From Blastocatellia bacterium (GTDB lineage Bacteria > Acidobacteriota > Blastocatellia > UBA7656), in assembly GCA_023265195.1 (NCBI GenBank), contig JAHFUG010000004.1, forward strand, positions 1 through 48,568: a DNA stretch of 48,568 nt. Reading direction: 5' to 3'. A program made the position numbers and the translations under genes. The notes beneath the pieces are model-generated. The model searched no databases. It was given only the letters and a program-made list of their open reading frames with translations, and was not told the DNA's origin. Positions 1 through 48,568 of this stretch are shown one piece after another (position 1 is the first letter of the stretch; every line of letters starts with the position of its first letter).

Positions 1-1309
1 GCAACTCATCCTCGACGTCGGCCTTTCGGCGCCGCAGCATGAACGGCTTGATTCGCGCGTGCAAATGGTCGAGATTGCGATAACCGCATGGTCTCCCTCG
101 GTCGTCCAATTCGTAGAACTCGCGGTTGAAGCGGAACAGCGGCCCCAGGACCGAAGGATTCAGAAAGTCCATCAGTGAATGAAGCTCGTCGATCCGATTC
201 TCTATGGGAGTGCCGGTCAACACGAACGCATAGCGGCTGCGCAAGCGCTTGACTGCCTGAGCGGTTTTGGTGTCCCAGTTCTTGATTCGCTGAGCCTCGT
301 CGAGGATTATGACGTCCGGTTTGAGCGCCGCATTCACATCGAGCGCGTCGCGCAGAATCTGTTCATAATTGGCGATGGTGAAGAACTCTGGAGTCGAATA
401 GATCTGAAGCCTCTCCGCCCGCTTCCCGAAAACCAATCTATAGGGCAGCCGAATGAAAGTTTCGATCTGCTCTTCCCACTCCGTCTTCAATGAAGCGGGC
501 GTTACGACGAGAACGCGCGACGCCTTGCCCAGCCGATGGAGCAGCGCGCACGCGGCAATCGCTTGAACGGTCTTGCCCAATCCCATCTCATCGGCCAGCA
601 ATGCCCGCTCCTTAAAGGCCAGGTGGAGCATTCCTTCCCGCTGATAAGGATACAAAGGCATGAGCGTTTCTTGAGCGGGCCACTCTCCCGACCGAACTCG
701 CTGTTCGTATTCCCGCTGAAGCGATTTTCGCTCTTCGATTTGATGTTTCGCTTCAAGCCATGGCGCAACCTCTTGAGAAACTCGAAGCCCAGGAACCGGC
801 GATTTACTCAACACATCGAGAGCCTCTTCGGGAGCGCCGTTCAGTAGCGTTCCATCGTTCCTGAAGAGCCGCCGCAAAGGGCGAGGAATTTCAACTCCGT
901 CGTTTTCGATCCGCAGGGTTCCGGAAGCGTGATCGGGAACGATATCGACGCGAGGTGAATCGGCTTCTCGAGCTTTTCGAAAGAGGCGGCGAAAGCGGGC
1001 TTCGAGATAAAGCAGAGTAGCCTCTACGTGCTTGCACGTGCCGAGATCGTTGATTCTGAAATCCACGCAGGTGCAGGAGAACAATCGCCGGGAAAGACTC
1101 CTGATCTCGACGGTGTAAGCGAGGCCGCTGCCGGAACTCACGCGGAAATTGGAGAAGATTGGATGCTTCGGATCCAGGTTGGCGATTCGGAGCGACTCCG
1201 TTTGAGCCCTCAACCGGCGTCTGTTGATTTCATCGTCGTCAGTCGTCCTCCAATCATGCGAACCGGGAATATCTATCTTCAAATGAGCCGCGTCGGTCTT
1301 ACGAGCCAT
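1..1309 (-). CDS. SWIM zinc finger + SNF2-family helicase, N-terminal ~436 aa only (C-terminus lies beyond the left edge)
   Basis: Absent from the ORF track because no stop falls in-window. My own minus-strand translation from ATG 1309..1307 (GGAGG ~12 nt upstream) runs to position 1 without a stop. It gives CTCVDFRINDLGTCKHVEATLLYL (SWIM CxC..CxH), LYPYQREGMLHLAFKERALLADEMGLGKTVQAIA (helicase motif I), IILDEAQRIKNWDTKTAQAVKRL (motif II) and VLTGTPIENRIDELHSLMDFL (motif III). Confidence 0.85.
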   Translation of the reverse strand, partial: MARKTDAAHLKIDIPGSHDWRTTDDDEINRRRLRAQTESLRIANLDPKHPIFSNFRVSSGSGLAYTVEIRSLSRRLFSCTCVDFRINDLGTCKHVEATLLYLEARFRRLFRKAREADSPRVDIVPDHASGTLRIENDGVEIPRPLRRLFRNDGTLLNGAPEEALDVLSKSPVPGLRVSQEVAPWLEAKHQIEERKSLQREYEQRVRSGEWPAQETLMPLYPYQREGMLHLAFKERALLADEMGLGKTVQAIAACALLHRLGKASRVLVVTPASLKTEWEEQIETFIRLPYRLVFGKRAERLQIYSTPEFFTIANYEQILRDALDVNAALKPDVIILDEAQRIKNWDTKTAQAVKRLRSRYAFVLTGTPIENRIDELHSLMDFLNPSVLGPLFRFNREFYELDDRGRPCGYRNLDHLHARIKPFMLRRRKADVEDEL

Positions 1310-1930
1310 GCGAATGTCCGTCACCTCCCAGGAAAATCGAGTCTCGCTGCGTTTTGGATCCGATTATTGCGCTTGATCCCGTGTAGCTCTCTCTTACAAG
1401 AGCGAGATGATCGAGTGTAACTTTGAATCAGCGATGAGGAAAGCCCTAATCGCGCGATTCCAGTGTTAGTGTTGACTGTCCACGCGGACGGAGTAAACCT
1501 GAAGGACTCACGATCCGGCGGAATTGGCGATGGCGGCGTAAATTGTGTGCTGCCGAGAAAGAGTAGCTGGACGCGAGGAACCGCTCAAAGGGGCCCGCAT
1601 AAAGCGCAGCGGGGCGGAGCCGCAACAAGACTCCTCGGCCCTTCCGCGAAGCAAACCCGAAGAACCTTGTTTTTCTTGCGCGGGTTTCTTTGCGACCTTT
1701 GCGCCGGCTTTGCTTCTTTGCGAGAAACTCTTTTTTCCTGTCGTCACGATGACAAGAGTGACGATCCGCACGATACTGGCGAGTGCCGCCGAAGGGACAG
1801 CATCGCGGATATCCTTGCGGACTTTCTTCCTCTGACTGAAGACGGCTCATGGACGGTGATTGCATTTAGCGCCGCCTCAGTGGAAGAATATGCCCTCCCA
1901 CGAACGTTGCCGGGTTGAGAGGATGCAAAT

Positions 1931-2087
1931 ATGAACTGGGAATATAGGATTGCGATCGATCCGGGCCGTACTCGTTGGCAAGCCTGTCGTCAAAGGGACC
2001 CGGCTGGCTGTAGAGTTCATCATCGATCTACTCGCGCAGGGATGGTCCGATCAGCAGATTCTCGACACCTATCCCGGTCTAACTTAA
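1931..2087 (+). pseudogene. DUF433-family gene remnant (frameshifted and 3'-truncated)
   Basis: ATG 1931 gives MNWEYRIAIDPG. After one extra C near 1967 the +1 frame continues VLVGKPVVKGTRLAVEFIIDLLAQGWSDQQILDTYPGLT then TAA at 2085-2087. This fits the DUF433 pattern (IDP....GKP.I.GTR...ILD.LA.G.....IL..YP.LT) but lacks the usual C-terminal ..EDI.AAL.YA part. It abuts the repeat element starting at 2088. Confidence 0.55.
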
Positions 2088-2245
2088 CTAGCCAAGGGCT
2101 CCGCCCTTGATATCCCGAGTGCGGAGTGCGGAGTGCGGAGTGCGGAGTGCGGAGTGCGGAGTTCGGAGTTCGGAATGCCGGATCACGCGGTGGCCCTCGG
2201 GGGAAACGCGAACAGAATTCTCGTAACGATCTGCATAAACGACTA
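2088..2245 (+). repeat. Dispersed ~160-bp element, copy A (second copy at 30598..30763, same orientation)
   Basis: The flanks are near-identical between the two copies. The 5' part is CTAG(C/G)CAAGGG(G)CTCCGCCCTTGATATCCCGAGTG. The 3' part is GAATGCCGGATCACGCGGTGG(C/T)CCTCGGGGGAAACGCGAACAGAATTCTCGTAACGATC(T/G)GCATAAACG(A/G)CTA. A heptamer array lies in between. Confidence 0.9.
2117..2179 (+). repeat. Heptanucleotide tandem array inside copy A: 6 x GAGTGCG + 2 x GAGTTCG + degenerate GAATGCC
   Basis: Counted directly from the sequence, period 7 nt. Confidence 0.95.
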
Positions 2246-2267
2246 ATCAAATTAAGGAGAATCAACC

Positions 2268-2846
2268 ATGAGCATCGCAACACAACGTGGCGACACAGGG
2301 CAGACCAGCTTGATTGGAGGACCGCGGGTTCCCAAATCCGATCTTCGAGTAGAAAGCTACGGCGCTATAGATGAGTTAATCGCGCAGATGGGCTTTGCCC
2401 GCTCGATCTGCGAAGACGCCGAAGTGCGCGGCGTCGTCGAACGAATTCAGAAAGAACTCTTCGTGGTCAGTTCCGTCATCGCTACGGCGCCGGACGGCAA
2501 GCACAAGCCGCCCTCGGTGACGCAGGAGATGATCGACGCGCTCACGGCGCAGGTGCATAGCATTGAAGCAACGAAGGGCGTCGTGACCGACTGGTCACTG
2601 CCCGGCGGACACGCGCCGGCGGCCGCGCTGGATGTGGCGCGAACCGTTTGCCGCCGCGCCGAGCGTTGTCTCGTGCGATTATTCGAAAGGGATGGCGGCT
2701 TGACGCCGCAAAACGCGCTGGCTTACGTGAACCGTCTGTCCGATCTGCTCTGGCTGTTGGGTCGATTGCTCGAAGTGCGAGCCGGCGTAGACTCGCGGCT
2801 CCGCGATGAGGCGCACGCGGGCAAGAATTGGTCAAAAGCGTGGTAG
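2268..2846 (+). CDS. ATP:cob(I)alamin adenosyltransferase, PduO/MMAB type
   Basis: 192-aa ORF with AAGGAG 9 nt upstream. N-terminus TQRGDTGQTSLIGGPRVPKSDLRVESYGAIDELIAQMG matches the PduO-type signature (T..GD.G.TSL..G.RV.K....VEAYG..DEL). RLSDLLW lies near the C-terminus. Confidence 0.9.
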   Translation: MSIATQRGDTGQTSLIGGPRVPKSDLRVESYGAIDELIAQMGFARSICEDAEVRGVVERIQKELFVVSSVIATAPDGKHKPPSVTQEMIDALTAQVHSIEATKGVVTDWSLPGGHAPAAALDVARTVCRRAERCLVRLFERDGGLTPQNALAYVNRLSDLLWLLGRLLEVRAGVDSRLRDEAHAGKNWSKAW

Positions 2847-2850
2847 CGGA

Positions 2851-3075
2851 ATGAAACTTCGCAAGCTCTTGAGCCTGGCGTTCTCCGGCTTCCGCGAGCC
2901 GCAAGAGTGCGAGGGTTGCCGCCGGCCCTTCACCTGCGGGGCGTCCGTCACCGGATGCTGGTGTTTGAAGGTGAAGCTTGGCGAAGAAGCACGCGGGCGG
3001 CTGCGGGCGAAATACCGCCGCTGTTTGTGCCGCGCCTGTTTGGAGAACGCCGCGCAACAGCAGCCGGATCCATAG
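2851..3075 (+). CDS. Cysteine-rich CWC-family small protein
   Basis: Start taken at ATG 2851 (MKLRKLL), just after the upstream stop. Contains CEGCRRPFTCGASVTGCWCLKVKL plus CLCRAC, the C..C...F.CG.....CWC layout of the CWC family. Confidence 0.7.
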   Translation: MKLRKLLSLAFSGFREPQECEGCRRPFTCGASVTGCWCLKVKLGEEARGRLRAKYRRCLCRACLENAAQQQPDP

Positions 3076-3102
3076 GAGCGAGTTGTCGAGGATGAAACAC
3101 TT

Positions 3103-3972
3103 ATGAGTAGCGATCACGATTCCTACCCTCGCCGTATCGTCTGCCTGACCGAGGAGACGACCGAAACGCTGTACCTCCTCGGCGAGCAGGATCGGATCGT
3201 CGGCGTATCGGGTTACACCGTGAGGCCGCCGGAGGCGCGCCGCAAACCAAGGGTCTCGGCTTTCATCAACGCGAAGTTCGACAAGATACTCGACCTCAAA
3301 CCGGATCTTGTCTTCGCCTTTTCCGATTTGCAAGCCGGCATTGCCGCCGAGTTGATCAGGCGCGGCGTTAACGTTTTGACCTTCAACCAACGCAGCGTCG
3401 CGGAGATCTTGCGGATGATCCTGATCGTCGGCCGAATCGTCGGCCGCGAAGAGAAAGCCGTTGAACTGCTGATGCGTTTCCAAAAAGAACTCGACACCGT
3501 CAGGCAATCAGCCTCGCGGTTCTCGCATCGCCCGCGAGTATTCTTTGAAGAATGGCCCGATCCCTTGATTTCCGGTATTCACTGGGTGGAAGAGTTGATT
3601 GAAATCGCGGGCGGCGAATGCGTCTTTCCCGAACTGAGGCGTTGTCAGGCGGCCAAAGACCGGATTTTGAATCCCGCGGAGGTAATTGCCCGCGACCCCG
3701 AAGTCATAATCGCCTCGTGGTGCGGGCGCATGGTTAAGAAGGACCTCATTCGGAAGCGGGACGGCTGGCGAGACATCAGCGCCATTCGCGGCGATCAGAT
3801 ATACGAAGTGAAATCGGCCTATATACTTCAACCAGGACCGGCGGCGTTGACGGAAGGCGTGCGCCAGCTTCACGCGATTCTCGCCCGTGCGATGAGTCAG
3901 CGAGTTGATCCGTTGCTGCTGCCTGAGAGCAGGACGGACCCTGCTTTGGGCGTCACCGCCTCGGTCCGATGA
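3103..3972 (+). CDS. Cobalamin-binding protein, BtuF/TroA-like periplasmic-binding fold, apparently cytoplasmic (no signal peptide)
   Basis: 289-aa ORF. RIVCLTEETTETLYLLGEQDRIVGVSGY, LKPDLVFAFS and PEVIIASWCG are typical of BtuF-like class III binding proteins. The N-terminus MSSDHDSYPRR has no hydrophobic leader. Confidence 0.75.
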   Translation: MSSDHDSYPRRIVCLTEETTETLYLLGEQDRIVGVSGYTVRPPEARRKPRVSAFINAKFDKILDLKPDLVFAFSDLQAGIAAELIRRGVNVLTFNQRSVAEILRMILIVGRIVGREEKAVELLMRFQKELDTVRQSASRFSHRPRVFFEEWPDPLISGIHWVEELIEIAGGECVFPELRRCQAAKDRILNPAEVIARDPEVIIASWCGRMVKKDLIRKRDGWRDISAIRGDQIYEVKSAYILQPGPAALTEGVRQLHAILARAMSQRVDPLLLPESRTDPALGVTASVR

Positions 3973-4580
3973 GACGAAACTATATGAAGAGTTCAACGCC
4001 TGAGATTGCTCAAAGGGATGGACGATTGATTCTGCTTCTCGGCGGCGCCCGCGCCGGCAAGAGCGCCCACGCGTTGCGGCTCGCGCGAGAACACGCGGCA
4101 GAATCCAAAGGCGAAGTCAGTTTCATCGCGACCGCGCAGGCTCTCGATGAAGAAATGGCGGCGAGGATCGCGCGTCACCGGGCAGAGAGACCACCGCATT
4201 GGCTAACGATTGAAGAGCCTTACCGGCTCGATGAAGCGTTGCGGCAGGCCGGCGCGTGCTCAGTTGTAATCGTCGACTGTCTGACGCTATTAGTTTCCAA
4301 CTGGCTGCTGGCTTCTGATTCCGGTCTGGCCGAGGGCGAGCTTGGCCTGGTGATTGAAAGGGCTCTGGCGCTCGCTGGCGCCGGCGGACAGACCATCATC
4401 TGCGTGTCGAACGAAGTTGGCTTGGGACTGGTGCCTGAGACACCCTTGGGGCGCAAGTTTCGAGACTTGCTGGGAGGGGTCAATCAGCGATTCGCTCAGG
4501 CGGCCACGGAGGTTCATTTGTTGGTAGCGGGCCTCTCACTTCAATTGAAACCGGAAAGAGGCGGAGATAGTCAGCAGTAG
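3969..4580 (+). CDS. cobU: Adenosylcobinamide kinase / adenosylcobinamide-phosphate guanylyltransferase
   Basis: ATGA overlap with the upstream stop. P-loop LLLGGARAGKS, HRAERPPHWLTIEEP and VSNEVGLGLVPETPLGRKFRDLLGGVNQ are CobU/CobP hallmarks. Confidence 0.9.
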   Translation: MRRNYMKSSTPEIAQRDGRLILLLGGARAGKSAHALRLAREHAAESKGEVSFIATAQALDEEMAARIARHRAERPPHWLTIEEPYRLDEALRQAGACSVVIVDCLTLLVSNWLLASDSGLAEGELGLVIERALALAGAGGQTIICVSNEVGLGLVPETPLGRKFRDLLGGVNQRFAQAATEVHLLVAGLSLQLKPERGGDSQQ

Positions 4581-4748
4581 CATTGCGTACTGGCATTAAC
4601 TTAGCGGCTTATGGAAATAAGAACGACAACAAGTTGGTTCCTAAATCTAAAAGCCTATGAGCAAACGGCCCAGCGCGTCGTCGAGGTTCAAACGCATGCT
4701 CACCGGACTAGTCCAAAAGCTCAGCGCTGACGGCTGAAAGCTGATCGC

Positions 4749-4821
4749 GCTTTTTCGCAGACTGCGCGGGGGAATCGGTTGCCCGAAGGGCCACTTTTTG
4801 AAGCGCAGTCTGCGAAAAAGC
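4749..4821. repeat. Perfect 19-bp inverted repeat (GCTTTTTCGCAGACTGCGC / GCGCAGTCTGCGAAAAAGC) with a 35-nt spacer
   Basis: Arms at 4749-4767 and 4803-4821, read directly. Lies in the 257-nt gap between cobU and the metallophosphoesterase gene. Confidence 0.9.
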
Positions 4822-4849
4822 CTAGCCACTTATACAAATGGAGGCAGTT

Positions 4850-6271
4850 ATGTACAAAAAGAACGCGCCCGATCGCGGCTGGCTTTTTCTACTCCACGCG
4901 AGTCTAGCCATTGTGCTTTTAGTTTTTGCGTCCGAGGTTAAGGCGCAAAGTTCCGCAAAGACGGTTCTGAAAGTAGGAGTCATCGGGGATCAAACGGGCT
5001 CGGCCGATATCGATAAGTCGTACGATGTTCTTAGGCGCGGAGTCGATATCCTGTCTAAAGAGAACGTCAAATGCGTGTTGCATACGGGTGATCTGGTGGA
5101 AAGCAACGTCTCTCCGGAGAAATACCGAGCGCGGTTTGATGAAGCGGCCGCGCTGCTCGACCATCTAGGAAAGCCGTGGAGTCTCGCGCCGGGTGATCAT
5201 GACGTAAATCCTCCTTTTCCTCCCTTCGTGCCGGACTCGGCCGACCGGTCGCGTGAAAAGCTGTTTTATGAGCTCTACCGGCGCCGCGTTCCACATCTCA
5301 CGACGACTCTGAACCACAGCTTTGATATTGACGGCTACCACTTCATCGCATTGAATTCGCAGGAGCATCTATCGACCGACCCTCGTTGGGGCGATATCTT
5401 TCTAAACAAGATTTCGGCCGATCAGATTACTTGGCTGAAGAACGATTTAGCGAAGAGCCATGCTTCCAAGGGCATTATCGTCTTCATCCATCAACCTATG
5501 TGGTACAACTGGTCCAATTGGACGCCGGTGCATGAGTTATTGCGGAGCCACCGGGCGCTTGCCGTAATAGCGGGACATTTCCATTACGACCAGGATGAAG
5601 GAGAGATTGACGGCATTCGCTACTTCGTCGTGGGAGCGGCGGGCGGCAGTGTCAAGCAGGCCAGCCGAGACGCCGGCAACGTTCAACACGTCACCGTAGT
5701 AACGATACAGGGACGCAAGGTCGGCTTCCGTCTTATACCCATTGACGGCGCGGAGCCGCTACACGCTACTCCCCGCGCCGATATGGACCGCGTACAAGCG
5801 ATTGATGTGCTATTGGGCGAGCTCTTTGGCTTCGGTTCCGATAATTCCGTCTGCGTTAAAGACAATCACCTATTCAATCAGAATATGGGACCGGCCAAAT
5901 TGTCCTTGATCCCGGTCGGGAATCCGATCGACCAGCCCGTCAAACTGAGTCTCCAACTGCTGAGCGACAAGATCGATCTCAGGAACTCTCAGTTCATGCC
6001 GGGCGCGTGTCAGCAAGTGACGCCGGACGGCCAGTGCATTTTGGCGCCTGGAACGCGAGTGGAATCATCCAATAATTCGCTGGTCGTGCTGAACAACCGG
6101 TTCGCGCCCTTGCCACCTGTCTGGGAATCCGGGTTGGATGTAAAACCGGGCAGTACCGTCGCGCCGGGTGACGCGATTCAGTTGCGCGTCCGGTTGTCAT
6201 TTGAGGGCGTGCAAGGCCGGCATTTCGTCGAGGGGACCGCGGCGGTCACCATAAAAGCGTGCTCGCCATAG
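4850..6271 (+). CDS. Secreted calcineurin-like metallophosphoesterase
   Basis: Start preferred at ATG 4850 (GGAGG 5 nt upstream) rather than the track start 4838. Has a signal-like LFLLHASLAIVLLVFASEVKAQ. Phosphoesterase motifs present: GDQTG, HTGDLVE, GDHD, FIHQP, GHFHYD. Confidence 0.85.
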   Translation: MYKKNAPDRGWLFLLHASLAIVLLVFASEVKAQSSAKTVLKVGVIGDQTGSADIDKSYDVLRRGVDILSKENVKCVLHTGDLVESNVSPEKYRARFDEAAALLDHLGKPWSLAPGDHDVNPPFPPFVPDSADRSREKLFYELYRRRVPHLTTTLNHSFDIDGYHFIALNSQEHLSTDPRWGDIFLNKISADQITWLKNDLAKSHASKGIIVFIHQPMWYNWSNWTPVHELLRSHRALAVIAGHFHYDQDEGEIDGIRYFVVGAAGGSVKQASRDAGNVQHVTVVTIQGRKVGFRLIPIDGAEPLHATPRADMDRVQAIDVLLGELFGFGSDNSVCVKDNHLFNQNMGPAKLSLIPVGNPIDQPVKLSLQLLSDKIDLRNSQFMPGACQQVTPDGQCILAPGTRVESSNNSLVVLNNRFAPLPPVWESGLDVKPGSTVAPGDAIQLRVRLSFEGVQGRHFVEGTAAVTIKACSP

Positions 6272-6840
6272 ACACTCTATAAGCTCAAATTCAAGAAGCC
6301 TTCGACGTAAAACTGATACACGGCGTTGCCATTCATTGGGCGTGGTCGAGAGTTTGGTGGCTCGTCTCCATTGCTCGGCCTCTCGCTTCAATGGCGGTCT
6401 CGCCGCGCCGCACTCGGTGTTACTCGGATCCAGCCTTTTATCGCAACCGATCCTGTAATAATAAAACCTGACCTTCCGTCACCTCGGTGGCCATCATTAG
6501 TCATTGACGTCGAGCATGACTCTCAGGATTTTCTGCCCTGATGAAGACTCAGTTCGCTTCTTCGGTTCATTAAGGTCTTATGCAGGCGGTGGCGCGCCAA
6601 TAGGATTCGGAGCCTGCAATCCTCTATATTCACGAGTCAGGTCTGGCTTGACGAAGCCACACAAATAATTGAAAGATTTCCAGCTACTGTGGGACAAGTT
6701 AACCAGACCATTATTCGTCCGTCGAACGAATCGGCTTGGAACTCTTGTTCGAGAGCGCCCCATTGGGCGAGAGTTCCGCGGTTTATTCGAGCCGCCGGGG
6801 TTCATTAGTTATAGCGCGAACGGAATAACGCGGCGACAAT

Positions 6841-7635
6841 ATGAGAAACCCACCAGAAGAGTTTAGCGAGGAAGAAAAGCGCGGTCTGTATCGAGCTATC
6901 TACGAGCGGCGTGACGTGCGTTCTCAGTTCAGGCCCGACGCAATTCCCCCCGCGGTGGTTGCGCGATTGCTGTCGGCGGCGCACCACGCGGCGTCGGTTG
7001 GCTTCATGCAGCCGTGGGATTTCATCATTATTGAAAACCTGGCGCTCAGACAAAAGGTGAAAGCGCTTTTCGAGCGAGAGAACGATCGCGCCGCAGCTAA
7101 CTATGACGGTGAGCGTGAGTTGCTCTACCGTTCTCTCAAGCTGGAGGCAATTCTTGAAAGCCCGCTCAACCTGTGCGTAACCTGCGATCGTACTCGCGGC
7201 GGCCAGCACGTTTTAGGCCGCAATACCGTGGTTGAAACCGATTTGTTCAGCGCTTGCCTGGCCGTGCAAAACCTGTGGCTCGCGGCTCGCTCCGAAGGGA
7301 TTGGCGTGGGGTGGGTGAGCATAGTCGATCAAGCGGAGTTAGCCCAATTGCTCGGTCTGCCCGGGCACGTGTACCCCCTCGCATACCTCTGTATTGGATA
7401 TGCCAGCGAGTTTCTTTCGGCGCCGGAGCTGGAGTTGAAAGGCTGGCAATCGCGCGTACCGCTTCTTACCCTTGTCCATCGCGATCACTGGGGCGCGGCA
7501 ATTCTGGACCGGGAGCTCGCGGCGGCCATCCTGGCAGTCGAAGAAGCCGCCGCGCCGCTTGAATTCAATAGTGCATGTGGCCGCACGGAGGAAGAAATTG
7601 AGAAACCGAATCGAGGCGGCCTGCCGCCTCATTAG
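6841..7635 (+). CDS. bluB: 5,6-dimethylbenzimidazole synthase (nitroreductase fold)
   Basis: EEEKRGLYRAIYERRDVRSQFRPDAIPPAVVARLLSAAHHAASVGFMQPWDFIII and GIGVGWVSI match BluB. About 35 extra C-terminal residues compared with the ~225-230 aa I remember for BluB. Confidence 0.85.
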   Translation: MRNPPEEFSEEEKRGLYRAIYERRDVRSQFRPDAIPPAVVARLLSAAHHAASVGFMQPWDFIIIENLALRQKVKALFERENDRAAANYDGERELLYRSLKLEAILESPLNLCVTCDRTRGGQHVLGRNTVVETDLFSACLAVQNLWLAARSEGIGVGWVSIVDQAELAQLLGLPGHVYPLAYLCIGYASEFLSAPELELKGWQSRVPLLTLVHRDHWGAAILDRELAAAILAVEEAAAPLEFNSACGRTEEEIEKPNRGGLPPH

Positions 7636-8656
7636 CCCTCTCAGTGAAACGGGCCTGGCCTCGGCTCGGGCCACACAACTCACTCTGACCAAGCCGCCGG
7701 GCAGTCTTGGGCTGCTGGAAGAGATCGGCAATCGCATCGCCGCCATCGGCGGGACAACGGCGCCGCGGGTTATGCGCAAGAGAATCTATGTTGTTGCGGC
7801 CGATCACGGGGTTACCGCCGAAGGCGTAAGCGCGTACCCGCGTGAGGTGACCTATCAAATGGTTCTCAACTTCCTGCGGGGTGGGGCGGCGATCAATGTG
7901 CTCTCGCGGCATTCCGGGATCGAAGTGCAGGTAGTGGACGCCGGAGTAGACTATGATTTTCCGCCGGACTGCCGTTTGATTCGCGAGAAGATAGTGCGCG
8001 GATCGGCGAATCTCTCGCGCGAGCCCGCCTTGACGCGCGAGCAGGCCGAGCGCGGCGTCTCAGCCGGCGTCGATCTGGCGGAGGCGGCGAGCCGCGACGG
8101 AATAACGCTGCTGGGCGTAGGCGAAATGGGTATCGGCAATACGACGGCCGCGAGCGCTGTAACCGCGGCGCTCACCGGTCTGGATCCGGCAAGCCTTACT
8201 GACAGAGGCGCCGGCGTTGACGACGTTGGTCTCGCTCGAAAGATCGATGTCATCCGGCGGGCGCTTGCCGTCAATCAGCCGGACCCGTCCGACGCCCTGG
8301 ACATCCTCGCCAAAGTAGGAGGCGCGGAGATCGGAGTGATGACGGGTATAGTGATCGGAGCGGCGGCGCAACGCATTGCAGTAGTCGCCGATGGGTTTAT
8401 CTCCACGGCGGCGGCGGCGCTTGCGGTTAAGCTGCAATCAAACGTGCGCGATTACTTGTTCATCGCTCACCGATCGGTGGAGCGGGGACACGCCGCGTTG
8501 ATCGATTTCATTGGCGTTCAGCCGCTGCTGGATCTTGGCATGAGACTGGGAGAAGGCACGGGCGCCGCGTTGGCCATGCACATAATCGAAGCGGGATCAA
8601 AACTGCTTGATGAAATGGCGACTTTCTCCGAAGCGGGAGTGAGTGACAAAGAGTGA
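7598..8656 (+). CDS. cobT: Nicotinate-nucleotide--dimethylbenzimidazole phosphoribosyltransferase
   Basis: Contains LTKPPGSLGLLEEIG, VVAADHGV and GEMGIGNTTAASA. Start set at TTG 7598 (GGAGG 7587-7591, 6-nt spacer). GTG 7571/7577 are alternatives. The track start 7472 yields a junk Arg-rich leader. Confidence 0.88.
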   Translation: MRNRIEAACRLISPLSETGLASARATQLTLTKPPGSLGLLEEIGNRIAAIGGTTAPRVMRKRIYVVAADHGVTAEGVSAYPREVTYQMVLNFLRGGAAINVLSRHSGIEVQVVDAGVDYDFPPDCRLIREKIVRGSANLSREPALTREQAERGVSAGVDLAEAASRDGITLLGVGEMGIGNTTAASAVTAALTGLDPASLTDRGAGVDDVGLARKIDVIRRALAVNQPDPSDALDILAKVGGAEIGVMTGIVIGAAAQRIAVVADGFISTAAAALAVKLQSNVRDYLFIAHRSVERGHAALIDFIGVQPLLDLGMRLGEGTGAALAMHIIEAGSKLLDEMATFSEAGVSDKE

Positions 8657-8660
8657 CCGG

Positions 8661-9422
8661 ATGCCGACGTTCGTCAAACGCTTTCTCTTCGCCGCTCAGT
8701 TTCTGACCCGAGCGCCGATGCCCTCCTCCCTGGCGCCCACCGAAGAAGAACTCGGCAAATCAGCGGCGTTCTTTCCACTGATCGGCGTGGCCGTGGGCGG
8801 GAGCGCGGCGCTGGTCTTTACGTTGGCGCAACGCGTGCTGCCGTTGCCGCCGTCGGTCTTGTTGGCGATTGTCTTCACCACCTTCATCACCAACGGCTTT
8901 CATGAAGACGGGCTGGCGGATGTTTTTGACGGCTTCGGCGGCGGCTGGACGAGGGATCGAGTGCTGGAGATCATGCGCGATAGCCGCCTCGGAACTTATG
9001 GGACGTTGGCGCTGATCTTCCTGATACTCGGCAAGCTCAGCTTCCTTTCGTCACTGGATCAGCCCTATATCTGGCGATGGCTGATCGTCGCCCACGCCGC
9101 GAGCCGGTGGACGGTTCTTCCGCTGTGCGCCTGGTTGCCGTACGCTCGAGCCGAGGGTCAGGGCAAGCTCGTGGCGAAGCAGGTTGGGGTGGCTGAGATT
9201 TCGATCGGCTCGGCGACTCTGCTGATAGTTCTGCTGCTGCTTTCATGGCGAGCGGCGCTTGCGGCGCTGCTTGTTACAGGTCTCGTGACTCTGCTGTGCG
9301 GGTTATACTTCCGCGCACGGCTCCAGGGAATCACCGGCGATTGTCTGGGAGCCGCGAATCAACTTACCGAAGTCGCCTTGTACCTGGCGGCTCTGGTTCT
9401 GCTGCGATTCAATCCGCTGTGA
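8661..9422 (+). CDS. cobS: Adenosylcobinamide-GDP ribazoletransferase (cobalamin synthase)
   Basis: FAAQFLTRAPMP and GFHEDGLADVFDGFGGG in a polytopic hydrophobic protein. Start could be GTG 8643 or ATG 8661; I chose the ATG. Confidence 0.88.
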   Translation: MPTFVKRFLFAAQFLTRAPMPSSLAPTEEELGKSAAFFPLIGVAVGGSAALVFTLAQRVLPLPPSVLLAIVFTTFITNGFHEDGLADVFDGFGGGWTRDRVLEIMRDSRLGTYGTLALIFLILGKLSFLSSLDQPYIWRWLIVAHAASRWTVLPLCAWLPYARAEGQGKLVAKQVGVAEISIGSATLLIVLLLLSWRAALAALLVTGLVTLLCGLYFRARLQGITGDCLGAANQLTEVALYLAALVLLRFNPL

Positions 9423-10216
9423 TGAGCGACCTCAATACCTCACAATGTCTCAGGCTGTACCTCATGCGGCATGGCGAGGTCGAAGCCGCCGCCGGGAAGA
9501 TATTCGGACAAACCGACGTTCCGTTATCAGAGCGCGGACTCGATCAGTCGCGCCGGTTGGCCGGCAGGCTGAGTTCCGCGCGATTGACCGCGGTCTATTC
9601 CAGCGATATGAGGCGCGCGACCGTGGCGGCGAACATGATTGCCGGCCGTCATGGATTGAGAATGGAAATGCGCTCGGACTGGCGTGAGATCAACCTGGGA
9701 GAATGGGAGGGCCGTTCTATCGTTGAACTGTACGAGGAAACGCCTGAGCGGATAGGGATGCTCTTCGGAGATCCGGCTTCATTCAAGTATCCTGGCGGCG
9801 AATCGTTCGCGGACTTCATGGCCAGAATACAATCGGCGCTCCACAGTCTGTTGGCGCGCCACCCGAGTGGCGAGATCGCGCTTGTCGCTCATGGCGGCGT
9901 GTGCCGCGCGATTATTGCAAGCGTGCTCGAGACGCCGGCGCACAAGTGGCTGCGGATTGCACAGGACTACGGATGCCTTAACGTGATTGACTGGTACGCA
10001 GGCGGCGCCGCGGTGGCGCTTCTCAACAGCGTGCCCGAGCCGGAGGCCGTGTCGAACGCCTCCATCAAGACGAGTGAGACACCGCAAGCGTCACTGGTCG
10101 AGGGAGAAGACTATTATCAGGAAGGAACGTTTGTGGTCTTTACTGCGCGCTATCACCTCCGCCGAGGGTACTGTTGCAGGAGCGGCTGTCGGCACTGTCC
10201 TTATGGCGAGGCTTGA
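9422..10216 (+). CDS. cobC: Alpha-ribazole phosphatase (histidine phosphatase family) fused to a C-terminal Cys-rich DUF5522-like tail
   Basis: ATG 9422 overlaps the cobS stop (TGATG). LYLMRHGEV, SSDMRRA and LVAHGG are histidine phosphatase motifs. The last ~38 aa read EGEDYYQEGTFVVFTARYHLRRGYCCRSGCRHCPYG. The track start 9245 lies inside cobS and is rejected. Confidence 0.8.
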   Translation: MSDLNTSQCLRLYLMRHGEVEAAAGKIFGQTDVPLSERGLDQSRRLAGRLSSARLTAVYSSDMRRATVAANMIAGRHGLRMEMRSDWREINLGEWEGRSIVELYEETPERIGMLFGDPASFKYPGGESFADFMARIQSALHSLLARHPSGEIALVAHGGVCRAIIASVLETPAHKWLRIAQDYGCLNVIDWYAGGAAVALLNSVPEPEAVSNASIKTSETPQASLVEGEDYYQEGTFVVFTARYHLRRGYCCRSGCRHCPYGEA

Positions 10217-10414
10217 AACCAGAAGCCCCGGACTACTCGAACCTGAATGCTCGACTTATGATCGTTGTGTCGCTCAAGTGGAATGGAACCGCATGGCGTC
10301 ATCCGGCGTTGGTTCGTCTCTTCGCCAAGCGAAAAACACGCGGCTCGGTAATCGTGCGCCAGACTACTTTCCTCTGCTTCCTGGTCCTCGTGACCTTCGT
10401 GGTTCTGTCTTTTG

Positions 10415-12088
10415 TCACGACGCCGGAGACTCCACGGCGTGGCTGAAAGCGGCTTTGTCCTGACGCATCGATTTGTTGAATTCAATCTTACCGGAGTCGA
10501 GTTTGATGATGCGGCCGGCCACTCCGTAGTACCGATCATCGTGACTGATCACGAGGACGGCCTTATCCCTTGCCTTCAATTCAGGCAGCACCTGCATGTA
10601 GAAAACTTCCTTGAAGAACGGATCCTGATCGGCCGCCCATTCATCGAAAACATATATTGGCCGGTCCTCGAGATACGCCGTCAGTAAGGCGAGCCGCTTC
10701 CGCTCGCCGCGTGAAAGATCGGTAGTGGACAGCACGCCGGCCTTAACGTCGAGTTTGTTTTCGAGCCGAAGCTGTTTTAGATAGTCTCGCGCGCGTGAAT
10801 CAAGATCGCGCCCGCCGATGCCCAACAGGCTCTTGAACAAATGAAAATCCGAATAGACGACCGAGAGATGCTGGCGATAGAATTCGCGCGTGTCTTCAGT
10901 GATCGTCTCGCCGTTGAAGCGAATCTCGCCGGAATCGGGCGCGTAAAGTCCCGTCAAGACCTTCGCGAACGTGGTCTTCCCGCTCCCATTGCCGCCAACC
11001 AGAAAGACCAGTTCGCCTGGTTCAAGCGTCAGGTCAATCGGACCCAGCACGAAGCTGTCTGATTCTGATTTGCCCTTGTAAGCATATGTGACGCCGGCAA
11101 GTTCGAGGCTCTTCCAACTCGAGGCGGGCAGAGGTTCGAGCGCCGAGTCGGATTCCGTCCCTCCCGTCTTGAGCTCCAACCCAAGGCTCTCGACTTTCTG
11201 TATTGCAACGCTGGCCCGCCCGAGGCCGGGCAGCGAATTCAATATCGTCTGAAACGGAGCTATCAAGTACAGAAGCGTCAGGGTATATCCGGTGAGAGTT
11301 GTTGAGTCGATCTTCTTGAAAGCGGGAAAAGCGAACAGCACCACGCCGATGACGACAAAGGACAACACTTGCCCCCAACTTGAAGCCGCCGTGAAGATCG
11401 TCAGGCCCTTGATGTTATGCTTCTTCAAGGAATTTGCGGTTGACTGAAGCACCTCTGAGAGAAAAGCCTGGCGGCGCCGCCGATGCAGCTTCAGTTCCTT
11501 TATTCCCTCGGTAAGATCGCGAAAGTGATCGAACAACGCGTCTCCATCCTGTCTGGCCGCCCTGAATGAGTTCAGCGCTTTCAAGAGAGGCAACTGATAA
11601 GTAACGACGCCCACCACTATGAAGGCCAGCACGGCCAGTAGTACGCCCAGGGACAACGTGCCGAGGTAAACGAGGCCGCCGGCGGCAATAGCAAAGTTGA
11701 TGCAAAGGACCGGAATGAACGAGAGAGTATTGGTGATAGCAGGAATGTCATCGGTGAGCGCGGTCATCACGCGGTGAACGCCCACTTTTTCGAGATGCCG
11801 CAATGGCGCTCTGATTATTTGCTCGCTCAGTTTCATTCGCAAATCAAACAGGGAATCTTGCGACAGCCAGGCAAGCAGCAGCTCCGAGATGAACCTCGTC
11901 ACCGGCAGAAACAGGCAGAGCGCGACAAAGGCCCAGACCAATCGTTCTCTCGATCCGTCAACTTGCTTCAGGGCCGCGTTGAAGATGGCGAGCAGCCCCG
12001 CGTTACAAGCCCCGCTGACGATTCCGGCAATGACCGCAAAGACGAGGCTGCCCGGTTTGTATTGCAACAGGAAGCGGACCAGCTTCAT
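10415..12088 (-). CDS. Cyclic-peptide/siderophore-type ABC exporter (fused TMD-NBD, SyrD/PvdE/YojI-like)
   Basis: 557 aa. N-terminal six-helix TMD, Walker A GGNGSGKTT, signature LSRGERKRLAL, Walker B IYVFDEWAADQDPFF. Confidence 0.85.
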   Translation of the reverse strand: MKLVRFLLQYKPGSLVFAVIAGIVSGACNAGLLAIFNAALKQVDGSRERLVWAFVALCLFLPVTRFISELLLAWLSQDSLFDLRMKLSEQIIRAPLRHLEKVGVHRVMTALTDDIPAITNTLSFIPVLCINFAIAAGGLVYLGTLSLGVLLAVLAFIVVGVVTYQLPLLKALNSFRAARQDGDALFDHFRDLTEGIKELKLHRRRRQAFLSEVLQSTANSLKKHNIKGLTIFTAASSWGQVLSFVVIGVVLFAFPAFKKIDSTTLTGYTLTLLYLIAPFQTILNSLPGLGRASVAIQKVESLGLELKTGGTESDSALEPLPASSWKSLELAGVTYAYKGKSESDSFVLGPIDLTLEPGELVFLVGGNGSGKTTFAKVLTGLYAPDSGEIRFNGETITEDTREFYRQHLSVVYSDFHLFKSLLGIGGRDLDSRARDYLKQLRLENKLDVKAGVLSTTDLSRGERKRLALLTAYLEDRPIYVFDEWAADQDPFFKEVFYMQVLPELKARDKAVLVISHDDRYYGVAGRIIKLDSGKIEFNKSMRQDKAAFSHAVESPAS

Positions 12089-12228
12089 TAATAAGCACCT
12101 CTCTTGTTATTCCCTCTCCCCTTGCGAAGAGATTCGCGGCGTAGCGTCGATTGAGCCGCATCCTCAAGCCGCCGTTGCGTTTCAAGATCAACCGCCCACA
12201 ATCAAATATAGCGAGCCTAGGAAGACAA

Positions 12229-12342
12229 GGATGTTTCTCGCAAAGACGCAGAGGCCGAAACACAAGAATGCAAAGAAGGGATATCTTAACTCTTCTTTGC
12301 GTTCTTCGGCCTTCGATCTTTGCGTCTTTGCGAGAAACATCC
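12229..12342. repeat. REP-like composite hairpin (about 31-bp imperfect arms plus an inner 8-bp stem)
   Basis: Left arm GGATGTTTCTCGCAAAGACGCAGAGGCCGAA (12229-12259). Right arm TTCGGCCTTCGATCTTTGCGTCTTTGCGAGAAACATCC (12305-12342). Inner pair CAAAGAAG/CTTCTTTG. The motif CTTTGCGAGAAAC recurs at about 1719-1731. Confidence 0.85.
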
Positions 12343-12504
12343 CTCTCGACTTCCGTCCGCGCCGCTGCAAGAGAAACCGCTGATTAACGCTGGCTCCGTA
12401 ACGCTGATCGACGCTGATAAGCGAATCGAAGGCCGCGATGATCCGGGCTGATTCGGAAACCAGGCCCGGAATGTCCCGGTCTCATATTGAACCACTAGCG
12501 GCGT

Positions 12505-13296
12505 TCACCCTCGACACAACGAACCGCTATTCCGCCCGTTACGGCTCATGAAGCGCAAGAGGTCTTGAGCGACCGCGCTAATAAGGCGGTCCCTAGCTGT
12601 GTTCAGATAAAAATGATTCCCAGGATACATTCGAAGAATAAAGCTATTCCGCGTATGGCCTTTCCATTCTTCTATGGTTGATTGCGGGATGAGATGGTCG
12701 TCCACACCCCCTGATGCTGATATTGGGCAACCGAGAGGCTCTTCCGGAACAAATGCATACTTTTCATTCATGCGAAAATCCGCACGTAACACCGGAAGGA
12801 AAAGCGCGCGAATCTCCGGATTGTTCAGAATTTCATCCGGAGTTCCACCATACACGCGAAGCTTGTCGATGAACTCAGGATCAGGCAGATCGGTCATCGA
12901 AAGCGCCGGCTTCTCGAGATGCGGCGCGTACCTGCTCGATGCGAAGAGACAAAACGGTTCCGCCGTTTGCTTCCTGCGCAGCTCGCGCGCCAGGTCGAAG
13001 GCCGTAATAGCGCCCAGGCTGTGGCCGAAGAATGCAAAGGGTTTGTCGAGGTAAGGCAGGATGGCGGGCGTCAGCGATTGGATTAGCTCTTTGAGATTGG
13101 AGAAGGGAGGCTCCGCGATCCGGCGCTCCCGGCCGGGAGGCTGAATTGCAAGCACCTCTACTTCGGCCGGCAAGCTATCCGGCCACGTGCGGTAATGCGA
13201 GGCGGCGCCTCCGGCAAACGGAAAACAGAATAGCCGCGCCAGCGCGCGAGGATTGGGCTTGTGGCAAATGATCCATTTCGATTTTGTCTGCATCAA
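12505..13296 (-). CDS. Type II thioesterase (NRPS/PKS editing thioesterase)
   Basis: 263 aa. LFCFPFAGGAASHYRTW, nucleophile elbow GHSLGA and a C-terminal PGNHFYL, typical of TEII. Confidence 0.85.
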   Translation of the reverse strand: MMQTKSKWIICHKPNPRALARLFCFPFAGGAASHYRTWPDSLPAEVEVLAIQPPGRERRIAEPPFSNLKELIQSLTPAILPYLDKPFAFFGHSLGAITAFDLARELRRKQTAEPFCLFASSRYAPHLEKPALSMTDLPDPEFIDKLRVYGGTPDEILNNPEIRALFLPVLRADFRMNEKYAFVPEEPLGCPISASGGVDDHLIPQSTIEEWKGHTRNSFILRMYPGNHFYLNTARDRLISAVAQDLLRFMSRNGRNSGSLCRG

Positions 13297-13315
13297 TAGT
13301 CCGCTTTGTGTTTGA

Positions 13316-13504
13316 TCACTTCAGCAAGTCCTGGCGCGGCAATTCTGAAATACGCCGCTCCGGATCAGCCACCATCGTCTCGATCACTCCCTGAAAATCG
13401 CGCAGCCGCCGCCGAATCGGCGCCGGTTCATACATCTCCGTGTTTTGAACCAGGAGTCCTTCCAGCGTGGAGCCAGCCCCACCGAAGATCGAATTCCATG
13501 TCAA
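13316..13504 (-). pseudogene. Stub of an NRPS condensation-domain C-terminus (62 aa)
   Basis: LLVQNTEMYEPAPIRRRLRDFQGVIETMVADPERRISELP resembles the end of NRPS C domains (..yntdlfd..ti.r....f..ll..iv..P...i.eL.ll). An in-frame stop lies 1 codon upstream of the TTG start, and msrQ ends 34 nt away, so no upstream NRPS body exists. Confidence 0.45.
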
Positions 13505-13537
13505 ACCTCACCAGGCCGTCGCGAACGTCATGATTGT

Positions 13538-14164
13538 CTAGTCAATCCCTGTTCTTACCTTCACCGGCTCGGGCCGAGACAGCCGGTCGAGCAGGGCCGA
13601 GGCTAATCTGTACCCGAGCAGCAAGGCGAGCGCAACTCCAAACGCGATAGGCAGCCGGGTGTCCGCTTTTACGAGAAGCCAGTAGTGAGTCACCCCGCCA
13701 ATTGCGGCGAGATAGACGGCCTGATGCAGCCGTTTCCATCTCTTCCCGCCCAGCCGCTTCACCATTTTGTTCGTGGAGGTGGCCGCAAGCGGGGCCATCA
13801 GCAAAAAACTCGCGATTCCCACCGCGATGAATGGCCGCTTGGCGACGTCCTGGACGGCGCCGCCAAAATCGAAGAACCGGTCGAACCATACGTAGGTCAT
13901 TAAATGAAGCGCGCCGTAGAAGAATGCGAAGAGCCCACACATTCTACGCAGCTTGATCAGCCACGGCTGCGCGATGATCTTGCGCGCCGGAGTGACCAGG
14001 AGCGAGATCAGCAAGTAAACAAGCGTCAGCGTGCCCGTGGTGTGAGTCACGAACTCCAACGGGTTCGCGCCAAGATTGTGATTGGCCGCATCCCATCCAA
14101 GCATCGCCACCGGCACGAGGCTGTTTACCAAAACGATTTGCCGCGCGAATCTTATGTCGGCCAT
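13538..14164 (-). CDS. msrQ: Protein-methionine-sulfoxide reductase heme-binding membrane subunit
   Basis: 208-aa polytopic protein with the ferric-reductase-like TM layout, immediately downstream of msrP. Conserved His residues sit in the helices (HLMTYVWF, VTHYWL). Confidence 0.8.
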   Translation of the reverse strand: MADIRFARQIVLVNSLVPVAMLGWDAANHNLGANPLEFVTHTTGTLTLVYLLISLLVTPARKIIAQPWLIKLRRMCGLFAFFYGALHLMTYVWFDRFFDFGGAVQDVAKRPFIAVGIASFLLMAPLAATSTNKMVKRLGGKRWKRLHQAVYLAAIGGVTHYWLLVKADTRLPIAFGVALALLLGYRLASALLDRLSRPEPVKVRTGID

Positions 14165-14215
14165 TTGTTACGCCCTATCGGTCCCGCTTCCATCCGGCGC
14201 GTCGATCAGTCCAAG

Positions 14216-15178
14216 TCAAAAATTGACTCTCAAATCCATCCCGTCGTACAGGCTCGCGACTTCATCCTGGTAGCCGTTGAACAACAGAGTGTCTCTTTGG
14301 CCGAACTCGCCAATACGCCGTTCCCTTGCCTGACTCCATCTGGGATGATTCACGCGAGGATTGACGTTGGAGTAGAAGCCGTATTCCCTCGGCGCGTACA
14401 TATTCCAGGTAGTCGAAGGCTGGCTATCGGCCAGTTTGATCTTCACTATCGACTTGATGCTCTTGAAACCATACTTCCAAGGGACCACGAGTCTGACCGG
14501 CGCTCCGTCCTGCGGCGGCAGCGTGTCCCCGTAAAGACCCGTGGCCAGAATCGCGAGCGGATGCATAGCCTCATCCAGTCTGAGCCCTTCGACGTATGGC
14601 CAATCAAGCACGTTCGTGTTTTGATTGGGCATTCGCGCCGAGTCATAGAGCGTCGTGAACTCGACGTACTTCGCCGATGAATTTGGCTGAACCAGATCAA
14701 GTAGCTTTGCAAGCGGGAAGCCGAGCCACGGAATCACCATCGACCATCCTTCAACGCAGCGGAGCCTGTAGATGCGCTCCTCGGGCGGCCCGAGCTTTGC
14801 AAGATCATCTATGTCGAACACCTTCGGTCTATTCACGAGCCCTTCGACGGCGACCGTCCACGGGTGAGTAACGAACCCCTTCGACTTATCCGCGACCGCT
14901 CCCTTATTTGTCGAGAACTCGTAAAAGTTGTTGTAGTGAGTTATGTCCTGCAGCGTGGTGAGCTTCTCGCCTGACGGGCTGACTAGTTGAACCGGCTGAT
15001 TTGCCGCATCGGCCGCCGTGCTCGATCTGCTTGTTCGGGTGAGGCTGCGATACAGAAATCCTGTGGCGGTAGCAGTCGTGGCGAGAACGGCCCCCTTCAT
15101 GAAGTTGCGGCGATTAAGGTAGCTCGCCTTTGAAGTAATCTCGCTGCTTTTGATGTCTTCAGACTTCTTGATCAGCAT
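14216..15178 (-). CDS. msrP: Protein-methionine-sulfoxide reductase catalytic subunit (molybdopterin, YedY family), Tat-exported
   Basis: Tat motif [15 protein letters not shown]. Near-colinear with E. coli MsrP as I remember it: [77 protein letters not shown]. Confidence 0.92.
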
Positions 15179-15354
15179 AATGATTATCGTGGCGTTTCAA
15201 CGTATCCTTCCTCGTGATAAAGGCAGGAGGTGCGGTCTCTAATCTCAATGACGTAATCCAACGGATTCGTAATTCGAAAAAGAGATCGAGCAATCGCTAC
15301 CGCGAAAAACGATGGCGCTAGGCTAGTGCCGAATTATTCAGAGGCCGACAGAAT

Positions 15355-15394
15355 AAATCCAAACAAAGCAAGCAAAGGCGCAGGCGCGCCTTTG
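15355..15394 (-). terminator. Intrinsic terminator of the permease gene
   Basis: 9-bp stem CAAAGGCGC/GCGCCTTTG (15373-15381 / 15386-15394) with a 4-nt loop, 3 nt after the stop. On the minus strand it is followed by CTTGCTTTGTTTGGATTT. Confidence 0.55.
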
Positions 15395-15397
15395 AGC

Positions 15398-16477
15398 CTA
15401 CTCATAAGCAAGGGCCTTCACCGCGTCTTGATTGGCCGCGCGAAGCGCCGGATATAACGCGCCGATCATGCCCGACAGCAAGCCAAGGCCAAGCGCGTAC
15501 ACGAACCATGTTATCTCCAGCTCGACGTTGAGCTGCGTGAGCCGAGTGATCGCGTACCTTCCCCCCGCCGAGAGAATGAATCCCACCAGCACGCCAAGCA
15601 GCGTTATAGTCAACGCCTCCTTTTGGATCTCGCCGGCTATCCAACGCCGAGAAGCTCCCAGACTCTTCAGCACGCCTATCTGCCGGGTTCTCTCCGTCAC
15701 CGTCGTGTACATGCCGAGCAGGATCACGAGCGAGCTCACGATTACGGCAAGCAACACGACGACGTTCAGAAAGGTCTTGAGCGCGGGACTGCCTCGCGAG
15801 TAGAGAATCGGCAGATCGCGGGTCAGCCACAGTCCGTAATCCGGGTATCGCCCTTTGATTCGCTCGGCCACCTCTTCCTGCTCCAGGGGGTCATTGACCT
15901 TGATCAGCAGAAACGAACAAAGGCCGGGCCGGTTGGAGAAATTCTGCAGCGTCGACAACTGGACTTTTACCCGGCCTAATGACTCGGGCTCGTACACGCC
16001 GACGACGCGAATCTTTCGATCCAGGACATCGATGACGCCGCCGACTTTGACGCCGTTGTTTCTCTGATGAAAGCGATCCACGATGGCTTCGTCTTCGCCT
16101 TCGGGGGGGCGGCCCTCCACCACTCTTGCGTCCGACACTTTCGTGAAACTCGAGTAGTCGACTCCATCGATCATTCGGCCCTTCAGGTATTGGCCCACGG
16201 GCACGGCGTCACGCACGCCCTCGATCGAAGCCACTTCGGCGGCAACGCCTGCGTGCATCGACAGCGTGGGCGAGAGGCTCAAGCCGAATCCGCTTCCCGG
16301 AGGGCGCATGATAATCTCGGCGGTGACCGCGGCGTTGCGGCGGCCCTGTTCGCTAAGGAATCCATGCGCTATTCCGACCGTGAGCACCACCAAGACCACA
16401 CCCAAGGCCACACCCGATATCGAAACCAGCGTGCGAACCTTGCGATGCATCAGATTTGAAATTACCAGGCTATCCAT
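15398..16477 (-). CDS. ABC transporter permease, FtsX/MacB type (no cognate ATPase in window)
   Basis: Start moved to ATG 16477 (MDSLVISNLMHRKVRTLVSISGVALGVVLVV, AAGGA upstream). Layout is TM1, a large periplasmic domain, then three C-terminal TMs with TERTRQIGVLKSLGA, typical of FtsX-family permeases. Confidence 0.8.
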   Translation of the reverse strand: MDSLVISNLMHRKVRTLVSISGVALGVVLVVLTVGIAHGFLSEQGRRNAAVTAEIIMRPPGSGFGLSLSPTLSMHAGVAAEVASIEGVRDAVPVGQYLKGRMIDGVDYSSFTKVSDARVVEGRPPEGEDEAIVDRFHQRNNGVKVGGVIDVLDRKIRVVGVYEPESLGRVKVQLSTLQNFSNRPGLCSFLLIKVNDPLEQEEVAERIKGRYPDYGLWLTRDLPILYSRGSPALKTFLNVVVLLAVIVSSLVILLGMYTTVTERTRQIGVLKSLGASRRWIAGEIQKEALTITLLGVLVGFILSAGGRYAITRLTQLNVELEITWFVYALGLGLLSGMIGALYPALRAANQDAVKALAYE

Positions 16478-16743
16478 TTGAACTTTCCTTACGTGCGTCA
16501 TTGGCGCGAGGTGAATCGCCCATATGAATGAGGTCGCCAAACATCAAAACATCACACGTCGGGAAGAGGGATTTATCCCCGCTCCTCTCCTTGACGTCAG
16601 TATGAGTGAATCGTAACCGGAGGAGCGACGATAAACCTGTGATTTTTTCAGATTGAACATTGGAATTTGACTGGCTCTTTTCGAAAAATGGCCGAACACT
16701 AAAGCCCGTTCCACTGAGGGTTGGTTGATCGAATATGACTCCC

Positions 16744-17175
16744 TCACTGTTTCTTTTCTACTGCCCGATGCTGCCAACAGCGGCCGCCAAATTTGACCTT
16801 TCGTTGACACGGTTTGCCCGACCGAGTCGGCGCTCCGCACACGGTCTCATTCGCCACGATCAGAGCGGCGGCCTTCTGCTCCTGGCCGCCTGCCGCCGAA
16901 CTTGCCGCGTTTGCCGCGGACCCGTTGGAATTAATGTCAGCGTCATCGACTCGGGTTCCGATGAACTGAAACGGTTGCTTCGGCGCCGTCATTCGTCCGG
17001 CAAAGAATGCACACGCTAGAACCGCCGTTAGAATCACGCCCAGCCCTAAGCCGTTGTAACCCGCTTTGGGTCCGCAGACGGCGCATCGAGATCCCTTTCG
17101 CCCAGTACGGCCGGCCGTCAAGCCCAACCGTTCTCCACACCCTGAACAAAACTTTTCGTACCGAGAAGCCATCAT
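16744..17175 (-). CDS. Hypothetical Zn-ribbon membrane protein
   Basis: 143 aa. N-terminal CSGCG...CAVCG ribbon, one TM (LGLGVILTAVLACAFFAG) and a C-terminal CGAPTRSGKPCQRKVKFGGRCWQH Cys/His motif. No family recognised. Confidence 0.5.
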   Translation of the reverse strand: MMASRYEKFCSGCGERLGLTAGRTGRKGSRCAVCGPKAGYNGLGLGVILTAVLACAFFAGRMTAPKQPFQFIGTRVDDADINSNGSAANAASSAAGGQEQKAAALIVANETVCGAPTRSGKPCQRKVKFGGRCWQHRAVEKKQ

Positions 17176-17324
17176 TTCCCGATCGCGTGTTCCTCCTGTA
17201 AGCGCCGGACCGCGGCCGCCAATTCTGCTCCAGCCGCGAGTGGCAAACCACCAGACCTTTTTGATCCCCTTTCTTTCCTTTCGGGGCCCGCAAAGTCCAG
17301 GCGTCTGACGTAAGTCCCCTCCGA

Positions 17325-19985
17325 TTATTCCGGCTTGTCGTCGGAATACTCGAGCTTCACATAGCTGTTCGAGTCGCCCACTACAAAGATATAATCCCGA
17401 GCGCCTATCTTGACGCGAGTCACTCCTTCCGGCTTCATTAGCTTATCCAAAAGCGCCTCTTCACGCGGCCGATTTTGTTCGCTGGTTTGATCGGCGTCTC
17501 CGTTCCACTCCCACAATTTGAAGCCGGTTTTCTCGTGATGTTGAGGCGCGCCCGATATTATCAAGAATGATTTCAGCCGGCTGTCATACTGAATGTCGCG
17601 AACGCCAAGTCCCTCCAATGAAATCTGAATCGCGTGAGCTTCAGCGAGATGAAGATTTTCCCGCGAGAATTCCCCGCGGGGATCGCGCAACTTGATGGGC
17701 ACGATCAGCGCATTCCCGCCGATCACCGGCGACCGCAGTCCGAGCAGCAGCCGTTCGTGATTCGGATCCCAGGATACGCCTTCAATATTGAGCCCTCCGG
17801 CGTCCGCCGATTTGTCCGAATAATCCTTCAACTCCGGAACCGTTGAGAGAAGAAACTCGCGCAGGGTTTCGATAACTTCCGTCTTGCCTCGAACGGTCCC
17901 GTTCGATGAATCAAGAGCGAATCTGGCTAATGCATTGCGCGGCCCGCCGGCGGGATTCGACTGCGAGCCCATAACGTAGAAAAAGCCCCCGCCATAAGTG
18001 ATTCCTTCGGGGTCTTCAATACTGGCTCCGAGCGGCACGCGCCTTACATCGCCCGACTGATTTCCCGACTCGTCCAATTGCATCCACATCACTTCGCCGG
18101 GATTATTGTCGTCGACGAACAGGACTGCATTCTCACCCGGAACCTGAATCACGCCGGACGCTTCGAAATTGCCGCCCTTGATTTGAATGCCCGATCCCAG
18201 CTTGCCAAGCTTAAGTTTAGCTTTGCCTTTCTTACTTGGTTCAAGGGCCTTCTTGTCCGTGCCGGAGCCGCGCTGGGTTAAGTAGATCGCCAGTCCCACC
18301 GTCAACACGACTCCGAGCACTTGAGCGACGACGCGGCCCGCCGAGCTGATGTAAGCGGCCTTGATCCGCTCGTCCTTTTTCTTCTTCTTCCTTTTCTTCT
18401 TCTCGGCCTTGGCTGCTGCTTGATCGACTTCATCGCCCTGGACGGCCGCCGCCGTTTCCAAGGCATGCTGCGCGGGACGCTCGACCCCGGCCGGAACCGC
18501 GGGGCCAGCCGGCGCCGGCGCTACACAAAACGAGCCGGATACGGTGCGCCTGCGGACTTCTTCGATGGCGGCCGGGGAAAGGGTCGCGGTCGTGTTTTCG
18601 GTGGTCTCCGCCGGATTACGAAAGGTGAGTACGGTCTTGCCGAACTGAATCTTGTCGCCGTGCTTGAGAGTGCGCGATTCCGCCCCAAGCCGTTCGCCGT
18701 TGACGAACGTTCCGTTCCGGCTATCGAGATCGACTATGGTGTAACAGTTGTCGCGCGCAACGATGATTGCGTGCGAGTTGCTGACGGTCGCGTCGGATAG
18801 CACGATATTGTTATGAGCGGCCTTCCCGATCTCGACTTCCTGCTGAGCAACCGGAAACTCTATCTTCTCGCCTGTCGGAGCGACCCCGACGAGCTTTGGT
18901 CCGTATCGAAGGTTAACCTGCGCAGTCAATTCATCGAGAGTAGCCAATCTCAAATCGACCGGCATTAGGCTGCCGCGCTCAACCGCGTCGATCACGGCTC
19001 TATCGGTGGGATCGGAGACCGCGATGACCAAGCGCCCGGCCTCCTGCGCCACCGGCGTTACACGGTTGGTTAGGGCGAAACCGGCGGTGATCTTCGCCGA
19101 AGCTGATTCATCGATCTTGGCGATCCGAAAATCCGCGATTGGAATTCTAAACGTTCTGCTCATCAAATCACGCAGAGCATCTTGACTGGCAAGCCGTTCC
19201 GCGAGGACGGCGCTATAGAGCCGCGTTCCAGACTGGCGGAGCCGCGCCAGGTCTTCTCTCGACGCAACGCCCGCGGCAATCAAAGCCTCGGCAAGCGAGT
19301 CTTCGGTAAGCGGAGGAGGAGCCGCCGGCTGAGTTCCGGCCATCACCGATGAAGTAATTATGGCGGTGTCGCTGTGACCCGATTGTCTGAACGTGAGCTT
19401 CGACCTTCCCAGCGTTACTATGTCGCCGTGCTGAAGCCGCCGCTTCTCGGTTATTCGCTCGGCTCCTACAAACGTTCCATTTCGGCTGCTGAGATCGGTG
19501 ATGAAGAAGCTCTCCCCGCCGCCGGCGATCACGGCGTGCGCCGTGGAAACAGAGGGATCGGCGAGCACGATGGTGTTGCGAGGCCCCTTCCCGATTCGAG
19601 TTTCGGATTCCATGATCTCGCGGTCAAAGACATCGCCGGTCGGCAACACGATTCGAAGCGTGGCGCCGTGCTGGCGCGCCGGTTCTTCCGTGGCTGGTGG
19701 AGTCTCGGCTGCGTTGATCGCAATGGTCTTGAACGAGTCGGCGGGATTCGATGACCCTGCGCCGGCGTTGGCCGCCGGGGTCGCTTCCGCCTTGGAGCAT
19801 GGCCCGGCCGGCGCCGCTGAGTCGGGAGCTAACGGGCTGCCGGCTTGGGCGCCGGTCTGGTGAGTTGTCGGAGGCGGGGCCGCGGGCTCGCTCGCGTCAA
19901 CAGGCAATTCGCCGCCGCAACGGTAGCAAAATCGCTGCGCTTCGCTTGTGACTTGAGCACCGCATTCGGGGCAGTGGGTAATCAT
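17325..19985 (-). CDS. Multidomain protein: Zn-ribbon, FHA, T2SSE_N (GspE/MshE N-terminal-like), FHA, TM, extracytoplasmic DUF3616-like beta-propeller
   Basis: 886 aa. Starts CPECGAQV..CYRCG. Two FHA cores (RIGKGPRNTIVLADPSVSTAHAVI..SRNGTFV and EIGKAAHNNIVLSDATVSNSHAII..SRNGTFVNG). T2SSE_N-like LAEALIAAGVASREDLARLRQ...LVIAVSDPTD. A KKKRKKKKKDER run followed by a TM. C-terminal EGITYGGGFFYVMGS...LNIEGVSWD...GLRSP repeats. Confidence 0.8.
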   Translation of the reverse strand: MITHCPECGAQVTSEAQRFCYRCGGELPVDASEPAAPPPTTHQTGAQAGSPLAPDSAAPAGPCSKAEATPAANAGAGSSNPADSFKTIAINAAETPPATEEPARQHGATLRIVLPTGDVFDREIMESETRIGKGPRNTIVLADPSVSTAHAVIAGGGESFFITDLSSRNGTFVGAERITEKRRLQHGDIVTLGRSKLTFRQSGHSDTAIITSSVMAGTQPAAPPPLTEDSLAEALIAAGVASREDLARLRQSGTRLYSAVLAERLASQDALRDLMSRTFRIPIADFRIAKIDESASAKITAGFALTNRVTPVAQEAGRLVIAVSDPTDRAVIDAVERGSLMPVDLRLATLDELTAQVNLRYGPKLVGVAPTGEKIEFPVAQQEVEIGKAAHNNIVLSDATVSNSHAIIVARDNCYTIVDLDSRNGTFVNGERLGAESRTLKHGDKIQFGKTVLTFRNPAETTENTTATLSPAAIEEVRRRTVSGSFCVAPAPAGPAVPAGVERPAQHALETAAAVQGDEVDQAAAKAEKKKRKKKKKDERIKAAYISSAGRVVAQVLGVVLTVGLAIYLTQRGSGTDKKALEPSKKGKAKLKLGKLGSGIQIKGGNFEASGVIQVPGENAVLFVDDNNPGEVMWMQLDESGNQSGDVRRVPLGASIEDPEGITYGGGFFYVMGSQSNPAGGPRNALARFALDSSNGTVRGKTEVIETLREFLLSTVPELKDYSDKSADAGGLNIEGVSWDPNHERLLLGLRSPVIGGNALIVPIKLRDPRGEFSRENLHLAEAHAIQISLEGLGVRDIQYDSRLKSFLIISGAPQHHEKTGFKLWEWNGDADQTSEQNRPREEALLDKLMKPEGVTRVKIGARDYIFVVGDSNSYVKLEYSDDKPE

Positions 19986-20403
19986 CGTTCAGCATTGATC
20001 GGGATTCGGTTCAAGCTTGGAAGCTTGCGGTCTGATATACTCTGGGCCGGAGGTTGCCTCATTCTGAATCCGAAGTGGAGTATATCCAGCGGGTACTTTG
20101 AAATCAAATAACCGCATTGACTCATCAAAAAGGTCCCGAAGTTGAATCGCTGCCTCACGTAAAAATGTGATCGAAATTGACTCGGGGCATGTACCCTTCC
20201 TGGGCGAGAGTCAAAGGAGGATCAACGGGGCTAAGGTATCCCCATAGAGTTCAATGCGAGTGGCTCCGCGAAAGGGAAGGGGGTCCTTCCGGTACTTCTC
20301 CGCCGTCACTGCTATTACCGCCCAATGAACAATCAGGAGGGCATTACAACCGCCGCGTCAATCATTCCGTCGAGGATGAAGCGCTCTCATGACCGGCCCT
20401 CGA

Positions 20404-21066
20404 TCATAACGACCGGTAGAATTCGCAGTAGTCAACCAGACAGCATTGCTCGCAAGAAGGGTTTCGAGGCCGGCAGACGCTCCGGCCATGTCTGATCAAG
20501 TTTATGTGCGCCTCATAGTACCTGTCCGGGGGGAACAAGGCGGCCAGAACCAAATGAGCCTCCTTATCCCCGCAACTGTCGCCGATCAAACCCAGCCGCT
20601 TGGCGATGCGGAGTATGTGCGTGTCCACCGGAAAAACAGGTTGACCACAAGCAAATAGAAGCGTGCAAGCAATTGTTATCGGCCCGACGCCCTTAATGTT
20701 CGAGAGAAAGTCCGTAGCCTCGTCGATGGGCAAGCCGCACAGAAAGTTCAAGTCGGTTTGTCCGGTACGGTTGTGGATATTGGTTAACAGGAGCTTGATT
20801 CGTTGAGCCTTCTGCCTTCCAAGCCCTCCCGATTTGATGGCGGCTTCGATAGTCGAGCGTCTGGCCCCGCGGGCTTCGTCCCAGGATCGAAAGCGGCTCT
20901 TGAGATTCGAAAAGGTCCGGTTGCTATTAACGTTGGTAGTCGACTGCGAAAGTATCGCCAGTATCAAAACGTCGAGCGGGCTGATCGGCGGCTCACGTTC
21001 CGGCACGCCATAGGCGGCCTTCAGATTTTGAATGACGTAGGGGATTTTGTCGGAAGCGATGCTCAT
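20404..21066 (-). CDS. Endonuclease III-like HhH-GPD DNA glycosylase with 4Fe-4S cluster loop
   Basis: Start moved to ATG 21066 (MSIASDKIPY). HhH region LSNIKGVGPITIACTLLFA, then VDTHILRIAKRLG and the Cys ladder CRPRNPSCEQCCLVDYC (Cx6Cx2Cx5C). Confidence 0.8.
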   Translation of the reverse strand: MSIASDKIPYVIQNLKAAYGVPEREPPISPLDVLILAILSQSTTNVNSNRTFSNLKSRFRSWDEARGARRSTIEAAIKSGGLGRQKAQRIKLLLTNIHNRTGQTDLNFLCGLPIDEATDFLSNIKGVGPITIACTLLFACGQPVFPVDTHILRIAKRLGLIGDSCGDKEAHLVLAALFPPDRYYEAHINLIRHGRSVCRPRNPSCEQCCLVDYCEFYRSL

Positions 21067-21403
21067 TGCTCGATAGCTTGCCAAGCGTGGCGAAGCCGTA
21101 AGGCGATTCTTGCGTGGTGCCGGCGCCGGTGACAGTAGCCCAACCCTGGGGAACATCAAGCCTTCCCCTCAGGTTCGGGCTACTGACACCGCTCGCCAAC
21201 AATGCTACTGCCTTACTCACTTCCTAGCGCCGTTTCTCTTCTCTGGAGCCTCTGGAGTTTTCGATATCGGGCGTAAAGCTCCTGGTCTTTCCACCTAACA
21301 TTTGTCGCGGACTCCTCCGAACGCCCGACCAACAGATTCTTCCGATGCCCTAACCCACCAGGGCGTTATACGAAAGGTAGTGAAAGGTATGAAAATAGCC
21401 CGT

Positions 21404-21523
21404 TGACAGCTTTGGCCCCGCTCCATAATAATCGCCGGAGGTCGTGGTAGGAATAACACACATCGACAAGGAAAAGCTACCACGGCCTCCGGCGATTATT
21501 ATGGAGCGGGGCCAAAGCTGTCA
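21404..21523. repeat. Near-perfect palindrome: 47-bp arms (1 mismatch) around a 26-nt spacer
   Basis: Left arm 21404-21450 TGACAGCTTTGGCCCCGCTCCATAATAATCGCCGGAGGTCGTGGTAG. Right arm 21477-21523 is its reverse complement except for one base. The left arm begins inside TTGACA (21403-21408), with TAATAAT 17 nt downstream. Confidence 0.95.
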
Positions 21524-21616
21524 CACAATGCTGCCGTTGAATGCCGGATGTACCCGCCCTGTGGTTGGCGCGGGCCAAGTGATGCTGGACTGCGTAAGTT
21601 ATCGAAGAGGTGCGAA

Positions 21617-21814
21617 ATGGCCAAATCTAGAGTAACGCATTACAAACCTAAGGTGCAGGTCCATAGCACTAAAGACGGTGCTCTATATATCAATCCCAAG
21701 GACGTTCTCTTCACCAGCGAGGGCAAGGAGAATATGCGCCGTATTCGGCTGCTGTTCGAGAAGGCACGGCGTGAATCAACGGAATCCGGTGGCGAAAAAG
21801 TCATTCGCGGTTAA
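21617..21814 (+). CDS. Hypothetical 65-aa protein (low-GC cassette)
   Basis: ATG 21617 with AAGAGGTG 6 nt upstream. Sequence MAKSRVTHYKPKVQVHSTKDGALYINPKDVLFTSEGKENMRRIRLLFEKARRE. No family recognised. Confidence 0.45.
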   Translation: MAKSRVTHYKPKVQVHSTKDGALYINPKDVLFTSEGKENMRRIRLLFEKARRESTESGGEKVIRG

Positions 21815-21834
21815 GCAGTCATCTATTCCGACAA

Positions 21835-22608
21835 ATGGTCTTCAATCTGCTCTTCCTGCCTTTACTCGGCGGGTTTATTTTCATTCGTCATTGCAGGCTA
21901 ACCAGGTATTACACCTTGCGGTCTGAAGGATATGTTCTATTATTCTACTCCGCGACAGCCGCTGTTTTCTTCAGCATTACTGCTACGCTGATCACTTTTC
22001 ACGCCGAACCAAGCTATCCCAACTTCAACATTTGGTGGCATCAAATTATTCCGTTTGAGCATTCAGGCAAGGCCGTTTTTGCATTCGCTTTGGGTGTCGT
22101 CTTATGGCCAATCATTAACATCTTCTCTGATGATACGACTCAGGCGTATAGGGCCATCAAAAGAAGGCGGAATCCATTGGAAGTACTATTTATGAATGCA
22201 ATGGAGAATAGTCAATTAGTAGCGATGTCACTAAAGAACAAAAAGGTATACGTCGGATATGTCGTCTCTACGTCAAATCCAGCTTTCCCCTTGGAGTCAG
22301 TGGCAATCAGTCCAATGATGAGCGGCTTTAGGAATGACGCAGATCAGACCGTTAGATTCACAACTCCCTACATCGACGCTTACGACCAAATAAAGACAGC
22401 AACTGCCGAAAGGGTCGGAAAGGAAGCCGCCGCCGATCCCGATATGCACGAACAAGAGATCCAAACTTGGATTGAAGAAGAGACTACTAAGGCGGTAAAT
22501 AGTTTCAGGCATATCATTATGGTCCGAGAGATCGATACCGCCTTTCCATTCCAGCTTGACATTTATGAACTGTATTTTGGGGCTCATATAAAGGCTGGGC
22601 CGAACTAA
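21835..22608 (+). CDS. Hypothetical 257-aa membrane-anchored protein (low-GC cassette)
   Basis: Three predicted N-terminal TM segments (LLFLPLLGGFIFI, VLLFYSATAAVFFSITATLITF, AVFAFALGVVLWPIINIF), then a soluble part with QLVAMSLKNKKVYVGYVVSTSNP...MMSGFRND. Hand counts give ~45-47% GC. No family recognised with confidence. Confidence 0.6.
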   Translation: MVFNLLFLPLLGGFIFIRHCRLTRYYTLRSEGYVLLFYSATAAVFFSITATLITFHAEPSYPNFNIWWHQIIPFEHSGKAVFAFALGVVLWPIINIFSDDTTQAYRAIKRRRNPLEVLFMNAMENSQLVAMSLKNKKVYVGYVVSTSNPAFPLESVAISPMMSGFRNDADQTVRFTTPYIDAYDQIKTATAERVGKEAAADPDMHEQEIQTWIEEETTKAVNSFRHIIMVREIDTAFPFQLDIYELYFGAHIKAGPN

Positions 22609-22742
22609 ACCCAATTGGAGATTCTTCAGTCCCGGTCACGAGGGCAGTCATGACTCGCCGCGACGAGTCCTCATTATCACTCAACGGAAGAATCTCCGTA
22701 TTCAGTGAAGGCTCGCAAGCTGTTTCCTGGAAGTAAGCAGCG

Positions 22743-22788
22743 TTGACAATGTTTCGGACGCTTTGCAATAATCGACCACTGTTACAAT
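22743..22788 (+). promoter_or_regulatory. Candidate sigma70-type promoter(s) for tRNA-Arg
   Basis: TTGACA (22743-22748), a 17-18 nt spacer, then CAATAAT (22766-22772). An alternative -10 is TACAAT at 22783-22788. The tRNA starts at 22804. Confidence 0.4.
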
Positions 22789-22803
22789 GTTGTTTTGAAT
22801 CAC

Positions 22804-22880
22804 GCGCCCGTAGCTCAGTTGGATAGAGCGTCTGGCTACGAACCAGAAGGTCGGGAGTTCGAATCTCTCCGGGCGCACCA
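22804..22880 (+). tRNA. tRNA-Arg, anticodon ACG, CCA encoded
   Basis: Folded by hand. Acceptor GCGCCCG/CGGGCGC, D arm GCTC-AGTTGGATA-GAGC, anticodon stem TCTGG/CCAGA with loop CTACGAA, variable AGGTC, T arm GGGAG-TTCGAAT-CTCTC, then discriminator A and CCA. Total 77 nt. Confidence 0.95.
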
Positions 22881-22947
22881 CGTTCACGCCGCGGAAAGCC
22901 GGGCCTCCAAACACAATCTGAGGCGCTTCGTTCATCAGAGGTAAGAC

Positions 22948-24267
22948 TTGCCTCAACGAAACTACCGCGACCCTCTACACAATATTATCTCGCTGGATGA
23001 AAGCGTACCCGAAGACCGTCTTATCATTGACCTGATAGACTGCGCGGAGTTTCAGAGGCTCCGCCGCGTCAAGCAGCTCGGCTTGGCGATGTTGACATAT
23101 CAGGGAGCCGAACACAGCCGCTTTACGCACTCGCTCGGCGTGATGCACCTGATGACAAGGGTTCTCGGCCTGCTGTCGAAACAACTCGATATCAGCCCCG
23201 AATCAAAAGCTGCGGCCCGGGCCGGTTCTCTTTTGCATGACGTGGGCCACGGCCCCTTCTCTCACGTAGTGGAGAAGGTGTTCAGGTTCCATCACGAAGA
23301 CTGGAGCCGGCGGATCATTCTGGATGACGTGACGGAAGTTAACGGAGTTCTACGGCGATACGATGAATCGCTGCCGGCCAAGACGGCTTCTCTCTTCGAT
23401 CACACATTCAAACCGGAGTTCATCTCCCAGCTCGTCTCGTCTCAGCTTGACTGCGACCGGATGGACTATCTCTTGCGCGACAGCTTGATGACCGGGGCAA
23501 AGTATGGCGTGTATGACCTCGAGTGGGTACTGCATGCCCTCCGCGTGGATGAGATCAACGATCGAATCTACGTCGAGGCGAAGGGGCTTTACGCCGTGGA
23601 AGAATATTTGCAGGCCCGTTACTACATGTTCAGGCAGGTCTACTTCCACCGCGCTCTAAGATCGGCCGAGGCTGTTCTGGTCTCCGCGTTGTCGCGCGCG
23701 CGCCGGCTCATGGAAAAGGGCGGACTGAAGTTCCGCATGAGGAACTCGCCTCTTGAGAAGATGATGGTGGGCGGAGAAGTGACAACCAGCGAGTACCTGA
23801 GCCTGGATGACACCGACGTTACATTTTATATGAAGCAATGGATGGCGGAGCCGGATCCCGTGCTGTCGGATCTCTGCCGGCGTTTCGTAAACCGGAAGCT
23901 GTTCAAGGCGACCGATCTAACGCTATCGGGGGAAGAACTCGATATTTTCATGACTCTGGCGCGGGCAAGTCTTCAGCAAGCGGGGTTCGACCCGGATTAC
24001 TACCTGATAATAGACCGAGCCGGAGACATACCATACTACGGGTATTATTCTCCCGCCGAAGCCGATCAGGGCAGGCTTATATATGTCGAGAAGCCTGGAG
24101 GGGGGATCGCCGAGATAAGCGAGGTTTCCGAAGTCGTACGCGCAATGCGAGGTTATAAGATCGAGCGCATCTGCTATCCCGTGGAGATGAGTTCGGCAAT
24201 AGCGACCGCGCTGACAAAGAGTTCTGGCGCGTCCGCCGGCGGCCGCGTCGACGCAGGCCGGGCGTGA
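22948..24267 (+). CDS. HD-domain phosphohydrolase, SAMHD1/dNTP-triphosphohydrolase-like (COG1078-type)
   Basis: TTG start. [52 protein letters not shown] and [12 protein letters not shown] are the family motifs. Confidence 0.85.
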
Positions 24268-24274
24268 TTAATGT

Positions 24275-25984
24275 CTACTTGCTTGCCGGCGCCGCGGATT
24301 GAAGGCGTGAGAGCCCCTCTTTGAAGCGTTCCGCGTCGAACGGCGACAAGCTGAACTTCTCCGATTTGTCCTGGAATTTCACGGTCATTTCACCGCGAAT
24401 CACTGTAACGCCGACTCCGACGAGATTGGACGCGAATGTATGCTCGCCACCATCGAACCTGACTCCGGTCGAACTGACGGCGAGGGTCCCCGAACAAGAT
24501 CCCTTTAGTATTCCCCCGTGAAGATGCTTCACCCTTACCGACACCGGGCCCGCTTCAGGGGCCTTCTCTTGCCGCCCTTGAATTTCGATTCGCGCGACTC
24601 TGTCCTCGAGTTCGGCTACTGAGTAGACGGTGCTGCCTCCACGCGATATGGCTTCTTTGTAGCGAGACAGCGCGGTTTGCTTGTCGCCGCGCTCTTGTGA
24701 TATTTCGCCAAGGGCGGCCAAAGCCGAATTGTGGGCGTCCGGGGCGGACTCTCCGACTCGGAGCAGGTAGTAGGCCGCCATGTCGAGCTGATGCAGTTTC
24801 TGATGAGATCTCCCAAGCGCGAAAAAAACCTCGGGGCCGGCTTTCGCCCCGCTTTCGATAGCGAGCTTCAGATCCGTGATCGCTTCGGCGAACTCTCCAC
24901 GGCTGTACTTCTCGAGCCCGTGGACACGGCGATTCGCGGCATCCGCGCTCGTTCGGGAATCCGCCGATCTCTTTGTCTCGAGGTCTTTGAAGCGCGATCT
25001 CAGTTGCTTGTCTTCCGGGAAAAATCGCGTTTCCTGCTCGAGTATCCTCGCCGCCGCGTCGAGGTCTCCCCTCAACTCGGCCTGCGCGCCGTTTGTGTCC
25101 ATCCGGCCTTTCAACTGGACCAGAACGGCCGTCGCCTGAGCATTATGCTTATCCCGGGCGAGCGCTTGCTTCGCGTAGAAGTGCTCACTGACATCGTTCC
25201 CCGCCCGCCGAGACTCTTCCGCTTTGCGGAGCAATCCTCGAACCTCGTCGCGCCTGCTCATCAACTGACTCGCGAGCTTCGAGGCTGCGGCCTTCGCCGC
25301 GTTGTCGTTTGGATAGTTGTCGACGAGCGCCGCGTAGTAGTCCTGCGCTTGCGCGAGATCGCCCCGAGCGCCGGCGGCCTGAGCCATTTTATAAAGCGTC
25401 TTTCTCACCGTCTCGCGCATGTCAACGGCGAATTGGTTAGACTCGTCAAGACGCAAGATTGCATCGGCGTAGTAGAGAGCGCTGAACTCGTAAGGGATGC
25501 AGTATTCGGCTTGTTGAAACGCCTCATCGGCGCTTGCCGCGAACTGTTTGATTCGCTCTTCTCGCGGCTGGCCCGCCGGTAAACCCGTCGGCGTGAGTTT
25601 GAAATCAAGCGTGTCCGGCGCAACGACCTCGATCTCCTTGTCCAACACGGCCTCGTACCCGTCTTTGGTTATGCTGAGTCTGTGCGTTCCAGCGGACACG
25701 CCTTCCAACTTAACAGGTGACGGACCTAACGGCTTCAAATCGAATTGTATGTCCGCGCCGGAAGGAACGGTGAGAATAACAAGTTGGTCCACCGTCGCCG
25801 GGGCCTTCATTACGATCAGGAGAGCGGCGAAAATGGCGAGCAAAACGAATAGCGACGCCGAAATGACGGCCAGCCATCGAAACTTGCCGCCTAGGAGCCT
25901 GGCGTGGACGGATTGCTCAGGAGTTTTGACGAGTTCCGATGATTCAGTTTCGGCCGGAGATTTCTCAAACCTGGGCGCGTCCAT
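24275..25984 (-). CDS. Membrane-anchored PEGA + TPR repeat protein
   Basis: Start moved to ATG 25984 (MDAPRFEK). One TM (WLAVISASLFVLLAIFAALLIV). PEGA-like VPSGADIQFDLKPLGPSPVKLEGVSAGTHRLSITKDGYE. Multiple TPR-like A..YY..A helices follow. Confidence 0.7.
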   Translation of the reverse strand: MDAPRFEKSPAETESSELVKTPEQSVHARLLGGKFRWLAVISASLFVLLAIFAALLIVMKAPATVDQLVILTVPSGADIQFDLKPLGPSPVKLEGVSAGTHRLSITKDGYEAVLDKEIEVVAPDTLDFKLTPTGLPAGQPREERIKQFAASADEAFQQAEYCIPYEFSALYYADAILRLDESNQFAVDMRETVRKTLYKMAQAAGARGDLAQAQDYYAALVDNYPNDNAAKAAASKLASQLMSRRDEVRGLLRKAEESRRAGNDVSEHFYAKQALARDKHNAQATAVLVQLKGRMDTNGAQAELRGDLDAAARILEQETRFFPEDKQLRSRFKDLETKRSADSRTSADAANRRVHGLEKYSRGEFAEAITDLKLAIESGAKAGPEVFFALGRSHQKLHQLDMAAYYLLRVGESAPDAHNSALAALGEISQERGDKQTALSRYKEAISRGGSTVYSVAELEDRVARIEIQGRQEKAPEAGPVSVRVKHLHGGILKGSCSGTLAVSSTGVRFDGGEHTFASNLVGVGVTVIRGEMTVKFQDKSEKFSLSPFDAERFKEGLSRLQSAAPASK

Positions 25985-26966
25985 AACCAACACTCCCTTC
26001 ACGCAGTCTGGCCGCGATGAGTCTAACCGTGTTTCTCGCGCTTTCAACAGCGTTCTTTATATGCCGCTCGCGGGTGAGATGGCCTGCAACAAATAATCCG
26101 CCAACCGTGGTCTCGTTCGTATGTGGATTGTAAACCGGACGGCCGTCGCTAGCAATGGATGCGCCCGCCTGTTCCAGAAGGCTAGTGTCCGGATCCGCGC
26201 CAATGAGCGCGAAGACATGATCGCACTGAACTGTTTCAAACGAGTCCGTGGCGTTCTTGATAACAACCGAGCCGGAATCTATTCGGTCCACTTCGGTGGC
26301 GATATGAATTCGAATCAAGGACTCCGCTGCGGCTCTTTCAAGGGGCTCGCGAACCCAGGGTTTTATTGTAGCGCTCGTCGATCCCACCGCGGGTTCCGCG
26401 TCAAGACTCGCCGCCCTGACGCATATCGTGACAATCGCGCCGGCGGCGCTCAGCGCGAGAGCCGCCTCAGCCGCGGAGTTCCCTCCGCCCACTACGAGCA
26501 CCCTCTTGGTCTGATAACGCCGTGGGTCGACCAGTCGATAGGACACGCTGCCGGAGCTTTCTCCAGGAACGCCGAGCTTGCGCACGCGGCCGAACCCGCC
26601 TAACGCGGCCAGCACGGTTTGACTCGTGTAACGCTCCGTTCTCGTCTTGATTTCGAATCCGCCCGCGGTTCGGACAATCCCGACAACTTCACGGCCGCAA
26701 CGGACGTTCAAGTTTTCGAGCCGAGCCACATTGTTATAGTGCGCGAGGACTTCCTCTCTGGTTGGCTTTCGCTCCGCGGGAAGCGCGCCTCGCTCGATCT
26801 CGACTTCGTTTGATGTCGAGAACAGAACGGTAGCCAACGGATAGCGATAGACGGTGTCCGCAACAACGCCGCGCTCCAGTACGACGCAGCTTATGGACTG
26901 GAGCCCGGCCTCTCTGGCGGCGGAAATCCCCGCCGGCCCGGCTCCAATTACGGCTAGATCATGCAT
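25965..26966 (-). CDS. YpdA-like FAD/NAD(P)-dependent disulfide reductase (thioredoxin-reductase fold)
   Basis: HDLAVIGAGPAGISAA (FAD GxGxxG), VLVVGGGNSAAEAA (NAD(P) site), KPTREEVLAHY, VFALIGADPD and GLFVAGH. Start taken at ATG 26966, 4 nt after the sucC stop. The track start 26996 overlaps sucC. Confidence 0.75.
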   Translation of the reverse strand: MHDLAVIGAGPAGISAAREAGLQSISCVVLERGVVADTVYRYPLATVLFSTSNEVEIERGALPAERKPTREEVLAHYNNVARLENLNVRCGREVVGIVRTAGGFEIKTRTERYTSQTVLAALGGFGRVRKLGVPGESSGSVSYRLVDPRRYQTKRVLVVGGGNSAAEAALALSAAGAIVTICVRAASLDAEPAVGSTSATIKPWVREPLERAAAESLIRIHIATEVDRIDSGSVVIKNATDSFETVQCDHVFALIGADPDTSLLEQAGASIASDGRPVYNPHTNETTVGGLFVAGHLTRERHIKNAVESARNTVRLIAARLREGSVGYGRAQV

Positions 26967-26970
26967 CGGA

Positions 26971-28134
26971 TCAATTGGCTCGAGCGAGCGCAACAATCTT
27001 TTCCGCGGCGTCTTTCATGCCGGTGGCGGTCTTGAAGCCGAGCCCGCAGGTCTCGATCACTTCTCGTCCACGTTCGACGTTGGTGCCTTCCAGCCGCACA
27101 ACCACCGGAACCTTGACCCCGAGCTTCTTCGCGGCTTCGACCACGCCGGTGGCGACCATATCCGTCCGGACGATTCCGCCAAAGATGTTGATCAGCACGG
27201 CGCGCACGTTCTCGTCGGAGAGAAGGATTCGAAACGCGTTCTCGACGCGCTCCTGAGAGGCGCCTCCCCCAACATCGAGGAAGTTGGCGGGTTCGCCTCC
27301 CGCCAGCTTTATTATGTCCATCGTGGCCATCGCCAATCCGGCCCCGTTCACCATGCAGCCGATGTCGCCGTCGAGCTTTATGTAGTTGAGGTCATGTTTC
27401 GACGCCTCGATCTCCAGAGGCTCCTCCTCGTTAAGATCGCGAAGCTCAACCAGATCCTTGTGCCGGAAAAGAGCATTGTCGTCGAAGTTCAACTTGGCGT
27501 CGAGCGCATAGAGATCGCCGTCTTCGGTCAACAGAAACGGATTGATTTCCGCCAGCGAAGCGTCAAGGCCGGCATAGGCGCGATACAGCGAAGTCATGAA
27601 CCTGACGGCCTTGTTGATCGTCTCTCCGGGCAAACCGATTCCAAACGCCAGCTTTCGCGCTTGAAAAGGCTGAAGCCCCACGGCCGGGTCTATCGGCTCT
27701 TTCAGTATCTTTTCAGGCTCGTGGGCGGCTACTTCTTCGATCTCCATACCGCCCGCCGAGGACGCCATGAAAACTAGCCGCGACAATGCGCGGTCGAGCA
27801 CGATCCCAAGGTAGAATTCCTGTTTTATCTTTAGACCTTCTTCAATCAGGAGCCGGCGCACTTCGCGGCCCTCGGGCCCTGTCTGATGGGTCACGAGCTT
27901 CATCCCGAGCATCTCACGCGCCAGTCCTTCGGCGTCATCCAGCGAGCGGGCGAGTTTGACGCCGCCCCCCTTTCCTCTGCCGCCAGCGTGAATCTGCGCC
28001 TTCACAACCACCGGAAGTCCCAGACGCTCCGCTGCTTTTCGAGCCTGCGCCGGCGAGTCCACTACCTCGCCTCTTGGCACGGTCACTCCGTACTTCGATA
28101 AAAGTTGTTTGCCCTGATACTCGTGAATTTTCAT
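26971..28134 (-). CDS. sucC: Succinate--CoA ligase (ADP-forming) beta subunit
   Basis: [40 protein letters not shown] and NIFGGIVR give full-length colinearity with SucC. Confidence 0.93.
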
Positions 28135-28244
28135 ATTGTCTTTTCGCGGATTCCTCCCTCAAGCCCACAAGGCGGCGAAACCATGCAGGCGGGAGCCGTC
28201 GTCCTTTGTTTTGGTGGTCTTTGTGAACTCAGGGTTCGATTCTC

Positions 28245-30476
28245 TTATTCTCTCGCGCTGGCTCTTCGCTCAACCGTGAGCACATAAACGCCCGACGAAA
28301 AGCTTCCCGCGTACGCCTTGTCTCTCTCGAACGGGTCGAACGTCACCGTCCAAATTCGGCTGGTCGGCAATTGAGAGTCGTCGATGCGGACCCAAGAGTA
28401 GCCGCTGTCGGCCGACCGATAGATCCCGCCTTTAGAGTAGTCGGCGGCCATCACCTCACTTGGGTTCAAAGGGTTGAACGTAACCGACGTGTAATCTCCC
28501 GGGGACAAGCCGCCTCCACGAGGCGACCAACTCCTCCCGCCGTTCGTCGACCGAAACAGAACGTAATTCGTGCCGGCTATAACCAGATTCGGATCGCGCG
28601 GATCCTGGGCAATAGCCTTCACGGAAACGTCGACTGGGCCTCGGCTGACCTGCTCCCATGTCGCGCATCCGTCGCGCGATATGAATAACCCAGTCCGGGC
28701 GCCCACATACACTGAGAGCGGCGCGTCTTTGTGCGTCGATATTGAAAACACTCGCCCCGATGGGTCATAGCCGGGCAGAAACACCTTCTCCCAACCTCGA
28801 TTCTCGTCGGTGGTCATGTAAAGGCCGTCCATCGTTGCGGCGAGAAGGCCCGGCCTGCCCTCACTGTCCACGAAGCTTGTGATGTCGTCGACTTGTTTGG
28901 TCAGCTCAAACATCGGCGGCCCGGCCGGAGCGGCCGGGACCGGGGGCTTCTTAGGCTTCGCTCTTTGAGCCGCTCCAGTTCGCTTCTTCCGAACGCTGGC
29001 AGTCTGAGTATACTTGCCGATGGACGCGGAGGCTCCGCCGCTTGTCGAGGCCGCGCGGCTGCTTTGCCTGGTCTTGCCCTTTGGAGCCGGAGGCGCTTCC
29101 TCCTTCTTAGGCGCGCCAACATAAGACCAGTTGGCTCCGTGGTCGGCTGACTTGAATACTCCGGCGTTTGTTCCCGCGTAGATCGTCCGCGGCGCGTCGG
29201 GCGTCTGGTAGAAGCTATATACGTCTCTTTGACCAAGTCCGCGAGAAGAACTCTCCCACGTTTCACCGTCATCCGCGGAGACAAAGACGCTGCCCGCGGT
29301 TCCATCGTTGAAAACGCTCGCCAGGATTCGCCCGTGCTCCGACGCGTCCGGCATTATTGCCAGAATATGCCGGTGAATGAACCCGGTGTTCGTTGGCTTG
29401 AAGTCGTCGCCCAGGTTGTCCGAGATTTCAACTCCGAAGTCGTCCGTCGCAATGAGCACTCGTTTCGCATTGCTCGAGTGTACAACGATGGCGCGCACGA
29501 CAACGGTCTTTGAAGTGAGGAGCATCCAGCGTTTTCCGCCGTCTTTGGAACGCCACAGTCCTTCGCTTGTGCCGGCGAACAGAATGTTGGGATCCGAGGG
29601 ATGAGGCAGAAGCGAGTACGTTCTCCGCGCGCTGAACGGGATGCCGGGAATCTTCGACCACTTCTCCCCTGCCGACGCGGACCGGTAAATCCCGCTGCAA
29701 GCATTCATGTAGACCAGGCTTGCGTTGGAGGGATCGACCGAGATGCCGAAGATGTCGGAGTCGTCGATGAATCCATTACCCTGATACCCGGTTTGTTTCC
29801 AGGTCTTCCCGCCGTCGATCGTCTTCCACGGCAAATGAAACGTGCCGGCGTATAAGACGTCGGTGTTCTTGGGGTCAACGGCGACCGACTCGATGTTGCG
29901 GATTTCCTTGTCGCCCACGGGTGAAATGCGTTCCCAATTTTTGCCGGCGTCGATCGAGCGATACACGCCGTTGAGGTTTGGATCGTCGTTAGCAGTGCCG
30001 GCGAAGATTACGCTGGAGTCCGACGGCGCCAGCGCGAGGGATCTAACAGAAAACGAGCGGGTCGGACCGAGCAGCTTCCAATGTTCGCCGCCGTCTTCGC
30101 TCTTGTAGACGCCGCCTTCGCCTCCCTGTGAAACCGCCCAGGCGCCGACGTAGATCGTTTGAGTCGCGCGCGGATCGATGACTATCGAGTCGATCGACAG
30201 GCCGGGCTTGCCCAACCCGGGCCTCATTCGCCGCCACGTCGATGCTCCATCCATCGAGCGAAAGAGCTGGCCGTCGCTTGTTCCCACATATAGAAGATCG
30301 GCGTTGTCGGGCGAGCAAACCATTGCTCGAACGTCGCCTCCCCAGGGGCCAGTCAGCTCCCAGTTCCTGATTTCTTTCGATGGCGAGTTGTCAGTCGGAG
30401 CGCCGCCGCGGGCGCCTGTTGCGGAAGAGAAGATAGAGGCAGCGGCGAGGATGGAGAGTACTACCTTGAACTTCAT
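28245..30476 (-). CDS. Secreted BNR/Asp-box repeat protein (two beta-propeller halves joined by a basic low-complexity linker)
   Basis: Signal peptide MKFKVVLSILAAASIFSSATG. At least 10 Asp-boxes (SMDGASTW, SEDGGEHW, SIDAGKNW, TIDGGKTW, SKDGGKRW, SADDGETW, SADHGANW, SRDGCATW, STNGGRSW, SADSGYSW). Central linker PKKEEAPPAPKGKTRQSSRAAS...KPKKPPVPAAPAGPP. Confidence 0.85.
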   Translation of the reverse strand: MKFKVVLSILAAASIFSSATGARGGAPTDNSPSKEIRNWELTGPWGGDVRAMVCSPDNADLLYVGTSDGQLFRSMDGASTWRRMRPGLGKPGLSIDSIVIDPRATQTIYVGAWAVSQGGEGGVYKSEDGGEHWKLLGPTRSFSVRSLALAPSDSSVIFAGTANDDPNLNGVYRSIDAGKNWERISPVGDKEIRNIESVAVDPKNTDVLYAGTFHLPWKTIDGGKTWKQTGYQGNGFIDDSDIFGISVDPSNASLVYMNACSGIYRSASAGEKWSKIPGIPFSARRTYSLLPHPSDPNILFAGTSEGLWRSKDGGKRWMLLTSKTVVVRAIVVHSSNAKRVLIATDDFGVEISDNLGDDFKPTNTGFIHRHILAIMPDASEHGRILASVFNDGTAGSVFVSADDGETWESSSRGLGQRDVYSFYQTPDAPRTIYAGTNAGVFKSADHGANWSYVGAPKKEEAPPAPKGKTRQSSRAASTSGGASASIGKYTQTASVRKKRTGAAQRAKPKKPPVPAAPAGPPMFELTKQVDDITSFVDSEGRPGLLAATMDGLYMTTDENRGWEKVFLPGYDPSGRVFSISTHKDAPLSVYVGARTGLFISRDGCATWEQVSRGPVDVSVKAIAQDPRDPNLVIAGTNYVLFRSTNGGRSWSPRGGGLSPGDYTSVTFNPLNPSEVMAADYSKGGIYRSADSGYSWVRIDDSQLPTSRIWTVTFDPFERDKAYAGSFSSGVYVLTVERRASARE

Positions 30477-30597
30477 TGCTCAATGATACTCCTTGAGAGA
30501 CAGTGGGGAAGCAGTGACGCGTTACCCCTGACTCGTGTTAATGGCCATTGGGGCCAAAACACCGTGAATACTACTATAGCGGGCGCCGGTATTCCAG

Positions 30598-30763
30598 CTA
30601 GGCAAGGGGCTCCGCCCTTGATATCCCGAGTGTGGAGTTCGGAGTTCGGAGTTCGGAGTTCGGAGTTCGGAGTTCGGAGTTCGGAGTTCGGAATGCCGGA
30701 TCACGCGGTGGTCCTCGGGGGAAACGCGAACAGAATTCTCGTAACGATCGGCATAAACGGCTA
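30598..30763 (+). repeat. Dispersed ~160-bp element, copy B
   Basis: Same flanks as copy A (2088..2245) with 4-5 substitutions. Begins CTAGG and ends GCTAG. Lies between the divergent BNR gene (-) and atpD (+). Confidence 0.9.
30628..30697 (+). repeat. Heptanucleotide array inside copy B: 1 x GAGTGTG + 8 x GAGTTCG + degenerate GAATGCC
   Basis: Counted directly. Unit number and dominant unit differ from copy A. Confidence 0.95.
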
Positions 30764-30826
30764 GTGGTGCTTGGCGGAAATAATTGGACAGTGGCATCGC
30801 AAAGGCTCGGCCGAATCCGGCGTCCC

Positions 30827-30904
30827 GATCAACCGCTGATCTACGCTGCCTTCGGCCCGCTGATCAGCGCGGATCAGCGTTACGCAGTCAGCGTAAATCA
30901 GAGG
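30827..30904. repeat. Cluster of short GATCAGCG-type direct/inverted repeats (REP-like)
   Basis: GATCAACCGCTGATCTACGC...CTGATCAGCGCGGATCAGCGTTACGCAGTCAGCGTAAATCAGAGG. Related low-complexity strings occur at ~4719-4750 (CAGCGCTGACGGCTGAAAGCTGATCGC) and ~48355-48395 (CACAGATGAACACGGATAAACACAGATC). Confidence 0.6.
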
Positions 30905-31058
30905 TTTCTCGGATCGGCGCCGTCCGTTGGCTGAAACTGAAACTGGCAAACCTCAACTTCCATATGCTATCGTTCAGAACTTTATCGGCGGCGCTTATTC
31001 GCCGCTTAGGCTCTCTGATGACTCAATGAGCACTCTTTCCAAGGAGCGAGGTTCGTAG

Positions 31059-32549
<1,491 letters not shown>

Positions 32550-32648
32550 GAGAGAAAAGCGAGGAAGAGCCCCCGTACGTAGGCAGAGACTCGGGCTTCA
32601 TTCCAGACAGGCTAAAGCCCGCGGTACATCGGATACTTTAAAGAGAAT

Positions 32649-33068
32649 ATGGCCAAAGGAATTCATCTTCAGATATACACTCCCGGTCAGCAAGTATTGG
32701 ACGCGGAGGTTGACCGGGTCGAAGTTCCGGCGCTGGACGGCGAGATAGGCGTCTTGCCGGGCCACACTGAACTCGTCTCTCTGCTAAAGCCCGCGGGTGT
32801 ATTGACCTATCACAACGGCGATTCAGCGGAAGAAATAGCAATTAATGATGGCTTTTTCGAGGTCGCCCCTGACAGCGTGGTGATATTGGCGGATGGCGCC
32901 GCCCGGCCGGAGGATATAGATCCGGCAGCGGCTCTCGAAGCCAAGGAGCTTGCCGGGCAAAGAGTCGGTAAATCGCTGTCTGACCCAAGCATTGACGCCG
33001 GTCAGGCGTTGGTCGAGCTTGACCGAGCGACTATCGCCTACAACCTCGCTAGCAAGCCGCGAACTTAG
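32649..33068 (+). CDS. atpC: F-type ATP synthase epsilon subunit
   Basis: 139 aa directly after atpD. VPALDGEIGVLPGHTELVSLL is typical of the epsilon N-terminal beta sandwich, and a helical C-terminus follows. Confidence 0.88.
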   Translation: MAKGIHLQIYTPGQQVLDAEVDRVEVPALDGEIGVLPGHTELVSLLKPAGVLTYHNGDSAEEIAINDGFFEVAPDSVVILADGAARPEDIDPAAALEAKELAGQRVGKSLSDPSIDAGQALVELDRATIAYNLASKPRT

Positions 33069-33118
33069 CTGCCAGCTTCCGTTAAGACAACGCCGTCCGC
33101 GCTCACAATCGCGAAAAC

Positions 33119-34000
33119 TCACTCCTCACCCGGCACCCACAACAGGGCTCGCTTCACCACTTGAACGTTATTAGGCTGAAGGCCGATGTCGAACGGATCG
33201 TATTCACTGGCGAGCGCGAGGTATTCCTCGTACAACCTCGTGAGGGCTTCCCGAGCCTCCTGTTCGACTCGCTGCAAATCCTGCCTGAGCTCCGTCTCAT
33301 CGTTCAACATCTCGTTTTCCGCCGCCGGCGCGACCGTTCCGAACACCGCGCCCGCTAGCGTGGAAAACATCGATGCAAGCCGGTTCTCGCTTTCGAAGAA
33401 CTGGAGGTTGAAAGAGATCAGCTTGTCGAGACTCACCTCATCGCGAGATCTGAGGCCCTTTCGCGCTTGCGCCTCCCTGATCTGCTCGATTTGAAGTTCG
33501 ACCCTGTTTCGCAGACTCTCGAGTTCGGGCTCCACGCGGCCGAGCGCCGCCTCGGCTATGCGGCCCAGGAAATCTTCGAGCGAATCGCCTGGCGCCGAAA
33601 ACTGGCCGAACACGGGATTGAAGAAGACTCTGAGCCGCTCAGTGCGAATAAGCTTGTTAACCAGTTCGATCTCATACTGAACGAAACTCTCCGCGGACGC
33701 CGGATGGTTTCCTTCGGCGTAGGGAATCAATCGCTCGGGCTGGCTAGACAGCCTGGATGTGTCGTCGAATATGACCGCCGGTTGATCCCAATTGATGGCT
33801 GTTTCACCTTCCGGGAGCCACGCGGTGTAGTTATGCTCCTCGGACTGATTGAGCCCCGCGCGAAGGCTGCGGTAGTTGAGGGTGCACTCTACGAGCACGG
33901 CCGGGCGGTAGACCCACGCTCCGGTTCGCGATTCGGCTGGACGATACCAAAACTCGGACACGCCCTCGATTTTGAGTCTGGTGGTTTGCTCCTCATTCAT
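33119..34000 (-). CDS. Hypothetical protein (293 aa)
   Basis: Balanced protein-like composition, unlike the Arg/Leu-rich antisense ORF 33467..34099. Downstream of the Zn-ribbon coiled-coil gene in the same orientation. No family recognised. Confidence 0.6.
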   Translation of the reverse strand: MNEEQTTRLKIEGVSEFWYRPAESRTGAWVYRPAVLVECTLNYRSLRAGLNQSEEHNYTAWLPEGETAINWDQPAVIFDDTSRLSSQPERLIPYAEGNHPASAESFVQYEIELVNKLIRTERLRVFFNPVFGQFSAPGDSLEDFLGRIAEAALGRVEPELESLRNRVELQIEQIREAQARKGLRSRDEVSLDKLISFNLQFFESENRLASMFSTLAGAVFGTVAPAAENEMLNDETELRQDLQRVEQEAREALTRLYEEYLALASEYDPFDIGLQPNNVQVVKRALLWVPGEE

Positions 34001-34124
34001 AATGCGAACTGCTTACTCAGTCCTTATTGGGTGAAATGGAACCGGTCTCAGCGAAGAGATCCGGGAGGCGCTCTTTCGAGCGGACGATCAGACGCATAGG
34101 ACGGCGCCGCGGGGTTCGCTGGCG

Positions 34125-34868
34125 CTACGTCGTCACCGCCTCCGCTGACTGAGTGGTGTTGGGACGATAAAACAGAATACGGCTGCAACTGTCGCAGGTG
34201 ATCAACTGGTCGCCCTTCCTCACGTCGCTGAATATCTTCGGGCGAACTCTCATTCGGCATGCGGAGCAGATGCCGTCACGCACTTCCGAGAGGACTATGC
34301 CCCGCCTCGCCTTTGCAACCCGTTCGTACATTGAAAGCAGGGTTTCGGAAATGGCGGCCGCTATTCCCGCTCTTCTCCCTTCAAGCGATCTGACCAGATC
34401 TTCTTCGCGGTCTCTTTCCTGATCTAGCGTCGCGAGAGCCTCGTCGACCTCGGCCCTCTTGGCGTCTATATCGGGCGCGAACGTCTTCAACTGAGCAGCC
34501 AGTTCCTCGGCTTCCTCCATTCGTCTTAGTATCTCGGTCTCGAGGGCGCTGGCGTGCTTTTTGGTCGCGTCGATCTCGCGCAACGCGGTTACGTATTCCC
34601 TCTCGTTGCTGACGCGCATCAGGTCTTGCTTGAATTTTTCGTGATGAGCCTGTGTTTCTACCAGTTCGCTTTCCAGTCTTGTTCGATTTTCGAGGGATTG
34701 TTCGTGCTGACTCTTCAACGCCAGGAACTCGGCCGCGTATTGACTGAACGTTGCTTCCGCCTGCTCTCGTTCCGCCGGAATACTAGCTAACTTATCCGCG
34801 ATACGCTGGATTTCAAGGTCGAGTTCCTGGAGCTCAACGAGTTGACTCAGTTCTGGGCTCACAGGCAT
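34125..34868 (-). CDS. Coiled-coil protein with C-terminal C4 zinc ribbon (COG1579/DUF164-like)
   Basis: LVELQELDLEIQRIADKLASIPAE followed by a long coiled coil, ending in CSACRMRVRPKIFSDVRKGDQLITCDSCSRILF. Confidence 0.8.
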   Translation of the reverse strand: MPVSPELSQLVELQELDLEIQRIADKLASIPAEREQAEATFSQYAAEFLALKSQHEQSLENRTRLESELVETQAHHEKFKQDLMRVSNEREYVTALREIDATKKHASALETEILRRMEEAEELAAQLKTFAPDIDAKRAEVDEALATLDQERDREEDLVRSLEGRRAGIAAAISETLLSMYERVAKARRGIVLSEVRDGICSACRMRVRPKIFSDVRKGDQLITCDSCSRILFYRPNTTQSAEAVTT

Positions 34869-35022
34869 CCTCCATGTTGTCAGCCGACAGTCTACAACAT
34901 CAGACTTCTTTGCTCAAGGATGGCTGGGTATGGTCCTTCTCGCGTTGCGCGTGATAATCGCCGTAGGCTAGTATTCCTTCTCTTCGTTGGCGTCGAAATC
35001 CTGGCGCTTGGAGGTAAGTCGA

Positions 35023-35544
35023 ATGGAAACCGGAATGAAGCTATTCTCAGCGCTGCCATTGGCCCTCTTACTCGCGATATCCGCGTCTACACCGGCTTCA
35101 AACCGGCCCGGCGGCGCCGAAGATGGCGAGAAGGTCATGCAAGAACTCAAGCTCCTGGATATGGACGGCAAGCCCTACGACGCGTCGAAATTGAAAGGGA
35201 ACGTTCTGGTTATAGACTTCTGGGCCACGTGGTGCAAACCCTGCATAAATGAAATACCCGATTTGAACCGATTGCAGGAGAAGTACGCGAATAAAGGACT
35301 GAAGGTAGTAGGGGTGACGATGGCCTCCGGCGAGGCCCCAGAAGTGAAAGCGCTGCTGGGCAGTTTCAAAATGCAATACACGGTGCTGATGGGCGACGAC
35401 AATCAGAGCTACGACCTCAACATTCACAGCTATCCAACGACCTATCTGGTGACCAAAGATTGGAAGGTGCGGCGAATCTATTTGGAAGCTGGTCCCAAGA
35501 AAGCAAGAGAACTCGAAACCGAAATACAAAAGCTCCTGGATTGA
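35023..35544 (+). CDS. TlpA-family thiol:disulfide oxidoreductase (thioredoxin fold), exported
   Basis: ATG 35023 with GGAGG 8 nt upstream. Signal-like MKLFSALPLALLLAISAS. Active site FWATWCKPC. Confidence 0.85.
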   Translation: METGMKLFSALPLALLLAISASTPASNRPGGAEDGEKVMQELKLLDMDGKPYDASKLKGNVLVIDFWATWCKPCINEIPDLNRLQEKYANKGLKVVGVTMASGEAPEVKALLGSFKMQYTVLMGDDNQSYDLNIHSYPTTYLVTKDWKVRRIYLEAGPKKARELETEIQKLLD

Positions 35545-35838
35545 TTGGCGGAATTTACTCCCGTTCTTTCGTGATCCGGGGCAGCAAGTCCGCGGCTTCG
35601 ACTTCGATCAGCGATTCGACTTTCGATCCGATGATTCCATATGTTCACGGCCACATAAGCTCTGTAATAATTTTCGCCTCAGCTTGGGCGAGCAACTTGA
35701 CTCTGTAGATGATCTCTTCCTCTTAAGCTAAAGCTTTACCGATCTTAGCATTATCCGCGATCCGGTTTGGATTGCGCGTCACAAGTGTGGCTCGGGCCCG
35801 CTCGAATGGAACAAATCGCTCAGGAAAGGAGCAATTAA

Positions 35839-37245
35839 ATGGCGTCCAAGAAAGTCGCATCTTCAAAGAAAAAGCAATCGGTCGAGAGTAACAAGCCCTC
35901 GAAGCTGAAATCGGCGGCGAAGAGTAAGGCGCCACTTCGAAGGGCCGGACCACAATTGGGATCGGCGCAGCAGACGTACCTTTCGACTAATTATCAGTTG
36001 CAGCCCGCTTATGCAGATCCGAGCGGCGGCGTTTCATCAGTCCCGTTTTTACTTCCGCCAACACAGGTCTCGAGCGCCAGCACTTATGGCCAGGCGATAG
36101 AGGTCGATATCAGCATGGTCTATGGACCGGCCGCCTTGCCGTCCGGAGCGTCGTGTCAACTCGGATCAGGAACGGACTTCACGTTGAGTTGGGGCGCCGA
36201 CCCCATCTACGCGGGCGGTCTTGTCGCCCAGGTCTTCATTCCGGCGTATGCATGGAGCGCCGCGGCAGCCGACCGCCAAAAGTTACAAGCCTCATTCGCG
36301 GGCCTGCTTCAGGCGCTGGAGGGGTTGGAGTCTAAGCAGTGTCTTATCACCGGCGGCGCAAGCGCGATCGCTCAACGCGCCGCCGAGGCGATACCCGCCC
36401 CGATTAGCGAGGTTCTGTATTACAGGTATGGATTCAACTCCGCCAATGCTTATGTAGACATTCAGGCGGGCATGCGCTTGAGAGTTGAATCGGCCGTTTT
36501 CGAGTATGCAGCGCCAAACTCCACTCTGAACGGTTTCGTCGGTTCCAGCGTCGCCCACTACGACGTGGTCGGGTACATTAACCCCAGCGGTATCGCTCGT
36601 CTCGCGTTTGACGCCTTCTTAGGCTCGATCAGGCCTCCGAACGTGCTGTCCCCGACAAACGTCGCGGGGGGAATCATCGACTTTCAGGGAAATCAACTGG
36701 CGCGGCGCTACTACAGGCTTTTCTATCCGCCCAATTTCTCGAGTTCATCACAAGGCAACACCAGCACGGCGAACAACGTGATGCTCATCGGCGCCAACAC
36801 TCTGGCGGATCTTACGGCCGCGACGACGGCGTATCTCCAGAACCAGAGTTGCGCTCCTGGTGCGACCTCAGTGCTTTGCAATCTGTTCCGCGGGCGCGCG
36901 ATCGCGATCCCGGAGATCCTGGTTTACTTGGCCGATCAAACCGTCAATTTTCCACCCGGGACGCAGCCAACGGTTGGCGCTCAGCCCGTATACGTTCCTG
37001 TCGGGACCACGGTGCGCAATTTGATCGAGCGGCGCTTCAACTGGATATTCACTCAGGCGTACCCGGAAAGCAAAATCTCTCTGATGCGGCCGTACAGGCA
37101 GATCAGCCGGAACGCTGCTCCGCCAAAACCCTCCAACTACAACACCGTGCAGTTCAATCAATCCACGGCTCCGGTAACCCGCCCCGACAACTACGACGCG
37201 CCACTCGTCAAGGGCGACGTGCTCAGCTTCACCAACAACATCTGA
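35839..37245 (+). CDS. Uncharacterised 468-aa protein with a Lys/Ser-rich N-terminal tail; partner of the giant gene
   Basis: AAGGAG 7 nt upstream of the ATG. The first 34 aa, MASKKVASSKKKQSVESNKPSKLKSAAKSKAPLR, carry 11 Lys. The remainder is S/A/G/N/Q/P/Y-rich with no signal peptide and no motif I recognise. Confidence 0.8.
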   Translation: MASKKVASSKKKQSVESNKPSKLKSAAKSKAPLRRAGPQLGSAQQTYLSTNYQLQPAYADPSGGVSSVPFLLPPTQVSSASTYGQAIEVDISMVYGPAALPSGASCQLGSGTDFTLSWGADPIYAGGLVAQVFIPAYAWSAAAADRQKLQASFAGLLQALEGLESKQCLITGGASAIAQRAAEAIPAPISEVLYYRYGFNSANAYVDIQAGMRLRVESAVFEYAAPNSTLNGFVGSSVAHYDVVGYINPSGIARLAFDAFLGSIRPPNVLSPTNVAGGIIDFQGNQLARRYYRLFYPPNFSSSSQGNTSTANNVMLIGANTLADLTAATTAYLQNQSCAPGATSVLCNLFRGRAIAIPEILVYLADQTVNFPPGTQPTVGAQPVYVPVGTTVRNLIERRFNWIFTQAYPESKISLMRPYRQISRNAAPPKPSNYNTVQFNQSTAPVTRPDNYDAPLVKGDVLSFTNNI

Positions 37246-37269
37246 TGGCTCGATGAAAAGGAGACAAGC

Positions 37270-40200
37270 ATGAGCCCCCTGACATTCAACCTGATCCCCG
37301 GAACCCAACTCTACTCGGCTGTTTGCGGCTCCGCCGAGGCGGGCTCGGACGGTCCGCAAGTATTTTACCTGATCGAATCCAGCGCGCCTCCGCCGCGGAT
37401 CTCCCTGCTCGATTCGTGGCGGACATACCAAGGGTACTATGTTTTCGTTGAGGCCGGAGTCACCGACCCAGCGGCCTTCGCGCGGAGATTGCTCCAGTAT
37501 CTAAGCGGCGAGGCCGGAGGCGGCCAAGGCTTCTTGTGGGTGTTCAATCCGAATGATTCGACGGAACCGCTGAATGTCATACCTCTTTCAGTGAGCGGCT
37601 TTCAAACAACGCCCGCCACGTTCAACTTCCGAAACAACATACTGGTGGTTGGGTATGGATGCGCGATCACGGCCGATACCCAGAACAACCGGTTCGTAAT
37701 ATCGCAACCGTCAACCGATAACAATCGAATCTATCTTCAAGTGAATTGGGGCGGCGCAACCCTAACCGACGCGGTCGGTTCGACAGTTTATATTCCCTTG
37801 TGCGGGGCCGGCTCAGGCTGTCTACAGTTTCAGGCGTCGTTGATCGAGTCGTATCTTGACGGTACACACCTGGACGCCGCGCTTCGTTACTTCATCGACG
37901 ATAACTCACGTCCTCAGCCAGGCTTCTTGACTTCGCAGCGTTATCCACTTCTGAGTCTGGCTGGCGGCAGCCTTAGCTTGATGGTCAACCTGAATCCGCT
38001 CGATCCAACGGACGCTTCTCGAAGCTACTTTTCATTCACCGAACAAGCAGGCGGAGGGACCGCGGATCAGGCGCCGATAGGATCGTATTTCAGGACGAAC
38101 GCAGGTCTGCCGGTTATGCTCGCGCCGCAACCGAACGCTCGATTCGTATTCGCTCCGAACCCTCAGGCCACGTCGCCCGACGCCAACGATCCGTTATACC
38201 TCGTTCCGTCGGGCGACTTTCTGATGTCTTCCGAAAGCGGCGCTGGAAATCGTTTGCAAGGCGGCAACGCGCCCCACGGGCCGCGATTGATTTGCGGAAT
38301 CGGAGGCAACGAATATTTCGATCTCTTGTCGGGCGGACAATCGAACATCTTAAGCTTCACACCCGGCAATGCCGCCTATGTTCCCGGGTTAGGTTCCCAA
38401 CAAGCGCCGGAAAATGATCCGCTGCAAGGAAACGCGACTACTTCGTGGATAACGGTAAAACCGGCGCCAACCGCGGAAGTCAACTATTACGCTCAGCCTC
38501 AGAACGCCGAACTGTACGCGGAGGGCTTTCCGTCGGGCTCGACTTCAAATGAAAGCTCGGCCGGCGATAGCGGCGCGCGGATTCTCGGTTTTCTCGAAGT
38601 CGCTGCAATCGGATTCACCGCCGGTAGCCCGGTTCCATTGGTCCCACTCGCGCCGTACGCCGGAATCGAGTACGCCAGTATCTCACCGGACGCGGTTCAG
38701 CGGATTGAGACCGGCGTGCTGGCTCCATTTCGCCGGACAACCCTTGGCTATGGCGCCAACGCCGCGGCGCCTATCGCCGCTCCGCCGGCCCCAAATTCGA
38801 CGACGCCGCAAGGTTTGCTCGCGAACGTCTCTGGGTCGAATTGGAACTCGCTCTTGCTCGGTCAAAGCTCCGACGGGTCTCGACAATTCCTTGTCAACGT
38901 CGCTTCGTCGAACCAGTTGCAACAGGCGTTGCAGACCAATCAACAGTTCATAGTAGTGACGGATCTCAAGGGCGTGGCCTATTTTCAAAGCCAGATTTCG
39001 ATTGGAGGTTGGACCTTTGACTTCAGCACGCAGCCGAAGCCTCCGGCGGGCGATTATTACAACGTTTTGATATTCAAATACTACAGCGCGTCAATAAAAG
39101 AACTGGCCGCAGCCACTCAGATGTGGACCAATCCGAGCCAGTTCAACGCGAAGCCTTCGGACGTTTCCACGTGGCTCGGGAGCTACATTCAGGATGCTGA
39201 AAACCAGGTAAGCGGCGGCAACACTCGCTTCCAGAGCTTCGTCGATCTCGTGAACGACGGTTCCTGGAACGGCGTGCTCGGGTTGAACGTGTATATCCCG
39301 CCCGGCGAACTTCCGCCCGAGGTGCAAGGCCTGCTCGGCGGAATCGATCTTTCAAAATTCAGCGCGCATCATTTCGGGATCGAGACCAACTCCGTGGGCT
39401 CCGGCTTCACGCTTACCAGGAGTTCTCTGTTCGCCCTGATCAGCTACGATAATACGAGCAGCGGCATCGGCGCGCCGCGGGCGGACGGCGATTACTCGTT
39501 CAAGGTGCTCACCCTTCAGGTCGTCTTCGCAAACTCCGAAGTAACGGACTTCAACAGCCAGATTCAGGTGACGATCAACAATCTGTTCGACGTGGGCGCC
39601 AACCTCGAAGGCGGCAAGGACAACTCAGTCGTTCTTCAGGGAACCTACGAATCTCACAACGGAGCCAGCACGTATTCTTTCACCGCGGCGGGAACTTATA
39701 CATTCAAGCTCGATTCCGATCTCATCACGGACGTTACGTTCACCAAGGTCCAGTTCACGACCGTATCCGCGGCGGCGGGCGGCGGCGACATAACATCCAC
39801 ATTCGCGTTCTGGGGAAGCATCAAGTTCGGTACGCTCGCCGGCTTCGATTTCTTCTCGTTCGATGATCTGGCGTTCGCCGGGCTGAGCCTATCGTTCACG
39901 TTTAATACGGCGAACATCGGCGGCGACAACTTGCCGATCCAGTCGTTCACATTCGATCCTGGCGATATACGGTTCGATGTGTCCATAAGCAAGGCCCGGC
40001 AGCAGAGTCTGCTCGAGTATTTCCCGCTCAGGCTGACGGGATTCACTTATGCAAGCGGCGGCGTCTCGATCTCCGACCTCGGCTACGTTCAAGTAGCCTC
40101 GCCGATAGCGAATCTGGCCGGTGACGTGACCTATGCGCTGATGTTCGAGCTGGACCTTGGTTCGATTGGCGCTCTCGCATCCCCGCTGAAAGGGTTCGCG

Positions 40201-43200
40201 GCCGACCTTGTCGCGGGTTGGAATCCCCAGAGCCCGGGAAAAGTCGCGTTTGGCGTCAAGCTCCCTGAATCGAGCGGGGGTAAGCTGCAAATCGGAATCC
40301 AAGGCGTGCTGCTTTTGACGATTCAGAACTTTGAGTTCACAACACTGCCGGCCAAAGACTCGACGCCACAACGATACGTTCTTTATATGCGTGGATGCAC
40401 GCTCGAAATGTTCGGTGCGACCGTGCCGTCTTCGGGCTCCTTCTCGTTCGTATTCTTCGCGCCAACCGAAGAATCCGCCAGCGCCGCTCTGAGCAACCTG
40501 GGATGGTTTGTCGCCTATTCGAAAGGCTCCAACGGAGCGGGGCAGCTCGAAGCCGGCGACGGAGAATCCAGCACGTTTTTCGCGCTTTCTTACCTGGGCC
40601 TAGGTCAGCGAGTCGTTGTGCCTGGTGGACTCGATGATGCGAACACCGTGTCCGGCGTGCTCGACGCGATGGCAAGCAAGCTCACGCCCGATCTGACCGG
40701 CGACGCCCTCAACGAACAGCTCGCGCGGATCTACGATTCAGACGCGGGCTGGATAGTCGGCGGCGAGTTTACGATACTCGAGACTATCACTCTCGGCGCG
40801 GTCTACTACGATCCCAGCCTTTACGGGTTGCTGGCCGGAATTGCGAAAGGAAAGCTCGGCCCACTCGGCGGATTCAACTTCGAGATCCTTTACAAGAAGG
40901 TCACTGACACAATCGGTGTGTACCAGATTCAACTCACGCTGCCCGACTCGCTGAGGCAACTGCAGTTTGGCGAGGTGTCGATAACGATCCCAGTCATAGG
41001 GATCGACATATACACCAACGGCAACTTCAAGATCGATGTCGGCTTTCCGAACGGAACCGACTTCTCGAATTCGCTCACGATTCAGGTGTTCCCCTTCATC
41101 GGCGCCGGAGGCTTCTATTACGCACGGTTGAGCTCGGGGACCGCGACCGACCTCCCGGCGATTCCACAAGGCGCATTCGACCCGGTGCTGGAGTTCGGAT
41201 TCGGCTTGAGCCTTGGCGTCGGCAAGACTATCAACGTAGGCATCCTGTCGGCCGGTGTCTCGGTGACCTTTGCCGGAATTCTGGAAGGAACCGTAGCGTA
41301 CTGGGTTCCGCCAAATCAATCTTCGAGCGGCGCGGCCGTCTTGTTCAACAAGGCGCCGGACTATTACGCGATCAGCGGGCAGGTCGCGATTGTCGGCACG
41401 TTGTACGGTGTAGTCGATTTCGGCATCGTCAAGGCGAGTCTGACTGTCACTATCTCAGCGGGCGCGACATTGACCTGGCAGGCTTACCAGGATCTGTCGC
41501 TCTCGGTTTATGCTCGGGTGTCGGTCAGCCTTGAAGTGGTGATCGGCGGTTTCAAGATCTTCGGGATCAGAATCGAGATCAAGATTCGATTCTCGTTTTC
41601 CGCCTCGATCAGCTACACGTGGACCTTCCCCGATAACAGGATTCCACCGTGGTCGGCCGGTCCGGCCTTCGCGACAGACTCGCGGTTTCTGGCCGGCGCC
41701 GCCCCAATCGGCCCGATTCAATGGAACTCGATCACGATCAACACGTCGAAGGTTCCGGTCGTCTTGTACTTTTCGCCGCAGGTCACGGTTGCGATCCCTC
41801 CTGACGCAGATTCCACGCAAGCGCAGTTCGTAGCCCTGCTGACCATGAACACAACGGCCGCGTCGGGTCCAGCCGACTTCGACAACCTTGCGTCCGCCTT
41901 GCTCGCGTGGGCCGTCACGTTGTACGCGGGATTGACCTCCTACAACCCAGGTTTGCCGGTTACGGCGGATGGAATTCAGGCGCTGAACGATCTGTTGTCG
42001 ACTCCCGGCGCCAGCGTTAACGATGGCCCGGCGCCGCTGAACTACTCGAACATCAGCAATTTCCTCTTCAACAATTTCGCCGCCTCACTACAAGGCGTCC
42101 CCGAGCAAACCGGATCGACAACCAGCCAGCAGACGACGGTGTTTCCAATGATCCCGGATCTGAGTCTTTCGGCGACCGGTCAGCCCACTACGTCATACTC
42201 GGCGGGCAGCGTCGCCGAGAACTATCTGCGGGACATCTCCGACTACTTCGCGATGTTGCTGGTGAACTTCGATCCGAGTCAATCATCGAATGGCGCGCTT
42301 GCCGCGGGGGCCGGACCCTCGATGCCCACAGTGATCTTTCAAGACTTCTTCGCGCTGGTAATCACGGCGTCGATAAGCCAGGCCTACCAGACCATGACTG
42401 GATCGAACCCTCCGGCCACGCTGGGCGCGCTGCTGACGTCGCTGCAGCAGTCGGGCGGTTTCGTCAACGTGGCCGGCCAGGCGTCCAGATTTCTGCTGCA
42501 TGGCTTGCAACTCCCCGAGCAGTTCAACCTGCCGCGGAACGAATGGGCGAATCTGGTTACCGAGCCTCTCTATTGGCTGACCAGGCAGCAATCGTTGCTC
42601 GAGCCCATCGGCGTGAACGGTTCCGTGAGTGATGCCGCTCCTATGGCCGGCAGCTTCAACGCCGAGGGCGGATTAGCCGAAGTAGATGGGTTCTACGTGG
42701 GCTATTCCATCACGTTCCTCACGGGAGCGTTGAGCAGTCAGACCCAAACGATCAGCGGCTACACCGCGGCGGCAAAAGCAATCACTGTTGCGCAGCCGTT
42801 CACGGCGCCCCCCGCCAACAGCGACAAGTTCTTACTAGCGGTGTTCGCAACGTCGTCGGTGGCGGCCGGCGGCGAGACTTCATCTACGTTCACAGGCGCC
42901 GGTCTTCCGGCGATCGACAATTACTTCGTCGATTACATCCTTACCTTCACCGGCGGCGCCTTGAATGGTCTGTCGAGCGCCGTGACCGCATATGTGGGCG
43001 CGGCTCTTCAGATCACCGTGTCGCCCGCGTTTCCCTCCGCGCCCGCCACCGGCGACGCATTCGAGATCACGCCGTACGCCGCCTCCCTGTCGGTCAACAC
43101 CAACCCCGCGCCTCAGTATCCGTGGTTTACCGCGAGCGCCACCAATCCGCCGGCCGCGGTGCTTGCGCCGGGCGCAATCGGAACCATTCAGAGCCTGGTT

Positions 43201-46200
43201 TCAACGAAGTTCGCTCCCAAAGTTACCGTGGCGGCTCTGCCCAATCTCTCGCGGCAGCCGAAGAATTTCGCGCTTCAGCGGACTACTCCCTGGCAGCTCA
43301 TCGACGATTCGGGGAGCCAGTCGAAGGTTATCGACAACTGGACCATCCTGCCGTTCCCATCGACGTTGATGGATCAGCTCGCGGACGAAGCAACGCCTTT
43401 GCCGGAGCTTTTGTTGATGGCAGGGACGGCGGGTTCGAACGATCCGCCGATTGTCCCCACTGGTCTTGCTTTTAACTGGGCTACGCTGGTCAACCTGTCC
43501 GTTCAACAGATCCCAACAACTGGAGGGGCGTTCCTGACGAACACCTATCAAGTAAACGGAACCGACGAAACCGGCCGCAACCTTCTTTATCAACTGTTGG
43601 TTCAACTCGGCGCGGCCAACGCGCCGGCGATCGATAACATTTATCTTCTATTCCAGCCGCGGCAACAGAGTCAGCAGGGCTTAGTTTCCGAAACGATCAT
43701 TCAGCGTTCGTCCAGCGTGTTGATGAAGGTCAATCTAACTACCGAAAGCGCTCCTCCTTCCGCCGGGTTTGCAGCGAGATTGTTGATGGATTCGGCGGAG
43801 CCTCCCGCCGACGCGTACAACGCGATGATCGATCAATACGCGGAGTTCCTCCGCTTGGTGTGGGAATGCAGCATCGTCAACGCGGGCGGATATTACCTTT
43901 ATTATTTGAACTCGTCTCAATCGAACAATGGATTGCCCGCTTATCTTTTCAGCGCTGGAACGACCGCGGCCGTCACGTTGCTGGTCACCTTCAAGGCGGG
44001 CTCAGCGGCCGCGAACTTCAACAACGCCGCCGTCATTACGAATCCGGGTCAAGTTCCCGCGAACCCCGTGTTCTTCGCGCAGGCTTCGAACATGCTTGAT
44101 TGGCGTCCGACGATCGCGGCCGGGAGCGTTGCGTTCAGTCTTACGACCGCCGACCCGAGTCAGAGCTTCTCAATGCCCGCCTCCGCGAAGGACTTCGCCT
44201 CTTCAAACGGCCGCGTCACCAGAGACGACGTGATCGCGGCAATGACGGCGAGCAACATGGACCCGGCTAGCGCGGAGTTCGCGGCGGCGACGGCCGAGAA
44301 CGATCTCTTGACGATGTTTAATCTGCTGACGTACCGCATCACCAACAACGGCGCGTTCAACACGAGCATTCAGGGCCTGCCGGTCGGCCCTATTCAGGAG
44401 GATGGGAATCCGGACAACGGAACCTGGAATTATCAACAGGGAGTTTCGGTTTATCCCTGGTGCAACACCGGCGGCGCTGCTCAAAACAAAGATCCGTACG
44501 CCGGAGTTGGAAACAAGATAACGCTGAGCTTCGAACTCCTGGACATCTTCGGCAACGAGATGCCATCCATTACTCCGCTGCCGGCGCTGACCACAAACTA
44601 CCTCTACTTCGATGACCTCATCCCGGTGACTTCGTGGACGGGCGTGCGAGTGGGCTACCTATGCACAACCAACGCGGGTGTGAGCACGCTCGAAGTTAAC
44701 CTGACCTTCGAGCCGTCCGTCTTTCAGACGATAACCAGTTCTTCGGTTAGCGATCCATCTCCCACTTCGGGCAGCTTCAAGGGCGCGAGTAGTCTCTCGT
44801 CTACGGACGGCGCATACGTGAACGGAACCATACAATTCAACAGTGGCGCGCTTGCCGGCCAGTCGAGCGTCATCACCGCATACATCGGCGCGACTCGAGA
44901 GATAACGGTCTCGCCCGGCTTCTCGGGCGCGCCCGCGAACGACGACGGCTTCACCATAACGGTCTGGAACCAGCAGCAGGCGGCCCAGTCACTCGACTAC
45001 TTTGAGTTGATAGGTTATCAACTGGGCGGACAAGGCGTCGGCATAACGCTCACAACCTCGCTGGCGCCAACAGTGACCGCAACCATTCAAGCGAATCAGT
45101 TCACTGGACAATCGGGCTTCGTCACTGGAATCACTAGCTTCCTGGAAGCGATCGCGGCGTCCAATCAGAAGCCGCCCGCGCCGGAGCCGTTAGTCCTGTC
45201 GGCGCCAATCACGCTTGCTGATCGAGAAGCAAACCCGAATAACATTTTCGAAGTAACCGTCACGTTAACAGTCGCCCGTGAAAGTTCCTTGGTGGACCCG
45301 AGCGTCAACACCATACAGCCCGGTGTCACTCCGCCGCTTCCGCTTATGGTTTCGTCGCCGATTCCGCCGCGGGTCGGCAACACGGCTACGACGGCGGTAG
45401 CCGGCAGTGTTTCGGCTGCGAGCTTCAACGGCGGCCCTAATTTATCAAGCGTCGATGGCTTCTACACTGGCGGCGTAGTCACGTTCACCAGCGGCAGGCT
45501 CACCGGCCAGACCAGCTCAGTCACGGAGTACACCGGCGCAACCAAGGCCATCACTGTCGCGCCGGCATTCACCGGGGCCCCAGTCGGTGGTGACGCATTC
45601 ACGCTCACTCCCAAGATGACGCTGGCGCCGTTCGCGCAGGAGTTCGAAGCGGCGTTCACCGAGATGAGAGCCGCGACCGGTTTAGGTTCCGCCGGACCGC
45701 TGTCGGTGTGGGCGGTTCGAATCGCAACCATACAGCCCGGCGCCGAAGGCATAACAGTGGCGGTCAACTCGGGTAATCCGGTCTTCTTCGCGCCGAAGCC
45801 GCTGTCGAACACGCTGCTGTCCCGGCCTGACGCGAACCATCCGGATCCGGTGATGGTCATGCCGTACGTGTCAGGCCAGGGCGACCAGCCAATGATCCCT
45901 ATGAACTTCGCGGGTGTCGATCTCGACGTGTTCGCTCGCGGCTTCTTGCTCGCTATCGATCAGTTCTTATCACCCGCGATTGCTGTTCCAGCGCGGCAAC
46001 TCAACGCCGGATACTATCTCGCTGTGATAACAGCCAAGGAGGCGTTGGCCGATGCGATCAAGTTGGGCGTCACCACCATCCTTGAAACGAACGGCTCGGT
46101 AAGCGGCGCGGCCAGTACGACGAGCTTTAACGCAGCGCCAGGCATTGCTCCCACGGATGGTTCCTACGCCGGTAGCAAACTGACCTTCACCAGCGGCTCG

Positions 46201-48336
46201 CTTGTTGGAGCCAATTCGGTGACGATTACTTCGTACACAGCCGGCAACAGACAGATAACGGTTTCGCCGGCATTGCCTTCGGCGCCAAACGCGGGAGACG
46301 CGTTCAGGATCGACCCGGGCAGCGCCGCGCTTAGCGCGGCTCAAGAAGCCTTCAAGCAACGGCTGCTCGTCACGCTCTCGAGCAACTACAACGTGAGCTC
46401 GGTCGTTCAATATCCTGTCTCCGTCTCAACCACCGGGACCGAAGAGCCGGTCGCGCCGAACCTCTACGGACAAATCGTAAATGCGGCTGGAGGATCATCG
46501 CGGCAAGACGTGGCGCTTTCGACCGCTAAGATCGCGCTCTCCACTCCAGGCTCATTGCTGACATTCCTCTTCGACTCCAGCGTTGCCGCCCAGGCCTCGG
46601 CGCAGGTGAACATGCAGTATCAGGTCACTCACGTCGAACACGAGATAGCCGAGTCCGGCCGGATCGAAGGCTACACGTCGTCTTCCTGGCTGACGTTGAT
46701 CACAAGTCCGCTGGGAACGTGGCCAGCCGGTAATTCAATGCCGGTTGGTGAAACCTCGATCCCGATTCCTCTTCGCGCGTACCCGACCCCGCCATCGCTG
46801 TTGCAACAAGCAGCCGTGCCCGGACCTTCGGAAGAACCGGTCGCTCCGGAGCCTTCCGCTACGCTCGCTTCTCAGCGGCTGTGGCGTTACGAGTGTCAGT
46901 ACCAACAGATGTACATCGCGCAGGACACGGTCGGGTCAAACATCCTGTTCAATGTTCCTCCGGCTCAGCAGCCCAGGGCTCGGCTGATGGCGAGTGAACC
47001 TGATTTATTCGATTGGCTCGCTCGATTCTCGTACGAGTATCCGCTGATTCAATCGGGTCTCGCGAAGATACCGGCTGCTCCACATGGCGATCCAGTCGCT
47101 ACCTTCGCCATGCAGCGATTCGCCGAACTTGTGTGGGGCGCGGCCTTCGGGACGCCGTTGACGGCGCCGGTTCCTCAACCGCCGCCGCCATACACAAACG
47201 GCCCGTGGGCGCGGTGGGTCACCGGCGGCGCGGCGAGCCCGCTGTTAGGCGCGATGGCCCAGCAGCTCACTCAGTACCAATACAGCTACCAGATCGAAGA
47301 GAACCCGGCGGACGGAAACGCGAGCATAGAACTGATCGCCGGCAATTCATCATATCCATTCCCGGACATCAAGATCGAAATCGCGTCCGACACGGTGACA
47401 GGCAACGTGTCGACCACCGGTTTCAACGGCGGCAATGGGTTGTCTTCCGTAGATGACTCGTACGTGGGGAGCAGCGTCACCTTCACAAGGGGACTGCTCA
47501 CCGGCCAATCGAGCGTAATCACCGCATACACTGGCGCAAGCCGCACGATCTCGATTTCGCCCGCTCTCAGCCAGACGCCCAGCGTCAACGACACGTTTGT
47601 TATCAACACGCTTGTTACACCTGACCTGGGGTCAGGTTCGGCGACTTATGCCTACGCGAATCCCAACCCGTCGAGCACGCTCGTTCGCACGTTGGTGTTT
47701 AACAAGCTCGACGTAATGAGCACCGAGAACGCCTGGGGAGGCGTGCAGTTGGCGCGCAACAAGTTCCTGGTTTCCGGGGCGGCTACTAATCCCGAGTTTG
47801 TCTACCAGACGCCGATCGTCAGGTTCGTGAATATAGTCACGCCGATGATCGATTCAACCGAGCCGGTTAACATCGCCGAAATCCAGCCAGTGAATCCGGC
47901 TACTACGCTCGAATACTATCTCTGCGTGATGTTCAAGGCGTTGTTTGCGCCGTCAGGTTCACTACGAGGAGGTCAGGAGAGCGGCAGCAGGACGATCCGA
48001 GTCGGCTGCACATACGGGTACGACATTCTAGCCAGCGAGGCTGCCAGCGACAGTCAGCAGGTGATCGTTACCGTGCCGGTGCTGCATACACCGCCGTTCG
48101 AGTTCAACCTGAGCACGGACGTTGGATCGGATTGCACGGTCGCGCCGACTTCAGGATTTGTATGCCAGCTTGGCCAAGCCATTCGCACGTGGTTCAGCGG
48201 CTACAATCCGAGCACGACTGGCGGTGTTTTTACATTCGACATGAGCGTATTCGCCGGACTCAGTCAGACGAATCTGCCGGTGCTGCGGCTTCGCGATTTG
48301 TTTTTGAGATATGACGCGATCAATCCACCCTTGTGA
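37270..48336 (+). CDS. Uncharacterised giant protein, 3,688 aa
   Basis: Uninterrupted 11,067-nt ORF. AAGGAG lies 6 nt upstream of the ATG and the gene starts 24 nt after the preceding gene. Has no signal peptide, a beta-rich core (~aa 1100-1460) and six ~72-aa repeats between aa 1786 and 3447. Confidence 0.9.
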   Translation: MSPLTFNLIPGTQLYSAVCGSAEAGSDGPQVFYLIESSAPPPRISLLDSWRTYQGYYVFVEAGVTDPAAFARRLLQYLSGEAGGGQGFLWVFNPNDSTEPLNVIPLSVSGFQTTPATFNFRNNILVVGYGCAITADTQNNRFVISQPSTDNNRIYLQVNWGGATLTDAVGSTVYIPLCGAGSGCLQFQASLIESYLDGTHLDAALRYFIDDNSRPQPGFLTSQRYPLLSLAGGSLSLMVNLNPLDPTDASRSYFSFTEQAGGGTADQAPIGSYFRTNAGLPVMLAPQPNARFVFAPNPQATSPDANDPLYLVPSGDFLMSSESGAGNRLQGGNAPHGPRLICGIGGNEYFDLLSGGQSNILSFTPGNAAYVPGLGSQQAPENDPLQGNATTSWITVKPAPTAEVNYYAQPQNAELYAEGFPSGSTSNESSAGDSGARILGFLEVAAIGFTAGSPVPLVPLAPYAGIEYASISPDAVQRIETGVLAPFRRTTLGYGANAAAPIAAPPAPNSTTPQGLLANVSGSNWNSLLLGQSSDGSRQFLVNVASSNQLQQALQTNQQFIVVTDLKGVAYFQSQISIGGWTFDFSTQPKPPAGDYYNVLIFKYYSASIKELAAATQMWTNPSQFNAKPSDVSTWLGSYIQDAENQVSGGNTRFQSFVDLVNDGSWNGVLGLNVYIPPGELPPEVQGLLGGIDLSKFSAHHFGIETNSVGSGFTLTRSSLFALISYDNTSSGIGAPRADGDYSFKVLTLQVVFANSEVTDFNSQIQVTINNLFDVGANLEGGKDNSVVLQGTYESHNGASTYSFTAAGTYTFKLDSDLITDVTFTKVQFTTVSAAAGGGDITSTFAFWGSIKFGTLAGFDFFSFDDLAFAGLSLSFTFNTANIGGDNLPIQSFTFDPGDIRFDVSISKARQQSLLEYFPLRLTGFTYASGGVSISDLGYVQVASPIANLAGDVTYALMFELDLGSIGALASPLKGFAADLVAGWNPQSPGKVAFGVKLPESSGGKLQIGIQGVLLLTIQNFEFTTLPAKDSTPQRYVLYMRGCTLEMFGATVPSSGSFSFVFFAPTEESASAALSNLGWFVAYSKGSNGAGQLEAGDGESSTFFALSYLGLGQRVVVPGGLDDANTVSGVLDAMASKLTPDLTGDALNEQLARIYDSDAGWIVGGEFTILETITLGAVYYDPSLYGLLAGIAKGKLGPLGGFNFEILYKKVTDTIGVYQIQLTLPDSLRQLQFGEVSITIPVIGIDIYTNGNFKIDVGFPNGTDFSNSLTIQVFPFIGAGGFYYARLSSGTATDLPAIPQGAFDPVLEFGFGLSLGVGKTINVGILSAGVSVTFAGILEGTVAYWVPPNQSSSGAAVLFNKAPDYYAISGQVAIVGTLYGVVDFGIVKASLTVTISAGATLTWQAYQDLSLSVYARVSVSLEVVIGGFKIFGIRIEIKIRFSFSASISYTWTFPDNRIPPWSAGPAFATDSRFLAGAAPIGPIQWNSITINTSKVPVVLYFSPQVTVAIPPDADSTQAQFVALLTMNTTAASGPADFDNLASALLAWAVTLYAGLTSYNPGLPVTADGIQALNDLLSTPGASVNDGPAPLNYSNISNFLFNNFAASLQGVPEQTGSTTSQQTTVFPMIPDLSLSATGQPTTSYSAGSVAENYLRDISDYFAMLLVNFDPSQSSNGALAAGAGPSMPTVIFQDFFALVITASISQAYQTMTGSNPPATLGALLTSLQQSGGFVNVAGQASRFLLHGLQLPEQFNLPRNEWANLVTEPLYWLTRQQSLLEPIGVNGSVSDAAPMAGSFNAEGGLAEVDGFYVGYSITFLTGALSSQTQTISGYTAAAKAITVAQPFTAPPANSDKFLLAVFATSSVAAGGETSSTFTGAGLPAIDNYFVDYILTFTGGALNGLSSAVTAYVGAALQITVSPAFPSAPATGDAFEITPYAASLSVNTNPAPQYPWFTASATNPPAAVLAPGAIGTIQSLVSTKFAPKVTVAALPNLSRQPKNFALQRTTPWQLIDDSGSQSKVIDNWTILPFPSTLMDQLADEATPLPELLLMAGTAGSNDPPIVPTGLAFNWATLVNLSVQQIPTTGGAFLTNTYQVNGTDETGRNLLYQLLVQLGAANAPAIDNIYLLFQPRQQSQQGLVSETIIQRSSSVLMKVNLTTESAPPSAGFAARLLMDSAEPPADAYNAMIDQYAEFLRLVWECSIVNAGGYYLYYLNSSQSNNGLPAYLFSAGTTAAVTLLVTFKAGSAAANFNNAAVITNPGQVPANPVFFAQASNMLDWRPTIAAGSVAFSLTTADPSQSFSMPASAKDFASSNGRVTRDDVIAAMTASNMDPASAEFAAATAENDLLTMFNLLTYRITNNGAFNTSIQGLPVGPIQEDGNPDNGTWNYQQGVSVYPWCNTGGAAQNKDPYAGVGNKITLSFELLDIFGNEMPSITPLPALTTNYLYFDDLIPVTSWTGVRVGYLCTTNAGVSTLEVNLTFEPSVFQTITSSSVSDPSPTSGSFKGASSLSSTDGAYVNGTIQFNSGALAGQSSVITAYIGATREITVSPGFSGAPANDDGFTITVWNQQQAAQSLDYFELIGYQLGGQGVGITLTTSLAPTVTATIQANQFTGQSGFVTGITSFLEAIAASNQKPPAPEPLVLSAPITLADREANPNNIFEVTVTLTVARESSLVDPSVNTIQPGVTPPLPLMVSSPIPPRVGNTATTAVAGSVSAASFNGGPNLSSVDGFYTGGVVTFTSGRLTGQTSSVTEYTGATKAITVAPAFTGAPVGGDAFTLTPKMTLAPFAQEFEAAFTEMRAATGLGSAGPLSVWAVRIATIQPGAEGITVAVNSGNPVFFAPKPLSNTLLSRPDANHPDPVMVMPYVSGQGDQPMIPMNFAGVDLDVFARGFLLAIDQFLSPAIAVPARQLNAGYYLAVITAKEALADAIKLGVTTILETNGSVSGAASTTSFNAAPGIAPTDGSYAGSKLTFTSGSLVGANSVTITSYTAGNRQITVSPALPSAPNAGDAFRIDPGSAALSAAQEAFKQRLLVTLSSNYNVSSVVQYPVSVSTTGTEEPVAPNLYGQIVNAAGGSSRQDVALSTAKIALSTPGSLLTFLFDSSVAAQASAQVNMQYQVTHVEHEIAESGRIEGYTSSSWLTLITSPLGTWPAGNSMPVGETSIPIPLRAYPTPPSLLQQAAVPGPSEEPVAPEPSATLASQRLWRYECQYQQMYIAQDTVGSNILFNVPPAQQPRARLMASEPDLFDWLARFSYEYPLIQSGLAKIPAAPHGDPVATFAMQRFAELVWGAAFGTPLTAPVPQPPPPYTNGPWARWVTGGAASPLLGAMAQQLTQYQYSYQIEENPADGNASIELIAGNSSYPFPDIKIEIASDTVTGNVSTTGFNGGNGLSSVDDSYVGSSVTFTRGLLTGQSSVITAYTGASRTISISPALSQTPSVNDTFVINTLVTPDLGSGSATYAYANPNPSSTLVRTLVFNKLDVMSTENAWGGVQLARNKFLVSGAATNPEFVYQTPIVRFVNIVTPMIDSTEPVNIAEIQPVNPATTLEYYLCVMFKALFAPSGSLRGGQESGSRTIRVGCTYGYDILASEAASDSQQVIVTVPVLHTPPFEFNLSTDVGSDCTVAPTSGFVCQLGQAIRTWFSGYNPSTTGGVFTFDMSVFAGLSQTNLPVLRLRDLFLRYDAINPPL
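42625..42840 (+). repeat. Giant-protein module R1 (aa 1786-1857)
   Basis: VSDAAPMAGSFNAEGGLAEVDGFYVGYSITFLTGALSSQTQTISGYTAAAKAITVAQPFTAPPANSDKFLLA. Confidence 0.85.
42859..43074 (+). repeat. Giant-protein module R2 (aa 1864-1935), in tandem with R1
   Basis: VAAGGETSSTFTGAGLPAIDNYFVDYILTFTGGALNGLSSAVTAYVGAALQITVSPAFPSAPATGDAFEITP. Confidence 0.85.
44746..44964 (+). repeat. Giant-protein module R3 (aa 2493-2565)
   Basis: VSDPSPTSGSFKGASSLSSTDGAYVNGTIQFNSGALAGQSSVITAYIGATREITVSPGFSGAPANDDGFTITV. Confidence 0.85.
45397..45612 (+). repeat. Giant-protein module R4 (aa 2710-2781)
   Basis: VAGSVSAASFNGGPNLSSVDGFYTGGVVTFTSGRLTGQTSSVTEYTGATKAITVAPAFTGAPVGGDAFTLTP. Confidence 0.85.
46099..46317 (+). 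repeat. Giant-protein module R5 (aa 2944-3016)
   Basis: VSGAASTTSFNAAPGIAPTDGSYAGSKLTFTSGSLVGANSVTITSYTAGNRQITVSPALPSAPNAGDAFRIDP. Confidence 0.85.
47395..47610 (+). repeat. Giant-protein module R6 (aa 3376-3447)
   Basis: VTGNVSTTGFNGGNGLSSVDDSYVGSSVTFTRGLLTGQSSVITAYTGASRTISISPALSQTPSVNDTFVINT. Confidence 0.85.
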
Positions 48337-48442
48337 AACTTTGGTGGCCGTTCGCCACAGATGAACACGGATAAACACAGATCAAAATAGAAACAAAACC
48401 CGACTTCATGCAATGGCTCGCTTGCCGCGGCTTCTTGAACCT

Positions 48443-48568
48443 TCATTCGTTCCTTAAGTTCAGAACTCCTGATCTCATCCAGAGATTCCAGAGACTTAGA
48501 AGGGCTCCGAGGAAAATGACCTGAGCCCAGTTTCGGCCTGCCTGAGTGGTATCAGGAACGATTCTCAA
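48443..48568 (-). CDS. Possible 3' end of a gene entering from the right edge (41 aa, hydrophobic tail)
   Basis: My minus-strand translation from the window end reads LRIVPDTTQAGRNWAQVIFLGALLSLWNLWMRSGVLNLRNE, then stop (TGA, 48445..48443). Too short to classify. Confidence 0.25.
   Translation of the reverse strand: MRIVPDTTQAGRNWAQVIFLGALLSLWNLWMRSGVLNLRNE

Follow-up and report, generated by a model that had tools for sequence, protein, structure and literature searches.

Tc (ABC) toxins, made up of TcA, TcB and TcC, are found in Photorhabdus, Xenorhabdus, Yersinia and Pseudomonas; their payload is a C-terminal hypervariable region within an RHS cocoon, and their core is an alpha-helical channel. 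The gene pair described here comes from a 48,568-nucleotide stretch of Blastocatellia DNA, analysed as a whole and referred to as the window, and judging from sequence comparison it is a reduced, fused version of a widespread, unnamed module made up of the proteins that we call A and B, a hydrolase and a giant protein, D. The module and these toxins have in common a multi-gene arrangement around a signal-less scaffold of >2,500 aa, small receptor-binding domains inserted at varying scaffold positions, an exchangeable enzymatic payload, the fusion and fission of subunit genes, and a patchy, HGT-like spread among soil and host-associated bacteria. However, the module proteins have no sequence kinship with Tc proteins, the module payload is a separate, stand-alone hydrolase gene, and the module core is predicted to consist of long beta-hairpins. 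A Tc/RHS toxin was rejected by model searches, in which no VRP1, neuraminidase-like, TcA-TcB binding or RHS/YD match appeared for the giant of the window, for 13 D or 37 B proteins or for 14 fused giants.

A second group, the polymorphic toxins (Rhs, CdiA and MafB), is treated by Zhang et al. (2012; PMC3482391), where the module is not described. Like these toxins, the module combines adhesion domains (LysM, Laminin-G and SH3-like) with varied nuclease, lipase and deiminase enzymes. Unlike them, it does not carry its enzyme as a C-terminal cassette of the giant protein, it has no apparent adjacent immunity gene or secretion-pathway-specific N-terminal domain, and A, B and D fall outside the stalk types described in that work (PMC3482391). 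The predicted long, dyad-amphipathic beta-hairpins also recall beta-barrel pore formers. Gasdermin/MACPF proteins and outer-membrane barrels were indeed the top, but weak, Foldseek neighbours of the D core; their scores were non-significant and so give no evidence for homology or a common topology. Apart from inserted domains, A, B and D had no match in Pfam, NCBIfam, PADLOC or PDB sequences, and RefSeq names members of the family only as "hypothetical protein" or "LysM ... domain-containing protein." When A, the giant, the core, B, the C-terminal part of D and an EEP partner were compared with PDB sequences, as single sequences or profiles, the only matches were spurious ones to ATP synthase delta (E 0.14) and to a designed coiled coil, and the literature that we searched held no description of the module. 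The module is thus previously unnamed, with no paper found, no Pfam or NCBIfam model and no solved relative, which agrees with the earlier statement, made from the sequence alone, that the family has no assigned function; a BR0599-like domain is the one exception among the matches.

The window is an entire contig. Gene A (35839..37245, plus strand) is an ORF of 468 aa encoding the conserved partner protein of the module, and the giant gene (37270..48336, plus strand) is an ORF of 3,688 aa that BLAST identifies as a B-D fusion; both start with ATG. Only 24 nt separate the TGA of gene A (37243-37245) from the ATG of the giant gene, and each start is preceded on the same strand by a ribosome-binding site, AAGGAG, that can be read in the sequence (35826..35831, 7 nt 5′ of the first ATG, and 37258..37263, 6 nt 5′ of the second). 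A terminator scan found none between the two genes. The short spacing, the two ribosome-binding sites and the terminator-free gap suggest that the genes form an operon. In the 294-nt intergenic region 5′ of gene A, a consensus scan found a promoter-like TTCACG-16-AATAAT with an extended −10 TG (35644..35671, plus strand); two such sites were found against 1.1 expected, which makes this weak evidence for a promoter. The upstream neighbour (34987..35544) is a Redoxin/AhpC-TSA, i.e., TlpA-like, protein, and the contig ends 232 nt past the giant stop codon. The longest antisense ORF lying fully within the giant gene encodes 193 aa (40738..41319, minus strand), and another of 187 aa (36868..37431, minus strand) spans the giant start. 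In all these respects (orientation, spacing and AAGGAG placement, antisense ORFs of <200 aa inside the giant gene, the TlpA neighbour and the contig end), what the sequence-only reading had recorded proved exact.

We considered whether the giant ORF might be an assembly artefact or noncoding. This was ruled out by three findings: its internal repeats are diverged (64 to 73% identical at the DNA level), its 90% cluster holds three members of 3,688 aa from NCBI, Logan and ENA sources, and relatives at ~60% identity are collinear with it, to residue 982 in locus L088 and to residue 1943 in L089. The earlier reading had put itself at risk on confident full-length matches to a characterised family, on a lack of conservation of the gene pair and on an artefactual ORF, and none of the three was found. 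As for the DNA 3′ of giants like that in the window, there was no exact record, a single-protein metagenome scan gave no close relative, and a scan with the core gave only short contigs for close relatives; the C-terminal profile of the giant is too weakly conserved for scanning of this kind.

Both proteins are, as had been stated, rich in S, T, A, G, N, Q and P and poor in K, E and C (K 3.2%, E 2.4% and C 0.9% in A; K 1.5%, E 3.0% and C 0.4% in the giant), and the giant is uniformly acidic, with a net charge of −120. The claimed absence of Sec, Tat and lipoprotein signals also held; inspection of the sequences and Kyte-Doolittle hydropathy showed no hydrophobic N-terminus in A or the giant, and no signal peptide was visible in the homologue N-termini that we inspected. 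Neither protein has transmembrane helices, the sole 19-residue stretch exceeding 1.6 on the Kyte-Doolittle scale lying within a predicted beta-strand. A motif search of the giant found no P-loop, Walker B, HExxH, GGxGxD, YDxxGR, LPxTG or PEP-CTERM, and Pfam gave no SLH match. An RTX/MARTX protein or T1SS adhesin was rejected on the basis of zero GGxGxD motifs, no RTX Pfam match and no T1SS genes among the scanned neighbours, and an LPxTG adhesin was rejected because the motif is absent from the giant.

In its usual gene order, the module runs from A (~420 aa) and B (~1,150 aa) through a single swappable hydrolase to D (2,500 to 4,700 aa). It occurs patchily across at least ten phyla, among them Acidobacteriota, Bacteroidota, Chloroflexota, Actinomycetota, Myxococcota, Pseudomonadota, Cyanobacteriota and Bacillota, in diderm and monoderm bacteria alike, on megaplasmids as well, and signal-less throughout. 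Its carriers are soil, rhizosphere, aquatic and symbiont bacteria, including Pseudomonas viciae, P. citri, strain GM50, Duganella (among them sp. S19_KUP01_CR8), Janthinobacterium, Streptomyces (among them sp. DSM 15324), Sorangium cellulosum So ce56, Pedobacter (among them P. nototheniae), Paenibacillus and Mycetohabitans rhizoxinica. B and D, linked in the 129 loci possessing both, are the invariable pair of the module. Every hydrolase class sits at the same position, between these two: at least 37 loci have an EEP enzyme there, 17 have Lactamase_B (metallo-beta-lactamase fold, MBL) and 2 have HNH, and PLD, PAD (arginine deiminase) and GDSL lipase occupy it in one locus each. Enzymes of the EEP, MBL-fold, HNH and PLD types are also typical of intracellular anti-phage effectors, which counts against reading the module as a complex that acts outside the cell. 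No immunity gene was evident beside the slot hydrolases, which is compatible with eukaryotic targets and also with a role other than that of a toxin.

The window pair shares with this module the D core motif block, a B region fused to D and an A gene directly upstream, and lacks the slot hydrolase gene and the LysM insertions of D; it had earlier been taken for a two-gene module, a view that gives way to that of a reduced, fused derivative of something larger. Since B and D are fused, there is no hydrolase slot, and tblastn with EEP proteins found no homologue anywhere in the window. The giant also lacks the N-terminal ~700 aa of D, and no LysM was matched in it at E ≤ 1. It is not alone in this, as B-D fusion recurs in L080 and in L089 to L091 and, among the 150 best B matches, in 14, with B and core motifs present. 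Other fused loci likewise have no hydrolase in the slot, and LysM was found in none of the 14 other fused giants versus 10 of 13 unfused D proteins, which carry multiple LysM domains.

The N-terminal third of the giant (aa 1-1090; 37270..40539, plus strand) is homologous to B, matching stand-alone B proteins of ~1,100 to 1,250 aa over its full length at 30 to 37% identity and containing a near-invariant F.AHHVGI at aa ~697-705. An exhaustive HMMER search placed 1,272 clusters in the B family at E ≤ 1e-3 and 830 at E ≤ 1e-30; none of 37 members matched Pfam, nor was there a PDB sequence match. The conserved D core follows (aa 1098-1480; 40561..41709, plus strand; motif G[YA]GGFY[FY]AxL). Compared with 50 loci, it is 33 to 50% identical with 29 invariant columns, and the block FEILY.KVTD..GVY, DIYTNG.F..D.GFP and G[YA]GGFY[FY]A.L is present in the window giant; a search with the core motif yielded 86 loci in genomes and 166 in metagenomes. 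AlphaFold2 modelled aa ~1115-1465 with a pLDDT of ~80 to 90 from only 18 sequences, the alignment being shallow because the word-indexed core search gave 9 and then 13 matches, mostly fragments. By DSSP on this model, six predicted beta-strands of 18 to 22 residues lie in hairpins (aa 1302-1453; 41173..41628, plus strand). They are strictly dyad-amphipathic, with alternate-residue hydropathy of +2.1 to +2.8 on one face versus −2.1 to +0.1 on the other. Foldseek found no significant match to the modelled fold in the PDB (best E 0.011, TM ≤ 0.2, rmsd >12 Å). At the other end of the protein, a conserved C-terminal region of D (aa 3019-3688; 46324..48336, plus strand) shows 25 to 33% identity and 9 invariant columns when aligned with 37 D proteins, and its profile had no meaningful match to PDB sequences.

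The giant had been said to lack any recognisable signature. The motifs listed in support of this are all absent, but six diverged copies of a ~65-aa BR0599-like domain had been overlooked, matching Pfam PF09356 Phage_BR0599 (E 4.5e-16) and phrog_778 and aligning, within the BR0599 model, to roughly its first 50 positions. All are on the plus strand and were delimited by alignment of the six copies with one another: copies 1 (42640..42852), 2 (42868..43077), 3 (44761..44976), 4 (45409..45624, containing the best Pfam stretch at aa 2730-2781), 5 (46111..46329) and 6 (47407..47619) are insertions relative to other D proteins, and copies 3 and 4 stand at places of LysM-type insertion in those proteins. 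In all, two or three copies occupy sites where other D proteins have LysM. The repeats had no match among PDB sequences, and for TIGR02218 the giant scored 23.4 bits against a cutoff of 80.5, covering only model positions 167-220.

Protein A had been described as Lys-tailed. A Lys-rich segment is present, but it is N-terminal (aa 1-45, net charge +11; 35839..35973, plus strand) and predicted to be disordered, residues 1-26 of the model having a pLDDT of <50. Such tails occur in all close relatives (P0002-P0009, P0011 and L090) and are missing in distant ones. A has 80 homologues, every one named hypothetical, and was modelled by AlphaFold2 from 72 sequences (pLDDT 83.5, pTM 0.84); for this model, Foldseek found no significant fold match (best E 0.16 in the PDB and 0.07 in BFVD); hhalign showed no internal paralogy of A with B or with D. 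In other lineages, the position of the tail is taken by Laminin_G_3, Big_13/Ig-like, fn3 or LysM domains, so a target-binding subunit fits A better than a chaperone. The idea of a dedicated partner stands insofar as the close clade, represented by loci L088, L089, L090 and P0009, has A directly 5′ of the giant; its chaperone half has no support. Nor does an A homologue always come first, since only ~40 to 45% of loci, taken over the whole family, have A ahead of B. Where A is carried, it ends <300 nt before B in 27 of 32 loci.

Taken together, these features suggest a machine that binds cell surfaces and, in its normal form, is equipped with an exchangeable enzyme. Our leading reading, which we hold tentatively and as somewhat short of probable, is a complex of cytoplasmic origin that acts outside the cell and binds target surfaces through swappable domains, around an amphipathic beta-hairpin core. 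As A, B and D are all free of signal peptides, they would be synthesised in the cytoplasm and would assemble as a large acidic complex working outside the producer cell, released by lysis or by some export route; no export or lysis genes are conserved beside the module. Exchangeable binding modules would fix the complex to the target surface, these being, on D, LysM in most lineages and BR0599-like barrels in the window and, on the A N-terminus, a polycationic tail in the window and lectin, Ig-like, fn3 or LysM domains elsewhere. Domains of this carbohydrate-binding kind are known to be characteristic of secreted toxin proteins (PMC3482391). The D core, as a stack of very long amphipathic beta-hairpins, may form an oligomeric barrel or a sheet that engages a membrane or wall, and in canonical modules the apparatus would bring one hydrolase along as payload. 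With no payload gene in view, the window version may bind or permeabilise alone, or its payload may be encoded past the contig end. Because the window copy has neither LysM nor enzyme, its function is extrapolated from relatives at ~30 to 40% identity. A bolder version, possible though doubtful, is an unrecognised class of giant machine with plug-in wall (peptidoglycan or chitin) binders, in which the hydrolase is carried across via an oligomeric beta-hairpin barrel and of which the window form is a distinct subtype; such a machine would span many phyla and be unrelated to Tc toxins, contractile injection or any secretion system. Nothing speaks specifically for the fibre, sheath or surface lattice first proposed.

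One alternative is that the module is an intracellular anti-phage or abortive-infection system, in which B and D would be a giant sensor or scaffold, A an adaptor, and a nuclease or phosphodiesterase the effector, with the window holding a decayed or effector-less variant. EEP, MBL-fold, HNH and PLD slot enzymes are classic defence effectors, every component is free of signal peptides, the distribution is patchy and multi-phylum with megaplasmids included, and no immunity genes were observed. However, neither A nor the giant, and none of the EEP and small accessory proteins compared, matched a PADLOC-DB v2 model at E ≤ 0.01, and P-loop and Walker B regexes on the window giant and Pfam were all negative for an NTPase or typical sensor domain. 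LysM, lectin, Ig-like and fn3 domains, which the module has in abundance, are binders of extracellular glycans, and PAD and GDSL lipase payloads are atypical for defence. The window neighbours scanned for domains, all lying past position 17,000, are housekeeping genes rather than a defence island. We regard a defence role as unlikely.

An improbable reading as well, in our estimate, is a surface or matrix scaffold, either a giant adhesin or an S-layer-like coat, anchored to the producer's own wall by LysM or BR0599 and served by a hydrolase that remodels polymers such as eDNA. The extracellular-structural composition (low K/E/C, high S/T/G/N/Q), the multiple wall-binding domains and the pairing of an acidic giant with polycationic tails on its partners would suit it. 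It is hard to reconcile with the lack of any Sec, Tat or lipoprotein signal, T1SS, T5SS or T9SS signature, SLH domain or sortase motif, with the single signal-less architecture shared by diderms and monoderms, and with unrelated hydrolase classes swapping at one slot, which speaks of a payload rather than of matrix remodelling.

The BR0599-like repeats raise the question of a degenerate phage-tail-derived particle (a tailocin, GTA or eCIS-like tip) with the giant as tail-tip or central fibre and A as receptor-binding protein. BR0599 is a phage/GTA baseplate hub domain (PF09356, weakly TIGR02218, and "tail assembly" for phrog_778), and the small domain of the six ~65-aa repeats is all that the giant shares with lambda gpL-like hubs (TIGR02218; PF09356). 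The module also resembles eCIS (Afp and PVC) in its proposed signal-less cytoplasmic assembly and swappable payloads, and in the locus of one close relative a PF13699 (DUF4157/eCIS_core) gene lies two genes upstream; signal-less proteins freed by lysis are typical of such particles. Yet the BR0599-like inserts are confined to the subclade of the window giant, only one of the 14 other fused giants and none of the 13 unfused D proteins having them, and the module is accompanied by no other tail genes. Sheath, tube, spike, baseplate (gp25/gp6/gp7), tape-measure and AAA+ ATPase genes, eCIS and T6SS components among them, were absent from the scanned window neighbours and from the annotated genes of the ~165 related loci examined. 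A prophage tail cluster was rejected on the same evidence, together with the absence of the core from 50,697 phage genomes; in IMG/VR, one contig only had a module match. Finally, Foldseek matched neither A (in the PDB and BFVD) nor the D core (in the PDB) to a CIS or other tail protein. We consider a tail-derived particle quite unlikely. An intracellular inclusion or storage body (R-body or PixA type) of giant, low-complexity, acidic proteins is very improbable, since the neighbours that hint at it (a PixA-like 161-aa protein encoded 5′ of the module in a few loci of Pseudomonadota and Sorangium, and seven RebB genes upstream of an Oscillatoria locus) are rare (5 of ~165 loci and one locus, respectively) and it would leave the glycan-binding domains and the hydrolase slot unexplained.

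Whatever its function, the module is a large investment, each copy costing 12 to 20 kb of coding sequence, and the B family alone comprises >1,200 clusters at 50% identity. Should it prove to be a new machine for delivery or attack, it would be a major added player in microbial warfare and in bacterium-fungus or bacterium-host interactions, and its swappable binders and swappable enzyme would make it an engineerable modular scaffold. If it is instead a defence or structural system, it would still rank among the largest unannotated conserved modules of bacteria. Since its carriers include cultured or genetically tractable organisms, what began as an anonymous metagenomic ORF pair becomes a directly testable question in cultured species.

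On long contigs that carry homologues of the 468-aa protein, the A gene is followed by genes for a ~1,200-aa protein (B), a ~400- to 480-aa protein, and a ~4,100-aa protein (D). BLAST matched residues 1 to 1090 of the giant to the full length of B and residues ~1098 to 3688 to D from D residue ~650 to 800 onward; the middle gene and the N-terminal ~700 residues of D are missing from the giant, and tblastn found no copy elsewhere in the window, which is the complete contig (48,568 bp). By these sequence comparisons, the window pair was shown to be a member of the A-B-hydrolase-D module, in a fused, reduced architecture. Similar B-D fusions were found at four related loci (L080, L089, L090, and L091) and among 14 of the 150 best B matches; at L088, the match to the giant reaches only residue 982, where the contig ends, so that fusion is not demonstrable there. 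In our locus census, B and D occurred together in 129 of the 129 loci having both as separate genes, and A lay directly upstream of B in ~40 to 45% of loci. Gene boundaries vary: Paenibacillus has a split D, and in Mycetohabitans a gene of its own encodes the N-terminal part of D. Loci close to the window pair (A, 51 to 60% identical; giant, ~60%) keep the A-then-giant order while their upstream neighbors differ, and so the pair behaves as an autonomous unit. In some Acidobacteriota loci, two tandem A paralogues precede B (L001:8664-11335 and L012:3-2478), and on Paenibacillus sp. 37 plasmid pART37 (L087:9865-10845) a Nal1-like gene (PF25819/PF25608, a serine-protease-related family) takes the place of A immediately before B.

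Within the window, gene A (35839 to 37245, + strand, 468 aa) and the giant gene (37270 to 48336, + strand, 3,688 aa) are co-directional and 24 nt apart, with AAGGAG 7 nt and 6 nt, respectively, before the ATG. A terminator scan found no hairpin between them, and a consensus scan placed a weak promoter-like site upstream of gene A (35644 to 35671). Much of the sequence-only reading was borne out: antisense ORFs within the giant gene stay below 200 aa (the longest is 193 aa), Lys, Glu, and Cys are scarce in both products, neither has an N-terminal hydrophobic signal, and regular expressions for P-loop, HExxH, RTX, YD, LPxTG, and PEP-CTERM gave zero matches in the pair. Nor was any alpha-helical transmembrane segment found in either. 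The Lys-rich tail ascribed to the 468-aa protein does exist, but it is N-terminal (aa 1 to 45, net charge +11); the body of A is neutral, and the giant is acidic throughout (net charge −120). The reading also missed a repeat family: a domain of ~65 aa occurs six times in the giant, in diverged form (32 to 46% protein identity to the first copy), and matches Pfam Phage_BR0599 (E 4.5e-16), phrog_778, and, weakly, TIGR02218. The giant ORF is genuine, because these repeats are diverged (DNA identity, only 64 to 73%), its 90% cluster comprises three members, each 3,688 aa long and each from a different source, and relatives at ~60% identity are collinear with it, as far as residue 982 in L088 and residue 1943 in L089.

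Neighboring genes scanned at 17325 to 35544 encode ATP synthase beta and epsilon, succinyl-CoA ligase beta, a TlpA-like redoxin, and BNR/sortilin-repeat, PEGA/TPR, HD-domain, and large FHA/MshEN proteins; tRNA-Arg is the sole RNA gene of the window. One neighbor is an 886-aa protein (17325 to 19985, − strand) with a zinc ribbon, MshEN, two FHA/YscD-like domains, and DUF3616, which appears unrelated to the gene pair. Another, a 293-aa ORF (33119 to 34000, − strand) between the ATP synthase epsilon and CT398-like zinc-ribbon genes, has no Pfam match.

Other than through small domains inserted in them, A, B, and D gave no Pfam match (window proteins, 13 D, 37 B, and 14 fused giants) and no NCBIfam, PADLOC, or PDB-sequence match with single sequences or profiles; RefSeq names such proteins “hypothetical protein” or “LysM peptidoglycan-binding domain-containing protein.” A model of A from 72 homologues was confident (pLDDT 83.5, pTM 0.84), and Foldseek returned nothing significant for it (best E, 0.16 in PDB and 0.07 in BFVD). 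The D core, which holds the motif G[YA]GGFY[FY]AxL, was modeled from a shallow alignment of 18 sequences with a pLDDT of ~80 to 90 over aa ~1115 to 1465, as six beta-strands of 18 to 22 residues each, arranged as hairpins; in all six, hydrophobic residues on one face alternate with polar or small residues on the other. Its Foldseek matches, outer-membrane barrels and gasdermin/perforin pores, were not significant (E ≥ 0.011, TM ≤ 0.2). In the B region, a near-invariant F.AHHVGI(E) motif (39358 to 39384; giant aa ~697 to 705) is shared by 37 B proteins that stand alone and by 14 fused giants; His makes up only 11 of the giant's 3,688 residues (0.3%), and the motif could bind metal or serve in catalysis.

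The slot between B and D holds an interchangeable hydrolase gene, which encodes EEP in at least 37 loci, a metallo-beta-lactamase fold in 17, HNH in 2, and, in one locus each, a PLD-like enzyme, a protein-arginine deiminase, and a GDSL lipase. No signal peptide was found in the inspected N termini of A, B, D, or slot enzymes. Several LysM domains occupy the middle region of 10 of 13 unfused D proteins, and in other lineages the N terminus of A, a disordered Lys-rich tail in the window clade, is Laminin_G_3 (ConA-like lectin), bacterial Ig-like, fn3, or LysM. Our leading, albeit tentative, proposal is that A, B, and D form a large complex that would be made in the cytoplasm and act outside the cell, attaching to a target surface by exchangeable modules that bind glycans or polyanions, engaging membrane or wall through the amphipathic hairpin core as a sheet or oligomeric barrel, and, in its canonical form, carrying one plug-in hydrolase. 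The window variant, which has no LysM and no payload gene within the contig, may work by binding or permeabilization alone, or a payload may be encoded past the end of the contig. The slot enzymes would also fit an intracellular defense system; however, the LysM, lectin, and Ig-like domains do not, there is neither an NTPase nor a PADLOC match, and we consider defense improbable. We give about as little credence to a self-anchored surface scaffold.

Other genes near the module vary. A 288-aa protein between A and B (L037:2651-3517), with homologues in L016, L039, L042, L046, L063, L093, L111, L123, L158, and L166, has a signal-peptide-like N terminus and no Pfam match; no other protein linked to the module looks exported. 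In a Pyrinomonadaceae MAG (L080:14508-17963), the fused giant is followed by four tandem ~270-aa paralogues of a family unrelated to A, the first two with K/G/S-rich N-terminal tails like that of the window A and the last with a signal-peptide-like N terminus; a ParA-like gene lies upstream (772 to 1575). In Oscillatoria sp. SIO1A7, a run of seven tandem RebB (R-body) genes (L004:1470-5430; the contig is also L029) precedes the module by ~4.5 kb. Ahead of A, loci of Pseudomonadota and Sorangium encode small proteins of ~138 and ~161 aa (L060:1158-2077, L032, L069, L063, L115, and L037:444-1321), the 161-aa protein matching PF12306 PixA (inclusion body protein) at E 2.3e-5. On the contig of protein P0009 (JGI 3300050821), a 438-aa PF13699 protein (eCIS_core, formerly DUF4157) is encoded two genes upstream of a 51% identical A homologue and the giant that goes with it (genes at 8020 to 9336 and 10001 to 11425, listing coordinates).

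With the B part as query, exhaustive HMMER searching gave 1,272 clusters at 50% identity, 830 of them at E ≤ 1e-30, and the D-core profile found 86 relatives in GTDB species-representative genomes and 166 metagenome stretches. The D-core relatives include Acidobacteriota, Bacteroidota (Pedobacter and Aequorivita), Chloroflexia, Actinomycetota (Streptomyces, Cellulomonas, Glycomyces, and Catenulispora), Cyanobacteria (Leptolyngbya, Oscillatoria, and Nostoc), Planctomycetota, Eremiobacterota, Sorangium cellulosum So ce56, Pseudomonas, Duganella, Janthinobacterium, Methylobacter, and Rhodovulum, with megaplasmid copies in Paenibacillus, Lysinibacillus, and Mycetohabitans rhizoxinica. None of 50,697 phage genomes carries the D core, and by this search the module is not phage-borne. 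The single viral-collection contig with B and D (L085; IMG/VR UViG 2541047519_000001, 69 kb) may be a prophage call including host DNA. Compared with unfused D, the window giant carries its BR0599-like copies as insertions, two or three of them at positions of LysM-type inserts in others; among the 14 other fused giants, none has LysM and only the closest, P0141 (51% identity), has BR0599. With the two window proteins as queries, the only PHROGs match, to tail assembly, runs through this domain. These inserts and the one DUF4157 neighbor would suit a degenerate phage-tail-derived particle, but they are its only links, the inserts being specific to the window subclade, and we find such an origin harder still to credit. 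That the products form an inclusion body seems very improbable indeed.

Tc toxins likewise build on a signal-less giant scaffold with inserted receptor-binding domains, although no homology supports membership of the module among them. The same is true of secreted polymorphic toxins, whose documented logic of glycan-binding adhesion domains and diversifying enzymes (PMC3482391) resembles the module's glycan-binding domains and varied enzymes. No description of the module was found in PMC (7.7 million papers) or among 0.34 million preprints, a literature outside which most subscription journals lie. Since characterized systems include no sequence relatives of the core families, nor any predicted-fold relatives of A and the D core, we rate the module, on sequence and model comparisons, as categorically new, and its function as one that we infer.
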